Notes: generated by a model not told the origin, from the sequence alone. Shown: positions 1 to 64,000, counted from the stretch's first letter. The stretch: 64,000 bases of DNA from Candidatus Rifleibacteriota bacterium (GCA_015232575.1 JADFZL010000018.1:66264-130263), one strand, 5' to 3'. Program-made: numbers and translations.

Positions 1-377
1 TTGTTGAAGGTGGAATTCCGCTGGTAGAATCACTCAAAGTTGTTCTTCAGTCAATCGGAAATGTTGTAATAAAAGACAGGCTTAATCCGCTTTCTGAACT
101 GCTGAATAAAGGCGATTCCTTTTCGGCTTCTTTGAGAAAAATACCAGAGATTCCTCTTGCATTGACAAAAATGGTGCATGTCGGAGAAGAATCGGGAAAC
201 CTTCCGGAAATGCTTAACGGTCTGGCAGACCACTACGACGAAGAGATTGATGAATTAACAACAACACTGACATCTCTGATTGAGCCGGCATTGTTTCTGT
301 TTCTTGCTTTGATAGTTGGTTCTATAATTATTGCACTTCTGCTGCCGGTGCTTTCTGCAGCATCAAATATAAGATGA
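1..377 (+). CDS. Type II secretion / type IV pilus platform protein, GspF/PilC family. C-terminal part only; the gene starts upstream of the window.
   Basis: The in-frame translation from position 3 reads ...GIPLVESLKVVLQS...GEESGNLPEMLNGLADHYDEEIDELTTTLTSLIEPALFLFLALIVGSIIIALLLPVLSAASNIR. This is a typical T2SSF C-terminal domain ending in a TM helix. It lies directly upstream of the GspE ATPase. Confidence 0.7.
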   Translation, partial: VEGGIPLVESLKVVLQSIGNVVIKDRLNPLSELLNKGDSFSASLRKIPEIPLALTKMVHVGEESGNLPEMLNGLADHYDEEIDELTTTLTSLIEPALFLFLALIVGSIIIALLLPVLSAASNIR

Positions 378-401
378 AAATTTAGAAATAAGAGAAATAA
401 C

Positions 402-2291
402 GTGAATTTGTACAAACACTTTCTTGTTGAAAACGAGTTAATTTCAAGTAAAGATGCCGCCGAACTTGAAAAAAATGCGACTTCTGAAAATAAGGCTTTT
501 TTTGATGCAGTCCTTGATTCTGCAAAAGTTGACGAAAAGAAACTTAAAAAAGCTTTTGTACGATCTTTCAAACGCAAACCCTTTTATCAGGTTCTGATCG
601 AACAAAATCTTATCACACTTGACGAACTTAAAAAGTTCGAAAATGTACTTGGGGGAATTCCTTCAAATCTTGGAAACATTCTCGTTGAAAAAAAAATAGT
701 TTCAGAAGAAGATTGCGCTCGAGCTCTGGCAAAGGAACTCGACCTGCAATTTGTAGATCTGACATCCTTCAAAATTGATGAAAAAGTTTTCAATTCAGTA
801 GACCTGGCATTGATGAGAGATTTCAGCTTTATTCCAGAAAGCAGAAACGACAGCGAGATAGTTCTGATTATGGCAGAACCTGGAAATGTTGATCTGATCG
901 AAGACCTGGAATTACGAATCGGTCTGCCAATTGTTCCAAAAATTTCAACTGCAAAAGCAATTCAGCGACTGATTGCACTCATGGTTGAAACCAGTCTTGA
1001 TTCAAAGATGGTTTTCTCTGACCTTGATTCAGTTCCAAAACTTGAGCTTATAGAAGAAAAAGAAACAGATGAATCGCAATCGACTGCTTCAATTCCGCAG
1101 GTGCTTGGCGAAGAAGCCCCTGTAATAAGGCTTGTAGACTCTATTATTCTAAAAGCTGTCCGAAAAAGAGCAAGCGATATTCACTTCGAAGTTTATGAAT
1201 CACAACTCAAAGTAAAATACCGAATCGACGGAGTATTATTCGAGATCCTATCTGATGTTGAACCAAGATTTCGCGGAGCAGCAATTTCAAGACTTAAAGT
1301 TATGGCACAACTTGATATTGCTGAAAAAAGAGTCCCTCAAGATGGCAGGTTCAAATTGAAAATAGATGAACGATTTGTCGATTTCAGAGTCTCGGTTCTG
1401 CCATCAATTTTTGGAGAAACAGTTGTTTTAAGAATATTAGATAAATCAGCATTGGGGCTAGATTTGAAAAAAGTTGGCCTTGATGGAAATGATCTTATCA
1501 CCTTTCACCGGAATATTCGAAAACCTTACGGAATGATTTTAGTTGCTGGTCCAACGGGTTCGGGAAAAACAACTACGCTGTACTCAGCCATCAAAGCAAT
1601 TCACACACCTTCAGATAAATTTATTACAATTGAAGATCCGGTTGAGTACCAGTTGCCTGACATTGTACAAATTGCGGTTAACGAAAAAAAGGGGCTTACA
1701 TTCTCAGCGGGATTGCGCTCGATAGTAAGACAGGACCCCGATAAAATAATGGTAGGCGAAATCAGGGATCCGGAGACAGCCCAGATTGCTGTAAATGCTG
1801 CTTTGACAGGTCACCTTGTTCTTTCAACAATTCATGCAAATAATGTTACTGACGCAATTTCAAGACTGATAAACATGCGCATTGATCCGTATGAATTCGT
1901 TTCATCATTCAATCTTATCCTCTCACAGCGCCTCATCAGAAAAATCTGTCCAAGTTGCAAAATAATCGATGAAACAATTTCTGAAGACCAGAAAAAACTC
2001 ACTCCCGATTTGAGCCTTCATTCAAAAGCGCAGTTTTTCAGGGGTTCCGGTTGCAGATTCTGTCATCAAACTGGTTATCAAAGCAGAACTGGCATTTTTG
2101 AGGTTGCAGAAATGTCTCCAAAAATCAAACAGATGATTCTGTCGAGAGCTTCACCTCTGCTTATTAAGAAAACAGCTATTGATGAAGGGATGGTTTCTCT
2201 CAGGCAGGCCGGCTGGAAAAAAGTTGAGGCTGGTGAAACCACATTCGAGGAAATGAACAGGGTAACATTTGAGGAGGGAATACTGGAATGA
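402..2291 (+). CDS. GspE/PilB-family secretion/pilus assembly ATPase with an N-terminal GSPII_E (MshEN-like) domain
   Basis: Walker A motif GPTGSGKTTT. Asp-box and His-box regions are present. A C-terminal tetracysteine motif (CPSCK...GCRFC) is present. An N-terminal GSPII_E-like segment reads LGNILVEKKIVSEEDCARALAKELDLQFVDL. GTG start. Confidence 0.85.
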   Translation: MNLYKHFLVENELISSKDAAELEKNATSENKAFFDAVLDSAKVDEKKLKKAFVRSFKRKPFYQVLIEQNLITLDELKKFENVLGGIPSNLGNILVEKKIVSEEDCARALAKELDLQFVDLTSFKIDEKVFNSVDLALMRDFSFIPESRNDSEIVLIMAEPGNVDLIEDLELRIGLPIVPKISTAKAIQRLIALMVETSLDSKMVFSDLDSVPKLELIEEKETDESQSTASIPQVLGEEAPVIRLVDSIILKAVRKRASDIHFEVYESQLKVKYRIDGVLFEILSDVEPRFRGAAISRLKVMAQLDIAEKRVPQDGRFKLKIDERFVDFRVSVLPSIFGETVVLRILDKSALGLDLKKVGLDGNDLITFHRNIRKPYGMILVAGPTGSGKTTTLYSAIKAIHTPSDKFITIEDPVEYQLPDIVQIAVNEKKGLTFSAGLRSIVRQDPDKIMVGEIRDPETAQIAVNAALTGHLVLSTIHANNVTDAISRLINMRIDPYEFVSSFNLILSQRLIRKICPSCKIIDETISEDQKKLTPDLSLHSKAQFFRGSGCRFCHQTGYQSRTGIFEVAEMSPKIKQMILSRASPLLIKKTAIDEGMVSLRQAGWKKVEAGETTFEEMNRVTFEEGILE

Positions 2292-3370
2292 GTTTTTTCA
2301 CCCAGTTTAACGTTCTTGATATCGGAACTCACAGCTTGAAATTCTTTTCGCTTGACTCCGGAAAATATAATCAGGGATATAAAATTCGGGACTGCTTTTC
2401 TGAAAATGTATCATCTGGTCTTATTGGCGGAGGTTTTACTAATCCGAAAATTTCTGATTTGTACAAGTTTCAGAACCTCCTGGAGCAGGGATTTTCAAAA
2501 GTTTCAAGATTCAGGGAAGGCTTCTTCATTGCAATTCCTGACAGATGGGTGAAATTCCAGATGCTTGAAACCGAATTGTCGGACGAAGAAATCGCTTCAT
2601 CAGAATACCTGCTGTGGAAATTGAAAAAGAAGCTCATGCCTGCACCGCTTCAATTTGATTGTGTCGTCGATTATCAGATTTTTTCTATCACTGAATCAAA
2701 TGGAAAAAAAACAGCAAAAATAATGGCTGGACTTATTCACAAAGATATTATTGAGGTTCTTTCGACAGTTTTCTGCAGACTTCGCGTCGAGGTAATTTCC
2801 TTTGATTCATCAACGATGGGAATATACAATCTTATCGAAGAAATGCATCCGGACATGAGTATCGACAGAAATCTTATTGTGTGTCACATTGGTCATGAAA
2901 CAACAAATATTAAAATATATGTCAAAGGCTTACTAGACTATGAACGTGTAATAGAAGTTGGCGGGGAATATTTCGGAAAAAAAATCAGTGAACTGGAAAA
3001 TATTTCCTACAGCGAAGCTCTTAAAATAAAAGAAACAACAAAATATTTTCCAGTAACCGGAAGAGAAATACTTTCTGCAGTAATGAGAAAGGGAATTATC
3101 GAAAAGATATTTGGAAACTGGCTCAGAGAGCTTCAGGTAACATTTAAATTTTATCAGGATAGAACGCGTATCTCAAAACTTCCTCAGATATTCCTTTCTG
3201 GAGGCTCATCTCAATTCTACGGACTGCCTGAATTTCTTTCAGAGTATTTCGAAACACCATGCACCCTTTTTAATCCATTCCGCGGACTTCCTCTTGACAA
3301 AAATCTCTCAGAAGATATTTTGCAGATGGGTCCAATGTTCGCACCCAGTCTTGGAATATTAGTAACATAA
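2288..3370 (+). CDS. PilM-like pilus assembly protein (actin-like ATPase fold)
   Basis: About 360 aa. The N-terminus NVLDIGTHSLKF resembles the PilM LGIDIGSSSIK motif. Its start overlaps the GspE stop by 4 bp (ATGA), and it precedes PilN/PilO-like genes. Confidence 0.55.
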   Translation: MSFFTQFNVLDIGTHSLKFFSLDSGKYNQGYKIRDCFSENVSSGLIGGGFTNPKISDLYKFQNLLEQGFSKVSRFREGFFIAIPDRWVKFQMLETELSDEEIASSEYLLWKLKKKLMPAPLQFDCVVDYQIFSITESNGKKTAKIMAGLIHKDIIEVLSTVFCRLRVEVISFDSSTMGIYNLIEEMHPDMSIDRNLIVCHIGHETTNIKIYVKGLLDYERVIEVGGEYFGKKISELENISYSEALKIKETTKYFPVTGREILSAVMRKGIIEKIFGNWLRELQVTFKFYQDRTRISKLPQIFLSGGSSQFYGLPEFLSEYFETPCTLFNPFRGLPLDKNLSEDILQMGPMFAPSLGILVT

Positions 3371-3374
3371 CAAT

Positions 3375-3953
3375 ATGAAACATCTTTTTAACTTTCTTCC
3401 GACTGAAAAATTCAGAGCAAAAAGTTCTTTCCTTTTCCGCCTGATTATTTCAATGCTTTATATTCTTCCTCTTTTGAAAGCAATGATAATCGGATACGAA
3501 TGGATGGAGCTGAGCAATCTTTCGCGAAATCTGGCATCATTTCAAAGTGCCATAGAAACACATGACAAACTAAATAGAAGTTCAACACAGTTTCCTGTAA
3601 AGGAAGTTCAATCGAAAAAGAATATTCTGATTGAAAAGCTGAAAAACTTCTACAGGGAAACCGGTCGAACTTTATTCTCATGGGACAATTTTTTCTCTGA
3701 TCTTGAAAAAGTTCTTCCCAACGACGCGAACATTCTTAGAATATCGATGAAGCCTGACTCTGCGCTTCTGGTAACAATTGAAGGAATGGCAGGAAGCGTA
3801 AAATGTGTTGCAGATTTCATGGATTCTCTGTTCAAACACGAACGTTTTCAGCATCCAGTGTTGATAAGACATGTATTACAACAGGACGAAAAAGATTCCG
3901 AAAAAAGAGATAGAATCAGATTTTACCTTGAGGTCAGATATTACTCAAGATAA
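3375..3953 (+). CDS. PilN-like bitopic membrane protein
   Basis: 192 aa with a single N-proximal TM segment (LFRLIISMLYILPLLKAMIIGY). Size and position after the pilM-like gene fit PilN. Confidence 0.4.
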   Translation: MKHLFNFLPTEKFRAKSSFLFRLIISMLYILPLLKAMIIGYEWMELSNLSRNLASFQSAIETHDKLNRSSTQFPVKEVQSKKNILIEKLKNFYRETGRTLFSWDNFFSDLEKVLPNDANILRISMKPDSALLVTIEGMAGSVKCVADFMDSLFKHERFQHPVLIRHVLQQDEKDSEKRDRIRFYLEVRYYSR

Positions 3954-4115
3954 AAGATATAAGCTGTCCGCAGATTTTCAAGATCAAGAAATAGAAAGAT
4001 AAAGGAAAAGAAAAAAGAAAAGATTTTTGTCCGCAGATTACACAGATTACGCAGATTTTCATGATCAAGATTTGGATTTGGAAGTTGGATATATGAAAAG
4101 AATTGCTTATTTTGC

Positions 4116-4216
4116 TGTCATTTCGACCGAAGGGAGCAATTTCTTAGCATTAGCGTCGAGTTTGTACATGGCTTTACATGATTTTTCTGAGATCTCTCCC
4201 TTCTGTCGAGATGACA
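4116..4216. other. Long imperfect inverted repeat: 21-bp arms with 2 mismatches (4116-4136 and 4196-4216) around a 59-nt loop. Candidate structured RNA or regulatory element.
   Basis: 5' arm tgtcatttcgaccgaagggag. 3' arm ctcccttctgtcgagatgaca. It sits in an unusually long 343-bp non-coding gap between the pilN-like and pilO-like genes. Confidence 0.4.
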
Positions 4217-4296
4217 ATGAATAAAGTATTTACATATCAAAAAACGGTTCCACCCGTATTAAACAACAGTTTTTTTAATAGCATGGAGAAAAAGTT

Positions 4297-4836
4297 GTGA
4301 TTAACGTTACTGAGCAAAAAGAATTGCGCGAGAAATCGGTTCTTCCGCTTATTCTCGGTTGTCTGATATTTATGTTCTCTTTTTACCTGTTTACGAACGA
4401 AAAGGCAGAAATCGCTGAGTCTGAAAAAAGTATCGATTCAGTATTGAAAAAGTTCAGAAAAACAGTTTCTCAGAAAATTGAGTATGATCGCCTTGTTGAA
4501 AGCTGTTTAATGCTTGATTCAAAAATGAAGGAATTTGAAAATTCTCTTCCAGCGGAATCTTCAATTCCGCAGATAATTACTTCAGTCGCATCGTTGTCGT
4601 CTGAAGCCGGGCTGACATTGTCTTCAGTTAATTATTCAATTAAGCGCGAGGAAGAAGCCAGAAAGGAATTCTTTCCGTGGTTGAAAATGGAAACCGATCT
4701 TTCCGGCGAGTACCATCTTCTAAGAAAATTCATTAAATCGCTTGATTCATACAATGTATTTCCAGTTGAAATTACTCTTACATCTGAAAAGAAATATCGC
4801 GTAAAACTTCTGAAAATGTTGAGACCTGAGGCATGA
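4297..4836 (+). CDS. PilO-like bitopic membrane protein
   Basis: 179 aa, GTG start, N-terminal TM segment (VLPLILGCLIFMFSFYLF). Position in the pilM-N-O order. Confidence 0.4.
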   Translation: MINVTEQKELREKSVLPLILGCLIFMFSFYLFTNEKAEIAESEKSIDSVLKKFRKTVSQKIEYDRLVESCLMLDSKMKEFENSLPAESSIPQIITSVASLSSEAGLTLSSVNYSIKREEEARKEFFPWLKMETDLSGEYHLLRKFIKSLDSYNVFPVEITLTSEKKYRVKLLKMLRPEA

Positions 4837-5459
4837 GTACAAAAATAAAAAATAAATCAAGACTTGATGTAGTAGACACAGAAATTCAGAAAAAGCACGA
4901 AAAGAAAGTACTTTTTTTTCTTCTTTTTCTGCTTTGTATTACATTTATTTATGAGTACCACAGTTCGTATTTCATCAGGGCACTTACTTCAATAAATGAA
5001 GTACCTGTTAATGATCGTATAAACAGAAAGTCCTGTAATGGTTATTCTGTAGCACAAAGCGTAGCTGTTGACTTTAAACAGGTTATTCATAAACTTTTTA
5101 AATCAGGTTTCAAGTCACAAAAACGTCTTGAATCTATTATTAATAACTTTGAAAAAGAAATTGAGACTTGCATTTTGAATCGTTCAAATAAAAACACCGG
5201 TCTTTCACAGTTAAAAACTGCAGTAGAACGCTTTTACTGGAATCTTTCAAACTTCGTATTGTTTTATTCCGAAAAAGATGAAAGCACTCTAATCAACGAA
5301 TTCATCAGGGAATCATCATCAAAACTGGCTCTGGTATTACCATTGAAATTCAACGAAACCGACTTCCTTTTGAATTGCAATTCCCAACAAATGAAATCAG
5401 AAAATACCTCCGACTTCAAGCGAGACATTTTCCAGGAAATTAAAATTTCTTCTCAATAG
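4833..5459 (+). CDS. Hypothetical membrane protein, last gene of the pilus operon (possibly PilP-like)
   Basis: 208 aa. One TM segment (VLFFLLFLLCITFIY). Start overlaps the upstream stop. No recognisable motif. Confidence 0.3.
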   Translation: MSTKIKNKSRLDVVDTEIQKKHEKKVLFFLLFLLCITFIYEYHSSYFIRALTSINEVPVNDRINRKSCNGYSVAQSVAVDFKQVIHKLFKSGFKSQKRLESIINNFEKEIETCILNRSNKNTGLSQLKTAVERFYWNLSNFVLFYSEKDESTLINEFIRESSSKLALVLPLKFNETDFLLNCNSQQMKSENTSDFKRDIFQEIKISSQ

Positions 5460-5487
5460 TTTCTGGCATTTTCCAAAGCCTGCGCAA

Positions 5488-7380
5488 TTAAACCCTGAAG
5501 ATATCCATAAATAGCCTTGCGTTGAGAAGGTTGAAGACGAATTTACTCAGATGGTTTGGATAATAATCCTGGTCAAGCAGTTTTGTGAGTTTTTCAGTAT
5601 TGAGAAGTTCAAACACCGGGTTATCTTTTTTCAAAAGATATTCCTGAAATGACTTGTCTTTCAAATCAATAATCGAATTAATCGAAGCATTAAAACCTTT
5701 TTTTCTTCTGTCCAGCCTGACTTTGTCATTTAAAATACCTTTGACTGACTCTCTCAGAATGTATTTCGCGTACCCATCACGAATGAGAAATTCCGGCGAA
5801 ACGGAAAACATATATGAGAAAAGCCGTGAATCAAGATATGGACTTCGGTTTTCCACTGAATATTTCATTGAATTCAGGTCTTCTTCATGAAGAACAACCG
5901 GAGTTGTTTCGACAAACAACTCGTTAAGCATCCTGTTTCTCAGAAGCGATTTACAATAACTGTTTTCAGAAAATTCAAGAGGAATTTTGTATTCAGATAA
6001 CAATTCGTTTTGAAAATCAAAGTATTCCAGAATCTCATTGCACCCATCGAAAATATGGTCCCTGAAATTTGGATTTTCGAAATACAATTCCGGATTCTGA
6101 AAAAATGGATTTCTTACCTTTGGAAGAATATTTTTCTGCCAGTCACTCAAGTATGACTGATAATCAGGATGCTTGCGCATTTCAAACAGATGCAGCAGAA
6201 AATGATCATAATAGCCGGTAAAAAATTCATCTGCGGCTGTTCCTGAAAAAGCTACTCTGAACCCTGAGTTTGAAATAGCTTCTGCCAGCATTGAATGAAC
6301 ATAATAAGTAATAGTGGCAATCGGGGAATCATGATATCTTATAAGCTCTCTCAGGCGGTTCAGATCGGGTCGGGGCGAAAGCAAAATCTGATGATTTGTA
6401 CAACCAATATCTGCAACAGTTTCATCGATGTTGTCTTTTTCATTGTATCTTTCATCCGAATCGATAATTGAAAAAGTTGTTATTTTTGAATTGAAACACT
6501 TTACAGCAATGGATGCAAGCGCAGAAGAATCGACACCACCGCTTAGACAGAATGCCAATGGTACATCTGAACGCAATCTGATTCTAACACTATCAAGAAG
6601 TTTTTCACGTACAACACCTGTTATTTCTTGTAGAGATACTTTTTTATCACCAGCAATTTCCCCTGAAGCACTTCCGGAAATGTCTGGTTCCCAGTATTTT
6701 TGAATTCTTAATTTCGCAGGAAATTCATTTTGTTCAAGGCTGATTGAAAGATTTTTCGCAGCGGGCAATTCATAAATATCATTAAAGAATTTATCCTCTG
6801 TTTTGTACAATGATTTATAGCCATAAATAAGATAACGCAAAATGTGGTTATAATTTATTTCAAGTTTTTTCTGAATAAGATTTCTGATAAACTTTACTTC
6901 TGATCCGAAGTAAAAACCATTCTGATCGGAATAGTAATACAATGGTTTTTCTCCGAATCGATCGCGTGAAAGGAACAGCTCATTTTTTTCGGCATCAAGT
7001 ATTGCAAAAGCCCACATTCCCTCAAATTTACCAACACACTTCTTTCCATAACGAATATAGCTGGTTAAAAGCACTTCAGTGTCGGAATTTGTGTGAAAAG
7101 CGCAGCCATCATTTTCGAGTTCTTTTCGAAGTTCAAGATAATTGTAAATCTCTCCATTAAAGATCAGAAAATAATTTCCAATCTGAAAAGGTTGATTTGA
7201 TCGAGCATCCAAATCAATAATAGAAAGCCTGCTATGCAAAAGACACAAATTTTTGCCACAAATATTTTTTCTGATCACTCCATGGCAATTCGGTCCCCTG
7301 CTGTACATCGATCCAAGAACAGTATCAAGAGTGAACTGTTCCAGATTATATCTGCCAAAATATCCCGCTATTCCGCACAT
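5488..7380 (-). CDS. asnB: Asparagine synthase (glutamine-hydrolysing) family amidotransferase, AsnB/PseA-like
   Basis: N-terminal MCGIAGYFG (class II glutamine amidotransferase nucleophilic Cys2). PP-loop CLSGGVDSS. 630 aa. Co-located with flagellin-modification genes, as PseA is in pseudaminic acid loci. Confidence 0.85.
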   Translation of the reverse strand: MCGIAGYFGRYNLEQFTLDTVLGSMYSRGPNCHGVIRKNICGKNLCLLHSRLSIIDLDARSNQPFQIGNYFLIFNGEIYNYLELRKELENDGCAFHTNSDTEVLLTSYIRYGKKCVGKFEGMWAFAILDAEKNELFLSRDRFGEKPLYYYSDQNGFYFGSEVKFIRNLIQKKLEINYNHILRYLIYGYKSLYKTEDKFFNDIYELPAAKNLSISLEQNEFPAKLRIQKYWEPDISGSASGEIAGDKKVSLQEITGVVREKLLDSVRIRLRSDVPLAFCLSGGVDSSALASIAVKCFNSKITTFSIIDSDERYNEKDNIDETVADIGCTNHQILLSPRPDLNRLRELIRYHDSPIATITYYVHSMLAEAISNSGFRVAFSGTAADEFFTGYYDHFLLHLFEMRKHPDYQSYLSDWQKNILPKVRNPFFQNPELYFENPNFRDHIFDGCNEILEYFDFQNELLSEYKIPLEFSENSYCKSLLRNRMLNELFVETTPVVLHEEDLNSMKYSVENRSPYLDSRLFSYMFSVSPEFLIRDGYAKYILRESVKGILNDKVRLDRRKKGFNASINSIIDLKDKSFQEYLLKKDNPVFELLNTEKLTKLLDQDYYPNHLSKFVFNLLNARLFMDIFRV

Positions 7381-8207
7381 GTTTTCACTGAATACTTGCC
7401 TTTGTTATCGATCTGAAGTTTTCCGAACGGCATATCGCAATCATGGGTAAAGAAAATTTTACCATTTTTATTAAGAATAAAATCAAGTATTTTCTTTTTC
7501 TCATCTATCAGCAATTCGGGATAACGATCGTATCCCATCGTAATTGGACAATGCACCCACGGCGAAGCTGGAATCAGATCTGAAATAAACACCGTTGGTG
7601 AATTATCCGGAGAAATAATTGATATGAGTAATCCAGGTGTATGCCCATTTGAAATTGAAAATCGAACTCCTGAAATTGGCGACTCTGAAGATTCAGTTGA
7701 AACAACAGTCAGCCTTCCGGAATCTTTCAGCATTTGATTCAATTCAGGAATATAAGACGCGCGATCCCGAAGATGCGGACTAAGCGCACGCTTGAACTGA
7801 ACATCACTCACAACGAATTTTGCTTTCGGAAAAAGCAGTTTGAAACTTCCGTCGCTCAGACGCTCAAGCAAACCGCCGGCATGATCAAAGTGAAGATGCG
7901 ACAGAACAACAAAATCAATTTCATCATGCGGAAAACCTTGTTTTTCAAGATTTTGTACAAGAACATTTTCCGCTTCAAGAACTCCATAACGTTCACGCAA
8001 TTTTTCTTCAAAAAAGTTCCCGATTCCAGCCTCAAAAAGAATCTTCCTGCCATCATCATCAACCATCAATAATCCGCGGCAGGCAAGTCGAATTCTATTT
8101 CTATCGTCTGGCTTCGCCCATTTCTGCCAAACTTCCCTCGGCGAGTTCCCAAACATGGCACCGCCATCGAGCTGTTGAACATTACCTTCTATTGAGTGTA
8201 AAATCAT
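7368..8207 (-). CDS. MBL-fold metallo-hydrolase
   Basis: HLHFDHAGG (HxHxDH) zinc-binding motif. 279 aa. Overlaps the asnB start by 13 bp, so they are co-transcribed. Confidence 0.8.
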   Translation of the reverse strand: MILHSIEGNVQQLDGGAMFGNSPREVWQKWAKPDDRNRIRLACRGLLMVDDDGRKILFEAGIGNFFEEKLRERYGVLEAENVLVQNLEKQGFPHDEIDFVVLSHLHFDHAGGLLERLSDGSFKLLFPKAKFVVSDVQFKRALSPHLRDRASYIPELNQMLKDSGRLTVVSTESSESPISGVRFSISNGHTPGLLISIISPDNSPTVFISDLIPASPWVHCPITMGYDRYPELLIDEKKKILDFILNKNGKIFFTHDCDMPFGKLQIDNKGKYSVKTCAE

Positions 8208-8280
8208 ATTTCCCTACCTGTAAAAAAGTTTCATAATTATACCACCGAAAAAGATTAGTGCATAGATTCTCAAAATATTT

Positions 8281-8310
8281 TTGACAAGAATTTTCCGGAT
8301 GTGATAAAAT
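8281..8310 (+). promoter_or_regulatory. Sigma-70-like promoter: TTGACA, about 16-17 bp, then TGTGATAAAAT (extended -10)
   Basis: ttgacaagaattttccggatgtgataaaat lies about 100 bp upstream of the small ORF at 8412. It is in a divergent intergenic region. Confidence 0.3.
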
Positions 8311-8411
8311 CACTATAACTGCTCTTATTAAGCCGAATTTGCATTAAAAGTGCGCGTGCTCTTGTTAAAAATATAGTTCTTGAGGTTAAATGAAAGGAAT
8401 TATCAATAATT

Positions 8412-8633
8412 ATGATTCAAACAATTGAAGCCGTGATAGGCGTTGATGGCAAAGTTCGTTTGTTGTCACCTCTCAGATTGCCTTACGCAAGACGAGCGCT
8501 CGTTACAATTCTTGAAGAGAAGCCTAACAAAGTTCTGCTCGATTCGACTCTTTTAAGTGAATCTGCACTAGCCGAAGACTGGAACAAAGCGGAGGAGGAC
8601 GAAGCTTGGTCACACCTTCAGCAGGAACAATAG
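8412..8633 (+). CDS. Small putative antitoxin-like protein (DUF104/AF2212-like fold suspected)
   Basis: 73 aa. MIQTIEAVIGVDGKVRLLSPLRLPYARRALVTILEE resembles small VapB-like antitoxins. A degraded MazF/PemK-like toxin reading frame follows immediately. Confidence 0.45.
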   Translation: MIQTIEAVIGVDGKVRLLSPLRLPYARRALVTILEEKPNKVLLDSTLLSESALAEDWNKAEEDEAWSHLQQEQ

Positions 8634-8958
8634 TTCTAGTTACTTTTCCATTTTCTGATTTATCAACGACAAAACTGTGACCCGCGCTGATAATTGCAAA
8701 TTCAGATAAAGGTGATTGGATTCTTTCTCAAATTACAAGCAAACCCTAATCTGATCCGAAAGCTATTACGCTGACAGATACAAGCTTTGAAACTGGTTCA
8801 TTGAGAATAACCAGTTACGTAAGGCCCGGAAAGCTTTTCACTGCAAATAGTGTCATTATGACAGAACAAGTTGGCAAGTTAAAAAATGAAATTCTGAAAA
8901 ACATAGTTGAGTCGATAATCACAATTTTGAAAAGTGGACTCGAAAACTAAGTGACTTT
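8634..8958 (+). pseudogene. Degraded MazF/PemK-family toxin gene with in-frame stop codons
   Basis: Translation reads VTFPFSDLSTTKL*PALIIANSDKGDWILSQITSKP*SDPKAITLTDTSFETGSLRITSYVRPGKLFTANSVIMTEQVGKLKNEILKN.... It matches MazF hallmarks (V-PFPFSD-S..K.RPALV...ITS) but has at least 2 internal stops. Confidence 0.6.
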
Positions 8959-8959
8959 T

Positions 8960-9934
8960 TCATTTCCTTTTAAAAAAGGCTCTGATGGTGAATTTTCCGC
9001 TGGGTTCTCTTAATCTTTCGATTTTTTCCAGATCGAATGAATGTTTGTTGGCAAGTAACGCGACTGAAGCCATTGAAAAAACGTGAAAGTGATCTATAAA
9101 AAACTCCTGTCGTGAATAACCGCATTTTGAGGCCATTTCACCATCAGGTACCTCAATATAGAGCCACCCTCCACGAACATCCAGCAAATCAGACGTTTTA
9201 TCCAGAAAACCCACCGGGTCTATAACATGCTCAATAACTTTGTTGAAAGTAATCAAATCAAAAGAATTGTTTAATTTCAATTCCTCAAATTTCCCTTGAA
9301 CCGACTTAATCTGCAATTTTTCAGTCAAATGCCTGCAAGCAATTCCATCCGGATCGCTTGCAGTAACATTCCAGCCTGACTCTTTCATCAGAAATGGAAA
9401 TACACCTGTTCCTGAGCCCACATCAAGCACAGACATTTTTTCATCACTAACATTTTTTTCATAGGAATTACTGTACTCGCTTATTATTCTGCGTACTCCA
9501 TCTTCTACATTTATACAACAATCCATGTCTGCGCTTTTCCCGCTGCGATTTCCGAATTCATTTAAACCCCTGAACTCCCGAAAAAATGAATTAATAAATT
9601 TTACTCTTCCTCTGTTATCAGAAGAATCTTCCGAAAGGTTCATCACCTTTGAAAATCGCTCCGAAATCCCATCAAGATCGCCATATACCGACTTCAAATA
9701 CTCGCCGGAATATAAATTCTGATTAACAAAATCATGCTCAGCAAAAAAATGCGAGCATGTTGTACACTTTTTAATTCTTCGATAATAAGGCTTGCCATCA
9801 AGATATGAATACCTTGTTTCACCAGCAGGCGGCGCAGAGAATTCGTGAACAATTTTAAAAAGACTACTATTGCAAAATATGCACTTTTTATAATTTATCA
9901 TATTCACTTCATCATGTTCATTCTTGCGAACCAA
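8960..9934 (-). CDS. Class I SAM-dependent methyltransferase with an N-terminal Cys4 zinc-ribbon
   Basis: Motif I VLDVGSGTGVF. N-terminal CIFCNS...CTTCSH. 324 aa. Overlaps the downstream maf-like gene. Confidence 0.75.
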   Translation of the reverse strand: MVRKNEHDEVNMINYKKCIFCNSSLFKIVHEFSAPPAGETRYSYLDGKPYYRRIKKCTTCSHFFAEHDFVNQNLYSGEYLKSVYGDLDGISERFSKVMNLSEDSSDNRGRVKFINSFFREFRGLNEFGNRSGKSADMDCCINVEDGVRRIISEYSNSYEKNVSDEKMSVLDVGSGTGVFPFLMKESGWNVTASDPDGIACRHLTEKLQIKSVQGKFEELKLNNSFDLITFNKVIEHVIDPVGFLDKTSDLLDVRGGWLYIEVPDGEMASKCGYSRQEFFIDHFHVFSMASVALLANKHSFDLEKIERLREPSGKFTIRAFFKRK

Positions 9935-11894
9935 ATTCGTTTTCTAAGTCTTTTTTTGCATCTTCAAGAAGTTTATAAGAAACTTTACACACATCGCCCA
10001 CTCTGGGAAACCATTGTTTCATAATTCTGATGGCCTGGAGTTTACATCTTTTGTCATCATCACTAATCGATAAAAGCTGATTCAATTCCATTTCGAAGTG
10101 AACAATAATCATTTGTATTATATGCATCAAGTAAAGATTGAAATGTCTTCCATACATAATTATATCACCACGACTTTTAGTTAGATCATAATAGACATTG
10201 TCAAGCCTTTCCTTGGGAAATCTTGCAAGGAAATCATCTATTTCGGTATAACCTCCATTTGCAAGTTCCAACTCAAAATCATTAACTTTCTTCTCACCTT
10301 TTTCACAAAATTCAATAACCTCTCTTACATCCTTTTCAGTCTCACGAATTATACTATGGAAATTCTTCCAAAGATTTTTGATTTCAGCTTCATTTGGCAC
10401 TATCAATTTTTTATTGAATATTTTAAGGACATCAAAACTTTTGGTACAATATTTCTCAATTGCCTCGCGAAGCGGCATTATTACCGTTCCTTCAATAAAA
10501 GCTCCACCTTCGGTTGAATTGATGCATATTCCTCTGAATTTAGCCACATCATTGACAAAATCTTTTCTAGTCATGTTGAAATTTGAGTTTGTCATGACAA
10601 AATCTTCAATATTTCCCTTTATTGGAAAAAGGTCTTCTTTTTTCAAATTAGGTTTAGCAAGTGATGAAGATCCTAATGCATGTGTTTGATCAATACTTTT
10701 AAAAGAACAATCCTGCCCAACAAGAATTATTGGATCGCAACCAAATGCTTCAAGAATTTTAAAAGTCATATTTGAGCAAGTCTGCCCTGTCTTTAAAGTG
10801 CCTTTTTCTATTTGAATCCAGTTAAAATGAGCAAAAGAGCGATAGGTTACAACATGTTTTCCTTTCCATGAAGCGTAGGTGTAAGGGTTAATGACTGGAG
10901 TAGCAAAATAATAAACATCTTTCATTGATTCATCGGGAAGACTGGTGAATAAATCACCGAGATTTGGTGTACGCTCAAGACTTGAAACACCATGAGGTTT
11001 AATTCCATGATTATATAAAACCTGAAATGCCGAATCAGCAGAGATTATAACTGCCTTTCCAAAAGCGTTTTTTAATTCCTCAATATTCTTGTCTAATGAA
11101 GGACCTGTCGACACAATAATTCCTGGCAATCCTTTGAAAGCTCCAAACAAATCTTTCACTCCAGGATTTTTCATTATCAGCCCAAGGTTCTTCATTATAT
11201 TTTCAACACCAATCATTGAGTCTTTCGGACAATTTCCATAATTATAAATTGTCTTTTCAGCAGCTTCACGAAATTTTCTAAGCATATTCTTGTTGTATTC
11301 ACCATGAATTTTTGTCAAAGCCGGGTGATCAAAAACAACTAGCGTTTTCAAAAACAATTGAAAAACAATACCAGCTTTTCCAATCAAATCCAGGAAAACC
11401 GGATAGCCTTCCTCTTCGGGAATACCTACTCCCCAACGTATTTTAGGGGATAGGAACAAATCCTTCAGATCAACATTTCTAACTGCATTAATAAGCGCTT
11501 GAGAATCTTTTTCGATAACAATAATATAAAGGTTAGTCTCTTTTAATTCATTCAATGCAGCCCTAATATGATAACCAAGGCCTATACCAAAAATTATTAA
11601 AAGTTTCGGATTTCTGAAATTCATTCCTGATATTTGTTGAGCAGCTTCCTTCTCAGGGTCATACCTGCTGTGAATCTGAATATTTTTCCCCGAATAAGAT
11701 ATAGAAAGTGTGCAAGAACCATTTTTTGCAGTTTCATTTACATATTGATAATCGCTGGGTTCATTCAACTCAATCAATGTTGCAAAAAGTGGATGATGCT
11801 TTCTTAATATTTTCATGTTGGCAGCATAAATATCTTTTTTCATAATTTCCCTGTAATCGAATATTTCACAAAATTGCTTTTCAAGCAAAAACAC
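9918..11894 (-). CDS. maf: Motility-accessory-factor (Maf)-like flagellin glycosyltransferase, DUF115 / MptE-like family
   Basis: 658 aa. Rossmann-like segments LLIIFGIGLGYH, GIIVSTGPSLD and LVGQDCSF are typical of DUF115 Maf proteins. It is immediately adjacent to and divergent from the flagellin genes, and is grouped with PseA-like, MBL and MT genes as in Maf-type flagellin glycosylation islands. Confidence 0.55.
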   Translation of the reverse strand: MFLLEKQFCEIFDYREIMKKDIYAANMKILRKHHPLFATLIELNEPSDYQYVNETAKNGSCTLSISYSGKNIQIHSRYDPEKEAAQQISGMNFRNPKLLIIFGIGLGYHIRAALNELKETNLYIIVIEKDSQALINAVRNVDLKDLFLSPKIRWGVGIPEEEGYPVFLDLIGKAGIVFQLFLKTLVVFDHPALTKIHGEYNKNMLRKFREAAEKTIYNYGNCPKDSMIGVENIMKNLGLIMKNPGVKDLFGAFKGLPGIIVSTGPSLDKNIEELKNAFGKAVIISADSAFQVLYNHGIKPHGVSSLERTPNLGDLFTSLPDESMKDVYYFATPVINPYTYASWKGKHVVTYRSFAHFNWIQIEKGTLKTGQTCSNMTFKILEAFGCDPIILVGQDCSFKSIDQTHALGSSSLAKPNLKKEDLFPIKGNIEDFVMTNSNFNMTRKDFVNDVAKFRGICINSTEGGAFIEGTVIMPLREAIEKYCTKSFDVLKIFNKKLIVPNEAEIKNLWKNFHSIIRETEKDVREVIEFCEKGEKKVNDFELELANGGYTEIDDFLARFPKERLDNVYYDLTKSRGDIIMYGRHFNLYLMHIIQMIIVHFEMELNQLLSISDDDKRCKLQAIRIMKQWFPRVGDVCKVSYKLLEDAKKDLENEFGSQE

Positions 11895-12061
11895 TTGATG
11901 AAAATAATACGATATTTCAAATTAAACAACAATAGTTAATTTAAATAGAAAGCAACTAGAAACATAATTAGCTGAATTTTCACGAAAAGAAGTTAAAACA
12001 TGGACCATGGATGCATTTTTATTTTATAACTAAATGCATTCGTCGAATATCAAAATATTCC

Positions 12062-12095
12062 GCGAAAACATATTTCATTCATTGTGACGATAAGT
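12062..12095 (+). promoter_or_regulatory. Sigma-28 (FliA/SigD)-like promoter of flagellin 1; -10 element GACGATAA
   Basis: aaaac-N15-tGACGATAAg, compared with the TAAA-N15-GCCGATAA consensus. The same GACGATAA element recurs upstream of flagellin 2. Confidence 0.4.
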
Positions 12096-12191
12096 TATGT
12101 AAGCCGAAAATAGGATTCATGAGGAAGCCTATCAAAGCTTTTTTTCCCGTCAGCAAGGAAGCTGAAAAAAATTGATTCAAGGAGGAATCAT

Positions 12192-14447
12192 ATGCGTATT
12201 AACCAAAATGTTCTCTCTATACAGACGCACTCAACCCTTCAGCAAACCAACACAAGGCTTGAGAAGTCTATTGAGAAACTGAGTTCGGGCTTACGTATCA
12301 ACCGCGCCGCTGATGACGCTGCTGGTCTGGCAATCAGCGAGAAATTGCGCAGACAGATCAAGGGCTTAACCAGAGCCATATCGAATTCTCAGGACGGGAT
12401 TTCGATGATCCAAACCGCCGAGGGTGCACTTGGCGAATCCCACTCTATTCTTCAGCGAATGCGCGAACTTGCTATTCAGGCAGCAAACGACACCCTTACC
12501 ACAAACGACCGACTTGAAATTCAAAAAGAAGTCAATCAGTTAAAAGACGACATCAACAGAATTTCAAGAAACACGGAATTCAACACAAAAAAGCTGCTTG
12601 ACGGCACTCAGACAGCTATTATCAGTGGAAGTAGCAATGCAGCTAAGGGAATAGTCACCGGCGACATTGGAGGTGTTTCAGGAAATTATGACGTAAGCAT
12701 AACCCTGGAACAGGGTGGAACCAGCCAGCTACAACAATCTCAGGTGTTCACTAAGTATCAAAGTGGTTCAACTTCTAACATCGCCAAAGGAAGTGACCAG
12801 TTAAAGGACATTGCGCAGTTTTATGACGCGAATGGAGTGTTTGTACTGACTAATCCGGCAACATTAACAGTTCAGGGTAACGGAGGTTCAACATCGTTTG
12901 TAATTGATGGACACACAACCCTTGACCAGTTGGCGGCAAATATGCAGGGAGCAATTTCTGGTGCTTCGGGTCTTCAGATGGGCACAGCATCAGCAAAGTA
13001 TGTTCCAACTACAACTTCGAATCCCACTGTGGGTGGTTATCTGCAGATTGATTCAGGACTTGTGGGAAGCGAAGGAAAGGTAAACTTTCTCGCAGACCAG
13101 CCAATAATTAACGCATTGAATTTGTCAACAGTCAGAGAAGCGGCTAATAATGTGTATTCTGTTCAGATAAAGAATGCCAGCGGATACGGTCAGAAAGTGT
13201 ATTCAGACACGAATCGAGTGTCAGGTCTTCTGAATGGCGTAGACGTAGCATTTGAATCCCAGGCCGCACAAGTTGCTGGATTAGGAGGCGTAGTTGACGG
13301 ATTGCATTTCACTTCGACTACTCACATTACAATTTCTGTGGCAGGTCAAGCCATAAATATTACTATTAATGCTGACACAGACTGGACAATGGAAGGTCTG
13401 GAAAGATATTTTAATAGAAGAATAGCTACGGCTGGTGTCAGCGGTGTATCAGCTGCAATCGTAGATGGTGAGTTAAGAATGATGTTTACACCTCCTTCAA
13501 ACTACACAGGAAACACAACACTTAGAGTTGTGAATGATACCAATGGTGGAGAAAACACTCTTGGTCTTGAAGATGGTGTTTACACAGGATTTGTTCAATC
13601 CAGTAAACTTGAGAGCGCAATTGCCAAAATGGTATCAAAATACTATGATGGTGCTGACGCCACAAGCGTTGTTATTACTATATCTTCTGGAGACGCTGAC
13701 GAAGAGATTACTGTTTTTGCTACAGTAAGCAGTTTATCTTCGGCTGATGGTGTTCAATTCTCTGCACTTCAGGTGGACGTAAACACTCAACTAAAATCTG
13801 GTGGAGTGTCAGCAAGGTTGGATGTTGTTCAAAGCACTCTTGTTTTCAGTTCAACGAGAGTTGGTAATGTTAATTCATCCACAATATCCTCAAGCAAACT
13901 GACAATGGTCGCTGGTTCTGCTGGCGCTTCGCTCGCCCAGGCAAGTGCAGCAGTCTCCTTCCTACAAGACTGGGGTTTCAGTTCTATTCAAAACCTTGAT
14001 CCGATAGTCAGTAAGGGCAAAGGTGATTCCAACTTCAGATTAAACATTGTAAACTCGAATTCTCAACTTCAGATAGGCGCAGACCAGGGGCAAACTATGA
14101 AGTTTGGAATGGTAGACATGGGTGCTGAAGCGCTTGGAGTTGACAATCTCAACATGACTTCTATTAATGGTGCAAATGAAGCTCTGAGCAAAATAAACCT
14201 TGCGATAGACAAAGTTTCAGCAGAAAGATCAAAATTAGGTGCATTTCAAAACAGGTTAGAATATGCAATCAATAACCTTAGGACAATGCATAGTAATGCC
14301 TCGTCTGCCGAATCAAGAATTAGAGATGCAGATATTGCACAAGAAATGATTGAGTTCACTCGAAACCAGATTGTTGCACAATCCGGAACGGCTATGCTCG
14401 CTCAGGCGAATACAGTTCCACAGTCAGTAATGCAACTTCTTAGATGA
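12192..14447 (+). CDS. fliC: Flagellin, 751 aa, with a long Ser/Thr/Gly-rich central variable domain
   Basis: N-terminus MRINQNVLSIQTHSTL...LSSGLRINRAADDAAGLAISEKLRRQIKGL. C-terminus NRLEYAINNLR...SRIRDADIAQEMIEFTRNQIVAQSGTAMLAQANTVPQSVMQLLR. GGAGG RBS. Confidence 0.95.
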   Translation: MRINQNVLSIQTHSTLQQTNTRLEKSIEKLSSGLRINRAADDAAGLAISEKLRRQIKGLTRAISNSQDGISMIQTAEGALGESHSILQRMRELAIQAANDTLTTNDRLEIQKEVNQLKDDINRISRNTEFNTKKLLDGTQTAIISGSSNAAKGIVTGDIGGVSGNYDVSITLEQGGTSQLQQSQVFTKYQSGSTSNIAKGSDQLKDIAQFYDANGVFVLTNPATLTVQGNGGSTSFVIDGHTTLDQLAANMQGAISGASGLQMGTASAKYVPTTTSNPTVGGYLQIDSGLVGSEGKVNFLADQPIINALNLSTVREAANNVYSVQIKNASGYGQKVYSDTNRVSGLLNGVDVAFESQAAQVAGLGGVVDGLHFTSTTHITISVAGQAINITINADTDWTMEGLERYFNRRIATAGVSGVSAAIVDGELRMMFTPPSNYTGNTTLRVVNDTNGGENTLGLEDGVYTGFVQSSKLESAIAKMVSKYYDGADATSVVITISSGDADEEITVFATVSSLSSADGVQFSALQVDVNTQLKSGGVSARLDVVQSTLVFSSTRVGNVNSSTISSSKLTMVAGSAGASLAQASAAVSFLQDWGFSSIQNLDPIVSKGKGDSNFRLNIVNSNSQLQIGADQGQTMKFGMVDMGAEALGVDNLNMTSINGANEALSKINLAIDKVSAERSKLGAFQNRLEYAINNLRTMHSNASSAESRIRDADIAQEMIEFTRNQIVAQSGTAMLAQANTVPQSVMQLLR

Positions 14448-14473
14448 TGTAAGATCTTAAAGGTTCGGTTTTT

Positions 14474-14507
14474 CATCTCAACCAGAACTACAGTTCTGGT
14501 TGAGATG
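14474..14507 (+). terminator. Perfect 16-bp hairpin downstream of flagellin 1; candidate terminator/attenuator
   Basis: catctcaaccagaact-ac-agttctggttgagatg. The trailing U-tract is weak, so this may be partial read-through control between the paralogs. Confidence 0.4.
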
Positions 14508-14732
14508 GTATCAGTTTATAACTTTGGCTTTTGTTAAGGCTCCAATAAAGACAAGGATGTCATTTTGAGGAACTTTTCAAAACCAAGGGGTATGTTGCGA
14601 GAGCGTTGTGACTTTCTTAATGTTTGAAAAAGAATAAAAATTATTAAGCATAAAGAAATATGGTCATAACGCATAGAAAAATCAAGAAAATACGAAAATG
14701 TTACCAATAAATGCAGATTAACCACAAATTTC

Positions 14733-14766
14733 ACCCATATAATTTTGAGCAATTATGACGATAATA
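14733..14766 (+). promoter_or_regulatory. Sigma-28-like promoter of flagellin 2; -10 element GACGATAA
   Basis: attatGACGATAAt is preceded by an A/T-rich -35 region. It is conserved with the flagellin 1 promoter. Confidence 0.35.
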
Positions 14767-14835
14767 TAAATGTGTGATAAACGGATTTATCCACAAGCAA
14801 GGAAGCGAAGTAAATGATTCAAGGAGGAATCAATT

Positions 14836-17091
14836 ATGCGTATTAATCAAAATGTTCTTTCAATTCAGACACATTCAACGTTGGCCCGGACAAACGCAAG
14901 ACTTGAAAAGTCTATCGAAAAATTAAGCTCTGGGTTAAGAATCAACCGTGCTGCTGATGATGCTGCAGGTCTTGCAATAAGTGAAAAGTTGCGAAGACAG
15001 ATAAGGGGCTTGTCGAGAGCCATTTCAAACTCTCAGGACGGCATATCAATGATTCAGACTGCAGAAGGTGCAATGGGCGAAACTCATTCCATACTTCAAA
15101 GAATGAGAGAGCTGGCTATACAAGCAGCTAATGACACACTGACTTCAAATGATCGTATGGAGATACAGAAAGAAGTCAATCAGCTTAAAGACGATATTAA
15201 CAGAATATCCAGAAATACTGAATTCAATACAAAGAAACTTCTAGATGGCTCGCAAACGGCTCTGATAAGCGGTTCTAGCAATTTTACCAAAGGCATAGTA
15301 ACTGGTGATCTGGCTGATGCAAGAGGAGATTATGATGTAAGTATTGTTCTTGAACAGGGCGGCGTTAGTCAGATGCAGCGCACACAAACTTTCACCATTC
15401 TCCCCTCAGAAGGCGATCCCACAACTCTTGCAAAAGGAAGCGACCAACTTAGCGATATTGCACAATTTTATGATGCCAATGGTACCTTTGTTCTTCAAAG
15501 TCCTCAAACCATTTTGCTGCAGGGCAATGGAAAAAATACATCTTTTGTAATTGACGGTCACACAACTCTTGATCAGTTGTCGGCCTCTCTACAAAATGCA
15601 CTTTCAACATCTTCAGGTCTTGATATTGCCGGTTCCAAAGCTTCTTATATAGGATCAAACCTTTCTGGAACCTCCAATGGAGGAGGATATATCGAAATGG
15701 CATCCGGCACTACCGGTGAAGATGGCGACGTAGCCATACTTGCTGATCAGCCGCTACTCAACGCCCTTGGCTTAAGCACCGTAAGAGAAAGTGCAAATAA
15801 TCAATACAAACTTCAAATAGCAAATGCAGGCGGATATGGTGCGATTACAAGAACTGACACAAATCGTGCTGTAGGCCTTCTTGAAGGCATTGATGTTACC
15901 TTCCAGTCTGAAGCGGCTCAGATTGCTGGTTATGGAGGAGTTGTAGATGGACTTTATTTCTCTGCTGCTGAAGAGCTGTATATTTCCGTTGCGGGTACAA
16001 CAATACCTATAAGCATAAGAGCGACAGTAAGTGGTGGTTGGACAATGGAAGGGTTAGCACGATTTATTAACAACAGAATTTCTGTTGCAGCAGTCAGTGG
16101 TGCCTCTGCTGCTGTTATAGACAACCAGATACGTTTCATGTTTAACCCACCATCTAATTACACTGGCAGCTCGAAAATAGTTACCCATACCAGCGGCAAT
16201 AATACTCTTGGAATAAATAATGGAACTTATTCTGGATATGTACAAAGCAACAAAAACGAAGCTAAGTCTATGAAGCTTGTTTCAATGTATTATTCAGCAC
16301 TTGCATCCCAAACAGTTGCAATAACACTATCGGCTGGAGATGCAGCTGAGGTTGTTACCTTATTCGAAACAATCAGTACAGCTACACTTGCAGATGGTAT
16401 AATGTTTAATATTATGCAAACAAACATTAATTATCAATTAAAGTCTGCTGCCGTTGCGGCTAGAGTAGATATTGTAGATTATACTATGGTTTTCAGTTCA
16501 ACAAGAGTAGGAAGGGTAAATGACGCAACAGTAAAATCAAGCACATTAACACTTTTCGCTCATGATGGTATAACGTCAGCAACTTCTACTCCAGCAGCCT
16601 CGTTCCTTAAGAGCTGGGGATTCACAAACATTTCCGGAATTACACCAATGGTTGATAAAGGTAAAGGCGACAGTACTTTCCGGTTGCATGTGGTAAACAA
16701 TGATCCACAGTTCCAGATTGGTGCCGATCAGGGGCAGTTTATGAAAATCGGAATAGCAGACATGAGCGCAGAATCACTTGGCGTTGATAACCTTAATATG
16801 ACAACAATTGCAGGCGCAAATTCATCATTATCAAAGCTAAATAATGCTATAGACAAGGTGTCTTCTGAAAGATCAAAACTTGGTGCATTCCAGAACAGAC
16901 TTGAATACGCAATAAGTAATCTTAGAAATACACACAGCAATCTCACTGCCTCGGAATCAAGAATCAGGGATGCTGACATTGCTCAGGAAATGATAGAATT
17001 CACTCGGAATCAAATTGTTGCACAATCAGGAACAGCAATGCTGGCTCAGGCAAATACAGTACCACAGTCAGTCCTGCAGTTATTAAAATAG
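14836..17091 (+). CDS. fliC: Flagellin paralog, 751 aa. The termini are near-identical to flagellin 1 and the central domain is divergent.
   Basis: N-terminus MRINQNVLSIQTHSTLARTNARLEKSIEKLSSGLRINRAADDAAGL. C-terminus ...FTRNQIVAQSGTAMLAQANTVPQSVLQLLK. Conserved 5' UTR and RBS. Confidence 0.95.
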   Translation: MRINQNVLSIQTHSTLARTNARLEKSIEKLSSGLRINRAADDAAGLAISEKLRRQIRGLSRAISNSQDGISMIQTAEGAMGETHSILQRMRELAIQAANDTLTSNDRMEIQKEVNQLKDDINRISRNTEFNTKKLLDGSQTALISGSSNFTKGIVTGDLADARGDYDVSIVLEQGGVSQMQRTQTFTILPSEGDPTTLAKGSDQLSDIAQFYDANGTFVLQSPQTILLQGNGKNTSFVIDGHTTLDQLSASLQNALSTSSGLDIAGSKASYIGSNLSGTSNGGGYIEMASGTTGEDGDVAILADQPLLNALGLSTVRESANNQYKLQIANAGGYGAITRTDTNRAVGLLEGIDVTFQSEAAQIAGYGGVVDGLYFSAAEELYISVAGTTIPISIRATVSGGWTMEGLARFINNRISVAAVSGASAAVIDNQIRFMFNPPSNYTGSSKIVTHTSGNNTLGINNGTYSGYVQSNKNEAKSMKLVSMYYSALASQTVAITLSAGDAAEVVTLFETISTATLADGIMFNIMQTNINYQLKSAAVAARVDIVDYTMVFSSTRVGRVNDATVKSSTLTLFAHDGITSATSTPAASFLKSWGFTNISGITPMVDKGKGDSTFRLHVVNNDPQFQIGADQGQFMKIGIADMSAESLGVDNLNMTTIAGANSSLSKLNNAIDKVSSERSKLGAFQNRLEYAISNLRNTHSNLTASESRIRDADIAQEMIEFTRNQIVAQSGTAMLAQANTVPQSVLQLLK

Positions 17092-17115
17092 TAGTTAAGC
17101 TCAGCATTATTATAG

Positions 17116-17146
17116 GCTGGAATTTAAATAAATATTAAATTCCAGC
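17116..17146 (+). terminator. Hairpin downstream of flagellin 2 (weak terminator candidate)
   Basis: ggctggaatttaa-ataaat-attaaattccagc. No strong U-tract. Confidence 0.3.
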
Positions 17147-17251
17147 ACAAATTTGATATATTGTGTTAGAATTATTAACAGGGGAGATATTGTTACTTTT
17201 CTAATAGGATCCTGTGGCCTGCGGATCTCAAGAGACTAAGGAGTAAATATT

Positions 17252-17638
17252 ATGGAAATCAATCGATTAAGTCCGGTTCCTTCTTCAGGACAGCAAATTC
17301 AAGCTGAACCGCCAGTAACAGTGCCTGTTGAGAATGCTGGAAATGCAGCCGAAACGGCACCTCAAATTCAGCAAACTCAACAGAATGAGAAGGAAAAGCA
17401 AGAGCAAAAAACTTCTATTGAGGAACTAAATCAAGCACTTGATACAGCAAATAAAACTGCTAACGCTTTTGATCGATCTCTTCGGTTTAAACTTCACGAA
17501 AAAACAAAAGAATATATGATAAGTGTTGTTGACACGAAAACTGATAAGGTTATCAGAGAAATTCCACCAAAAGAGTTTCTGGATATGTTAGCAAAAATGA
17601 GAGATTATATCGGGATGATTTTTGATAAAAAAGCTTGA
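17252..17638 (+). CDS. flaG: Flagellar protein FlaG
   Basis: 128 aa. The C-terminal region SLRFKLHEKTKEYMISVVDTKTDKVIREIPPKEFLDMLAKM matches the FlaG family signature (...V.V.D..TGEVIRQIPPEE.L...). AAGGAG RBS. Canonical position after flagellin. Confidence 0.75.
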   Translation: MEINRLSPVPSSGQQIQAEPPVTVPVENAGNAAETAPQIQQTQQNEKEKQEQKTSIEELNQALDTANKTANAFDRSLRFKLHEKTKEYMISVVDTKTDKVIREIPPKEFLDMLAKMRDYIGMIFDKKA

Positions 17639-17816
17639 CATGATCTGCGTTTATTTTCTATAAGGGAATAAGATTTTTATAAAAGTGAAACCCCCAACTC
17701 TCTTATGATAGATTTTTCAAGAACTGCAACCGTATCGAAATTATATAAGCAAGTGTCTAAGCAATGTGGGTAAATTAATTTTTTTGAAAATTATGCTTGG
17801 ACGCGGTTGATTTTTC

Positions 17817-17845
17817 TTGAAAAGTGGAGTGGTTTTGCATATATT
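17817..17845 (+). promoter_or_regulatory. Sigma-70-like promoter of the giant repeat gene: TTGAAA-17 bp-TATATT
   Basis: ttgaaa agtggagtggttttgca tatatt. It is about 40 bp upstream of the ATG at 17887. The RBS is aaaGGGGGc. Confidence 0.45.
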
Positions 17846-17886
17846 TTACTTGTACGGTGTTAAATTTGTTCTAAAAGGGGGCAGCT

Positions 17887-20800
17887 ATGAGTACCATTAC
17901 AGGACTAACAGCGGCGCAAATTGCCGCTTTGTCGACGAGCGAAATAAAAAACTTAACTACTGATGATTTTCAGGCGATGACCACCACACAGGTCAAAGCT
18001 TTGACTACCACGCAGATAAGTGCCATTGAGTCTGAAGATTTGGTTATTCTTAACACCAAGCAGATTCAGGCTCTTCAGACATACAATATCAGAGCCATGC
18101 TGGCAAGCCAAATCAGTTCTCTTACCACGACTCAGGTTAAAGCGCTTAATGCTAATCAGGTTAAAGCTTTTACGACTGATCACGTAGCCGCCCTCTCCAC
18201 AGATCAGACACAAGCTATAGATGCCAGCGATCTTGCTGGTATGACCACCGCCCAAATTGCTGCCCTTTCTTCTGATCAGACTTCCTCCCTGACCACTCAA
18301 CAGGTCAGAACTTTGAGATCTGACCAGTTTGCAACATTTAACACCTCCGAAATTTCTACTCTATCATCAGATCAAACAGCTGCCCTGACCGCTGCTCAGG
18401 TCAAAGCTCTTTCAACTGAACAACTAAATGCCATCCAAACTACTGATTTCGCTGCTCTTGCAACTTCGGTTATCAGTGGCTTGACAACAACGCAAACTGC
18501 CAGCCTTTCTACTGACCACCTGAAAGGACTAACGACGGCACAGACAAAATCATTAACCTCAAAACAATTAGCTGTATTGGCTTACAGCAAAATTTCCTCC
18601 TTTGATACAGAAGATCTTGCAGTGTTATCGGCAACACAAATTGCCGGTTTTACCACCACTCAAATTCAGCAGGGGTTTACCTCTGACCAGATTCGTTCCC
18701 TCAGCACCACCCAGATTAAAGCATTTTCTATTACTCAGGCAAAAGCACTGTCAACTGATCAGATAGATGCCATGTCCAGCGATCAGATTGGAGCTATTGA
18801 TGCAACAGATTTAGCTGGAATGTCTTCCTCTCAGGTGGCATCTTTTTCGACAGATCAGCTATCAGGTCTTACTACTGGTCAAGTGAAATCTTTAAGATCA
18901 GATCAGCTGCGTGCTCTTAGCTCAAACATTGCCGCACTCTCTTCTGATCAATTGTCTTCGTTAACTGCCAACCAAATAAAATACTTGACAACAGATCAGC
19001 TTTTCAATGATTTGTCAAGCGATCAGATTCAAAATTTTTCGTCAACCCAAATTGCTGCATTAACTACAGCTCAGATTTCCTCTGGACTAACTACAGACAC
19101 ATTGAAAGCTTTGACCACTTCTCAAATGAAAGCACTCGGGCCAACGCAATTCCAGAGTTTGTCCGGCAGCAAAATTGCCTTGTTTTCAAGTGATCAAATT
19201 GCCGCTATAGATGCCAGTGATCTTTCATCTCTTTCTACAACTCAGATTCAATCTCTAACATCTGATCAAACAGCGGCTTTGTCAACACAACAGCTCAAGG
19301 CTTTAAAAGCCGCTCAAATTGCAGTTTTTGCAACAGAAGACATTGCCGCACTATCTACTGATCAAGTTTCCTCTCTTACAGACGCTCAAATTGCCGGACT
19401 TACAAGCGATCAGATTAATTCCATGTCGTCTTCTCAAATTCAATCTCTCACCACAAGGCAAGTTGCCTCAATTGAGCTTTTAGACCTCGCCAAGATTACA
19501 ACTGATCAGTTCCAGAATTTTACGTCGTCCCAATTGTCAGCTTTGACCTCCAATCAGATTAAATCCCTCACCACAAGCCAGGTAGCTGTTATCGCTACAG
19601 ACGACATTCAACAACTTACCAATGCTCAAATTGCCGTTTTGACCACTTCGCAGATTAATAGTGGTTTAACAACCGATCAAATTGTTGCATTGACAACTTC
19701 TCAGATAAGAGCCCTTAACTCTACTCAGGTAAAGGCTTTAACAACTGACAATATTGCAAAACTATCTACCGATCAGATTGTAGCTCTTGATGCTATTGAT
19801 ATTTCTGCGCTTTCAACTACACAGATTGCAAAATTATCCAGTGATCAAACCGCTTCTTTGACCACGGTTCAAATTAGATCTCTCAAATCTGAACAGGTAA
19901 GAAATTTCGGTACTGAAGACATTAATGCATTATCATCTGATCAGCTCAGAACGCTCTCTGCTGACCAAATAAAAGCGCTTACAACAGATCAACTGAAGTC
20001 TGGATTGTCAGCTTCAAATTTTGCAACCCTAACAACTGCTCAGATTGCTGCTTTGTCAACAGGACAAATACAATCCGGTCTAACAACTGACCAGATTACC
20101 GCCTTAACTACTTCCCAAGCGGCATCATTAACTGCTGCTCAAATCCGGAGTTTTTCAGATTCAAACATATCACTTTTTTCATCAGATCAAGCAAAATCCC
20201 TTCAGGCATCAACTATTGCAGCAATGTCAACATCACAACTTGCATCTTTTTCAACAGATGAAATCTCCGCCTTGACAGTGCAACAGTTAAAAGCACTAAA
20301 ATCTGAACAGATGCAAGCCTTTGGTACTGATGATATAAAAGCTTTTTCAACAGACCAAATCCAGGCACTAAGTGCAACCCAAATAAAAGCATTTTCCACT
20401 GATCAGTTAGTCAGTCTTAAAACTGATCAAGTTGCAGCTATGACAGGAGCTCAAATTGCTGCTATCACAACTTCAACCCTGAACTCTCTCTCAGACACCC
20501 AGATTGATGCTCTTACTACAAATCAAATGAAGTACCTCTCGATTGCACAACTTAAAGCCCTTACCACAGATCAGATAGCAGCTATCAACAGTTCTGATTT
20601 CCAAATTCTTTCTGGAACACAGCTAGCTGCATTCTCTTCATCGCAGATTAACCAAGGTTTTACCACTGAACAAATGGCTTCACTTACTACAACGCAACTA
20701 AGGGCTCTTAATTCTACTCAACTTAGAGCAATGACAACTGAAAACGTTGCCGCTCTATCATCTGATCAGGTTTCATATATTGCCGCTACTGGGATATCTG

Positions 20801-23800
20801 GTTTGACAACCGATCAAATTAGAGCTTTCTCTACTTCACAGGTTTCTGCGTTTACAACCATGCAGATAAAGATGCTGAACGCCACTCAAATTCAGTCCCT
20901 TGGAACTGATGATGTTCGTGCACTGAGTACAAACCTGGTTTCAGCACTTTCAGCTACCCAGATAAAAGCATTGGGAACATCACAGATAAAAGATGGTTTT
21001 ACCACAGATCATATTGTTTCTCTAACTACTACTCAAGTTGCAGCATTTACAACAAGTCAGGTGAATTCAGGTCTTACAACAACACAGCTTCAGAATATGA
21101 CTACCGACCAGATTAAATCTCTCGCTGCAACCCAGGTCAAAGCTATTACCACTGATGGCATAAAAGCTTTGACGACAGCCCAGGTAAAGGAAATTCAGGT
21201 TGCTGCTATTGCCAGCCTCACTACCGATCAAACGGCTATTTTGTCTACTGACCAGACTGCAAATCTGACTTTGTCACAAGTCAGGTCTCTGAGAAGCGAT
21301 CAAATTCAAGTAATGGGCACGGATGACATTCGCGCAATGTCAACTGATCAAATTTCTTCTTTATCTGCATCTCAGATAAAAGCGCTTACAACAGATCAAA
21401 CTGCATCTATGAAAACTGATCAGGTCGCAGTTCTTGGATCAACTCAATTGGCAGCATTTGAAACTACCGATCTAGCTAAATTTACAACTGATCAGATAGT
21501 AGCACTTTCGACCAGCCAAGTAAAAGCGTTTTCTGCTGCACAGATTGCAGCAATTACAACAACACAGCTTTCAGCCATGGAAACTGATGATTTAGCAGCA
21601 CTAACAACCACTCAAGTTTCAGCACTTACAACTGCTCAATTATCCAGTGGCCTTTCAACTGATCAATTGAAAGTGATGACAACAAGCCAGCTAAGAGCTC
21701 TTACAACCAGTCAGATTTCCGCCTTTTCTACCGACGACATTAAGGTTCTGTCAACCAATCAAATCAGTTCCTTCAACACTTCTGCAATTTCGTCCTTCTC
21801 TACCGACCAGATAGCTGTTCTGACAACCGATCACGTTAAAGCATTGACAACAGCCCAGTTGGCTTCTCTGAAAACAAGCCAGATTCGTGCACTTGATGCC
21901 GCTGACGTGGGCATTCTTAACTCTTCACAAATTTCAACTTTGAACGCATCTCAATTACGTGCTCTCACGACATCTCAAATTAAAAACGGTCTAACTACAG
22001 ATCAGATTGGTTCCTTGTCAACAACTCAAATTGCTGCATTAAATACCGAACAGATTAGATCAGGGTTAACTACTGATCATGTCAAACAACTTACAACAAC
22101 ACAATTATATGCCTTTTCTGCCGCCAACCTTGGGTCGCTGACCACTGATGCAATTAAAGTTCTCTCTACAAACCAAATGCTGGGGTTACACGCCAATTCA
22201 ATAAGCGGTCTCAGTACAGATCAGATAGCCATAATGAATACCGATCAAACCTCTACACTCACTTCTGTTCAGCTTCGCGCACTTACTACATCACAGATTG
22301 AGTCTTTCGGAACAGATGACATTAGGGGTTTTTCATCTAATCAATTAAATTCTCTTACCGCAACACAAATCAAAGCATTGACAACATCACAAATCAACAA
22401 CGGTTTATCTACAACTCAGTTTCAGAACCTTTCTCAGAATCAGATTGCTGCTTTTACTACATCTCAGGTGAAGGAAGGTTTGACGACTGATCAGGTTGTT
22501 GCCTTTACAACAAACCAAATATCTTCTTTGACAACTGCCCATATTTCGGCTATGGGAACTGATCAAATTAAAGCTTTTGAAACAACCGATCTTGCACTTT
22601 TCAATACCAGACAGATTGGTTCGTTAACTACAGCTCAAGTTCGCCAGGGATTAAATACAGATCAGATTTCAGTGCTTTCGACTGCCCAGATAACCGCACT
22701 TTCGACAAATGCAGTTTCAAGTTTAACAACTGATCAAATTGCAGCAATTGGCACAGGAAACCTTGCAGCACTTACAACTTCACAGATCAGAGCAATGACA
22801 ACTGACCAAGTGAAAAGTTTGAATTCAAACTCAGTTGTCGCAATGACTTCCAACCAGCTTAGAGCAATGACTACAAATCAAATACAGTCATTCACTACCG
22901 ATCAAGTTCAGCAACTTGGTACTTCTGGAATATCCTCTTTGACCTCGGTTCAGATTTCCGCTCTTACAACTGACCAGGTTAAAAATGGCTTAACTACAAA
23001 CCAGATTGAATCTATGAATACCGCTCAAATTCATTCAATGACCACTGCTCATATCAATGCAATGACTACTAACCAGGTCGCTGCAATTGAGACCGTTGAT
23101 CTTGCCGCAATGTCAACCGATCAAATACGTTCCATGACGACTGATCATATTCGCACAGGTCTTACAAACGCTCAGATGTCTTCTATTTCTACCGCTCAGT
23201 TCAGCTCTCTCTCTACCGATCAGATTCGTGCATTCTCTACAAGTCAGGTTGCTAACACTGGCACAAGAAATATTGCTGCAATGACTACAACTCAGGTGAC
23301 TGCACTTACAACCGATCAGGTTAAAAATGGACTTACATCCGCCCAGCTTAATACACTTACTTCAAATCAAATCAGGGCTCTCAGCACTGACAGTGTAGCG
23401 GCTCTCAGCGGCAGTCAACTTTCTGACCTTAATACCAGCAGTTTTGCAGCTATGAGTACTGTGCAGATTTCATCGCTGAATACAGATCAGATACAGAATC
23501 TTGGAAGTAACCACCTCGCTGCAATGACTACGACACACTTTTCGGCCCTTACAACCGATCAAATAAGGGCAATTACACCGGACAATGTTGCTGTAATAGG
23601 TACTTCAAAAATTCAAACATTGTCTACTACACAAGTTCAAGCCCTTACTACCAACCAGATACCTTCTATGACAACTGCTCAGATTGTCTCGTTGTCCACC
23701 AGTCAGCTGTCTTCAATGAAGACAGACCAGATTGCTGCAATTGAAAACGAAGATCTTATAAAATTGACCACAGCTCAAATAGCAGCTCTTACAACAGATC

Positions 23801-26800
23801 AAGTATCTAAAGGCTTGAAAAATGATCAGATAGTTGCTTTGACCACTGATCAGGCTAAAGTTTTGACAACAGCTCAGATTGCATCTCTTACAACATCTCA
23901 ATTAGCAGTGCTGGAGACCGTTGACTTAGCTTCGCTTTCTACTACTCAAATTCAGGCATTTTCTACAGAACAGGTAAGAAACGGCTTAACTGAAGATCAG
24001 ATTGCTGCCTTCTCTTCAAATCAAATAAGAGCTTTGTCCACAGTTAACCTGCAAGCTCTAAAGACTACCAGTGTTGCTGCAATACAAACTTCTGACTTTC
24101 AGGCAATGACTACCAGCCAGATAGCAGCGTTCACTACTGACCAGGTTGCAAGCGGTATCACCGTGGATCAGATAAAAGCTTTGTCAACCACTCAAATTAC
24201 TGCGCTTACATCAAATCAAATAACGGCAATGAGAAATGACCAGTTAAATGCCATTGAAACTGACGACTTCGCAAAACTCTCTACTTCTCAAGTAACATAT
24301 ATCACTACTTCTCAGATTAGAGACGCTCTTTCCTCGAGTCAATTGCAGGTTATGTCTTCGACTCAACTTAAGGCACTTACAACAGACCAGATTAAAGCAT
24401 TCTCTGCTGATCAGTTGAAACTGTTATCCACAAGTCAACTGGTTGAATTGTCAACCTCTCAGATAGAATCAGTAGAAACTGCAGATCTTGCAGCACTTAC
24501 TACTGATCAGATCAAATACATGGCTTCTAACCAACTCAGAGCACTTACTACAGATCAAGTTCGTTCGTTAACAGTTGATCAAATCAAAAATATTACAACA
24601 GACAAGCTTGCATCGCTAACGACCAATCAGATCAAAGTTCTCACTCAAGATCAAATAAAAGATGGACTCACCACCAACCAGATTGTTGCCCTCTCTACAA
24701 ACCAATTCAGAGCTTTAACAACTGATCAAGTCGGCTATCTGTCGGTTACTCAGGTAAGCAAAATCGAAAATGCCGATTTGGCTGCATTAACAACCGATCA
24801 GATAAAAGCCATGACAGAAGAACAGATTCGAGATGGAATTACAACTGATCAGGTATCTTCCATTACTACTTCGCAGATTTCTGCAATAGATACCAGTGAT
24901 CTTGCTGCAATGAAAACCACTCAGATTGTTGCATTAACTACCTCTCAGACCGCAGCTCTGTCTACTAATCAAATCAGGGCTCTTACTGCCGAGCAGATAA
25001 GCAAAATTGAAACCTCCGACCTAGCTGCAATGACCACATCTCAAATTAGTAATCTTAAAACTTCTCAAATCAATGAAGGCTTTACAACAGATCAGATCAG
25101 GTCTTTGACAACTTCTCAGTTCCAGGCACTCTCAACGGATCAGATTCCGTCGCTAACGGTTACTCAAGTCGCAGCAATTAAAACATCAGACTTGGCATCT
25201 CTTACAACAGTTCAAATTCAGGCATTGACTCCAGATCAGATTCAAGCATTAACAACCGACCAGATTACTGCCCTCACTTCCAATCAGTTGCCCAAAATCG
25301 AAACATCTGACCTGGCGTCATTAACAACCAGTCAAATTAAATCATTGACCACTACCCAGATGAGATATTTCACTACAGATCAAGTCAAAGCGTTTACACC
25401 TGACCAATTAAGAGCTATTGAAACTGATGATCTGAACGCAATGACTACCACTCAGATTGAGGCTCTTTCAACAACACAAGTCGTAGACGGTCTGTCAACA
25501 AGCCAGGTTAACACACTCTCTTCTACACTCCTGAAAGCGCTGACAACAGATCAGGTTGCTGCAATGACAAACGAACAGATTGCAAAAATTTCCACATCAA
25601 ATCTTTCTGCAATGCTGACAACACAAATTAAAGCTCTAAATGCAGATCAAACAGCCAGCCTTACCACAGATCAAGTTAAAGTGCTGACATCAAATCAGCT
25701 CGCAGCTATTGAAACAGCCGACATCTCCGGACTTTCGACATCTCATATCAAAATCCTGAGCACTTCACAGATAAAAGCCTTTACAACAGACCAAGTCAAA
25801 GCGTTTTCAGCTGATCAGTTAAGAGCTATTGAAACTGATGATTTGAACGCAATGACTACCACACAGCTTGAGGCTCTTTCAACAACGCAAGTCGTTGACG
25901 GTCTGTCAACAAGTCAAGTCAACGCACTTTCGTCTACACTCCTTAAAGCCTTGACAACAGATCAGGTTTCTGCAATGACAAACGAACAGATTGCAAAAAT
26001 TTCCACATCAAATCTTTCTGAAATGCTGACAACACAAATTAAAGCTCTAAGCGCAGATCAAACAGCCAGCCTTACGACAGATCAAGTTAAAGTGCTTACA
26101 TCAAATCAACTTGCTGCTATTGATACAGGTGATATCTCTGGACTTTCAACGTCTCATATCAGAATCCTGAGCACTTCACAGATAAAAGCCTTTACAACAG
26201 ATCAGGTCAAAGTGTTTTCTGCTGATCAATTAAGAGCTATTGAAACTGATGATTTGAACTCAATGACAACTAGCCAGATTGTAGCACTTTCAACATCACA
26301 AGTTGTTGACGGTTTCTCGACACATCAGATAAATTCATTGTCCTCAACTATCCTGAGAGCATTTACTACAGACCAGGTTGCTGCTCTGACAGATTCTCAG
26401 ATTGTAAAGGTTTCTGTAGCAAATATTTCTACAATGTTGACAACCCAAATCGAAGCTTTAACTCCAGATCAAGCTGCAAAACTTACCACTGACCAAATTC
26501 AGGCTCTGACATCTTACCAAATTGCAGCTATTGAAACTGCCGATATCGCTGCATTGACGACATCACAAATCAAATCATTGACATCATCTCAGGTAGCCTC
26601 TCTCGAAACAGAACAAATTGCTGCTTTGAGCGACTCTCAGCTTGCCGCTATTGAAACAGATGACATTTCGGCTCTTGATGTATCACAAATAGCAGCACTT
26701 ACGAGTGATCAATCACCGTATTTGACTACCTCTCAACTGGGGGTAATGACTTCCAACCAGATCAGAGCAATTGAAACAGATGATCTGGCAGTAATGACTT

Positions 26801-29190
26801 CTAATCAAATCAGGGCACTTTCTACTTCCCAGGTATCTTCTCTGACAACAAATCAAATTGCTGCTCTTACCGCTGATCAATTTGTCAGCATGAAAACAGA
26901 TCAGATACAATCACTTACTCCTAATCAGCTTGCTGCAATTCAGACGTCTGATCTTGCAGCTCTTTCTTCAAATCAGCTCAGAGCGATAACTACTACAAAT
27001 ATACGCTCATTGACAACTGACCAGATAGTTGGTCTGACAAATGATCAATTCTCAACCTTGACAACAGATCAGATTGCTGCGCTCACGACAACGCAGGTTG
27101 CAGCTATTCAATCTACTGATTTGCAAGCCCTCACAACAAATCAGATTAAGGCATTTACTTCTAATCAGATCAGAGCATTGTCAACTGACCAGGTAACCAA
27201 GCTGTCTGAATCCCAAGTCGCAGCAATGGAAACTGACGATGTTGCAGCAATGTTGACGTCACAAATTCAAGTTCTCAACACTACTCAGTTCACATCGCTG
27301 ACAACTGATCAAATAGCTGCCATGACAACCAGTCAAATTGAAGCAATTGAGACTGATGATCTGGCATCACTTGACGTAGACAGAATTCAGGCTCTAACTA
27401 CCGCTCAGGTGAGGGCATTGTCTACAGAACAAATGAGTTCACTTACAGTAACGCAGATTCCTGCAATTGCAGCAGATGACTTGGCAGCGTTAACAACAAC
27501 TCAGATTAATACAATAAAAACAGCCAACTTCAATAATATTACCAACACTCAAATTCAAGCACTGAATACAAATCAATTAAAATATCTGGCAACAGACAAA
27601 CTTGTTACATTATCAGCCAGTCAGATTGGTTCTATTAAAACTGATTCCATTTCAGCTCTCACTAGCGATCAAATTAAATCGCTCACTGCGACTCAGTTCG
27701 CCGGAATAACAACCAGTCAGATTGCACAAATGACAACCGCTCAAGTTGCTGCTATTGAAACTGATGATTTGATAGTTCTTGGAAGTGAACACATCAAAGC
27801 AATGAATTCTTCGCAGATAAAAGCTTTGACAAGCAATCAAATAGCTGCTTTGACAACAACTCAGATAACTGGTATTGAAACTGATGATTTGATTGTATTG
27901 ACTTCCACACAGATTGGTGCCTTTACCACAGATCAAATTGAAGCACTTAGTACAAAGCAAGTTGAAGCGTTGACCAGTGCACAGATAGCTGCAATAGAAG
28001 TTGCTGATCTGCAGACATTCTCTTCATCTCAATTAAGAGCACTTACAAGTGATCAAATCCAATGGTTGACTACCTCTCAGGTAACCGAACTTACAACTGA
28101 TAATCAAATTCCGTTCTTGAAAACAGATCAGATAGCGGCACTTGAAACACGTGATCTTGTTAAACTAACAGCGTCACAAATTGCATCCTTTACCACTGAT
28201 CAAATTCGCGCATTGTCCACCAGTCAAATCAGCGTTCTCACAACAGACCAGATCAGGGCTATTGAGACATCTGATCTTGAAGCATTGACTACAGATCAAA
28301 TTCAAGCTTTGACCTCAACTCAATTCCAGGCACTGACAACAGATTCTCAAATACCAGCACTAACAACTGATCAGATAAGGGCTATCGAGATATCAGATCT
28401 AGTTAAGCTTACGACCAGTCAGGTCAGAGCTATGACTACCAGCCAGATCAGTAAGTTAACAACCAGTCAGTTGACCTCACTTACCACAACTCAGACCGCT
28501 GCAATAGGAACCGATGACATTGCAGCAATGACCACCGAACAAATCAACAAGTTGACAACCAATCAGATCAGATCGCTTTCAAATGCACAAATTGCAGCTC
28601 TGACTTCAGATACCCAGCTAAACGCACTTACTACCGATCAGATAATAGCTCTCACTACTTCACAGATTCAAGCATTCACTACTGATAAACAAATTCCTGC
28701 ACTTTCAACGACTCTGCTTGCAGCTATTGAAACAGCAGATCTCGTTAAAATGACCACTAATCAGATTGCTGCTCTCACAACAGATCAGATTTCACATCTT
28801 ACTCCAACACAAGTCAGCAAACTTACGACTGATCAAATAGTGGCTATTGAAACTGATGACCTGGTGCAAATGACGACCAATCAAATTCAGGCGCTTGGAA
28901 CAACTCAGGTCCTGGCATTAAATACTAATCAAATTTCCTCGTTGACTACCGATCAGGTTGTTGGCCTTACTACAAATCAATTCAGAAATATGAGCACCGA
29001 TCAACTAGTCGCCTTAACGACGGATAGTCAGGTACCTGCAATTGCAACTGAAGATCTTGTAGCTCTTACAACAACACAATTGCAATCGTTAACCACCGAC
29101 CAGATTTATGCTCTAACTGATGATCAGGTAGCAGCAATAAATACCGATCAATTAACCGGACCTCAACAGGCGGCATTATTACTGCCTTAA
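17887..29190 (+). CDS. Giant (3767 aa) octapeptide-repeat protein of unknown family. About 470 tandem 8-residue repeats with consensus [ST]-T-[DST]-Q-[IV]-x-[AS]-[LMF].
   Basis: One uninterrupted 11,304-nt ORF. The translation is almost entirely ...TTDQIKAL TTSQIAAL STDQVKAF ETDDLAAM... The 24-nt periodicity is visible in the DNA. Occasional 9-mers contain SGL, NGL or DGF. There is no signal peptide, LPXTG, RTX or other sorting motif. The gene has a strong RBS, its own promoter and a terminator. Confidence 0.85.
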   Translation: MSTITGLTAAQIAALSTSEIKNLTTDDFQAMTTTQVKALTTTQISAIESEDLVILNTKQIQALQTYNIRAMLASQISSLTTTQVKALNANQVKAFTTDHVAALSTDQTQAIDASDLAGMTTAQIAALSSDQTSSLTTQQVRTLRSDQFATFNTSEISTLSSDQTAALTAAQVKALSTEQLNAIQTTDFAALATSVISGLTTTQTASLSTDHLKGLTTAQTKSLTSKQLAVLAYSKISSFDTEDLAVLSATQIAGFTTTQIQQGFTSDQIRSLSTTQIKAFSITQAKALSTDQIDAMSSDQIGAIDATDLAGMSSSQVASFSTDQLSGLTTGQVKSLRSDQLRALSSNIAALSSDQLSSLTANQIKYLTTDQLFNDLSSDQIQNFSSTQIAALTTAQISSGLTTDTLKALTTSQMKALGPTQFQSLSGSKIALFSSDQIAAIDASDLSSLSTTQIQSLTSDQTAALSTQQLKALKAAQIAVFATEDIAALSTDQVSSLTDAQIAGLTSDQINSMSSSQIQSLTTRQVASIELLDLAKITTDQFQNFTSSQLSALTSNQIKSLTTSQVAVIATDDIQQLTNAQIAVLTTSQINSGLTTDQIVALTTSQIRALNSTQVKALTTDNIAKLSTDQIVALDAIDISALSTTQIAKLSSDQTASLTTVQIRSLKSEQVRNFGTEDINALSSDQLRTLSADQIKALTTDQLKSGLSASNFATLTTAQIAALSTGQIQSGLTTDQITALTTSQAASLTAAQIRSFSDSNISLFSSDQAKSLQASTIAAMSTSQLASFSTDEISALTVQQLKALKSEQMQAFGTDDIKAFSTDQIQALSATQIKAFSTDQLVSLKTDQVAAMTGAQIAAITTSTLNSLSDTQIDALTTNQMKYLSIAQLKALTTDQIAAINSSDFQILSGTQLAAFSSSQINQGFTTEQMASLTTTQLRALNSTQLRAMTTENVAALSSDQVSYIAATGISGLTTDQIRAFSTSQVSAFTTMQIKMLNATQIQSLGTDDVRALSTNLVSALSATQIKALGTSQIKDGFTTDHIVSLTTTQVAAFTTSQVNSGLTTTQLQNMTTDQIKSLAATQVKAITTDGIKALTTAQVKEIQVAAIASLTTDQTAILSTDQTANLTLSQVRSLRSDQIQVMGTDDIRAMSTDQISSLSASQIKALTTDQTASMKTDQVAVLGSTQLAAFETTDLAKFTTDQIVALSTSQVKAFSAAQIAAITTTQLSAMETDDLAALTTTQVSALTTAQLSSGLSTDQLKVMTTSQLRALTTSQISAFSTDDIKVLSTNQISSFNTSAISSFSTDQIAVLTTDHVKALTTAQLASLKTSQIRALDAADVGILNSSQISTLNASQLRALTTSQIKNGLTTDQIGSLSTTQIAALNTEQIRSGLTTDHVKQLTTTQLYAFSAANLGSLTTDAIKVLSTNQMLGLHANSISGLSTDQIAIMNTDQTSTLTSVQLRALTTSQIESFGTDDIRGFSSNQLNSLTATQIKALTTSQINNGLSTTQFQNLSQNQIAAFTTSQVKEGLTTDQVVAFTTNQISSLTTAHISAMGTDQIKAFETTDLALFNTRQIGSLTTAQVRQGLNTDQISVLSTAQITALSTNAVSSLTTDQIAAIGTGNLAALTTSQIRAMTTDQVKSLNSNSVVAMTSNQLRAMTTNQIQSFTTDQVQQLGTSGISSLTSVQISALTTDQVKNGLTTNQIESMNTAQIHSMTTAHINAMTTNQVAAIETVDLAAMSTDQIRSMTTDHIRTGLTNAQMSSISTAQFSSLSTDQIRAFSTSQVANTGTRNIAAMTTTQVTALTTDQVKNGLTSAQLNTLTSNQIRALSTDSVAALSGSQLSDLNTSSFAAMSTVQISSLNTDQIQNLGSNHLAAMTTTHFSALTTDQIRAITPDNVAVIGTSKIQTLSTTQVQALTTNQIPSMTTAQIVSLSTSQLSSMKTDQIAAIENEDLIKLTTAQIAALTTDQVSKGLKNDQIVALTTDQAKVLTTAQIASLTTSQLAVLETVDLASLSTTQIQAFSTEQVRNGLTEDQIAAFSSNQIRALSTVNLQALKTTSVAAIQTSDFQAMTTSQIAAFTTDQVASGITVDQIKALSTTQITALTSNQITAMRNDQLNAIETDDFAKLSTSQVTYITTSQIRDALSSSQLQVMSSTQLKALTTDQIKAFSADQLKLLSTSQLVELSTSQIESVETADLAALTTDQIKYMASNQLRALTTDQVRSLTVDQIKNITTDKLASLTTNQIKVLTQDQIKDGLTTNQIVALSTNQFRALTTDQVGYLSVTQVSKIENADLAALTTDQIKAMTEEQIRDGITTDQVSSITTSQISAIDTSDLAAMKTTQIVALTTSQTAALSTNQIRALTAEQISKIETSDLAAMTTSQISNLKTSQINEGFTTDQIRSLTTSQFQALSTDQIPSLTVTQVAAIKTSDLASLTTVQIQALTPDQIQALTTDQITALTSNQLPKIETSDLASLTTSQIKSLTTTQMRYFTTDQVKAFTPDQLRAIETDDLNAMTTTQIEALSTTQVVDGLSTSQVNTLSSTLLKALTTDQVAAMTNEQIAKISTSNLSAMLTTQIKALNADQTASLTTDQVKVLTSNQLAAIETADISGLSTSHIKILSTSQIKAFTTDQVKAFSADQLRAIETDDLNAMTTTQLEALSTTQVVDGLSTSQVNALSSTLLKALTTDQVSAMTNEQIAKISTSNLSEMLTTQIKALSADQTASLTTDQVKVLTSNQLAAIDTGDISGLSTSHIRILSTSQIKAFTTDQVKVFSADQLRAIETDDLNSMTTSQIVALSTSQVVDGFSTHQINSLSSTILRAFTTDQVAALTDSQIVKVSVANISTMLTTQIEALTPDQAAKLTTDQIQALTSYQIAAIETADIAALTTSQIKSLTSSQVASLETEQIAALSDSQLAAIETDDISALDVSQIAALTSDQSPYLTTSQLGVMTSNQIRAIETDDLAVMTSNQIRALSTSQVSSLTTNQIAALTADQFVSMKTDQIQSLTPNQLAAIQTSDLAALSSNQLRAITTTNIRSLTTDQIVGLTNDQFSTLTTDQIAALTTTQVAAIQSTDLQALTTNQIKAFTSNQIRALSTDQVTKLSESQVAAMETDDVAAMLTSQIQVLNTTQFTSLTTDQIAAMTTSQIEAIETDDLASLDVDRIQALTTAQVRALSTEQMSSLTVTQIPAIAADDLAALTTTQINTIKTANFNNITNTQIQALNTNQLKYLATDKLVTLSASQIGSIKTDSISALTSDQIKSLTATQFAGITTSQIAQMTTAQVAAIETDDLIVLGSEHIKAMNSSQIKALTSNQIAALTTTQITGIETDDLIVLTSTQIGAFTTDQIEALSTKQVEALTSAQIAAIEVADLQTFSSSQLRALTSDQIQWLTTSQVTELTTDNQIPFLKTDQIAALETRDLVKLTASQIASFTTDQIRALSTSQISVLTTDQIRAIETSDLEALTTDQIQALTSTQFQALTTDSQIPALTTDQIRAIEISDLVKLTTSQVRAMTTSQISKLTTSQLTSLTTTQTAAIGTDDIAAMTTEQINKLTTNQIRSLSNAQIAALTSDTQLNALTTDQIIALTTSQIQAFTTDKQIPALSTTLLAAIETADLVKMTTNQIAALTTDQISHLTPTQVSKLTTDQIVAIETDDLVQMTTNQIQALGTTQVLALNTNQISSLTTDQVVGLTTNQFRNMSTDQLVALTTDSQVPAIATEDLVALTTTQLQSLTTDQIYALTDDQVAAINTDQLTGPQQAALLLP
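25381..26613 (+). repeat. Three tandem 411-bp (137-aa) super-repeats inside the giant gene. Copies 1 and 2 are about 93% identical; copy 3 is more diverged.
   Basis: Copies begin at 25381, 25792 and 26203. Each encodes ...TTDQVKAF SADQLRAI ETDDLNAM TTTQ[IL]EAL STTQVVDGL STSQVN[TA]L SSTLLKAL TTDQV[AS]AM TNEQIAKI STSNLS[AE]M LTTQIKAL ... Confidence 0.8.
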
Positions 29191-29203
29191 AAAATTCTAA
29201 AAA

Positions 29204-29241
29204 CAAAGCTTCAACTTAAAAGTTGAAGCTTTGTTTTTTAT
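29204..29241 (+). terminator. Rho-independent terminator of the giant gene
   Basis: caaagcttcaact-taaa-agttgaagctttg followed by tttttta. A 13-bp perfect stem plus a U-tract, 14 bp after the stop. Confidence 0.75.
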
Positions 29242-29356
29242 CTCAACATTATGCAAAATCATCCTTATACCAAAAAGATAGAAACACCCACCCTCTCCCA
29301 CGCTGACTGCGGGTAGATAGAGAAAATAGGAACTTTTCAATGAGCGTTGATATATT

Positions 29357-31180
29357 ATGGAGAATATAATGCAATTTCAATCAGAGTATTTAGATGCAAT
29401 AAAAAGAATCTGGCAAAAAAGGTTAGATATTTATGAACTGCTTAATTTAGCTGAAAAAATAGAAAACAACAACAATTATGAGCTTGCTGCGGCATTATAT
29501 AAGCTGTGGCTTCTAAAAAATGATACAAACCAAAATCACTTCGTTTATTATAATCTGAGTGTCGTTTCTTTGAAAATGGGAGAATTAAACGATGCCTTGT
29601 CTGCTGCCAAAAAGGCGATTGAGCTTTATCCCAGTTTTATTCTTCCACATTTAACGCTTCTTCAAATTTACAACTCTCTGAGCATGAAAAATGAAAAGAT
29701 TGCAGAATGCCTCTGGATTACAGAGAATGTTTCGCCTGTTCAGAAAGAATTTCAAGACTTTCTTGTCTGCGCATTAAATACAGTTGCAGAAAAAGCAGAA
29801 GAGAACAAAGAATATGCAAAAGCATACGAATATTGTAGTAGAAGCCTTTCCATCAAAGAAGATCAGCCAGATGTACTGCATCATTGGATTTTTTTGAGAG
29901 AAAAACTTTGTATCTGGCCAGTATTATCATCTTTCGGTTCAATTTCCTCTGAGAAACAAAAAAGATTTTCTTCTGCAATGGCTATTTTAAGCATTACGGA
30001 CGACCCTGAATTACAATTCGAAACTGCTGTAAATTTTGCAAAAAAAATCTGCCTTCCAGAAATACTTTTATCTCAAAAAAGAAAATACAATCATAATAAA
30101 ATCAGAATCGGCTACTGTTCATCAAATTATTGTATTCATCCGGTTGGAATGCTTACCGTAGAGTTGTTTGAACAACACAACCGTGACTTATTCGAAATAT
30201 ATGGTTTCTGTTGGACAAACGAAGGGGATTCCGAACTTCGTACAAGAATAGCAAAATCTTTTGAACATTTTTACAAGATCGGACAACTCAGCGATGAAGA
30301 ATCAGCAGGATTAATCAAAGAAAGAGAAATTGATATTGTAATAGATCTTCATGGGCAAACCCTCGGAGCAAGACCGGGAATATTCGCTTTTCGTCCAGCA
30401 CCTGTTCAGATAACATACCTAGGCTTACCAGGAACAACCGGTTATTCGTTTATTGATTACGTAATTGCCGATCAATACATCATTCCAAATGAATTTCAAC
30501 ACTATTTCTCTGAAAAACCAATTTATATGCCAGATTGCTTTCAGGTAAGCGATCGAAAACGTGTGCCCTACCCCACCCCATCAAAATATAGTCAAGGTCT
30601 TCCAGAAACTGGATTTATTTTCTGCTCGTTCAACAGCAGTTTCAAGATAACCCCTGAAATATTCACCATCTGGATGAATATATTAAAAAGGGTTCCTGAC
30701 AGTGTTCTCTGGCTGATTTCTGACAATACGGCAACAGAAGAAAACTTAAAAAAAGAGGCACAAAAGCAAAAGGTATCAGTTGAGCGGCTCATTTTTTCTA
30801 ACCTTGTATCACCGCCAGAATATCTTGCACGCATGAAACTTGCAGACCTTTTTCTGGACACCTACCCATTTAACGCAGGAACGACCGCAAACGACTCTCT
30901 TTGGATGGGTCTTCCGGTTCTTACACTAAGCGGACGTTCATTTGCATCACGAATGGCAGGATCATTACTCAAGACGCTTAACCTGCATGAGCTGATAACG
31001 AAAAATTACCAGGACTACGAAGAGAAAGCTATCACACTTGCACATGATCCGGAAAAATGCTTCAAGATACGAAATCATCTTAAAACAGAGTGCAAAAACG
31101 GGGTTCTGTTCGACACTCCAAGATTCGTAAAAAACCTTGAAAACATTTTTCTCAAACTAATAACAGAATTGCCATGTTAA
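29357..31180 (+). CDS. TPR-repeat protein fused to a GT41-family (O-GlcNAc transferase / FlmG-like) glycosyltransferase domain
   Basis: N-terminal TPR-like helices. C-terminal segments read RIGYCSSNYCIHPVGMLTVELFE, FRPAPVQITYLGLPGTTGYSFIDYVIADQYIIPNEFQHYFSEKPIYMPDCFQ and GFIFCSFNSSFKITPEIFTIWMNILKRVPDSVLWL. These are typical of the OGT/SPINDLY catalytic domain. Confidence 0.7.
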   Translation: MENIMQFQSEYLDAIKRIWQKRLDIYELLNLAEKIENNNNYELAAALYKLWLLKNDTNQNHFVYYNLSVVSLKMGELNDALSAAKKAIELYPSFILPHLTLLQIYNSLSMKNEKIAECLWITENVSPVQKEFQDFLVCALNTVAEKAEENKEYAKAYEYCSRSLSIKEDQPDVLHHWIFLREKLCIWPVLSSFGSISSEKQKRFSSAMAILSITDDPELQFETAVNFAKKICLPEILLSQKRKYNHNKIRIGYCSSNYCIHPVGMLTVELFEQHNRDLFEIYGFCWTNEGDSELRTRIAKSFEHFYKIGQLSDEESAGLIKEREIDIVIDLHGQTLGARPGIFAFRPAPVQITYLGLPGTTGYSFIDYVIADQYIIPNEFQHYFSEKPIYMPDCFQVSDRKRVPYPTPSKYSQGLPETGFIFCSFNSSFKITPEIFTIWMNILKRVPDSVLWLISDNTATEENLKKEAQKQKVSVERLIFSNLVSPPEYLARMKLADLFLDTYPFNAGTTANDSLWMGLPVLTLSGRSFASRMAGSLLKTLNLHELITKNYQDYEEKAITLAHDPEKCFKIRNHLKTECKNGVLFDTPRFVKNLENIFLKLITELPC

Positions 31181-31345
31181 TTGCATTCATACAACAATCT
31201 TATTTTGCTCTAAGTACAGCAAATGCATGAGGGTGCAACTTGCTCCCTTTCACGGAAATTACCGTGGGAAAGTGCTGGATAGAGGATATAATCTTTCCCA
31301 TTATTTAGTATTTTGTGTACTTAATAAAAACTCTGAAGTCTCTAA

Positions 31346-32455
31346 TCAGCCTTTTTTGGCAAGAACCGCTGCATTTGTACCATTAAATGCAGCAATAGCA
31401 GGAACAATATTAGTATGTTCGGGCAGATTAATTGTTGTCATAACTGCCGTATAGATCCGATTTCTCAAAAGATGATTTTTCATAACATATTCCTGCCGAA
31501 ATATGATTCCATCGGTCCCGGCATTATCAAAATTTTCAATTGCCAGATTCAGTGCTTTCCTGATTGTTGGTACAGAAAAATCGTCATTAATCCTTACAAT
31601 CCCTAATTTTTTCTGTTCATCAAAAGATATTACTTTTTCAAGATCAACAACTCTTTCTGGAATTATTGGGACCAACCCTGCCAACAGAGCATCAAAAATA
31701 CGGGTTGAAAGATCTTTGTCAACCGGTAAAATTAATGTAGTTTTATAATTCAGCCACTCTTTAAATCGAGAAATTTTATCCAGATTAAAATATCTTTTTC
31801 TATCATGCATTGTCATCAACAACACATCAGCTTCTGGCATGTTCTTCTGCAAATCACTAATAACTTCAGTCCGCCAGGTAGTTTTGTAATCTACATAGTT
31901 TACCAACAATTGATTACTTCTTTTCATGTTGATTATCAGATCAGTATCGGTTCGAATATCTCCCAACTCTTTCAAGGACCATTGAGCAGAACAGGCTGGC
32001 AAAAAGCCAATTACCAGAGATGCTGGATTGTAAAGATAGTCGATAATATAATCATGGCTGAAAAATACATAATCAGCCATCAATATTGTTTTTAAGTTGT
32101 TAAGATGCCCCAGATGGTTATCCCAGAGCCAGACAACAACGACGGAAGACGGTTTAAGCTGCTGCCTGATTTTCCAAAGATACGGACTCATATCAGAACC
32201 ATGAGCAGTGGTAAGTAGCACATCAGCTTCAGAAAGTTCTGTTTTGTAGTCTATAAACTTCAATTTTGGCTGAATGCCTCCAAAATTGAGATCATCAGAC
32301 AAATCTGCTGGAAAATATTTAATAAAGTCATTTTCAATCGAAGGATAAAATGCAAAGTTAATCTTCTCAAGTTTATTCAATTGCGCAGTATTATTCCATA
32401 AGCGCTGCAAATTATGCTTCGGCCACATCGCTTCCTCCCACAAAATAATATTCAA
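31346..32455 (-). CDS. Hypothetical protein, possibly a GT-B-like glycosyltransferase
   Basis: 369 aa. The only weak GT-B-like signal is the C-terminal segment STRIFDALLAGLVPIIPE. Confidence 0.35.
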   Translation of the reverse strand: MNIILWEEAMWPKHNLQRLWNNTAQLNKLEKINFAFYPSIENDFIKYFPADLSDDLNFGGIQPKLKFIDYKTELSEADVLLTTAHGSDMSPYLWKIRQQLKPSSVVVVWLWDNHLGHLNNLKTILMADYVFFSHDYIIDYLYNPASLVIGFLPACSAQWSLKELGDIRTDTDLIINMKRSNQLLVNYVDYKTTWRTEVISDLQKNMPEADVLLMTMHDRKRYFNLDKISRFKEWLNYKTTLILPVDKDLSTRIFDALLAGLVPIIPERVVDLEKVISFDEQKKLGIVRINDDFSVPTIRKALNLAIENFDNAGTDGIIFRQEYVMKNHLLRNRIYTAVMTTINLPEHTNIVPAIAAFNGTNAAVLAKKG

Positions 32456-32612
32456 TTAGTTGCTTACCAAAAAATACAGCATCGCAAGACAATATTTTTT
32501 TTCCTGTTCAACTTTGAATTTTTTTGATATTATACAATAAGTCAGGGAAATACAACACCTTAAAGCCATATTCTTGATAAATTTGGTAATACCCTTTAAA
32601 GAAGCATAAACC

Positions 32613-33452
32613 GTGAAAACTGCAAAAGATGATCCAATAAAGCTTGAGGAAAGCGTCATTCCAATGTTACAGAGTGAGCTCTCTCACACTGGTCTTAAAG
32701 ACTATTATCATGTTTTTGAAGAAAACATAGCTTCACTTATTAATTGTAAGGGGTTGGAAATTGCTCAACAAAAAATTTTTGATTTCCTTTCACAGGTAAC
32801 TCCTTCGAAGTTACCTGTGTTTATATGTCAACATGTATTGGGTGAGAGATTGAATTTTAAAGATGGAATTGTTTTTTCTCCTCATGCATCACAGATTAAT
32901 GGATTTATTTTAATTCCACATTTCAATTCAATAGCTGGTGATTTTATAGATTTTATTCCTGTGAAAAAGCGTGCCTGGATTGGAACTTTTATTGGCGACA
33001 CCAATACAAATCCTCTTCGCAAGAAAATCTATGATACACTTGTTGGAACTAAAGATTGGTTAATTAATGACACAGGCGTGTGGCACTTTTCGAAATCTCC
33101 TGATCAGAGGGAAAAAGACAAAGAAAGTTACATTAATAGTCTACAAAATTCAATCTTTTGTCTTTGTCCTCCCGGAACCGGCGCTGGCACTCTTCGACTT
33201 TGGGAATCAATTTCATGCGGTACAATACCTGTTATTTTTGGAAACACTCTTCTTCCAAAAGAATTAGAACCTCTTGCAGTAAGGATTGATACAATAGATT
33301 CAAAGGATGTTTTTCTTCAAAATTTACACGAGCGTGGAACTAATGTTAATTTCAGAGCAGCTCAACTATACCTGAAATATTGGAGCAACTTTGCAAATAA
33401 GAAAATCTATAAAAATATTGTACAATTTTTAGATGAAAAATTAAGAAAGTGA
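32613..33452 (+). CDS. Exostosin-like (GT47-like) glycosyltransferase domain protein
   Basis: SIFCLCPPGTGAGTLRLWESISCGTIPVIF matches the exostosin C-terminal motif (F.LCP.G...S.R..EA...GCIPVI). Confidence 0.5.
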   Translation: MKTAKDDPIKLEESVIPMLQSELSHTGLKDYYHVFEENIASLINCKGLEIAQQKIFDFLSQVTPSKLPVFICQHVLGERLNFKDGIVFSPHASQINGFILIPHFNSIAGDFIDFIPVKKRAWIGTFIGDTNTNPLRKKIYDTLVGTKDWLINDTGVWHFSKSPDQREKDKESYINSLQNSIFCLCPPGTGAGTLRLWESISCGTIPVIFGNTLLPKELEPLAVRIDTIDSKDVFLQNLHERGTNVNFRAAQLYLKYWSNFANKKIYKNIVQFLDEKLRK

Positions 33453-34165
33453 CTAATTCGTTGAAAATATATACGTTTTCTACTCAATCGTACAAGTCTC
33501 TATTAGATTTAAGCCTGAGTTCGTTGATTCAAATCGGAGAACATGAGAATGTTGTTGTTGCTTCGTTTGAGCAAAAAGCGAATTTTGTGGAGCTTTTTTC
33601 GCCAGAATGGCGTTTAACAATGATTGAAAAATTGAGATATGTATTATTTTCAATAGATGCCGTACAACCGTTTGTTCATGCTGATTGTGATATAGTTTAC
33701 TATCGACCGTTTACTCAACGTTTACTTACCTTACTAACAACAAGTGGCCTCGATTTGATTTTTCAGGCTGATAGTTCGCAGAATGTTTGTTTGGGTTTTT
33801 TTGTTTGTAAACCTACGAAAAGAACTTATGACTTGTTTGCAGCTTCCATTAAACTTCTTGAAGAAGGTAATGCTGAAAATTTTCACCAGGCTTTCAATAA
33901 ATTGCTGAATTCTCAGCTTTTTTCTGATATAAAATATGGACTGCTAGGCTCAGATGCATACAGCATTTGGAGGCAAACCGATGGCAAGCTCTGGGATTCC
34001 TCTCAACCAGTTAATAAAATTTTCGATGCTGTTTTTATGCATCATGCCAACTTCACCGTTGGAATTGATAACAAACTTAACTTAATAACAAAGGTAAGGG
34101 AAAATATGGTTTTTAAAAGTCCGATTATGTTTCAAACACCAGTGCATTACGAATTTTCACTATAA
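33449..34165 (+). CDS. Hypothetical protein (possible nucleotide-diphospho-sugar transferase fold)
   Basis: 238 aa. It contains a DCD (DxD-like) segment, FVHADCDIVYYRPF. Translationally coupled to its neighbours. Confidence 0.3.
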   Translation: MTNSLKIYTFSTQSYKSLLDLSLSSLIQIGEHENVVVASFEQKANFVELFSPEWRLTMIEKLRYVLFSIDAVQPFVHADCDIVYYRPFTQRLLTLLTTSGLDLIFQADSSQNVCLGFFVCKPTKRTYDLFAASIKLLEEGNAENFHQAFNKLLNSQLFSDIKYGLLGSDAYSIWRQTDGKLWDSSQPVNKIFDAVFMHHANFTVGIDNKLNLITKVRENMVFKSPIMFQTPVHYEFSL

Positions 34166-34167
34166 TT

Positions 34168-35478
34168 ATGTGTGGCTTTTATATAACAAATTCTCAGAAT
34201 TATTTTCCAAATGAGAGAGCTTTAGAACGTTTACGGCGCCGAGGACCTGACTTTCAGGTATTCTCAACAATAGACGGTCTTAGATGTTATCATGCATTAC
34301 TTTCCATGTCTGGATCATTTACTCCTCAACCGTTGGAGAAAAACGGTTCATTCCTTTTTTACAATGGTGAAATATATAATTATCAGAGTATAGGAAAATT
34401 TTCCTCAGACTCAGAAGCCATTTTATCTCTCTATAACTCAGAAGGTATTTCTGGTTTAGCTCAACTTGATGGTGAGTTTGCTATTTGCATTATTGACACA
34501 AAAAAAGGTGAAATGGTTTTAGCGACTGACACCTTTGGAACCAAACCTTTACATATTTCAAAGTTTGGTGGTTATGAATGGGGTGTTTCTTCTTTGCCTT
34601 CACTCTTTGCACAATATCCTTCAAAACGATTTAAGCCTAATCATATAATGAGAATTCGCTATTCTGATCTTCATGTATTGGAAGAATTGCCCTTAAAGAA
34701 CTTTTCTCTAAAACAGTACAAGACTAATTATGATGACTTTTTTTTATCCATAGTTAATTCTATGAAAAAACGTACAAATATGAATCCAGTCCCTTTTGTT
34801 CCTATTTCCAGCGGGATTGATAGTGGTACAATTGCGGCAACTCTTGATGAAATTGGAGTTCCTTTTGTAAGTTCTACTTTTCTTGGACACGAAGATCTGT
34901 CCATTATCAAAGCACGAATAGAGAAAAGAAAAGGACCAGCTTACGTATTTCCGGAGCCACCAAAGGAAGTTATAGAATCCTACCGCATTCAATTTGAAAA
35001 CGAGGTTGATGATTTTTATTATGGTCCGAATAATGAGTTGAGAACTCGTCGTGGAAAAGATGATCCGGGTGCATTAGCTCTTTTCATTCTTTTATTAGAC
35101 ATCAAGCAAAGGCATCCAGTTCAAGTTGTGCTTTCAGGTCAGGGAGGAGATGAGATCATGGGTACAATTCAAACCTACACCTTTGGGAAACCAAATCCTT
35201 CTTTTTTTCCCGAGAATTTAGCTCAGGTTTTTCCGTGGGAGAATTTTTTCCAGGGAGCAAATTCTTCTTATCTACTGAAAGAAGAAAACATTGCTTCAAA
35301 TTTTGGTATTGAAACTAGATATCCATTACTTGATTTTGATGTAGTACAAGAGTTTCTTTATTTAGTTCCTGCATTAAAAAATCCTGGTTCGAAACGTCCT
35401 CTCAGCGAGTATTTGAAATCCTTAAATTATCCACATAACTCGTTAAAAGCTGGCTTTAGTTATGTTAGCCCAAAATAG
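34168..35478 (+). CDS. Asparagine-synthase-like amidotransferase (short AsnB-family paralog)
   Basis: N-terminal MCGFYIT (Ntn Cys2). PP-loop variant PISSGIDSGTIAATL. 436 aa. Confidence 0.55.
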   Translation: MCGFYITNSQNYFPNERALERLRRRGPDFQVFSTIDGLRCYHALLSMSGSFTPQPLEKNGSFLFYNGEIYNYQSIGKFSSDSEAILSLYNSEGISGLAQLDGEFAICIIDTKKGEMVLATDTFGTKPLHISKFGGYEWGVSSLPSLFAQYPSKRFKPNHIMRIRYSDLHVLEELPLKNFSLKQYKTNYDDFFLSIVNSMKKRTNMNPVPFVPISSGIDSGTIAATLDEIGVPFVSSTFLGHEDLSIIKARIEKRKGPAYVFPEPPKEVIESYRIQFENEVDDFYYGPNNELRTRRGKDDPGALALFILLLDIKQRHPVQVVLSGQGGDEIMGTIQTYTFGKPNPSFFPENLAQVFPWENFFQGANSSYLLKEENIASNFGIETRYPLLDFDVVQEFLYLVPALKNPGSKRPLSEYLKSLNYPHNSLKAGFSYVSPK

Positions 35479-35495
35479 TCAGGAATAAAATTATT

Positions 35496-36215
35496 ATGAA
35501 CCTAATCCGCATAGGATCTCAATATGGTGGTTGGATTATCGATGATGCCGAATATCTGCATGGCTGCACTATGATTAGTGCTGGTTTAGGCGAGGATGCA
35601 AGTTTTGATGTTGAGTTTGCAACCAGGTTTAAAGCAACTGTGTTATTGGTTGATCCCACTCCAAGAGCCATATTGCACTACCTGGAAATTCAGAAAGAGT
35701 TAGGGAAATATGGAAATGTTCCCTATTCATCAACTGGCAAACAGCCAATTGCTGCTTATGACTTGAGAGCTATAAAAAGTTCTCAACTTCAATTGCTTCC
35801 ATTTGCGCTTTGGAATAAAAGAGGCATTACTTTTTTTCGCCCTCCTGACAATCCTGAACATGTCTCTCACCAAATATTTGAGTTCCAAAGTGAAAAACGT
35901 ACTGAGACAACAGGTTCATTTCCAGTAGCTTCTTCAACTATCAGCGATATAGTTTCGGTTTTTTGTAAGTTTCCCCCAACTGTTGTAAAACTCGATATTG
36001 AAGGAGCCGCAAGCTCAGTTATTGAAGATATGCTTCTAAACGGTATTTTTCCGAATCAACTCCTTGTGGAATTTGATGAACTTAAAATACCTAACCCACA
36101 ATTACATAATAAAGCCTTGCAGATACATGCACTATTGGAAAAATATGGTTATTGTTTATCAGCCCAGGAACAATTCAATTGTTCGTATATTAAAAAAGCT
36201 ATTTCGCTTGGTTAG
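35496..36215 (+). CDS. FkbM-family-like methyltransferase
   Basis: GGWIIDDAEYLHGCTMISAGLGEDASFDVEFATRFKATVLLVDPTP resembles the FkbM domain core. 239 aa. Confidence 0.4.
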   Translation: MNLIRIGSQYGGWIIDDAEYLHGCTMISAGLGEDASFDVEFATRFKATVLLVDPTPRAILHYLEIQKELGKYGNVPYSSTGKQPIAAYDLRAIKSSQLQLLPFALWNKRGITFFRPPDNPEHVSHQIFEFQSEKRTETTGSFPVASSTISDIVSVFCKFPPTVVKLDIEGAASSVIEDMLLNGIFPNQLLVEFDELKIPNPQLHNKALQIHALLEKYGYCLSAQEQFNCSYIKKAISLG

Positions 36216-36454
36216 AGTTTTTTAATGTTTTTTGTTTGACTTTTTGAGGTTTTTGTAATAAAAGACTTATGTCTTATGAAAAGGCTGCTAAAGTAATCGG
36301 AAACCAATAGAAGTGCTTTTAAAAAAAAACATAAGTTCTGATGATGTATTATGATAATTAAAAGTCATCAAATAGAATTAGATGAAAGTAATTATTGCTC
36401 ATCAATTAAGTAGCTGCCACAGACAGAAATTAATAAAGAGGTTATCCTTAGATA

Positions 36455-37216
36455 ATGACAATATCCAAAGCGAAACAAACAGATAATAAGCTGATAGTTG
36501 TTGTTCCACTGCATAACAGGCCTGCTTTCAATTTGCTTGAACAATATTCAGTTGATAACTTAATTAAAAAAGCAAATACACGAAAAATTTTATTTTTAGC
36601 AGCAAATAGCATGAACAAAACTTATTATTCTAACAGGTATCCCGAGGTTGAATTATTATCTTTCGAAGATAACTTTTTTGAATCGAATAATTCAAGCAAT
36701 AAGTTGTTTTTAAATAAACAGTTTTATAAATTGTTTGAAAGTTATGATTTTATGCTGGTACATCATCCTGATGCTTTTTTAGTGCAAGATGATCTTGATG
36801 ATTGGATGATCCAGAATATTGATTATATCGGCGCACCGATACCAGAAGGGGTTGAAGTCAGAGTAAAAATTGGAAAGTTTTTTTTTGGAAATGGACTGAC
36901 TGTCAAAGCTTTTGTCGGCAATGGAGGATTTAGCCTTCGACACATAAATAAATCAATTTCTTTGATGGAAGAGTTTGCAGAAATACATGAAAAGTGGCTT
37001 TTAAACAGCGGAAGAGAAGACTTGTTTTTTTCAATTGCTGGTCTTCTTTCCTCGAATTACTGTATCCCCAACCAGTTGGTAGCCTCACGTTTTTCGCTTG
37101 AGCTGGAGGGTGAAAAATACTTTAATTTTAATGACTGCAAACTCCCTACAGGCTTCCATGGCTGGTGGAAAAACGATATCGACTTTTATAAAAATCTCGT
37201 TGTGAAAACATCATGA
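36455..37216 (+). CDS. Hypothetical protein
   Basis: 253 aa. No confident motif. Confidence 0.3.
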   Translation: MTISKAKQTDNKLIVVVPLHNRPAFNLLEQYSVDNLIKKANTRKILFLAANSMNKTYYSNRYPEVELLSFEDNFFESNNSSNKLFLNKQFYKLFESYDFMLVHHPDAFLVQDDLDDWMIQNIDYIGAPIPEGVEVRVKIGKFFFGNGLTVKAFVGNGGFSLRHINKSISLMEEFAEIHEKWLLNSGREDLFFSIAGLLSSNYCIPNQLVASRFSLELEGEKYFNFNDCKLPTGFHGWWKNDIDFYKNLVVKTS

Positions 37217-37227
37217 TAAGAAAATAA

Positions 37228-38538
37228 ATGAAAACTAATAATCTATATCATATTACTTCTTTACTTAGAAATGCGTTGATAAAGACCCCTAAGGTTCTTA
37301 TTCTATCAACATTACAAGGAACAGGATCTGGAATAGCTGCATACCGTCTACATAAAAATTTGTTGAAAGCTGAAATTGCTTCGACAATGTGTGTACTTGA
37401 AAGAACAAATTCAGATCCTACTGTTATTTCCATTAAGAATAATGTCAAAGGAATACCTGTTTTATCCTGGAGACATTTAAGCGATTATTGGCACGATCTT
37501 CTTCAGAATTATCCAAACAAATCACCAACTCTATGTTGTTTTACTACACCTGATTCATTAGTACCACTGGAAAGTTTTAATCAAGATTGCGATGTTATTA
37601 ATCTGCACTGGATCTCAGGTTTTGTTGATCTTCCAAAAATTCCAAAGCTTTTCAAAGGTAAAAAGATTGTTTGGACTCTTCATGATATGAATGCTTTTAC
37701 TGGCGGGTGTCATTATACTCAGAAATGTACTAAATATGAGTCAAAGTGCTCTGAATGTCCCCAACTTGGTAAAAGCCTAAATTCAGAAGATATTGTTAAA
37801 GATATCTGGGAGACAAAGAATAAAATCTATGAACAACTTGAGGACATGACTATAATAACTCCCAGCCGCTGGATGGCAGATTGTTCAAAAAAAAGTTCTC
37901 TTTTGGGTCGCTTCCCCCATAAAGTCATTCCAAACAGTGTTGACGGTGAAATTTTCAAGCCCATGTCAAGAGAAGAAGCACGTATTAAACTTGGTTTGCC
38001 CATTAAAAAGAAACTTATTCTTTTTGGTGCAACCTCGCTGGGAAGTGTTAGAAAAGGTTTTGAACTGTTTCTAAGAATAATTGAAATTCTGCCAAAATTT
38101 ATCTCTCCAGATGAGCTTGAGTTAGTATCTTTTGGTTCTCTGGATCCTCGGCTTACCTTTCCCACTCCATTCAAATTTCACAGTCTAGGCAGTTTAAATA
38201 ACGAAGATGATTTATGCTTAGCCTATAATGCATCAGATCTTTATGTAATGTCTTCAAAAGAAGACAATCTTCCAAACACAGCCGTGGAAAGTTTAGCCTG
38301 CGGAACACCGGTTGTTAGTTTTAATATCGGAGGTTTAACAGATATCGTCGATCAGGGGAAAACAGGTTATTTAGCACCTTTTCCAGATGTTTTAGAAATG
38401 GCGCATGGTATCAAATGGGTTCTATCATCTTCGGAAATACCTTTTAGAGAGAATTGCAGAAAAAAAGCACTGGAAAGTTTTTCGCCAGAAAAGCAAACCG
38501 ATGCGTATATTGACGTCTATCAAAAAGTAAGATCATAA
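37228..38538 (+). CDS. Glycosyltransferase family 4 (GT-B, retaining)
   Basis: EDNLPNTAVESLACGTPVVSFNIGGLTDIVDQGKTGYL is the classic GT4 EX7E region. Confidence 0.8.
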   Translation: MKTNNLYHITSLLRNALIKTPKVLILSTLQGTGSGIAAYRLHKNLLKAEIASTMCVLERTNSDPTVISIKNNVKGIPVLSWRHLSDYWHDLLQNYPNKSPTLCCFTTPDSLVPLESFNQDCDVINLHWISGFVDLPKIPKLFKGKKIVWTLHDMNAFTGGCHYTQKCTKYESKCSECPQLGKSLNSEDIVKDIWETKNKIYEQLEDMTIITPSRWMADCSKKSSLLGRFPHKVIPNSVDGEIFKPMSREEARIKLGLPIKKKLILFGATSLGSVRKGFELFLRIIEILPKFISPDELELVSFGSLDPRLTFPTPFKFHSLGSLNNEDDLCLAYNASDLYVMSSKEDNLPNTAVESLACGTPVVSFNIGGLTDIVDQGKTGYLAPFPDVLEMAHGIKWVLSSSEIPFRENCRKKALESFSPEKQTDAYIDVYQKVRS

Positions 38539-38673
38539 CCAAGCAATCACACAGTTTTTTGTACCAACTCAAAATTCTGGTATTTTTATGTAAAAATCAT
38601 ACTCCTCCTTTGAAAAAATAATATTATAATTTTTCAGGTCATTGTAAAAAATACGCAAAAACCGTTATTTTGC

Positions 38674-39699
38674 TTATGGTAATGGGAAGTTGTCATCCTC
38701 TCTATTGGCAATGTTTACTCTATGCATTATTTCACCTGAATTCCAGGCATCCCCAAACTTATTAAGAATATGATTCCAATTATGAATGAAATGCTCCGGT
38801 CTTGAATTAACTGTTACTGAGTTAAAGAGTCTCATCCCACCTTCACTGAAAATACATTTTTTTCCGCGGAACGGCATAAGGAGTATTTTATATCCTTTCA
38901 GCCAGGAAGAAAAACAATTATGATAATCATCATACTGATAAGGCTCAAGTGCTTCGGGGAAGAAATTGAGTTCATCTGCTGCTGATATGCGAATGATTTG
39001 TGGTGCCCTGTTAACAACCGCTACGTACTGAAGTAAAAAATCATTGACTTTTTTTTCCAAAACAGGAACTAGAATTTCTTCATATTTCCCAAGCCTGAAG
39101 CCATTTTTTCCTTCTATCAGACAAGGCTCATAAACAGCGCTTTTTAAGCCTTCGTCACCCACCACCGGCGGTGTTTTCCCCATGTTGCCACCACCATTAC
39201 CACCTATTATTGCCAGTTTTCTGTCAAATTCAAGTAGTTTTAAAGAATAATTGAGCCAGTTAAAGATACTCATATCATAAATGTCATCATCCTGAAACAA
39301 CGCAACATATTTACAACCCCAAGTTTTTGCTATCTGTAAAGACAATCTATAGTTGCAAATTTCATATGTATCATTAGTAGACAACACTAAATGATTCTTT
39401 CCAGGAAGCAAAGCACCAGCCAGGCTTGCGGAAGAATCAACACAACCATCAGCAAAGAGAATAACATTTGCCGGACTTAGTTGAAGAAAGGGATTTAATA
39501 CTTCATTCAATCTGTTTGCTTTGTTAAAGGTCTGAAAAACAAAAGTCAAATCATTAAAATTGACAAATTCCCCTTTCCTCGACTTAAGATACTCTTTATG
39601 TCTTACTACCTTGTCAATTGAAAACAAAGACTCAGAGTTCTGCTCGTTTAACCAGCCCACACTTTTATAATATTTCTCAGTGATTTTCATACAATGCAA
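38674..39699 (-). CDS. Hypothetical protein, possible GT-A-fold glycosyltransferase
   Basis: 341 aa. ILFADGCVDSS followed by a DxD-like segment, VALFQDDDIY. Confidence 0.3.
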   Translation of the reverse strand: MHCMKITEKYYKSVGWLNEQNSESLFSIDKVVRHKEYLKSRKGEFVNFNDLTFVFQTFNKANRLNEVLNPFLQLSPANVILFADGCVDSSASLAGALLPGKNHLVLSTNDTYEICNYRLSLQIAKTWGCKYVALFQDDDIYDMSIFNWLNYSLKLLEFDRKLAIIGGNGGGNMGKTPPVVGDEGLKSAVYEPCLIEGKNGFRLGKYEEILVPVLEKKVNDFLLQYVAVVNRAPQIIRISAADELNFFPEALEPYQYDDYHNCFSSWLKGYKILLMPFRGKKCIFSEGGMRLFNSVTVNSRPEHFIHNWNHILNKFGDAWNSGEIMHRVNIANREDDNFPLP

Positions 39700-39789
39700 T
39701 CTTTTGTAAAAAGAACAAATTGATCCTGAATCAGAAAAAAGCAGCTCACTTTTGATCTTTTAATCCTGATAATAAACATCAGTCCTGGG

Positions 39790-40548
39790 TTATTCAAGCA
39801 CATACCAGTCATCACAACTAGTCTGATCAGTATATATTCTTTTATAACCAAAACGAACTAATAGATCAAATATTTTGCTTCTATTATCAGTAAAATTATG
39901 CTCACAAGTTATAGCTTTAAATTTATATAAAGAAAAATCAAATGAGTTGAGAATTTCAAACTCAGAACCCTCAGTATCAATGCTTAGATAGTCTATTAAA
40001 GATGGTGCATTGTGCTGCTTTAACAAATCCAGAAGTGAAACTGTTTCAACACTATAATTACGTGAGTTCGAACGAATCTTGCTGTGAAAATCAGAATCTT
40101 TGAAAGCCGTAATTGTGCTATGTGCAACAGCATAAACTTCTGAAAAATCAAGAGAAAGATTTGAATGGCTCCATACACACCTTGTATCAATTATAGCGTT
40201 CCTGTTTTGCCTCAATAATTCATGACAACTTCTTGCAGGCTCAACTAAAATACCAGACCAACCATATTTTTTTTCCAATAAATAAGTATTGCTATGTGTC
40301 AGTCCATCAAGAGCACCAAATTCTACAAAATAGCCACCCGTCTTATGTCTTAAATATTTCAACACAAACAAGTCCTGCAAAATCTGGGATTTTGTTCCAG
40401 AAAAATCTGCAAGAAGGTCAATCTTCAACTTATTTTCAGCCAGTGTCTTTTTCATTTCTTGTATTTCTTTAACTTGCTGATTTACTAATCCTATTATTTC
40501 ATTGATTTTATTTAACATACGCCACTCAACTTTTTCTATAAAAGCCAC
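39790..40548 (-). CDS. FkbM-family SAM methyltransferase
   Basis: GGYFVEFGALDGLTHSNTYLLEKKYGWSGILVEPA and SIDTEGSEFEIL are FkbM hallmarks. There is an N-terminal coiled-coil. Confidence 0.7.
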   Translation of the reverse strand: MAFIEKVEWRMLNKINEIIGLVNQQVKEIQEMKKTLAENKLKIDLLADFSGTKSQILQDLFVLKYLRHKTGGYFVEFGALDGLTHSNTYLLEKKYGWSGILVEPARSCHELLRQNRNAIIDTRCVWSHSNLSLDFSEVYAVAHSTITAFKDSDFHSKIRSNSRNYSVETVSLLDLLKQHNAPSLIDYLSIDTEGSEFEILNSFDFSLYKFKAITCEHNFTDNRSKIFDLLVRFGYKRIYTDQTSCDDWYVLE

Positions 40549-40879
40549 TTTTTTTCTAGCAGCTCAAATTTTTAGTTTTTTATATCGGGAGTTCCAGAAC
40601 CGTATCAATGAAGTATACTTCAGGTAGCAGTTGGTTGCAAAAAATACGAAAAACAGTTTTTGGCTCTGAAAAAACAGATAAAATGACTCTTAATAAGGAT
40701 TTCACGAATATTAAAGTAATGGACACGAGCTTAATTGAAAAACGCCATATTTGCAGTATCTGATCGTAGTTTAAGCCTGTTTTCAAAATAAAACTTCCGT
40801 TATAGTGCGAAAATTAACACCTTGAAACAAGTCATCTATATCCTATCATTAGATAATTTTATAGAGAACGTCATACAGG

Positions 40880-41728
40880 CTATTTGGATAGTATTCCAAG
40901 AATGCCATTATTATTGAATAACCGATAATCAGGATATCTCCTCTCAAGTTCAAATTGAATTTCGTTATCAATAGGCGATATAAATGTCGGCTGACATAGT
41001 TCTACCTGAAATCTTGAGTGGCGAAAGATATTAATATAATCCTCACTGAAATACCGATTAATTTGATTACTGTTATAAGTGTAGTAGATAATTTCTTCGG
41101 CAAATCGGCAATCAAATCTGGCTAGCAAGTCAAGATAAGCCTTTGTTCGAGTCTGAAGCAAATGTCCCCATGGACGAAAAATGTAATTTTGGTGTTCCAA
41201 GCTTTTGTCGAACCTGTCAGGAATACCAATCGGTAGATGGTGGCCATCAAAAGCGCTCCAAATAGGTGAAAACATCGTGAATAGTTTGCCACCGGGCTTG
41301 AGACAATGGAACATTTTTTCCAACGCCAACGGCAGTCGATCCATGTGTTCAAAACTGGCAATTGAGAAAACAAGATCATACTTCCCAAAGTGATCTTCAG
41401 GTATCTCCTCAATCCTCATAAACAAAAGTTTATAGCGACCTGCATATTCCATCTGTGCAGAAACATTTTGATCATTTCGGTGAAAATGATAATCATATCC
41501 TGCCTCCCGATAATACGAGAGTTCTTCTACGCCCGTCCAACTATTGCATCCCAAGTGATCTAAGACCAGAGATGGTGGCAATCCCCCCCCGACTTCAAGA
41601 ACATCAATGCTTTTAAGAGGAATATACTGTAGACAGCACTCCAAGTAATTCAGGTGATAGGTAATGCTATAGACCTTCTTATAATGTTCCAGTTGCTCTT
41701 GCGTCAGACCTAGAGGAAAGTGCTGCAT
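40880..41728 (-). CDS. Class I SAM-dependent methyltransferase
   Basis: VLEVGGGLPPSLV (motif I-like). LKPGGKLF (post-I/II). Confidence 0.55.
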   Translation of the reverse strand: MQHFPLGLTQEQLEHYKKVYSITYHLNYLECCLQYIPLKSIDVLEVGGGLPPSLVLDHLGCNSWTGVEELSYYREAGYDYHFHRNDQNVSAQMEYAGRYKLLFMRIEEIPEDHFGKYDLVFSIASFEHMDRLPLALEKMFHCLKPGGKLFTMFSPIWSAFDGHHLPIGIPDRFDKSLEHQNYIFRPWGHLLQTRTKAYLDLLARFDCRFAEEIIYYTYNSNQINRYFSEDYINIFRHSRFQVELCQPTFISPIDNEIQFELERRYPDYRLFNNNGILGILSK

Positions 41729-41891
41729 AAAGTATCCTCTTTTAACATCACCAATACGACCTTAACTTTACACTCCGGTGAATGTGGTTTTCTTTTGTTT
41801 ATTCTACCATATTTTTTCAAATTTTTGTCTCAACCTTGGGAAACATTATAATACATTATATTTATTTCTTTCAACGTTTTAAATTCCAATT

Positions 41892-43691
41892 TTATTTCCT
41901 TGCCTCTATAAAAATCGAATTTACTTTACGTACAAGGCCATTTTTATCTTTATCAAGAAGGTAAGAATTAAACTCTGGAATATCACTTTCATCGTATCTA
42001 AAAAGCTTCATATTTACAAAACCAGCATCACGCAATAATTTTTCCACCCTATAGCGATCATACATCCAATTGCAATTTTCATTCTCTACCCATGATAATT
42101 TTGGAGGTTTAAATTGTAAGAGTTCTTTAATTGATAATTCATAGAAATATTCTGCTTCATTCTGCTTCGCCATTACTTTTTCAAGATTACCAAGATAATT
42201 TCTGACTATTTGCTCTAGATCAGAAACAACTAACCGAAGAATTCCATTATTCTTTAGTATTCTCAGGACTTCGGTAATAAAAAAAGCAGCTATTTCTTTT
42301 GGTAAATACTCCAACAGGTACGAAGCATATACGACATCAGTACTATTGTTCTTCAGAGGCAGTCCATTCGAAACATCCCACTTGATGAAATTAGGAGCTG
42401 ATGAGACAATATCAAAATTTAACCATCGAATATCATAACATTCACCACAGCCAACATTGGCATAAACACCTTCGCTTGCTAAAGGAAAACCATGATAAAT
42501 CTGCTTCTGGTCTTTTTCACATGATGCATTTAAAACTTTATTGGAATTATTTGATACTAATTTTTTCCTTTTTTCAGCTATAATATCAAAATAAAAATCG
42601 CTCAGTCTTTTTGTCTGTTTGTAAATATTAAAATACTCGGCTGCCATTTTCAAATTCTTTTTAGCACTAGAATATTTTTCAAGCAATTCAAAATCCCCAG
42701 AATACAATATTTCATCCAAGGTAAACCCAATCCTATATTTATTCGCATAATAACTAGTCATTTTTGCCCGAGGGTCAATAATAATTGGTAGGCCTGCTTC
42801 AATATAATCAAATACCTTATTAGCCATTCCATATTTGATCAGATATTCTGTGTTTTCAATATTTTCGAGAGAATATGGGTTAAATAAGCCAAGATCATAA
42901 TTTTTTAATTCAGACACTAAAGAATCATATGGCAAAGTCCTGTGAAGACGAAATTTTCCGGCAGAATCTTTTTCATAGTCAATGTATTCAGAAAAAACCT
43001 CATTGAAATTACTATTTTCCGGTGGATATACATGAAAGTTCATACCAGAGGTTATTATTTTTTTTGCAACTGACAATAACCCACGATCTTTGTATTCAGG
43101 AAAATACTTTTCAACCATAAACGAGCCACAATAAACAACATGAAGATCTTTTTTTGAAGAAACAATCTTTTGGGCTAATCCACTTTCATCCAAGCATCCA
43201 TCAAATAACAATATCCTTTTCTTCCCAGTGATTAAAGAAGTATCTTTTTTATAAACTTGAGTTACAAGACTTCTACAGCACAAAGCATCTGCCTTGTTAA
43301 AACAATATTGTTCAAGAGCACACGAATCTTTATGAGATTTATGATTTAATAAAAAATCATCAGTAAACATTTTGAAAATTGTATCATATGGATCAAGAAT
43401 AATTGGAATATGGTCTATATTATTAATTAAATGATACGAGACGATGTAGTCATAATGATTAAAAACATGAAAGATGTTAGGTTCAATTTCTCTTATCGAA
43501 GAAAATAGCTCTGAAACGGAAGAAAAATATACTACCTGAAAATGTGACTCACAAGTAGAAAAATCAGTCCCTTGAGGGCAAAGAAAAACAACATGCCAGC
43601 CATTTTTTTTCAATCCGAGCGCAAGTTTTTTTTCACGATGTCTCGGTATTCCTGAAACAAAAGCAACAATATTGGATCTATTGAGAATCAT
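41892..43691 (-). CDS. Bifunctional GT-B glycosyltransferase / SAM methyltransferase fusion
   Basis: N-terminal ~380 aa carry a GT-B C-terminal-lobe signature, NKVFDYIEAGLPIIIDP. C-terminal ~200 aa carry ANVGCGECYDIRWLNFD and LRILKNNGILRLVV (Methyltransf_11/23-like). Confidence 0.5.
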   Translation of the reverse strand: MILNRSNIVAFVSGIPRHREKKLALGLKKNGWHVVFLCPQGTDFSTCESHFQVVYFSSVSELFSSIREIEPNIFHVFNHYDYIVSYHLINNIDHIPIILDPYDTIFKMFTDDFLLNHKSHKDSCALEQYCFNKADALCCRSLVTQVYKKDTSLITGKKRILLFDGCLDESGLAQKIVSSKKDLHVVYCGSFMVEKYFPEYKDRGLLSVAKKIITSGMNFHVYPPENSNFNEVFSEYIDYEKDSAGKFRLHRTLPYDSLVSELKNYDLGLFNPYSLENIENTEYLIKYGMANKVFDYIEAGLPIIIDPRAKMTSYYANKYRIGFTLDEILYSGDFELLEKYSSAKKNLKMAAEYFNIYKQTKRLSDFYFDIIAEKRKKLVSNNSNKVLNASCEKDQKQIYHGFPLASEGVYANVGCGECYDIRWLNFDIVSSAPNFIKWDVSNGLPLKNNSTDVVYASYLLEYLPKEIAAFFITEVLRILKNNGILRLVVSDLEQIVRNYLGNLEKVMAKQNEAEYFYELSIKELLQFKPPKLSWVENENCNWMYDRYRVEKLLRDAGFVNMKLFRYDESDIPEFNSYLLDKDKNGLVRKVNSIFIEARK

Positions 43692-43967
43692 TATTTCTAA
43701 CCTTTCGGAAAACTGTTGTGGTGTAACGAAAACTTTTTTACTGCAATACTCCTCATACTGATTTTCCCGAGAAAATCTTACAAAACTTTCACAGTATTAG
43801 ACATTTTTTTTCTACAAATCATTCATTTTTGATAATTCTCAAATGTCGCGAATTTTGTTGTTTTCCTTTATATCTACAAAGAAGACCAGCACTTCAGTTG
43901 AATATTGTAAATTTTATGAACAAAATCTATTTATTGTTTACTTCAAGGAAAATTAGTTTATTGCCAA

Positions 43968-45224
43968 TTACTTGTTATTGTTGTTGTATGCATCGAACAT
44001 CGTGTACATACTTGCGATATAATTTTCCATTTCGTCAGACAAATTGACTACACTTCGTTCGTTAAGCTGAAATAAATCCTTATAAACCAATCCGGAGGTT
44101 TTGAAGTAATCGTCATAGATTTTAGTTCCGGGGTAGGGCGTAAATCGATTCAGAGATACAAATGTTGGACGTATTGTATTGATTAACTCTACCGTCATCT
44201 TCATGTCGTCAATGGTCTCAAATGGAAAACCAGTTATAAAAAAGGCGGACCATTGAATACCTGACTCGTTAAGCCAGCGAGTCCTCCTAACAATCTCCTC
44301 AACCCTGAGTCGTTTTTCTATTTTATCCAATATTCGTTGCGAACCGCTTTCAACGCCGATGTAAAGTCTACTCCCGCCATATTTTATGAATCTTTCGATC
44401 TTTTCAGGCGAGAGGGCCATTACTCGAGCTCCTACGCTGAACGCAAGGCCATATTCCCTGAAGAGATTGGTGACTGACTCGAAATGCCTTTGATTAGAGA
44501 AAAAGCAGTCATCCATTGTTGTAATTGAGGCTGTTGCGTGATACTTCTCCCAGATCTCCTCTACTTCAGACCTCAGATTTTCCAGATCACGATAAATCAT
44601 TGCCTTTTCAAATGAGTGGCAACAGAAAGTGCATGTGTTAGGGCAACCCGAGGATGTCATAAGAGTTGAAAAGAAATCAGCAGAGTAAACATCCTGGTCA
44701 AGAATAAGTCTTCTGTTAGGTTTACGATTTATTAGGTTCGGTATTGCACTCACAATGTGGTCGAAATAAGGGCCAAAGTCACATCCAGGATGGCTTTTGA
44801 GCATCCCCTGAACATGAGGTCCTCCAAGCATCGTGACAACTCGGTCGCCTAAAATCTCCTTTGCTATGCGGGCAACGATATCGGCAGAATCAATTTTGGG
44901 TGTAATGGATGAGAGACCGACCACGTCAGGCCGTAATTCTTCAATGGTCCGTCTGACTTCCTGCCATATGTGATGATTATCATCGGCAAGAGCTTCTTCG
45001 TAATGATGATAATTTCTGCGGACTTCTTCTCGTGCCAAAGAACGACAATCCAGTGTTGGTCGGTCGGCATCGTAAACACAGGCTTGGTGGCCCATTTCTT
45101 CCAGATAAGTGGCAACAAGTGTCAGAGTCACAGGGTAATACCAGCGCTGGTAGCCGAAAAAACGATAGAAAGGTGGTTCGATCAAAAGCACCTTTGATTT
45201 TGGTTTGATAAATTTCATATGCAC
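43968..45224 (-). CDS. B12-binding radical SAM enzyme (class B rSAM, candidate C-methyltransferase)
   Basis: N-terminal cobalamin-binding-like domain. CxxxCxxC cluster SSGCPNTCTFCCHS. Confidence 0.8.
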   Translation of the reverse strand: MHMKFIKPKSKVLLIEPPFYRFFGYQRWYYPVTLTLVATYLEEMGHQACVYDADRPTLDCRSLAREEVRRNYHHYEEALADDNHHIWQEVRRTIEELRPDVVGLSSITPKIDSADIVARIAKEILGDRVVTMLGGPHVQGMLKSHPGCDFGPYFDHIVSAIPNLINRKPNRRLILDQDVYSADFFSTLMTSSGCPNTCTFCCHSFEKAMIYRDLENLRSEVEEIWEKYHATASITTMDDCFFSNQRHFESVTNLFREYGLAFSVGARVMALSPEKIERFIKYGGSRLYIGVESGSQRILDKIEKRLRVEEIVRRTRWLNESGIQWSAFFITGFPFETIDDMKMTVELINTIRPTFVSLNRFTPYPGTKIYDDYFKTSGLVYKDLFQLNERSVVNLSDEMENYIASMYTMFDAYNNNNK

Positions 45225-45358
45225 TTGAACAATTCCTGATGTGAACCGATAAATTTAGTGAAGGGAACTATATTTAAGCTGTTCCATATCGCGCTTGTCA
45301 ATACCTTGAATTGAAAAAATCTCCTGACTTAAGACTCCGATCATCAAACTGTGTTTAT

Positions 45359-45670
45359 TTATAAGTCTTGCTGCTGAACATGATACCTAGAATCAAAAAA
45401 TACTTCAGCATCAATGTAATTGTGCGAGGAGCAGGAAAAAAAGTCTACAGTGAGTTCTCTTAGCAACGATAGACTTTCCTGACAATAGTTTCCCTCTTTT
45501 TGATAATGGGTTAAAAAATCATCCCCAGCAAAAAACGGCTTATCTGAAAAGCTTTTCCACAAAACGCAACAGCTTATTGAAACAAGTTTTGTCAGCCCCA
45601 CACCGCAAATAAGAAATACGAACCTGCATAAAGAGGGGAACTTACTTGTGCTGTGGAAAACAAATTTCAT
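45359..45670 (-). CDS. Small hypothetical ORF between the two B12-rSAM genes (doubtful)
   Basis: 103 aa, Cys-rich. No motif. It occupies a 480-bp gap. Confidence 0.2.
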   Translation of the reverse strand: MKFVFHSTSKFPSLCRFVFLICGVGLTKLVSISCCVLWKSFSDKPFFAGDDFLTHYQKEGNYCQESLSLLRELTVDFFSCSSHNYIDAEVFFDSRYHVQQQDL

Positions 45671-45704
45671 GAGATCTCGCTTGCTTTGGTGAAGTTATCG
45701 AAGT

Positions 45705-47330
45705 CTATACCGTCAGGTTCTTGGAAAAATGTTGTATCTTGCTCGCCACTCTATTCAACAGCGTTTCATTATTCGTGATTTTAGCAATGGAAAGGAAGGT
45801 AACAAGAGAAATTATTATCCTAGGCAACAGAGCAGTCTTGGGCAAATTATATTCATTCCGGTAATTTTCCAGCTCTCTCTGGGTAACCCCATCCAATTGT
45901 CCAATAAGTAGTCCCATTTCCTCATCATGCTGCAAAAAATACTTTTTTATGCAGACGCTTTCATTATTGACAGGATTAACAAAGGTCACATCATGCGTCG
46001 GATATTTTTCAGATGAGAAAATTGCAGATCCAGGAAATGAAAGCATGTGGGTGACAAGACTTATTTGGCATGGGCTGTCCATATACTGGATAACCTGTCT
46101 GACGGTTTCCAGCAATTCATCTGTCGTGCTTTCTGGAATTCCAAGAATTAGATTGATGGTAGGATAGAGGTTATTTTCTAGCAATCCTTTCAAGACAGCA
46201 TGACATTTTTCGCTCGTAATACCCTTGCTTATAGACGCACTGCTCAGCAACCGGTCTGAAAATGTTTCTACTCCCAACGAAATGTTATGAAATCCAGCTT
46301 TTGAAAGAGCCTGCATCAGCCGGTGGTTTACGGTAGAAACCCCTTCACAGTCCTTTATCAAAAAACAGTTCGGTCTCGTCTGGCAACTGAAGCGAATATT
46401 TTCCGGCAATTCCCTCTTCTGTTTCGAAGCAATTATCAAATTGCAAATATCTATCGCGCGCTCAATCCCCGCCTTGTTCCCAATGAGAAAATCTTCGTCA
46501 TTGATGGAAAAACTTTTAGCCCCGTATTTCGTTACAAAGTGAACTATGAGATGGTGAACCTGCTCTGCCGTGAGACTCATCGGCTTTAACGCAGATCCCT
46601 GTGCCTCCTTGAGAAAATCGGGACAACAACAAAAACCGCATCGGGCAAGGCACTTGCTCGTAGTCAGAAGCCTTCCATTCTCAATGATGTAGGAGCGATT
46701 GTTTGCCAATAGTATACCGGTCGCTTTTTTTCTCATGAAGCCCCAATATCTATCGTAGGGTAAGTCTATATCGATAACATTACGGTACATGAGCTGTTCG
46801 AATTTCACGTTAGTAAGAGACTTAGCCGGATTATGAACCATACATCCGTGATCATCAAGAAAAGCAACGCCGTCACACCCTTTGAGGAATTCGCGATAAC
46901 TTGACTTAGAGCTTCCAAATTTCAAGCATATTTCCAGCAAAGCTTCTTCTGCATAACCGAGACAAACCACATCAAATCCGCACTTCAACCATTGCTTGTA
47001 GTTGATGGTGGCCTGCACACCTCCCGCGATGAACAGGCAATGTTTACCAATCCGGCGATAGATCTCCTTCAATGAATGTAGGAAATTTAGATCTTCAAGC
47101 ATTCTCCAGTGAGTGACGCTTATGCCTATAATGTCGTAAATACCATTCTCAAGATCAAGCAAATAATCGCATTCTAAATTTAGCTGATGATCCACCACAT
47201 CGCAGCGTATTCCGCTACTGTTCAGAACATGTCGCAAATTATACAAACCAATAGGAACTGACAAACTGTCAGGTGTTTCTTCCGCTGGTGATTTCGAGGT
47301 GAACAGAATAACTGCAGGTAAAACACTCAT
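45705..47330 (-). CDS. B12-binding radical SAM enzyme (second paralog)
   Basis: N-terminal B12-binding-like domain. CLARCGFCCC (Cx3Cx2C). Confidence 0.75.
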   Translation of the reverse strand: MSVLPAVILFTSKSPAEETPDSLSVPIGLYNLRHVLNSSGIRCDVVDHQLNLECDYLLDLENGIYDIIGISVTHWRMLEDLNFLHSLKEIYRRIGKHCLFIAGGVQATINYKQWLKCGFDVVCLGYAEEALLEICLKFGSSKSSYREFLKGCDGVAFLDDHGCMVHNPAKSLTNVKFEQLMYRNVIDIDLPYDRYWGFMRKKATGILLANNRSYIIENGRLLTTSKCLARCGFCCCPDFLKEAQGSALKPMSLTAEQVHHLIVHFVTKYGAKSFSINDEDFLIGNKAGIERAIDICNLIIASKQKRELPENIRFSCQTRPNCFLIKDCEGVSTVNHRLMQALSKAGFHNISLGVETFSDRLLSSASISKGITSEKCHAVLKGLLENNLYPTINLILGIPESTTDELLETVRQVIQYMDSPCQISLVTHMLSFPGSAIFSSEKYPTHDVTFVNPVNNESVCIKKYFLQHDEEMGLLIGQLDGVTQRELENYRNEYNLPKTALLPRIIISLVTFLSIAKITNNETLLNRVASKIQHFSKNLTV

Positions 47331-47761
47331 TTTGCATTACCTTCCCCTGCATTGAATCCAAGATAGAAACTTAAATTTTTCGTTTCAAAAAGTTCCTTCA
47401 ATTTTGGACGTTTTTCTCCTAGAATAATTAACCATGGAGCAATCTACGTTTTAATAAAAGAATATAAATTAGACGCCACTAATTATAGCGCTTTATTAAA
47501 AAAAAGCAAGTGGAAGTTTGACATTTATCCAGGAATTATCTATTACCATTAAAACAACTATAAATAGATGTTTATATAGAATGACTTTATTCGATGTCTT
47601 AGCAATAAAAGTTTTGTTAATGCAGATTTAAAAGAATTTTGATGGATAATTCCTGACATTTATCATTGTCTTTTGTCAAAATATTTGTTAAACTCATATG
47701 GTTGTTCACAGTTTTTGATGATGGTCAAATAATTCTAATTTTTTTAGGGAAAAACGGCTAA

Positions 47762-49036
47762 TTGAAAAAGCATTTTCAAAATCAACGAAAAGTAACTTCC
47801 TTCCAAACACTTCAGTACAGGTATGATCAGAACTGTAGACTGTGTGGGAGTGAGCGTATTTCATCAGCCCTCAAGCTACAAGATACTCCACTAGAAGACC
47901 AGTTTTTAAAAGTGCCCACCTTTCAACCTACGTTTCCTCTAGAGTTAGCCCTTTGTGAAAACTGTGGCTATCTTCATTTACCCTACATTATTAGTCCCGA
48001 AGCTAGTTACTCTGATTATATGTATGTAAGCGGTGTAACTGTGGGTCTTAGAAACCATTACGATGCGTATGCCGAAGAAATAGTTACCAATTATAATATT
48101 CCCAAAGGGTCATTGATTGTGGATTTAGGAAGTAATGATGGTTCGATGCTGGCTTCTTTCAAGCGTATCGGAATGCAAGTGCAAGGGGTAGAACCAGCTA
48201 CTGCAACAGCTAAACTTGCCAATGACAATGGCTTACAGACCATCAACGATTTCTTTACCGATAATGTTGCAACCCAAATTATTCAAGAGTATGGCATGGC
48301 TCAGGTTGTGACTGCAAACTACGTTTATGCAAATATTGACGATGTGATTAGTTTTACTAAAGCTGTTGTTAAACTTCTTTCTCCAAGCGGCATATTTGTT
48401 GTAGAGACGGGGTATCATCCAGAGCAAATGAATATTAATATGTTTGATTATATATATCATGAGCACTTTTCCTATTTCACGGTCGAAGTTTTAAAAAATC
48501 TTTTTTCTAAATGTAGTCTAGAATTAATACGAGCTACTAAAACAACTCCTAAAGGCGGTTCCATCCAGCTTGTTTGTCAACCGTCAGAAAAGCAAAAAAC
48601 TGTTGCAGACTCAGTAGAAAAATTGATTTCTGATGAATATAGACTTGGAATGCGTAACATAGAAACCTACCATCATTTTGGGAAAAAAATTCAGAATATT
48701 AAAAACAATTTACTTGACTTCCTTAAAAATATAAAATCCAAGGGTGAGAAAATAATTGGTTTTGGTGCTTCCCATAGCACGACAACCTTAATGTATCACT
48801 TTGAACTCGCTCCTTATTTAGACTTTTTAGTAGATGACAATCAGTTAAAACATGGAACTTTTTCACCAGGACATCATATACCTGTCCATCCTTCGAGTAG
48901 GCTTTATGAAGAGAACCCTGCTCATGTGTTAGTACTTGCTTGGCAACACCAAAAAACTATTCTTGAGAAACATAGTTCTCTGATAAAGAAAGGATTTAAG
49001 TTTATACTTCCTTTGCCAGAATTTAGAATTGTGTAG
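47762..49036 (+). CDS. NDP-hexose C-methyltransferase (TylCIII-like): Zn-ribbon, methyltransferase domain and C-methyltransferase domain
   Basis: N-terminal CRLCGS...CENCGY zinc-binding domain. VDLGSNDGSML motif I. C-terminal C-methyltransf-like domain. TTG start. Confidence 0.7.
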   Translation: MKKHFQNQRKVTSFQTLQYRYDQNCRLCGSERISSALKLQDTPLEDQFLKVPTFQPTFPLELALCENCGYLHLPYIISPEASYSDYMYVSGVTVGLRNHYDAYAEEIVTNYNIPKGSLIVDLGSNDGSMLASFKRIGMQVQGVEPATATAKLANDNGLQTINDFFTDNVATQIIQEYGMAQVVTANYVYANIDDVISFTKAVVKLLSPSGIFVVETGYHPEQMNINMFDYIYHEHFSYFTVEVLKNLFSKCSLELIRATKTTPKGGSIQLVCQPSEKQKTVADSVEKLISDEYRLGMRNIETYHHFGKKIQNIKNNLLDFLKNIKSKGEKIIGFGASHSTTTLMYHFELAPYLDFLVDDNQLKHGTFSPGHHIPVHPSSRLYEENPAHVLVLAWQHQKTILEKHSSLIKKGFKFILPLPEFRIV

Positions 49037-49047
49037 AGATAACTAAA

Positions 49048-50133
49048 ATGTCTTATAAAATTAACTGGTGGCGAACCTCTTTTGGTGAAGAAGAAATCAA
49101 CAGAGTGGCTCAATCTATTCGATCAGAGTGTGTAAGCCAAGGTAAGGTAACTTGCGAATTTGAGCGAAAGCTGGAAGAATTACTGCAAGTTAGGCATGTT
49201 GTTGCTGTTTCTAGCGGTAGCGTTGCCTTATTGAGTGCATTAATGGCAATTGGAATTAAACCTGGCGACGAGATAATTATCCCCAACCGTACTTGGATTG
49301 CAACAGCACATGCTGTTAAATTGTTAGGGGGCAAAGTTGTTCCCGTCGATGTAGAAGTTAATAGACCGATCATTGACGTAAACCAGATTTCGAAGGCAAT
49401 AACTTCGCAAACTCGTGCCATTATTCCGGTACATATGAATGGACGTTCTGCCGATATGCGCCGGATTCGGGAAATTGCAAAAAAATATCATCTTTTTGTA
49501 ATCGAAGATGCTGCTCAAGCAATTGCTTCAAAAAATGCTGATGGATTTCTAGGCACTCAATCCGATATTGGTTGCTTTTCTTTGTCAGTTGCTAAAACAA
49601 TTGCAACTGGCCAAGGTGGCTTCGTGGTAACGAATACTGATAATCTTGCAGAAAAATTACGTTCCATAAGAACCCACGGAGTCGAAAATGTAAAAGACCC
49701 TGGGAGGTGGGTTATGCAAGGATTCAATTTTCGCTTTACAGATGTTCTTGCATCAATAGGTATTGAGCAACTCAAGCGACTAGCTGGAAGATTGGATTAC
49801 CTCCGAGAATTATATCACATCTATGAATCCGGTCTTAAGGATTCCCCGTTCAAAATCATTCCTGTCGATATTGAAACAGGTGAGATCCCCGTCTACAATG
49901 AGTTTCTTGTTGACAATCGCCAATGGTGGATAAATCGTCTTGAAGAATCAGAAATCGAAACTCGTCCATTTTATCCTAATGTTGATCAGGCAGACTACTT
50001 GGAGGTTCCTTCTCACAACTTTCCGAATTCCGCCAAGTATAGTCTTTGCGGAATTTATTTGCCCAGTGGTCCTTCTCAGTCGGTAAGTAATATTCGGAGT
50101 GTTATAGCTGAGGTTAATAATTGCAAAAAATAA
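49048..50133 (+). CDS. DegT/DnrJ/EryC1/StrS-family PLP-dependent sugar aminotransferase
   Basis: DAAQAIAS and SLSVAKTIATGQGG (PLP lysine). 361 aa. Confidence 0.9.
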   Translation: MSYKINWWRTSFGEEEINRVAQSIRSECVSQGKVTCEFERKLEELLQVRHVVAVSSGSVALLSALMAIGIKPGDEIIIPNRTWIATAHAVKLLGGKVVPVDVEVNRPIIDVNQISKAITSQTRAIIPVHMNGRSADMRRIREIAKKYHLFVIEDAAQAIASKNADGFLGTQSDIGCFSLSVAKTIATGQGGFVVTNTDNLAEKLRSIRTHGVENVKDPGRWVMQGFNFRFTDVLASIGIEQLKRLAGRLDYLRELYHIYESGLKDSPFKIIPVDIETGEIPVYNEFLVDNRQWWINRLEESEIETRPFYPNVDQADYLEVPSHNFPNSAKYSLCGIYLPSGPSQSVSNIRSVIAEVNNCKK

Positions 50134-51050
50134 AGTTTTTATTGCTTGGAACTTCAGAGTTTACGATTATATGCGCAAATTATCTTCTTGATTCAGGTTG
50201 CGTTGTGTCTGGAATGGTAACCCTCACCCCAGAACTGCTACCAAATAATTCTGTCTCATTTGAAAATTTTTGCGCCGAAAAAAATATTCCTCTTTTAATA
50301 GTGGAAGATATAAATAATATAACTTCACTTTCTAAACTCAAACAATTTGACTCTGATTATATTTTGAGTACCTGGCCAAAAATTTTGTCGAATGCAATTC
50401 TTTCAATACCAAGGTATTTTACAATTGGCAGCCATCCGACACCACTTCCAATGTCTCGCGGGAGACATCCTTTACACTGGCTAATCTGCTTAGGTATTCC
50501 AAATACTGCCCTTACTTTTTTCCGCATGGACAATGGAATTGATACTGGTTCTATTCTATTACAAAAGTATTTTCCTGTAGGCAATTCGATTCACGATGCA
50601 AATTCTAATATGTCAAATGCTGCCAAAGAAGCAATTTTTCTATTAGTTGATACTCTTACAAAATATCCAGAATTTAAAGGTACAAAGCAAGAGGAGAATT
50701 ATTCAAACTATTGGAGAAAAAAAGATATACACGACATTACTCTTGATCCACGGATGTCTGCCTCAATGGCATTAAGAATAGTAAATTCATTTAGTCCACC
50801 TTACCCGGGTGCTGTCTTGATAATATCAAGAGAAGAATCCTTGAGAATTTTATCCGGTTCGATCGTTTCTGTATCAACAAAGTTTCCAAATTGGAAGAAC
50901 TACGAGCACGGATATATTTTTTATCATAGTAATAATGAAATAACATTGCGTTTTGATGATGCTGTTCTTTCACTCATTTTTTTTCCTTCTGGAAAAAAAA
51001 CGGCATGTGAGCCTGGAAAAAAGATTCGACCACCATCGTTTTATTCTTAA
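50121..51050 (+). CDS. Formyltransferase-family protein (sugar N-formyltransferase / Fmt-like N-terminal domain)
   Basis: IGSHPTPLPMSRGRHPLHW corresponds to the SLLP..RG formyltransferase motif. Its start overlaps the DegT gene. Confidence 0.65.
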   Translation: MQKIKFLLLGTSEFTIICANYLLDSGCVVSGMVTLTPELLPNNSVSFENFCAEKNIPLLIVEDINNITSLSKLKQFDSDYILSTWPKILSNAILSIPRYFTIGSHPTPLPMSRGRHPLHWLICLGIPNTALTFFRMDNGIDTGSILLQKYFPVGNSIHDANSNMSNAAKEAIFLLVDTLTKYPEFKGTKQEENYSNYWRKKDIHDITLDPRMSASMALRIVNSFSPPYPGAVLIISREESLRILSGSIVSVSTKFPNWKNYEHGYIFYHSNNEITLRFDDAVLSLIFFPSGKKTACEPGKKIRPPSFYS

Positions 51051-51069
51051 TTTTTGAACAGTCTTTTTG

Positions 51070-51966
51070 CTAAGCCAGCACAGTTTTTTCCGCAGCCTCC
51101 AATTTACCATGCGAATATTTATCAAATCCCAAACTCATTTCCTGAAGATACAAATAAATAGAAGCTTTGACTGTTAGAGGACGGTATTTTGTTAATAACT
51201 TCTTATTCGAAAGTACATATTTATTCTCATTGTCCTTCTCTTGACAATCTATTAAGGAATTTGAGTATAACTCTTTTCTCATCAGTTCGACGACCTCTAA
51301 AGACGTTGTAAGTTCATCAGCACAAATTATAAAGGAATCAGAAGTATCATATTGTTCATCGAAAATATGTCTAATAAAACCATAAATATCCCTAACATGT
51401 ATCAAATGGTTATACAGCATATTGCTTATTGATAAAGAAGCACTCTTTTTCAATGTTTTATATACTCCATCAATCCACCCATGTGACCCCACACCAATAA
51501 CACCTGGCATTCGAAGAGAAATTGTTTGGATATTCTCCTGTAAAATATTTTCACAAAAATATTTTGTTAAACCATATAACCCCGGGTTAATAATATCTGT
51601 ATTTTCAGTTACTTCACTCACTCTTACTGTGCCATAAACTTTTATTGAAGAAGTATAAATAATAAGCCTTGGAGCTAATTTCCTAGCAATTTTTACAACA
51701 TTCTCTGTTACTAGAATATTTGACTTTAAATATTCCTCGGCTGATTTGTTCAATAATGACTGACCGGCCATATGAATAATAATATCAATGTTGCGTTCAG
51801 GAAAATATGGGCTAATACTCAAATCATGAGAAATCCAAGAAAAATTACCGTGAATAATATTTGGATTAGTTCTTGAAACACCAAGAATAATTTCCCCGTC
51901 TCTCAAAAGTCTTGTGATTACATATTTTGCAATATAACTTGAACAACCTGTAAACAAAATATTCAT
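51070..51966 (-). CDS. NAD-dependent epimerase/dehydratase (extended SDR)
   Basis: N-terminal ILFTGCSSYIAKY nucleotide-binding region. YGLTK (YxxxK). Confidence 0.6.
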   Translation of the reverse strand: MNILFTGCSSYIAKYVITRLLRDGEIILGVSRTNPNIIHGNFSWISHDLSISPYFPERNIDIIIHMAGQSLLNKSAEEYLKSNILVTENVVKIARKLAPRLIIYTSSIKVYGTVRVSEVTENTDIINPGLYGLTKYFCENILQENIQTISLRMPGVIGVGSHGWIDGVYKTLKKSASLSISNMLYNHLIHVRDIYGFIRHIFDEQYDTSDSFIICADELTTSLEVVELMRKELYSNSLIDCQEKDNENKYVLSNKKLLTKYRPLTVKASIYLYLQEMSLGFDKYSHGKLEAAEKTVLA

Positions 51967-52508
51967 AACGTCGCTGTTTCTCTCATAAGATTATCTATAT
52001 AACTATTTACAGACAAAGTGTCTTCAACTTCAGGTGCCCAAGGAGCAAAAAAACTGTCACCACCTGGAATAAAAGGACCGATGCGACTCTCATGAAAAAT
52101 CACATAATCACTGGTAGGAACAGAAAAATGATAATAATTCTTTTCAAATCTGTACAATAAGTTTCCTTCTATCGAAACATCCAATCGCCTTAATACTTGC
52201 CCTTCCTCATTAAAAACAAAAACAATTTGGGAACCTTCAATAAGATGATACGCTTCGGCCTTTAATAAGTGTTTGTGAGGTCTTACATAGGTGTTTTTAT
52301 GGTGCAAAATAATCATATTGTGCAGTTCGGATTTTTGAGATTGATGCATAGAAATGCGTATATTTCTTTTTTCACGGAAAGCAATCTTTTTTAACTCATT
52401 AATGATTTCTTTGGTTAGAAAAACAACTTCTTCTTTACAATAGAAAGATAAAGACTTTGCCTGCACATCTTGAACAATATAAGGATAAGAAGAAAAATAG
52501 GAACTCAT
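51963..52508 (-). CDS. Cupin-fold protein (WbuC/WxcM-like sugar-modifying cupin)
   Basis: 181 aa. HHKNTYVRPHKHLLKAEAYHLIEGSQIVFVF is a cupin core. Located in a sugar operon. Confidence 0.4.
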   Translation of the reverse strand: MSSYFSSYPYIVQDVQAKSLSFYCKEEVVFLTKEIINELKKIAFREKRNIRISMHQSQKSELHNMIILHHKNTYVRPHKHLLKAEAYHLIEGSQIVFVFNEEGQVLRRLDVSIEGNLLYRFEKNYYHFSVPTSDYVIFHESRIGPFIPGGDSFFAPWAPEVEDTLSVNSYIDNLMRETATL

Positions 52509-52602
52509 TATTTAATCACCAAACCAACGCAGAATAAAAACAGATATTTTGCTAAAAGTTAATAACTTAATCAAACAAATCTCTTGAAAACAAGCTGAAA
52601 AA

Positions 52603-53541
52603 TCAGAAACAGATCTTTGATTCCTCTGAATCCCACAATCTGCAACCCTTACAAAAATCAAACTTGTCTCTCAAACCTTTCAAGTGAGTTTGTCTAAAAT
52701 TCTTAAAGTAAATCCCCTTCTGCCAAATATCCTTAATACTGTGGAAATTAATATTACCATTAACATATTTGAAATCAAAATCTACTGGACAGATTGTAAC
52801 ATCACCATTATAGCGAATTACCATGGTTGAAAAAGGCGAAGTACATGGAGACTCAATTTTCTGAAAATCTCTGACAGAAACATAATTGTCTAACTGATTT
52901 CCCCAGCTATGTACACTCTTTGCGTGAACACAATCTTGCTTTTGTAAAAAGCTTCGCCAAAACTTTCCCCATTCTTCTACTTCTGAGATGTTATCTTCCT
53001 GAATAACCATTCTTACTCTAATAATCAATTTAGACAACAGTTTATCCCTTAATTTAATAAACTGAAATATATTACCTACAACTTCTTCAAAGTTTAGACC
53101 CTTTCTTATCTTTTCGAAAGTATCTTTTTTAAGTCCATCAACTGAGAACATTATTTCATCTAAACCACATTGAAGAAGAGATAACCCTCTCTCATTGTTT
53201 AACAGCGAAGCATTTGTGGAAAAAATTACATGTTTAATGCCACATTTTTTTAAATAAGCTATTCTTTCCTCAAGCTTATCATCCAGCAAGGGTTCACCAT
53301 CTCGCGACATATTAACAACTCTTACTATGTCTTTATATTCTATTAATTCATCAGATATTTTCTGAAATAGCTCAGGGCTCATATAAGCACTACTTGATTT
53401 ATGCCATTTTTTTACAGTACACATACGGCAAGATGCATTACAAGCATTCACAGTTTCAATTTCAAAGTAAACCGGAAATAAAAAGCAATCTTCAATTCTG
53501 GATAATTTTAGTTTTTTCAGCAAAACATCAGTATTATTCAT
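52603..53541 (-). CDS. Radical SAM / SPASM-domain enzyme
   Basis: VNACNASCRMC (Cx3Cx2C). C-terminal auxiliary cysteines (CTSPF...ICPVDF...CKGCRLWD). Confidence 0.8.
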   Translation of the reverse strand: MNNTDVLLKKLKLSRIEDCFLFPVYFEIETVNACNASCRMCTVKKWHKSSSAYMSPELFQKISDELIEYKDIVRVVNMSRDGEPLLDDKLEERIAYLKKCGIKHVIFSTNASLLNNERGLSLLQCGLDEIMFSVDGLKKDTFEKIRKGLNFEEVVGNIFQFIKLRDKLLSKLIIRVRMVIQEDNISEVEEWGKFWRSFLQKQDCVHAKSVHSWGNQLDNYVSVRDFQKIESPCTSPFSTMVIRYNGDVTICPVDFDFKYVNGNINFHSIKDIWQKGIYFKNFRQTHLKGLRDKFDFCKGCRLWDSEESKICF

Positions 53542-53723
53542 TTTTCGCCAGCCAAATACACTTATTCAAAAGAGCCATACTCATTTTTCAACTCTGAAAA
53601 AGAGAAATGGTTTTAAGAAAAACGGAAACCAACCATAAATTACCATGCAAATCCAAACCTCAAATATTATGCATTATTAACGAAAACTCGTTTTCGTAGA
53701 GACAATGCTTTTACGATCGTATT

Positions 53724-54383
53724 TCAAAAATATATAAACTCATAATCACCTGTATAGCTAAATTCGGCAAAGATCCATGACCATTCTTCTGGGGAAAAGA
53801 AAGATTCACAGGTTAATGCCCAACACTGAAGATTAAATAACTCTTGTTCATTTCTGTAACTTTCAACAACAAGATATTTATTCTTACCAACGCGCTCTAT
53901 CTCAGACAACGCGTTCTTTAAACCTGCAATTCTTAAATTGTGCAATGTTGTAATAGAAATAACAAGATCAAACTCTTTATTCTGGTAAGGATATCTTTCG
54001 CTGGCATCATGCTTATGCAAATAAGCTTTCACTTCGGGTTTAGCGTTAATCAAAGCATAATCCGAAATATCTATTCCAACCACCTTTGAATTCGGAAGCA
54101 ATTCTCGTAACTCGTAGAGTAAAAAAGCTTTGCCACAGCCAACGTCAAGAATTTTTGCATCGTCTTTCAGGTCATATTGTTTTATCAGGCTTTCAGCTAC
54201 CGCTTTCCAGCGACCGTCATATCTATAGCCGCCATAACCATAACAGCGTTCGCCGTCCCAATAATCTTTTCCATATTGTCTGGCAATACGAGAACACTCT
54301 ACTTTGTTATTTATCATTCGGGAAAGAAAATCTCTTTCCGTGCTTTTGTGCAAAGGATTAATAATATTCAGCAGTTGTCCCAT
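53724..54383 (-). CDS. Class I SAM-dependent methyltransferase
   Basis: ILDVGCGKAFLLYEL (motif I). Confidence 0.8.
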   Translation of the reverse strand: MGQLLNIINPLHKSTERDFLSRMINNKVECSRIARQYGKDYWDGERCYGYGGYRYDGRWKAVAESLIKQYDLKDDAKILDVGCGKAFLLYELRELLPNSKVVGIDISDYALINAKPEVKAYLHKHDASERYPYQNKEFDLVISITTLHNLRIAGLKNALSEIERVGKNKYLVVESYRNEQELFNLQCWALTCESFFSPEEWSWIFAEFSYTGDYEFIYF

Positions 54384-54384
54384 T

Positions 54385-55308
54385 CTATTTTTTCTCTAAT
54401 ATTTGTTTAACGGTTTCAACAATATTTCTGACACTGATTCCACATGACTCTTTCATTTCTTCAAAACTACCATATTCACTACAATAACAATCATTAAAGC
54501 CTATTTTTTTGAATCTTACAGAATTTTTGTATTCCGCTAACGTATCTGCCACAGCACTCCCTAAGCCTCCAATAACACTATGCCCCTCAATGGTCACAAT
54601 GGCTTTAGTTTCCTCAGCAGCTTTAATAACAATCTCATTGTCGAACGGCTTTATTGTGTGAATATTTATCAATCTTACACTTATCGAATCACGGGCCAAT
54701 ATATCTGATGCAAGTTTGGCATCATGGACTGAATTTCCTGTTGCAATCAATGTAACATCTTTTCCATCCTTTAGAAGAATGCCCTTACCAATTTGGAAAT
54801 CGTAATCGGTATTATAAACTGCGGGTTCCTTGCTTGTTCCAAGTCGAATATAAACCGGTCCTTCGATGCTGTATGCGGCCTCAGTTGCCTTTTTTGTTTC
54901 CAAGGCATCAGCAGGCGAAAATATCTTCATATTTGGAAGCACTCTCATCAATGCAAGATCTTCTATTGCGTGATGTGTCGGGCCCAATGTCGAATAACTT
55001 ACTCCTGCTCCGATTCCAACAATTTTAACATTCATTTTTTGCATGCAAATATCATTGCGAATTTGCTCAAACGCACGCATTACAAGAAATGGAATAATGG
55101 TATAAATAAATGGAATTTTCTTACAGGAGGATACTCCAGCAGATACACTAACCATCGTGCTTTCGGCTATTCCGAAATTAACAAAATTATTCGGAAAACT
55201 TCTACGGTAACGGTCAAATACAATTGCACCATTATCAGCGACAAAAGAAAAAACGCTATTATCTCTTTCTGTCAATTGGTACAAGGTGTTTATGTAGGCA
55301 TCTCTCAT
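54385..55308 (-). CDS. Transketolase, C-terminal subunit (split transketolase)
   Basis: Transketolase Pyr/C-terminal domain. It overlaps the upstream N-terminal subunit gene. Confidence 0.9.
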   Translation of the reverse strand: MRDAYINTLYQLTERDNSVFSFVADNGAIVFDRYRRSFPNNFVNFGIAESTMVSVSAGVSSCKKIPFIYTIIPFLVMRAFEQIRNDICMQKMNVKIVGIGAGVSYSTLGPTHHAIEDLALMRVLPNMKIFSPADALETKKATEAAYSIEGPVYIRLGTSKEPAVYNTDYDFQIGKGILLKDGKDVTLIATGNSVHDAKLASDILARDSISVRLINIHTIKPFDNEIVIKAAEETKAIVTIEGHSVIGGLGSAVADTLAEYKNSVRFKKIGFNDCYCSEYGSFEEMKESCGISVRNIVETVKQILEKK

Positions 55309-56153
55309 ATATATTTCAAATCATCTCTTTCAAGGCATAATTCTTTAAGTGCTATTTTAACTTCGTTTTCATCAGGCATTCGATAATGCCAAATCGGCAC
55401 ATTTTCCATATATGAAATCCCTTTGCCCTTAGTAGTATTAGCAATAATTACACTTGGTTTTCCTTTGACAAATGGAACGCTGCTTAAAGCATCTGAAATT
55501 TGCTGAATATCATGCCCTTCAATCACTCTTGTTCCCCAACCGAAACTACGCCATTTCTCGTCCAGCGGAGACAATGAGCCAACATTATCAATAAAATCTA
55601 TTGCCTGAAGTTTATTATAATCAACAATGGCAACAATATTATCGAGTTTATGCTGATTAGCAAAAATAGCCGCCTCCCAAATGCTTCCCTCTTGACATTC
55701 ACCATCTCCCATAAGAATATAAACTTTAAAATCTTTTTTGCTCAATTTACCCCCAAAGGCAATACCTACACCAAACGGAAAACCGTGCCCCAGAGAGCCA
55801 GTCGAAGCATCAACTCCTGGCAACTTAAGCATATCAGGATGACCACCAAGGGAATTACCTTTTTGGCATGTTTTCAAAAGTAATTTCTTATCCAGGAAAC
55901 CTTTTTGTGCCAAAATTGAGTAAAGAGCAATTGAAGCATGACCTTTGCTGAGAATAAATCTGTCACGCTCTTCCCAATCTGGTTTCGACGGATTAACATT
56001 AATATACTTTTCATACAATACCGCCAGGATCTCAGCAATTGACAAAGAGGACGCGAGATGCCCGCCGCCAGCATTATACATAACTTTAAACATTATTTGC
56101 CGAAGCATCAAAACATCTTTTTCCAATTTATTTTCTTCAACTTCCATTACCAT
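55305..56153 (-). CDS. Transketolase, N-terminal (TPP-binding) subunit
   Basis: GHLASSLSIAEILAVLY and ILMGDGECQEGSIWEAA (ThDP-binding GDG motif). Confidence 0.9.
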   Translation of the reverse strand: MVMEVEENKLEKDVLMLRQIMFKVMYNAGGGHLASSLSIAEILAVLYEKYINVNPSKPDWEERDRFILSKGHASIALYSILAQKGFLDKKLLLKTCQKGNSLGGHPDMLKLPGVDASTGSLGHGFPFGVGIAFGGKLSKKDFKVYILMGDGECQEGSIWEAAIFANQHKLDNIVAIVDYNKLQAIDFIDNVGSLSPLDEKWRSFGWGTRVIEGHDIQQISDALSSVPFVKGKPSVIIANTTKGKGISYMENVPIWHYRMPDENEVKIALKELCLERDDLKYI

Positions 56154-56198
56154 ACCACCACCCGCTGATAGGATCCATTGTCGAAATCAGTAAACACC

Positions 56199-57266
56199 TT
56201 AAATAAAGTTCACATGTTGTCCATGTGATTTTAAAATTTCGTTAATCAAAATATTTCTGTCATCATAAACACAATGGTGGCGACACTGCACCATAGAATT
56301 AAATGACTCAAATAACTTTTTTGTATCCTCCGAAAACCATATATCTTTAAAGGACATCTGATGCAAATCACCAATTTCAGCACCTAGTACATAGGCTTTA
56401 TCATGGCAGGGGTATATTTTACTGTCAGCACCAATAACAGTAACAATCTGATTTATCGGGCAAAAAGAGTATGACCTTTCAAAAACCATGGATAAATTAA
56501 AATCATCCTCATATTTGTTAATTACTTTAAATTTTTCATCAGCTAAATCATCTACTGCTCTGCGAATCTGGAAAATTGCTTCTTCCTTAAAATCTTTATG
56601 ATAATCAAATAAATCCTTTGTTATGCGTGCAGTGTATTTTATATGATTAGCCCCCAAGCTTTTAATCAGCTTAGCCATTTCATAAGTTTGATGCACATTT
56701 TCATGATTAACAACAAAATTTACCCCAAACTCGCAATCTGAGTTTTTAGTTGCCGCAAAGTGTTCGATATTTTTTATCAATTCAAAAAAGCAGTTTGAAG
56801 AAATATTACGTATTTTGGAAAACGTCTCTGCTGTTGCAGCATCCATGGAAATTCTAACCCATTTGGCTCTGCAAAAAAGATCCGCAACTGAACCTCTTAA
56901 CAATTGTCCATTTGTAATTAAGGACAGATCAATGTTTTTCTCCAAAATCATTTGCGCTGCCTGTTCAATATGAGGATAAACTAATGGCTCGCCTCCACCA
57001 CTGAAAGTTATCGCCTTAACTCCAATACTGTGGAAATCATCAATTGTTTTTTGGAGAATCGGCCACGGAATCTCATCTTCAAAGCGAACACCTTCGCGCA
57101 GTCTTAAATCCTTATCATTGTAACTACAGTAAAAACAGTGATGGTTACATTTATTTGTTGGCTTGACACGAACATAAACTGGCGCAGTTATTTCCTTATT
57201 TGAAATAGCCTTTAACTTCTCATTGTGCCAGAAAATCTTTAAATTACTATATGGATTATTGCTCAT
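56199..57266 (-). CDS. Radical SAM enzyme
   Basis: KCNHHCFYCSY (Cx3Cx2C). 355 aa. Confidence 0.75.
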   Translation of the reverse strand: MSNNPYSNLKIFWHNEKLKAISNKEITAPVYVRVKPTNKCNHHCFYCSYNDKDLRLREGVRFEDEIPWPILQKTIDDFHSIGVKAITFSGGGEPLVYPHIEQAAQMILEKNIDLSLITNGQLLRGSVADLFCRAKWVRISMDAATAETFSKIRNISSNCFFELIKNIEHFAATKNSDCEFGVNFVVNHENVHQTYEMAKLIKSLGANHIKYTARITKDLFDYHKDFKEEAIFQIRRAVDDLADEKFKVINKYEDDFNLSMVFERSYSFCPINQIVTVIGADSKIYPCHDKAYVLGAEIGDLHQMSFKDIWFSEDTKKLFESFNSMVQCRHHCVYDDRNILINEILKSHGQHVNFI

Positions 57267-57269
57267 GAT

Positions 57270-58295
57270 TCATTTCAGTTTAATTGCCTGCATAGTCTTG
57301 ATATTATAATATCTGACATCATTCATGGAGTCAACTATTTTTCCTGTATCAAACGCTTTCACCATGTCTTTAACTGCATCCTCAATAGAATGACTGGCAA
57401 CAAAACCCAATTCCCTTTTAAGTTTTTCAGAAGAAACATGATATGATCTATTATCGTTGGAAGGTATTGTTTCAATAGAAATATCCTGACCAACAACTGT
57501 TTTAACAATTTCAGCGATTTCGGAAACACGATGGTTTTCATACCCTGCATTATATATTTTTCCATCAATCTTTTCTTCATCCCATTCCAAAGAACGACAG
57601 TACAATTCTGAAATATCTTCAATATGAATATTCGGGCGCATTTGGTTTCCGCCAAAAACTTTAATTACACGGTTATTAACTGCATGATTGGTCAGAATGT
57701 TTACGGTAAGGTCTAGTCTTTGCCTCGGTGAATAACCACATACTGTCGCAGGTCGAATAATCAAAACTGTGAAGCCATCACTCTTTTGCTTCAACAAATA
57801 TTCTTCACATAACGCTTTATATTTTGAATAATCAGTTAATGGCTCAAGAGGCAAGTCTTCCGTAACATTTTCCGTATCTTTAATTCCGTAAACACTTGAG
57901 GAAGATGCAAAAATAAATCTTTTAATTTTATTTTTTCTGGCGATATCAACAAGATTAATAAAGGCAGTATAATTAACACTTTTCCCCAATTCAGGATCAA
58001 GATCAAAACTTGGATCATTGGAGATACATGCCAAATGAATAACGGCATCTGAGCCTGAAACTTCTTTTTCTAATAAGCTTCTGTCTCTGATATCTCCCTT
58101 TATTTCAATTAAATTAGGATGATTTTTTACTTCATGCAGAACATCATCCCCATAAATATATAAATCTAAAACTTTAACTAAATAACCAGCCTTAAGCAAC
58201 TTAGGAACAAGAACGGCACCAACATAACCTGCCCCGCCTGTAACCAAAACATTTTTAATCGGTTTATCCATAATTTTAATCTTCATCCTCGACAA
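57270..58295 (-). CDS. NAD-dependent nucleotide-sugar epimerase/dehydratase
   Basis: VLVTGGAGYVGAVLV (GxxGxxG). YSKYK catalytic YxxxK. Confidence 0.85.
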   Translation of the reverse strand: MSRMKIKIMDKPIKNVLVTGGAGYVGAVLVPKLLKAGYLVKVLDLYIYGDDVLHEVKNHPNLIEIKGDIRDRSLLEKEVSGSDAVIHLACISNDPSFDLDPELGKSVNYTAFINLVDIARKNKIKRFIFASSSSVYGIKDTENVTEDLPLEPLTDYSKYKALCEEYLLKQKSDGFTVLIIRPATVCGYSPRQRLDLTVNILTNHAVNNRVIKVFGGNQMRPNIHIEDISELYCRSLEWDEEKIDGKIYNAGYENHRVSEIAEIVKTVVGQDISIETIPSNDNRSYHVSSEKLKRELGFVASHSIEDAVKDMVKAFDTGKIVDSMNDVRYYNIKTMQAIKLK

Positions 58296-59238
58296 TTTGA
58301 GAGTTAAATAGTCTGGTTATTTCCCTTAAAACATCCTCTGGCTTAATTAGTCGCATACAAGAATCATCAAAATAAGCACATTTTTTATCATAGCAAGGAA
58401 ATTTTTCGCAGGAAAAATTTTGTGGAAACATCTTAATTCCCAAACCGTAAAAATAATTTTCACAATAATGTGTTGGTCCAAATAAAGCAACTATTTTTTT
58501 ATTTAATGCAATAGCTAAATGCATTCCAAAGGAATCATTTGTAACGACAAGCCTGCAGTTGCTTATCCATTCAAAATAATCCTCCATACTATTCAAGCCT
58601 TCCTGCCAGGAAACAGTATATTTACTACTTATCAATTTCTCAAGTTCCTTCCAGTAAACATCGGGCCATGCCTTGAGAGGCCATTTATTTCCTACCTGAT
58701 AATTAAAACCAATGTCATATTTTTCACTTGAAGTGGGTGAATAAGAGAAAACATACTTTTGTTTTTTCCACTCAGCGCCAACCATTTCAAACAAGCCTTC
58801 CTGCCAAGATGCTTTTCGCTTACGTTTTTTCTCGATGTCCTGACAGATGCTCAACACGATGTGTGTTCCATCGTATGCTTCAGCAAGACCTTCTCTTACA
58901 TCGAAGCGAAAACCGTATCTTCGCCAAGCTTTAATTGAATCTGCCAGGGCGCATAAGCCAGGAACTTTTTCCAGATTTATTACCGTATCAAAATGTTCAG
59001 ACTGGAGCTGCAAAACGTTAGTCAAATTATAAATAAGTATTCGATGAATGAGAGGATTATTTTTCAATATTGGAAATGCTTTCTCGTCTACCAGCCATGT
59101 AACATGCTCATCTTTATACAAATTCAACAAAACTGTTGAACGTATAACATCGCCATAACTTGTCGCAGTACTTATTTCGTGCTCAAGTGTTTCTGAATAA
59201 CCGACCTTTATTATTAAAACCTTGTGCTTCTGATTCAT
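58276..59238 (-). CDS. Glycosyltransferase family 9 (heptosyltransferase-like)
   Basis: LVVTNDSFGMHLAIALNKKIVALFGPT matches the GT9 signature (DSGPMHLAAAL...ALFGPT). Confidence 0.8.
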   Translation of the reverse strand: MNQKHKVLIIKVGYSETLEHEISTATSYGDVIRSTVLLNLYKDEHVTWLVDEKAFPILKNNPLIHRILIYNLTNVLQLQSEHFDTVINLEKVPGLCALADSIKAWRRYGFRFDVREGLAEAYDGTHIVLSICQDIEKKRKRKASWQEGLFEMVGAEWKKQKYVFSYSPTSSEKYDIGFNYQVGNKWPLKAWPDVYWKELEKLISSKYTVSWQEGLNSMEDYFEWISNCRLVVTNDSFGMHLAIALNKKIVALFGPTHYCENYFYGLGIKMFPQNFSCEKFPCYDKKCAYFDDSCMRLIKPEDVLREITRLFNSQIVEDED

Positions 59239-59252
59239 ATAAAATTTTTCAT

Positions 59253-60152
59253 CTACTTTGGATTTTCAAAATCTGAAGAAGGAAATATAATCTTAACTGA
59301 AGTATAACCATATTTTTGGTAGTGGTTTGTCTTTACTTTTACATCACAAACACTGCATAATCCATAATTGTCACAAAGAGTATAACCTGGAAAGACGATT
59401 GATTCATCCAGAACATTGCCCAGGCAATGCTGGACTCTGGAAAAATATAAATCGGAGTGACAACGGAAAATATTTCCCTCGGGTGAGACAGGAATTACAG
59501 TATTTTTGCATTGAACTCTTTTTTTTGTGTGTTCTCCAAGAGCAGCATCTGGATAAAGAAATTTTCCATAAAATTTCCCATTATAATAGCCTAAGAACTC
59601 TTTTGGACGCAAATCTACCCGCAATTTTTCAGCATATTTTTTTATTTCAGCTATTTCATCGGTTAAGAAGGGTGCATCAAGGTAATATAGCCCAATGCTG
59701 AGGATTTCCTGAAATTCAGCAATTCTTTCAATTAATTCTTTATAATCATTTTGTCCCTTATGATAGCTCACTCTGATTTTGGGATAAGGGGCTTCTCGTT
59801 GGTTCCATTGCAATGATTTAAGTGCAAGAAAATGCTCTTTTTTTAAATACGAAGGCAGCGCAGTCAAAATATCCATTTTATTGTGAACAGCTTCAAGAAT
59901 TTCCCAAATACCCTTGAATAAAAAAGGTTCTCCGCCCTGCAAGGTCAAGGGAACATCCTTCGGTAATACAAACCTGTTCAACGCGATAATCCAATCCTGT
60001 GAAGATAAGTAATTCGGCTTTTTTTGCTTGAAATCAGAATTATTCAACGAAGTAATACAATAGGCGCAATTTAAATGGCATTTTTCTGTAAGATAAACGC
60101 CAACATAATCATAATCATCTGGAACTAATATTTTATTCATAAAATAATCCAA
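59253..60152 (-). CDS. Radical SAM enzyme
   Basis: EKCHLNCAYC (Cx3Cx2C). 299 aa. Confidence 0.7.
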   Translation of the reverse strand: MDYFMNKILVPDDYDYVGVYLTEKCHLNCAYCITSLNNSDFKQKKPNYLSSQDWIIALNRFVLPKDVPLTLQGGEPFLFKGIWEILEAVHNKMDILTALPSYLKKEHFLALKSLQWNQREAPYPKIRVSYHKGQNDYKELIERIAEFQEILSIGLYYLDAPFLTDEIAEIKKYAEKLRVDLRPKEFLGYYNGKFYGKFLYPDAALGEHTKKRVQCKNTVIPVSPEGNIFRCHSDLYFSRVQHCLGNVLDESIVFPGYTLCDNYGLCSVCDVKVKTNHYQKYGYTSVKIIFPSSDFENPK

Positions 60153-60173
60153 ATTTTTGGATTTCTCCGATTT

Positions 60174-63100
60174 TTATATACTCAGAAGATGTTTCTGTTC
60201 GCGGATGTTTGATTTGCCGAAGAGAAAGAGAAAGCCCTGAGGCCATTGTTTCTGTGATGCGAAGGCGAGAGAAGCGTAGGAGTTTTTTGTTCCGATCAGG
60301 TAGTTGCATTGAGAAACCATGAGAGCATCAACCAGAGTTCTTTCGGCTGAAAGGAGACCTGAATCCGGCAATGTTCGTGAAGTTTTTCCGGTGTGGATAT
60401 CAGAATTTGTTAAAAGGCGATTGCCATAGCGTTCTCGATAATAGTCATTCATAGAAGGGAAATCTGATATTAAGAATATTCCAATTTCAGAATTTATCTG
60501 GACAATCCTATCAATGAAAGTTAAATACTGAGAATGAATCTCTGATGATTCATCGGAATCAAAAAAATCTTCCGCACCTTTTCCCGAAATCGAAACAGCA
60601 ACCCAGGGACGTCCCTTCATAAATCTACCGAACAACGATTCTGCCTTTTCCTGAATTAGCTTCACCGGCTTTAAATACTTCGAAAATAACTTTAAATAAA
60701 TCACATCCTCTGAAATACCATAATAAGAAGAATCTTGTGCTATCCAAGGTATTACAGCAGATAACGGAGTAAAGAAATCACTTACAACAGCATTCTCCGG
60801 CCTGGAAAACAAATATTGCGCGACCATTCGTGAATCTCTGCCAAACCATTGATTTTCAGGCTTCTGAAAAACTTTTGTATAATTCCACTTGCCCGGAAAA
60901 AACGACATTCCAGGATTTATTTTTTTCTCATCACCAGGAGAAAGCGGCTGAAAAAATCTTTCAAACGAATTCAAATCATTATAGTCATGGTAGAGCGAAT
61001 TTTCTCCCCAATGTACAATTGGCAAGCGACCAGTAAGTTCAGCAACCAGACACTGAGCGGCAACATGGTGAACATCTTGCCAGAAAGTCTGTCCAAGTGA
61101 GTGAATCAAATAATACCTGTCTTTCTCTTTTTTCATAAAGCTTTTTTCAGAGAGTTTGAAAGTCGGCGACAAACCATATCCCTGCGCCACTTTTGCCAGG
61201 TATTCACCAGCCTTTTGAAGATCTGCACCAGCCTTTGCCATGTATTCACGAATCTTCGATTCAGCAAGTGCAAAATTTCGCTTTTCAACAAGTTCTGATA
61301 CTTTTTTCAGCTCCGGATCGATTTCTTTCTGCAAAGTATTCAGAGCCTGAATCTTAAATCCTGGAAAATTACCAAAGCTTAAAGCGGGTTTAATTTCCTG
61401 ATTCTGGAAATTAACCCCAACAGAAAGATATAGATTCTCAAGGTTTCGAGTAAAACGCTCTGAATCAAATAGTGCCTGTTTTGTTTTATTTGCCTGCAAA
61501 AGCTGCTTTTTACCGGCAAGATAATTTCTGTCAATAACCAGTTTTATAGCAAGGTTTTCGTATTCTTCCCATGAATGAGCAATAAGATCCGGCAAACCCG
61601 CAGCATGAAGCAGACTGCCAGCTACTCTTGCCGGAAAAGCATTTCCCATATATGTTACAACCGGCAATCCAGCTAACAGGGCATCGGCAGCCGTTGAGTG
61701 AGCATTATATGGCCAGGTATCAAGAAAGACATCTGCCAGACGATAACGGGCAAGATGATCTTCAACCTTTGGAACTCGTCGTGCAAACACAATACGGTCG
61801 GGAGAAACGCCAAATTCTTCAGCATTCTTCCGGAAATTAGTCAGAGTCGGTTCATTGCGTGCCATGAGCCAGAGAACACTTCCAGGCACTTTTTTCAAAA
61901 GAGACATCCAAACCTGCCACAGCTGAGGATTAATCTTATAGTCATGGCTGAATGAACAAAAAACCACTCCATTTGCTGGCAAACCACATGACTCACGTGA
62001 TGGAGTTTCTGCAGAAATTGACAAATTAGATGCTGCTGGCAAATAGGTGTCAGGCATGTACAAGACTTTTTCACTGAAATATTTCTGATGTTCAGCAGGA
62101 ATGACATGCCTGTCAGCAATAATGTAATCAATGTATTCTACTGCAAGCGTTCCCGGATAACCAAGGAAATTAATGTGTACCGGAGCCGGCCGATATGAAA
62201 ATACTTCTATTTTGGAATCTGTCGTATACCCAGCAAGATCCACAGCGACATCTATTTCAAGTTCACGGATCTTCCCTGCTATTTCACGTGCGGTTAAGCC
62301 CCTCACATCAATGAATTTATCGAAACATTTCAGCATGCGGGCTCTGATGCTACTATTGTCGTCTATTCCAAGAGAAATCGCATAAGTTTCAAATTTGTTC
62401 TTATCGTGATTTTCAAATATTCCACACATCAGATGTCCAACCGGATGCTCACGCAAATCAGGTGACATATAAGCAAGCCGCAATTTCTTGTGATTGTATC
62501 TTTCACCTTTCCAGAGAGGAGTCTGGGGAGGTAGACAATAATGCTTTGCAAATATTTTTGCGCATTCAAACTGATCAGCAATTGAATCAGAAAGTGCCAT
62601 AAAAGCAAGGGTCTTACAAATGCGTTTGCCTGAACGTATTCCGGAAATTATTTTATCCCGCATTTGTGTAAAATCTTTCCAGTCGCCTATGTGCAACCTT
62701 TCATAAAGCAAAAGCCCTAATCCATAGTCATAATCAGGGCTCTGCCTTAGCAGGCGCTCAAACATGTCTATAGCTTTGGCACTTTCCTTGAATTCTGTCA
62801 AAAGTATTGCACTGTTTGCAAGAGCAGTCGAATAATTTGGATCAATCTCAAGAATCTGAGCAAAACGCATAAGTGCATCCTTGTGGCGATACATGTCGCG
62901 TAATAATACACCGCTGTTTACGATTGCACTCAGATAATCTGGTTTCAGCCTTATTGCCTCATCATAAGCACGTAAAGCTTCTTCTCTTTTTCCGGTATTC
63001 TGAAGAACGTTGCCATATCCAAACCAATTATAGGGAAAATCTGGCCTTGCTTCACAACCTCTTTTGAACAGTTCAAGCGCCTGATCAAGTTTCCCACGTC

Positions 63101-63278
63101 CAAATAATATGACTCCCAGAGAATACAGCGCAACCGGTTCATTTTTATCACCTTCAAGAACGGCTCTGAATGCAGCCTCAGCTTTTTCAAGATCGCCTTT
63201 CTGCTGCAACTCAAGCGCCTGTGTCAATGATACATTGGATTCAGAACGTCTTTCATTCTTAAGCATCACCACGTTCAT
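60174..63278 (-). CDS. Large multidomain protein: N-terminal TPR repeats, a GT41 (OGT/FlmG-like) glycosyltransferase domain, and a ~400-aa C-terminal domain of unknown function (possible second GT)
   Basis: TPR-like helices at residues 1-200. LRLAYMSPDLREHPVGHLMCGIFENHD, FSYRPAPVHINFLGYPGTLAVEYIDYIIADRHVIPAEHQKYFSEKVLYMPDTYLP and GVVFCSFSHDYKINPQLWQVWMSLLKKVPGSVLWL are paralogous to the 29357 protein. The ~400-aa C-terminal extension has no recognisable motif. Confidence 0.7.
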   Translation of the reverse strand: MNVVMLKNERRSESNVSLTQALELQQKGDLEKAEAAFRAVLEGDKNEPVALYSLGVILFGRGKLDQALELFKRGCEARPDFPYNWFGYGNVLQNTGKREEALRAYDEAIRLKPDYLSAIVNSGVLLRDMYRHKDALMRFAQILEIDPNYSTALANSAILLTEFKESAKAIDMFERLLRQSPDYDYGLGLLLYERLHIGDWKDFTQMRDKIISGIRSGKRICKTLAFMALSDSIADQFECAKIFAKHYCLPPQTPLWKGERYNHKKLRLAYMSPDLREHPVGHLMCGIFENHDKNKFETYAISLGIDDNSSIRARMLKCFDKFIDVRGLTAREIAGKIRELEIDVAVDLAGYTTDSKIEVFSYRPAPVHINFLGYPGTLAVEYIDYIIADRHVIPAEHQKYFSEKVLYMPDTYLPAASNLSISAETPSRESCGLPANGVVFCSFSHDYKINPQLWQVWMSLLKKVPGSVLWLMARNEPTLTNFRKNAEEFGVSPDRIVFARRVPKVEDHLARYRLADVFLDTWPYNAHSTAADALLAGLPVVTYMGNAFPARVAGSLLHAAGLPDLIAHSWEEYENLAIKLVIDRNYLAGKKQLLQANKTKQALFDSERFTRNLENLYLSVGVNFQNQEIKPALSFGNFPGFKIQALNTLQKEIDPELKKVSELVEKRNFALAESKIREYMAKAGADLQKAGEYLAKVAQGYGLSPTFKLSEKSFMKKEKDRYYLIHSLGQTFWQDVHHVAAQCLVAELTGRLPIVHWGENSLYHDYNDLNSFERFFQPLSPGDEKKINPGMSFFPGKWNYTKVFQKPENQWFGRDSRMVAQYLFSRPENAVVSDFFTPLSAVIPWIAQDSSYYGISEDVIYLKLFSKYLKPVKLIQEKAESLFGRFMKGRPWVAVSISGKGAEDFFDSDESSEIHSQYLTFIDRIVQINSEIGIFLISDFPSMNDYYRERYGNRLLTNSDIHTGKTSRTLPDSGLLSAERTLVDALMVSQCNYLIGTKNSYASLAFASQKQWPQGFLFLFGKSNIREQKHLLSI

Positions 63279-63468
63279 ATTATTGGACTCCTAATAATTT
63301 TCTCTCAAATAGAACTCACTTTTCGAGCATATCACATGGTTAAGATTATTATCAATAAAAACAAAGGTTTTTTTCAGAAAAGAAGAGAAGATTTTTCTCT
63401 CGAAAGTCAAAAAAAATGGTACAAAAGTTCAAAGATCTGCATGAAATATAAGCCAATCAGGAAAAACG

Positions 63469-64000
63469 TTAAAACATGTTTTCAACTATGCCTGGAATTT
63501 TATATATATCCAGATCATAAGTTAGAGGATAGCCCCAGAATTCCATACAAGCCCTGTAATGCTCACATGCACTGAAAAAGTCATAATTGTTAAAGTGTCG
63601 ATGACCGCCGTTTATGACTTCTAAAAGAAGCTTTGACTCAAGAAGCTTGACCTGAATTCGGAATTGAATTGCCTGATTGTAGTACAAGCAAGCCTCATAA
63701 AAATTGTTCTTGTAATAGTATTGATTAGCCACCAGCGATGCCTGAGCAACATTACAAGGCTCTGCAGGCTTGAAAAGGTTTTTCCATGGTGTATAGCTGA
63801 TATATTTCCGGTAAAGGTCCTGTAAGTCAAAATCATAGCACTTGTGCCATGGTTTTATTGGTGCTCCAAAATGAAGGATTCTCTCTGGATAATTCTCAAG
63901 TATTTTTCTGTCTTCAAAGCTTGCCGGACCAAGATTCCATTTAAGTCCTATTCTCGTCTTCTTGAATTTCAGAACGCTGTTAATGGCGTCCTGATCAAGC
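63469..64000 (-). CDS. Glycosyltransferase family 8 (LgtC/RfaJ-like). C-terminal part only; the gene starts beyond the window end.
   Basis: The reverse-strand frame is open to the window edge. Translation reads ...ILHFGAPIKPWHKCYDFD...; the HF-G..KPW motif is diagnostic of GT8. Confidence 0.55.
   Translation of the reverse strand, partial: LDQDAINSVLKFKKTRIGLKWNLGPASFEDRKILENYPERILHFGAPIKPWHKCYDFDLQDLYRKYISYTPWKNLFKPAEPCNVAQASLVANQYYYKNNFYEACLYYNQAIQFRIQVKLLESKLLLEVINGGHRHFNNYDFFSACEHYRACMEFWGYPLTYDLDIYKIPGIVENMF

Follow-up and report, generated by a model that had tools for sequence, protein, structure and literature searches.

N-acyl-kansosamine of Mycobacterium kansasii and sibirosamine are 4-amino-4,6-dideoxy-3-C-methyl sugars, and their chemistry, in which a C3-methyl branch and a C4 amine are followed by N-capping or N-alkylation, is the one predicted below for a locus of a Candidatus Rifleibacteriota bacterium. 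Both are 6-deoxy sugars that are not known to carry an N-formyl group, and neither a formyltransferase-fold enzyme nor a split transketolase is known to us from their pathways. The described C3-methyltransferases TylC3, EvaC, TcaB9, KijD1 and MtmC come from actinomycete antibiotic clusters. Sugar N-formyltransferases, including the N-terminal domain of ArnA, WbkC, FdtF, QdtF, WlaRD and VioF, have a two-domain fold with catalytic His and Asp residues, and their genes adjoin that of an aminotransferase whose product would be acylated. In Fmt, ArnA and GART, the characterised members of this fold that formylate amines, an Asn is “crucial for catalysis” (PMC4388273). Enzymes that use formyl-tetrahydrofolate (formyl-THF) are nevertheless able to work without this Asn, since the hydrolase domain of FDH (Nt-FDH) carries Ile104 at its position, with a triad of His106/Ser108/Asp142 (PMC4388273 section 3.2), and HypX, a formyl-THF enzyme of the same fold, has a modified triad (PMC6802093).

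The locus described here lies in a 64-kb stretch of DNA, hereafter the window, where a three-gene cassette on the plus strand is accompanied by the following features:

43968-45224 and 45705-47330, minus strand: two B12-binding radical SAM enzymes (PF02310, PF04055), divergent from the cassette
47762..49036, plus strand: sugar C-methyltransferase (ORF1), 424 aa, of the TylC3/TcaB9/MtmC type
49048..50133, plus strand: DegT-family PLP sugar aminotransferase (ORF2), 361 aa, PF01041
50121..51050, plus strand: formyltransferase-fold (FT-like) protein (ORF3), 309 aa, PF00551
51070..51966, minus strand: atypical SDR (SDR1), PF01370 at 8.8e-16, with weak PDB matches
51963..52508, minus strand: WbuC/DUF6016 metal-binding cupin (TIGR04366, 104.8 bits against a cut-off of 42, 3e-30)
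52603..53541, minus strand: radical SAM/SPASM enzyme, accessory (PF04055, PF13186), with an orthologue in locus L023
53724..54383, minus strand: 220-aa SAM methyltransferase, a module member (Pfam methyltransferase domains)
54385..56153, minus strand: split-chain transketolase, a conserved module member (Transketolase_N, Transket_pyr and Transketolase_C of Pfam)
56199..57266, minus strand: radical SAM/SPASM enzyme, accessory (PF04055, PF13186), recurring in 6 loci
57270..58295, minus strand: extended SDR (SDR2) of the epimerase/C4-oxidoreductase type, PF01370 at 1.6e-38
58276..60152, minus strand: GT9 (heptosyltransferase-family) glycosyltransferase and a radical SAM protein (PF01075, PF04055)

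The cassette sits in a flagellin-glycosylation island of Riflebacteria, in which a Maf glycosyltransferase adjoins the flagellin genes. An earlier note, made from the sequence of this DNA, had placed three plus-strand ORFs at 47762-51050; the coordinates match exactly, and its domain assignments and gene order for the cassette are borne out by Pfam and PDB matches. The genes are tightly packed, with an 11-nt gap between the ORF1 stop (49036) and the ORF2 ATG (49048), and a 13-nt overlap between the ORF2 stop (50133) and the ORF3 TTG (50121). This TTG, which has a GAGG 7 nt upstream, is favoured by homologue alignment over the shorter, 281-aa NCBI call. Scans for promoters and terminators returned one weak promoter-like site only (47705-47733); the interval separating the convergent genes yielded no terminator.

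ORF1 matches PF08421 (the Methyltransf_13 zinc ribbon), the PF13489 SAM domain and PF08484 (Methyltransf_14), all above Pfam cut-offs, and PDB searches align it over its full length with MtmC (4rv9, 1.9e-69) and with TcaB9 and KijD1 (about 1e-49). Alignment to 4rv9 and TcaB9 reveals that it keeps Cys25/28/65/68 and the YxEH catalytic stretch, as YHEH; full-length homology, a Cys4 zinc ribbon and the E-H catalytic pair are thereby common to ORF1 and the TylC3-type C3-methyltransferases. A 4-keto sugar nucleotide is the expected requirement for ORF1 and for these enzymes alike, and the resemblance suggests that ORF1 would act at C3 of such a substrate. Unlike its relatives from antibiotic clusters, however, the ORF1 type is found in surface-glycan or flagellin islands of uncultured bacteria, archaea and Leptospira, and the present locus is without the 2,3- or 4,6-dehydratase partner of the TylC3/MtmC-type deoxysugar pathways.

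The product of ORF2 is a clear DegT_DnrJ_EryC1 protein (PF01041, 8.4e-87; 292 bits, cut-off 19.8). The Lys in its SVAKTI sequence aligns with the PLP-binding Lys of 7b0m, where the dehydratase subgroup would have His. No NCBIfam equivalog model reaches its cut-off with this protein, PseC and LegC scoring best, and GDP-perosamine synthase is its best named PDB relative (2e-45). The site of action of its best characterised relatives, namely perosamine synthase, PseC, LegC and ArnB, is C4. Within the module, ORF2 is the best-conserved protein, with 66% identity to the Leptospira orthologue (locus L001).

The cassette is part of a module that recurs in a set of 23 non-redundant loci, which together span at least 10 phyla. 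The recurrent arrangement has the cupin gene first, followed by those of the C-methyltransferase, the aminotransferase and the FT-like protein, although the presence of individual genes varies, and it is seen in taxa as distant as Leptospira, Omnitrophota, Fibrobacterota, SAR11, Woesearchaeota and Methanoregula. Specifically, in 21 of the 23 loci the FT-like gene comes immediately after the aminotransferase gene, and the remaining members are represented by orthologues of the C-methyltransferase (20/23), the 220-aa methyltransferase (18/23), the cupin (16/23) and the N-terminal half of the transketolase (14/23). In pathogenic Leptospira, the module resides in the LPS (rfb) locus. The combination had been expected to be unusual in a flagellin/glycoprotein island; the cassette is not peculiar to this island and is found across both bacteria and archaea. 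Literature searches for the gene combination, for Leptospira rfb with a formyltransferase or transketolase, for sugar N-formyltransferases with C-methylation, and for C-methyl with formamido sugars returned nothing relevant, which is weak evidence given that few subscription journals were covered. The strength of this conserved synteny reinforces a logic of C-methylation, transamination and then N-capping. A sister clade of the FT-like proteins offers a parallel, as its genes adjoin and immediately follow those of PIG-L deacetylases, which unmask sugar amines, and in one case lie inside a NeuB/NeuC/CMP-synthetase cluster. Together with the aminotransferase linkage, the PIG-L adjacency argues that FT-like enzymes cap newly exposed sugar amines.

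The FT-like protein itself is a distant member of its fold. ORF3 matches Formyl_trans_N (PF00551) at 1e-10 and Fmt, ArnA and WbkC at about 2e-12 in PDB searches, no solved structure being closer than E about 1e-12. Its AF2 model (pLDDT 94.6) is compact and displays the formyltransferase N-domain fold with a small C-terminal domain; Foldseek matches it to the ArnA formyltransferase domain (TM 0.78-0.80) and also to WbkC, FdtF and QdtF. ORF3 shares with the sugar N-formyltransferases the two-domain fold (which is common to Fmt as well), the catalytic His and Asp, the HxS/TxLPxxRG and DxGxDTG motifs, and the placement beside an aminotransferase gene. It differs from them in its low similarity (only about 20%, E about 1e-12), in the RGRHPLHW and NYWRKR..DPRM sequences that are invariant in its clade and absent from the characterised enzymes, and in the active site, where the motif reads IGSH105PTPLPMSRGRHPLHW ... 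MDNGID141TG. By phmmer and MAFFT, Gly103 is aligned with Asn108 of Fmt and Asn102 of ArnA, so that the N-x-H of sugar N-formyltransferases is replaced by G-x-H. The SLLP..RG-type motif of the earlier note is therefore present as a variant, the actual sequence being HPTPLPMSRG, and HPTxLPxxRG in the clade at large corresponds to HxSLLPxxRG with Ser changed to Thr.

This substitution is a property of the clade. Gly occupies the Asn position in 108/109 and 132/134 homologues (about 240/243 scorable) and Asn in none, indicating a distinct clade that is neither a decayed copy nor Fmt. In the homologue alignment, His105 and Asp141 are invariant, Thr107 and the folate-loop motif MDxGxDTG are kept, and Arg115, His116, Trp120 and the NYWRKR...DPRM motif are likewise invariant. 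The clade comprises 1373 cluster representatives at E<=1e-30 with these motifs conserved, which points to selection. The name given by NCBI, methionyl-tRNA formyltransferase, can be rejected for ORF3: its TIGR00460 score is 66.4 bits against a cut-off of 201.5, the tRNA-binding loop of Fmt (PDRPAGRGKK) falls opposite a gap, Gly stands in place of the catalytic Asn, and the gene is encoded within a glycan operon. N-formylation had been proposed for this protein subject to an Asn/His/Asp triad, of which the His and the Asp are in place and the Asn is Gly. With that residue replaced across the clade, N10-formyl-THF-dependent formylation of an NDP-amino sugar by ORF3 is plausible but not secure.

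Comparison with the enzymes that dispense with the Asn is instructive in this regard. Nt-FDH and HypX have the same fold, use formyl-THF and lack the Asn, as does ORF3, and His106/Ser108/Asp142 of Nt-FDH correspond to His105/Thr107/Asp141. They pass the formyl group, however, to water or to a phosphopantetheine/CoA thiol rather than to a sugar amine, and their genes, unlike ORF3, have no linkage to aminotransferases or glycan loci. It is conceivable, if unlikely, that the FT-like protein is no amine N-formyltransferase and resembles a formyl-THF hydrolase or thiol transferase, uses another one-carbon or acyl donor, or serves as a non-catalytic partner of the aminotransferase. The near-universal Gly is in keeping with such a role, as are the failure of the only characterised Asn-less relatives to formylate amines and the clade-specific invariant residues, which suggest altered chemistry or substrate binding. 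Against it stand the retention of the His, Thr/Ser, Asp and folate-loop motif, the high-confidence, compact and ArnA-like model, and an obligatory adjacency, in two clades, to enzymes that generate amines.

Two genes convergent with the cassette had been proposed as an epimerase/dehydratase and a cupin that complete the pathway. Both genes exist, and the cupin is the conserved fourth member of the operon, moved here to the opposite strand, with 31% identity to the DUF6016 gene that precedes the C-methyltransferase in Leptospira. Its invariant residues are H55, H63, H78, K79, H80, H127, H139 and E140 (HxH...E and H...HE), and its model is that of a generic metal-cupin, with a TM of about 0.5 to archaeal PGI/PMI and to the CapF cupin domain; the 3,4-ketoisomerases FdtA and QdtA and the epimerase RmlC are not among the top fold matches, all of which are weak (TM about 0.5). 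SDR1, by comparison, is atypical, with a degenerate Gly-rich motif, a YxxxK, and TSSIKVYG without the TDE of dehydratases; it is local to the island, and with an orthologue in 0/23 loci it is ruled out as a conserved pathway partner. The candidate source of the 4-keto intermediate is SDR2, which has SSSSVYG in place of TDE and orthologues in two of the 23 loci at high score (L023 and L025). Its best solved relative is PDB 6vo6 (4.3e-45), which is putatively Cj1427, a GDP-heptose C4-dehydrogenase. The enzymology of Cj1427 has been described (PMC10680097). Both SDRs score far below dehydratase cut-offs and lack the catalytic Asp-Glu (TDE) before YxxxK, and neither a 4,6-dehydratase, a nucleotidyltransferase nor a folate gene was found within the 64-kb window.

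Further genes of the island recur with the cassette. The 220-aa methyltransferase is 41-65% identical across phyla (61% to Leptospira), and the transketolase, the halves of which are encoded at 54385-55308 (C-terminal) and 55305-56153 (N-terminal), matches the split-chain transketolase 6yak at 2.6e-75. In the Fibrobacterota locus L019, the GT9 and radical SAM pair accompanies the module (49% and 36% identity), and orthologues of the B12-binding radical SAM enzymes (65% and 61% identity) directly follow the FT-like gene; similar proteins are encoded in L003 and L008. These B12-binding enzymes are likely additional C-methylases.

From the gene content and order, the folds, the active-site substitution and the synteny, we infer a substrate, regiochemistry, formyl group, acceptor protein and product as follows. 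With moderate confidence, the three genes and the WbuC-type cupin are taken to form the core of a nucleotide-sugar pathway, widespread in bacteria and archaea, for a C-methyl-branched, N-acylated 4-amino sugar that is probably N-formylated. A 4-keto sugar nucleotide would first be made, the likely enzyme being the C4-oxidoreductase-type SDR2 (57270-58295) rather than a 4,6-dehydratase, with the cupin as a possible epimerase or isomerase acting on the product of this step. ORF1 would then methylate the carbon adjoining the keto group, the DegT enzyme would convert the 4-keto group to an amine, and ORF3, with its non-canonical Gly103/His105/Thr107/Asp141 site in place of Asn/His/Ser/Asp, would acylate that amine, the acyl group most probably being a formyl from N10-formyl-tetrahydrofolate. 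Further elaboration by the split transketolase, the 220-aa methyltransferase and the radical SAM/B12 enzymes may precede final transfer to flagellin or another surface glycoprotein. Because this scheme gives no firm role to the transketolase, the cupin or the radical SAM enzymes, a more elaborate product is conceivable.

One such product, which we regard as a minority prospect, would be a 4-acylamino-3-C-methyl-heptose, built on a heptose or higher-sugar nucleotide from a transketolase-derived ketose phosphate, activated by an HldE-like enzyme encoded elsewhere in the genome, oxidised at C4 by SDR2 and transferred by the GT9 enzyme. The GT9 gene and its recurrence in L019 would fit this scheme, but GT9 enzymes are not strictly heptose-specific; the match of SDR2 to 6vo6 (4e-45) would also fit, but the assignment of 6vo6 to Cj1427 is tentative, and the restricted distribution of SDR2 counts against it. 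Likewise, the split transketolase is co-conserved, and 8 of the related loci contain HldE-like PfkB and cytidylyltransferase genes, which often follow immediately on the FT-like gene, yet HldE, GmhA and GmhB are absent from the window.

It is improbable that the locus follows the canonical route, in which a dTDP/NDP-4-keto-6-deoxyhexose would receive a C-methyl group, an amine at C3 or C4, and an N-formyl group added by a canonical WlaRD/VioF-type enzyme, with SDR1 as the epimerase/dehydratase and the cupin as a ketoisomerase. The domain matches of all three cassette enzymes are compatible with this route, and among the related loci L004 has an NTP-transferase and an RmlB-like SDR nearby. The missing Asn of ORF3, the absence of SDR1 from the other loci and of dehydratase residues from both SDRs, the absence of FdtA, QdtA and RmlC from the top fold matches of the cupin, and the lack of RmlA/RmlB-type genes in the window all speak against it. 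With no TDE in either SDR and no nucleotidyltransferase, the window lends no support to the deoxy/dTDP substrate of the earlier note. Finally, a nonulosonic-acid precursor (UDP-4-keto-6-deoxy-HexNAc) leading to a 7-N-formyl, C-methylated pseudaminic/legionaminic-type acid placed on flagellin by Maf is very improbable, for while ORF2 scores best to PseC and LegC (below cut-off), the Maf gene adjoins the flagellin genes, Leptospira and L006 have nonulosonic-acid genes beside the module, and the FT-like sister clade appears inside a NeuB cluster, the window is without NeuB, NeuC and CMP-synthetase, and the adjoining genes, present in only about 3-4/23 loci, bring their own aminotransferase.

The C-methyl-branched acylamino sugar pathway favoured here could be approached in Leptospira, the O-antigen chemistry of which is, to our knowledge, still largely unresolved; with the module in the rfb locus, this culturable genus is a tractable organism in which to identify the sugar. 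It is tempting to suggest, as a tentative and rather doubtful extension, that the ‘Gly-x-His’ clade is a new enzyme class that caps hindered C-branched sugar amines through altered catalytic machinery or a non-formyl one-carbon or acyl donor, and that the whole module directs the synthesis of an undescribed higher-carbon, C-methyl-branched acylamino sugar common to Leptospira LPS, to the glycans of candidate-phyla bacteria and to the surface glycans of archaea. If the favoured pathway itself holds, it would define a sugar-modification route found in bacteria and archaea alike and represented by no fewer than 1,000 protein clusters, and a systematic misannotation as ‘methionyl-tRNA formyltransferase’ would be corrected. 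In Fmt, ArnA and GART the Asn is regarded as indispensable, and the FT-like clade would also reveal whether formyl transfer to an amine is possible in its absence.

The three open reading frames of the sugar cassette lie in the order claimed by the earlier note, and their coordinates match exactly.

Cassette and associated genes in the window
47762-49036, plus strand: ORF1, C-methyltransferase
49048-50133, plus strand: ORF2, DegT aminotransferase
50121-51050, plus strand: ORF3, formyltransferase-like protein
51070-51966, minus strand: convergent SDR
51963-52508, minus strand: WbuC/DUF6016 cupin
57270-58295, minus strand: second SDR (SDR2)

ORF1 (424 aa) carries the zinc-ribbon, SAM and C-terminal domains typical of sugar C-methyltransferases (Pfam). 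It matches MtmC (4rv9, 1.9e-69), TcaB9 and KijD1 over its whole length and keeps all four cysteines that bind zinc as well as the catalytic E-H pair. ORF2 (361 aa), which follows after 11 nt, belongs to the DegT aminotransferases (8.4e-87) and retains the PLP lysine. It reaches no NCBIfam equivalog cut-off; its top scores are to PseC, LegC and ArnB and its best solved-structure relative is GDP-perosamine synthase, all of them C4 aminotransferases. ORF3 (309 aa) possesses a formyltransferase N-domain (Pfam), and its AlphaFold model (pLDDT 94.6) matches the ArnA formyltransferase domain at a TM of 0.78-0.80, followed by Fmt, the FDH hydrolase domain, WbkC, FdtF and QdtF. ORF3 starts at TTG 50121, 13 nt within ORF2 and with GAGG 7 nt 5' of the start. 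The NCBI model of this gene (281 aa) begins 28 codons too far downstream (50121-50204), the TTG being preferred on the basis of the family alignment and the GAGG Shine-Dalgarno. The NCBI name, methionyl-tRNA formyltransferase, is also wrong: an assignment as Fmt was ruled out by a score of 66 bits versus a cut-off of 201.5 and by deletion of the tRNA-binding loop.

Loss of the catalytic Asn/His/Asp triad had been named beforehand as a refutation of the predicted pathway, and the triad proved to be partly retained: His105 and Asp141 are invariant, but Asn is replaced. In alignments by both phmmer and MAFFT, the IGSH105 motif falls on INVH of Fmt and FNLH of ArnA, so that the catalytic Asn corresponds to Gly103. 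An HMM search recovered 1373 cluster representatives of the clade at E<=1e-30; Gly occupies the position in 132 of the 134 best of these and in 108/109 word-indexed homologues, and Asn occurs in none of either set. The loss is therefore a property of the whole clade rather than decay. The family alignment also revealed invariant residues peculiar to the clade, RGRHPLHW and NYWRKR...D..LDPRM. Fmt, ArnA and GART, which formylate amines, depend crucially on this Asn (PMC4388273), and ORF3 misses one defining feature of known sugar N-formyltransferases. The FDH hydrolase domain has Ile in place of Asn and a His106/Ser108/Asp142 triad (PMC4388273), which His105/Thr107/Asp141 of ORF3 match; HypX has a modified triad as well (PMC6802093).

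Gly-x-His proteins are found directly after an amine-exposing enzyme in two independent contexts. Within ORF3's own clade this enzyme is the DegT aminotransferase, while a shorter sister clade is paired with a PIG-L deacetylase (locus L026, 7001-8550; locus L027, 7001-8541). The L027 pair sits within a legionaminic/pseudaminic-type NeuB/NeuC/CMP-synthetase cluster, which suggests that a nonulosonic acid may be deacetylated and then re-acylated (perhaps N-formylated). Given both contexts and the retained His, Thr, Asp and folate-loop motif, the most economical reading is that the enzyme would N-acylate the newly made sugar amine, most likely with formyl from N10-formyl-THF. Gly103 may give space for a bulky substrate with a quaternary carbon, or may allow a backbone amide or a water molecule to stabilise the oxyanion.

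Gene neighbourhoods were compared in Leptospira noguchii, L. interrogans, L. borgpetersenii, Omnitrophota, Dehalococcoidia, Fibrobacterota, Nitrospirales, Bacteroidia, Sulfuricurvum, Gammaproteobacteria, Pelagibacteraceae and Lachnospiraceae, and in the archaeal Woesearchaeota, Nanoarchaeia and Methanoregula.

Orthologues among 23 non-redundant loci of ORF3 homologues
Aminotransferase: 22/23, directly upstream of the formyltransferase-like gene in 21
C-methyltransferase: 20/23, mostly directly upstream of the aminotransferase
220-aa methyltransferase: 18/23
WbuC/DUF6016 cupin: 16/23, mostly directly upstream of the C-methyltransferase
Split transketolase, N-terminal half: 14/23
Convergent SDR (51070-51966): 0/23

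Compared with its Leptospira counterpart, the window's aminotransferase is 66% identical, the 220-aa methyltransferase 61%, the formyltransferase-like protein 44%, the C-methyltransferase 39% and the cupin 31%. In Fibrobacterota locus L019 almost the entire gene set of the window is present, with both B12-radical SAM enzymes at 61-65% identity, and with GT9 and the radical SAM gene next to it. Three recurrent genes are missing from the window: the HldE-like gene taken up below and two others. The first of these, a Zn-dependent alcohol dehydrogenase with 50-75% identity between phyla, occurs in L003 (2769-3818), L005, L006, L007, L014, L016, L017, L020 (on the same contig as L004) and L022. The second, a Pfam-less protein of ~400 aa that may be a dedicated sugar transferase or polymerase, is encoded in at least 11 loci (L001 10375-11610; also L004-L007, L010, L012, L015, L017, L018 and L024), immediately downstream of the formyltransferase-like gene. 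L003 carries a fusion of a NUDIX domain with the N-terminal half of the split transketolase (17432-18652, minus strand), and the Leptospira module has a free NUDIX gene (L001 3993-4427); together these hint at a transketolase that works on a nucleotide-linked sugar or is coupled to one.

Homology and synteny lend good support to a C-methyl-branched amino sugar as the predicted product. Its N-formylation is plausible but less secure, given the missing Asn. The proposal that it is a deoxy sugar is unsupported, as the window contains neither a nucleotidyltransferase nor a 4,6-dehydratase, and SDR2 has SSSSVYG at the site of the dehydratase TDE. SDR2 resembles PDB 6vo6 (4e-45), which we take to be the GDP-heptose C4-dehydrogenase Cj1427. 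Together with the island's GT9 and transketolase genes and an HldE-like kinase/nucleotidyltransferase that recurs in 8 related loci (absent from the window), this makes a heptose-type substrate, instead of a 6-deoxyhexose, a real alternative. A nonulosonic-acid precursor is less likely, since such genes adjoin the module in few loci only and are absent from the window. The cupin model is that of a generic metal cupin, whose nearest, weak matches are sugar isomerases of the cupin type and the epimerase domain of CapF.

The cassette sits within a large glycosylation island. Besides several methyltransferases, the island encodes two B12-radical SAM enzymes and three more of the radical SAM type, together with the split transketolase and the GT9 enzyme.

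Other features of the window
402-5459, plus strand: type IV pilus assembly operon (PilB-like ATPase, PilM, PilN, PilO), directly upstream of the island
9918-11894, minus strand: Maf-type glycosyltransferase, adjoining the flagellin genes
12192-17091: two tandem flagellin genes, 751 aa each
17887-29190, plus strand: 3767-aa ORF with 103 ALTTAQ repeats (PF20080)
29357-31180, plus strand: GT41 (O-GlcNAc-transferase-like) TPR glycosyltransferase
60174-63278, minus strand: second GT41 TPR glycosyltransferase

Maf enzymes usually carry nonulosonic acids, yet neither NeuB nor a CMP-nonulosonate synthetase was found in the window. The GT41 enzymes flank the sugar-biosynthesis genes on either side and may be the island's protein glycosyltransferases. 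The ALTTAQ protein, encoded between the flagellin pair and the first GT41 gene, may be a giant glycoprotein substrate.

The genes are real, and the cassette they form is clearly functional and subject to selection. It is no oddity of this island, the module being spread over bacteria and archaea. The more interesting result is a widespread, uncharacterised module with the cassette as its core.
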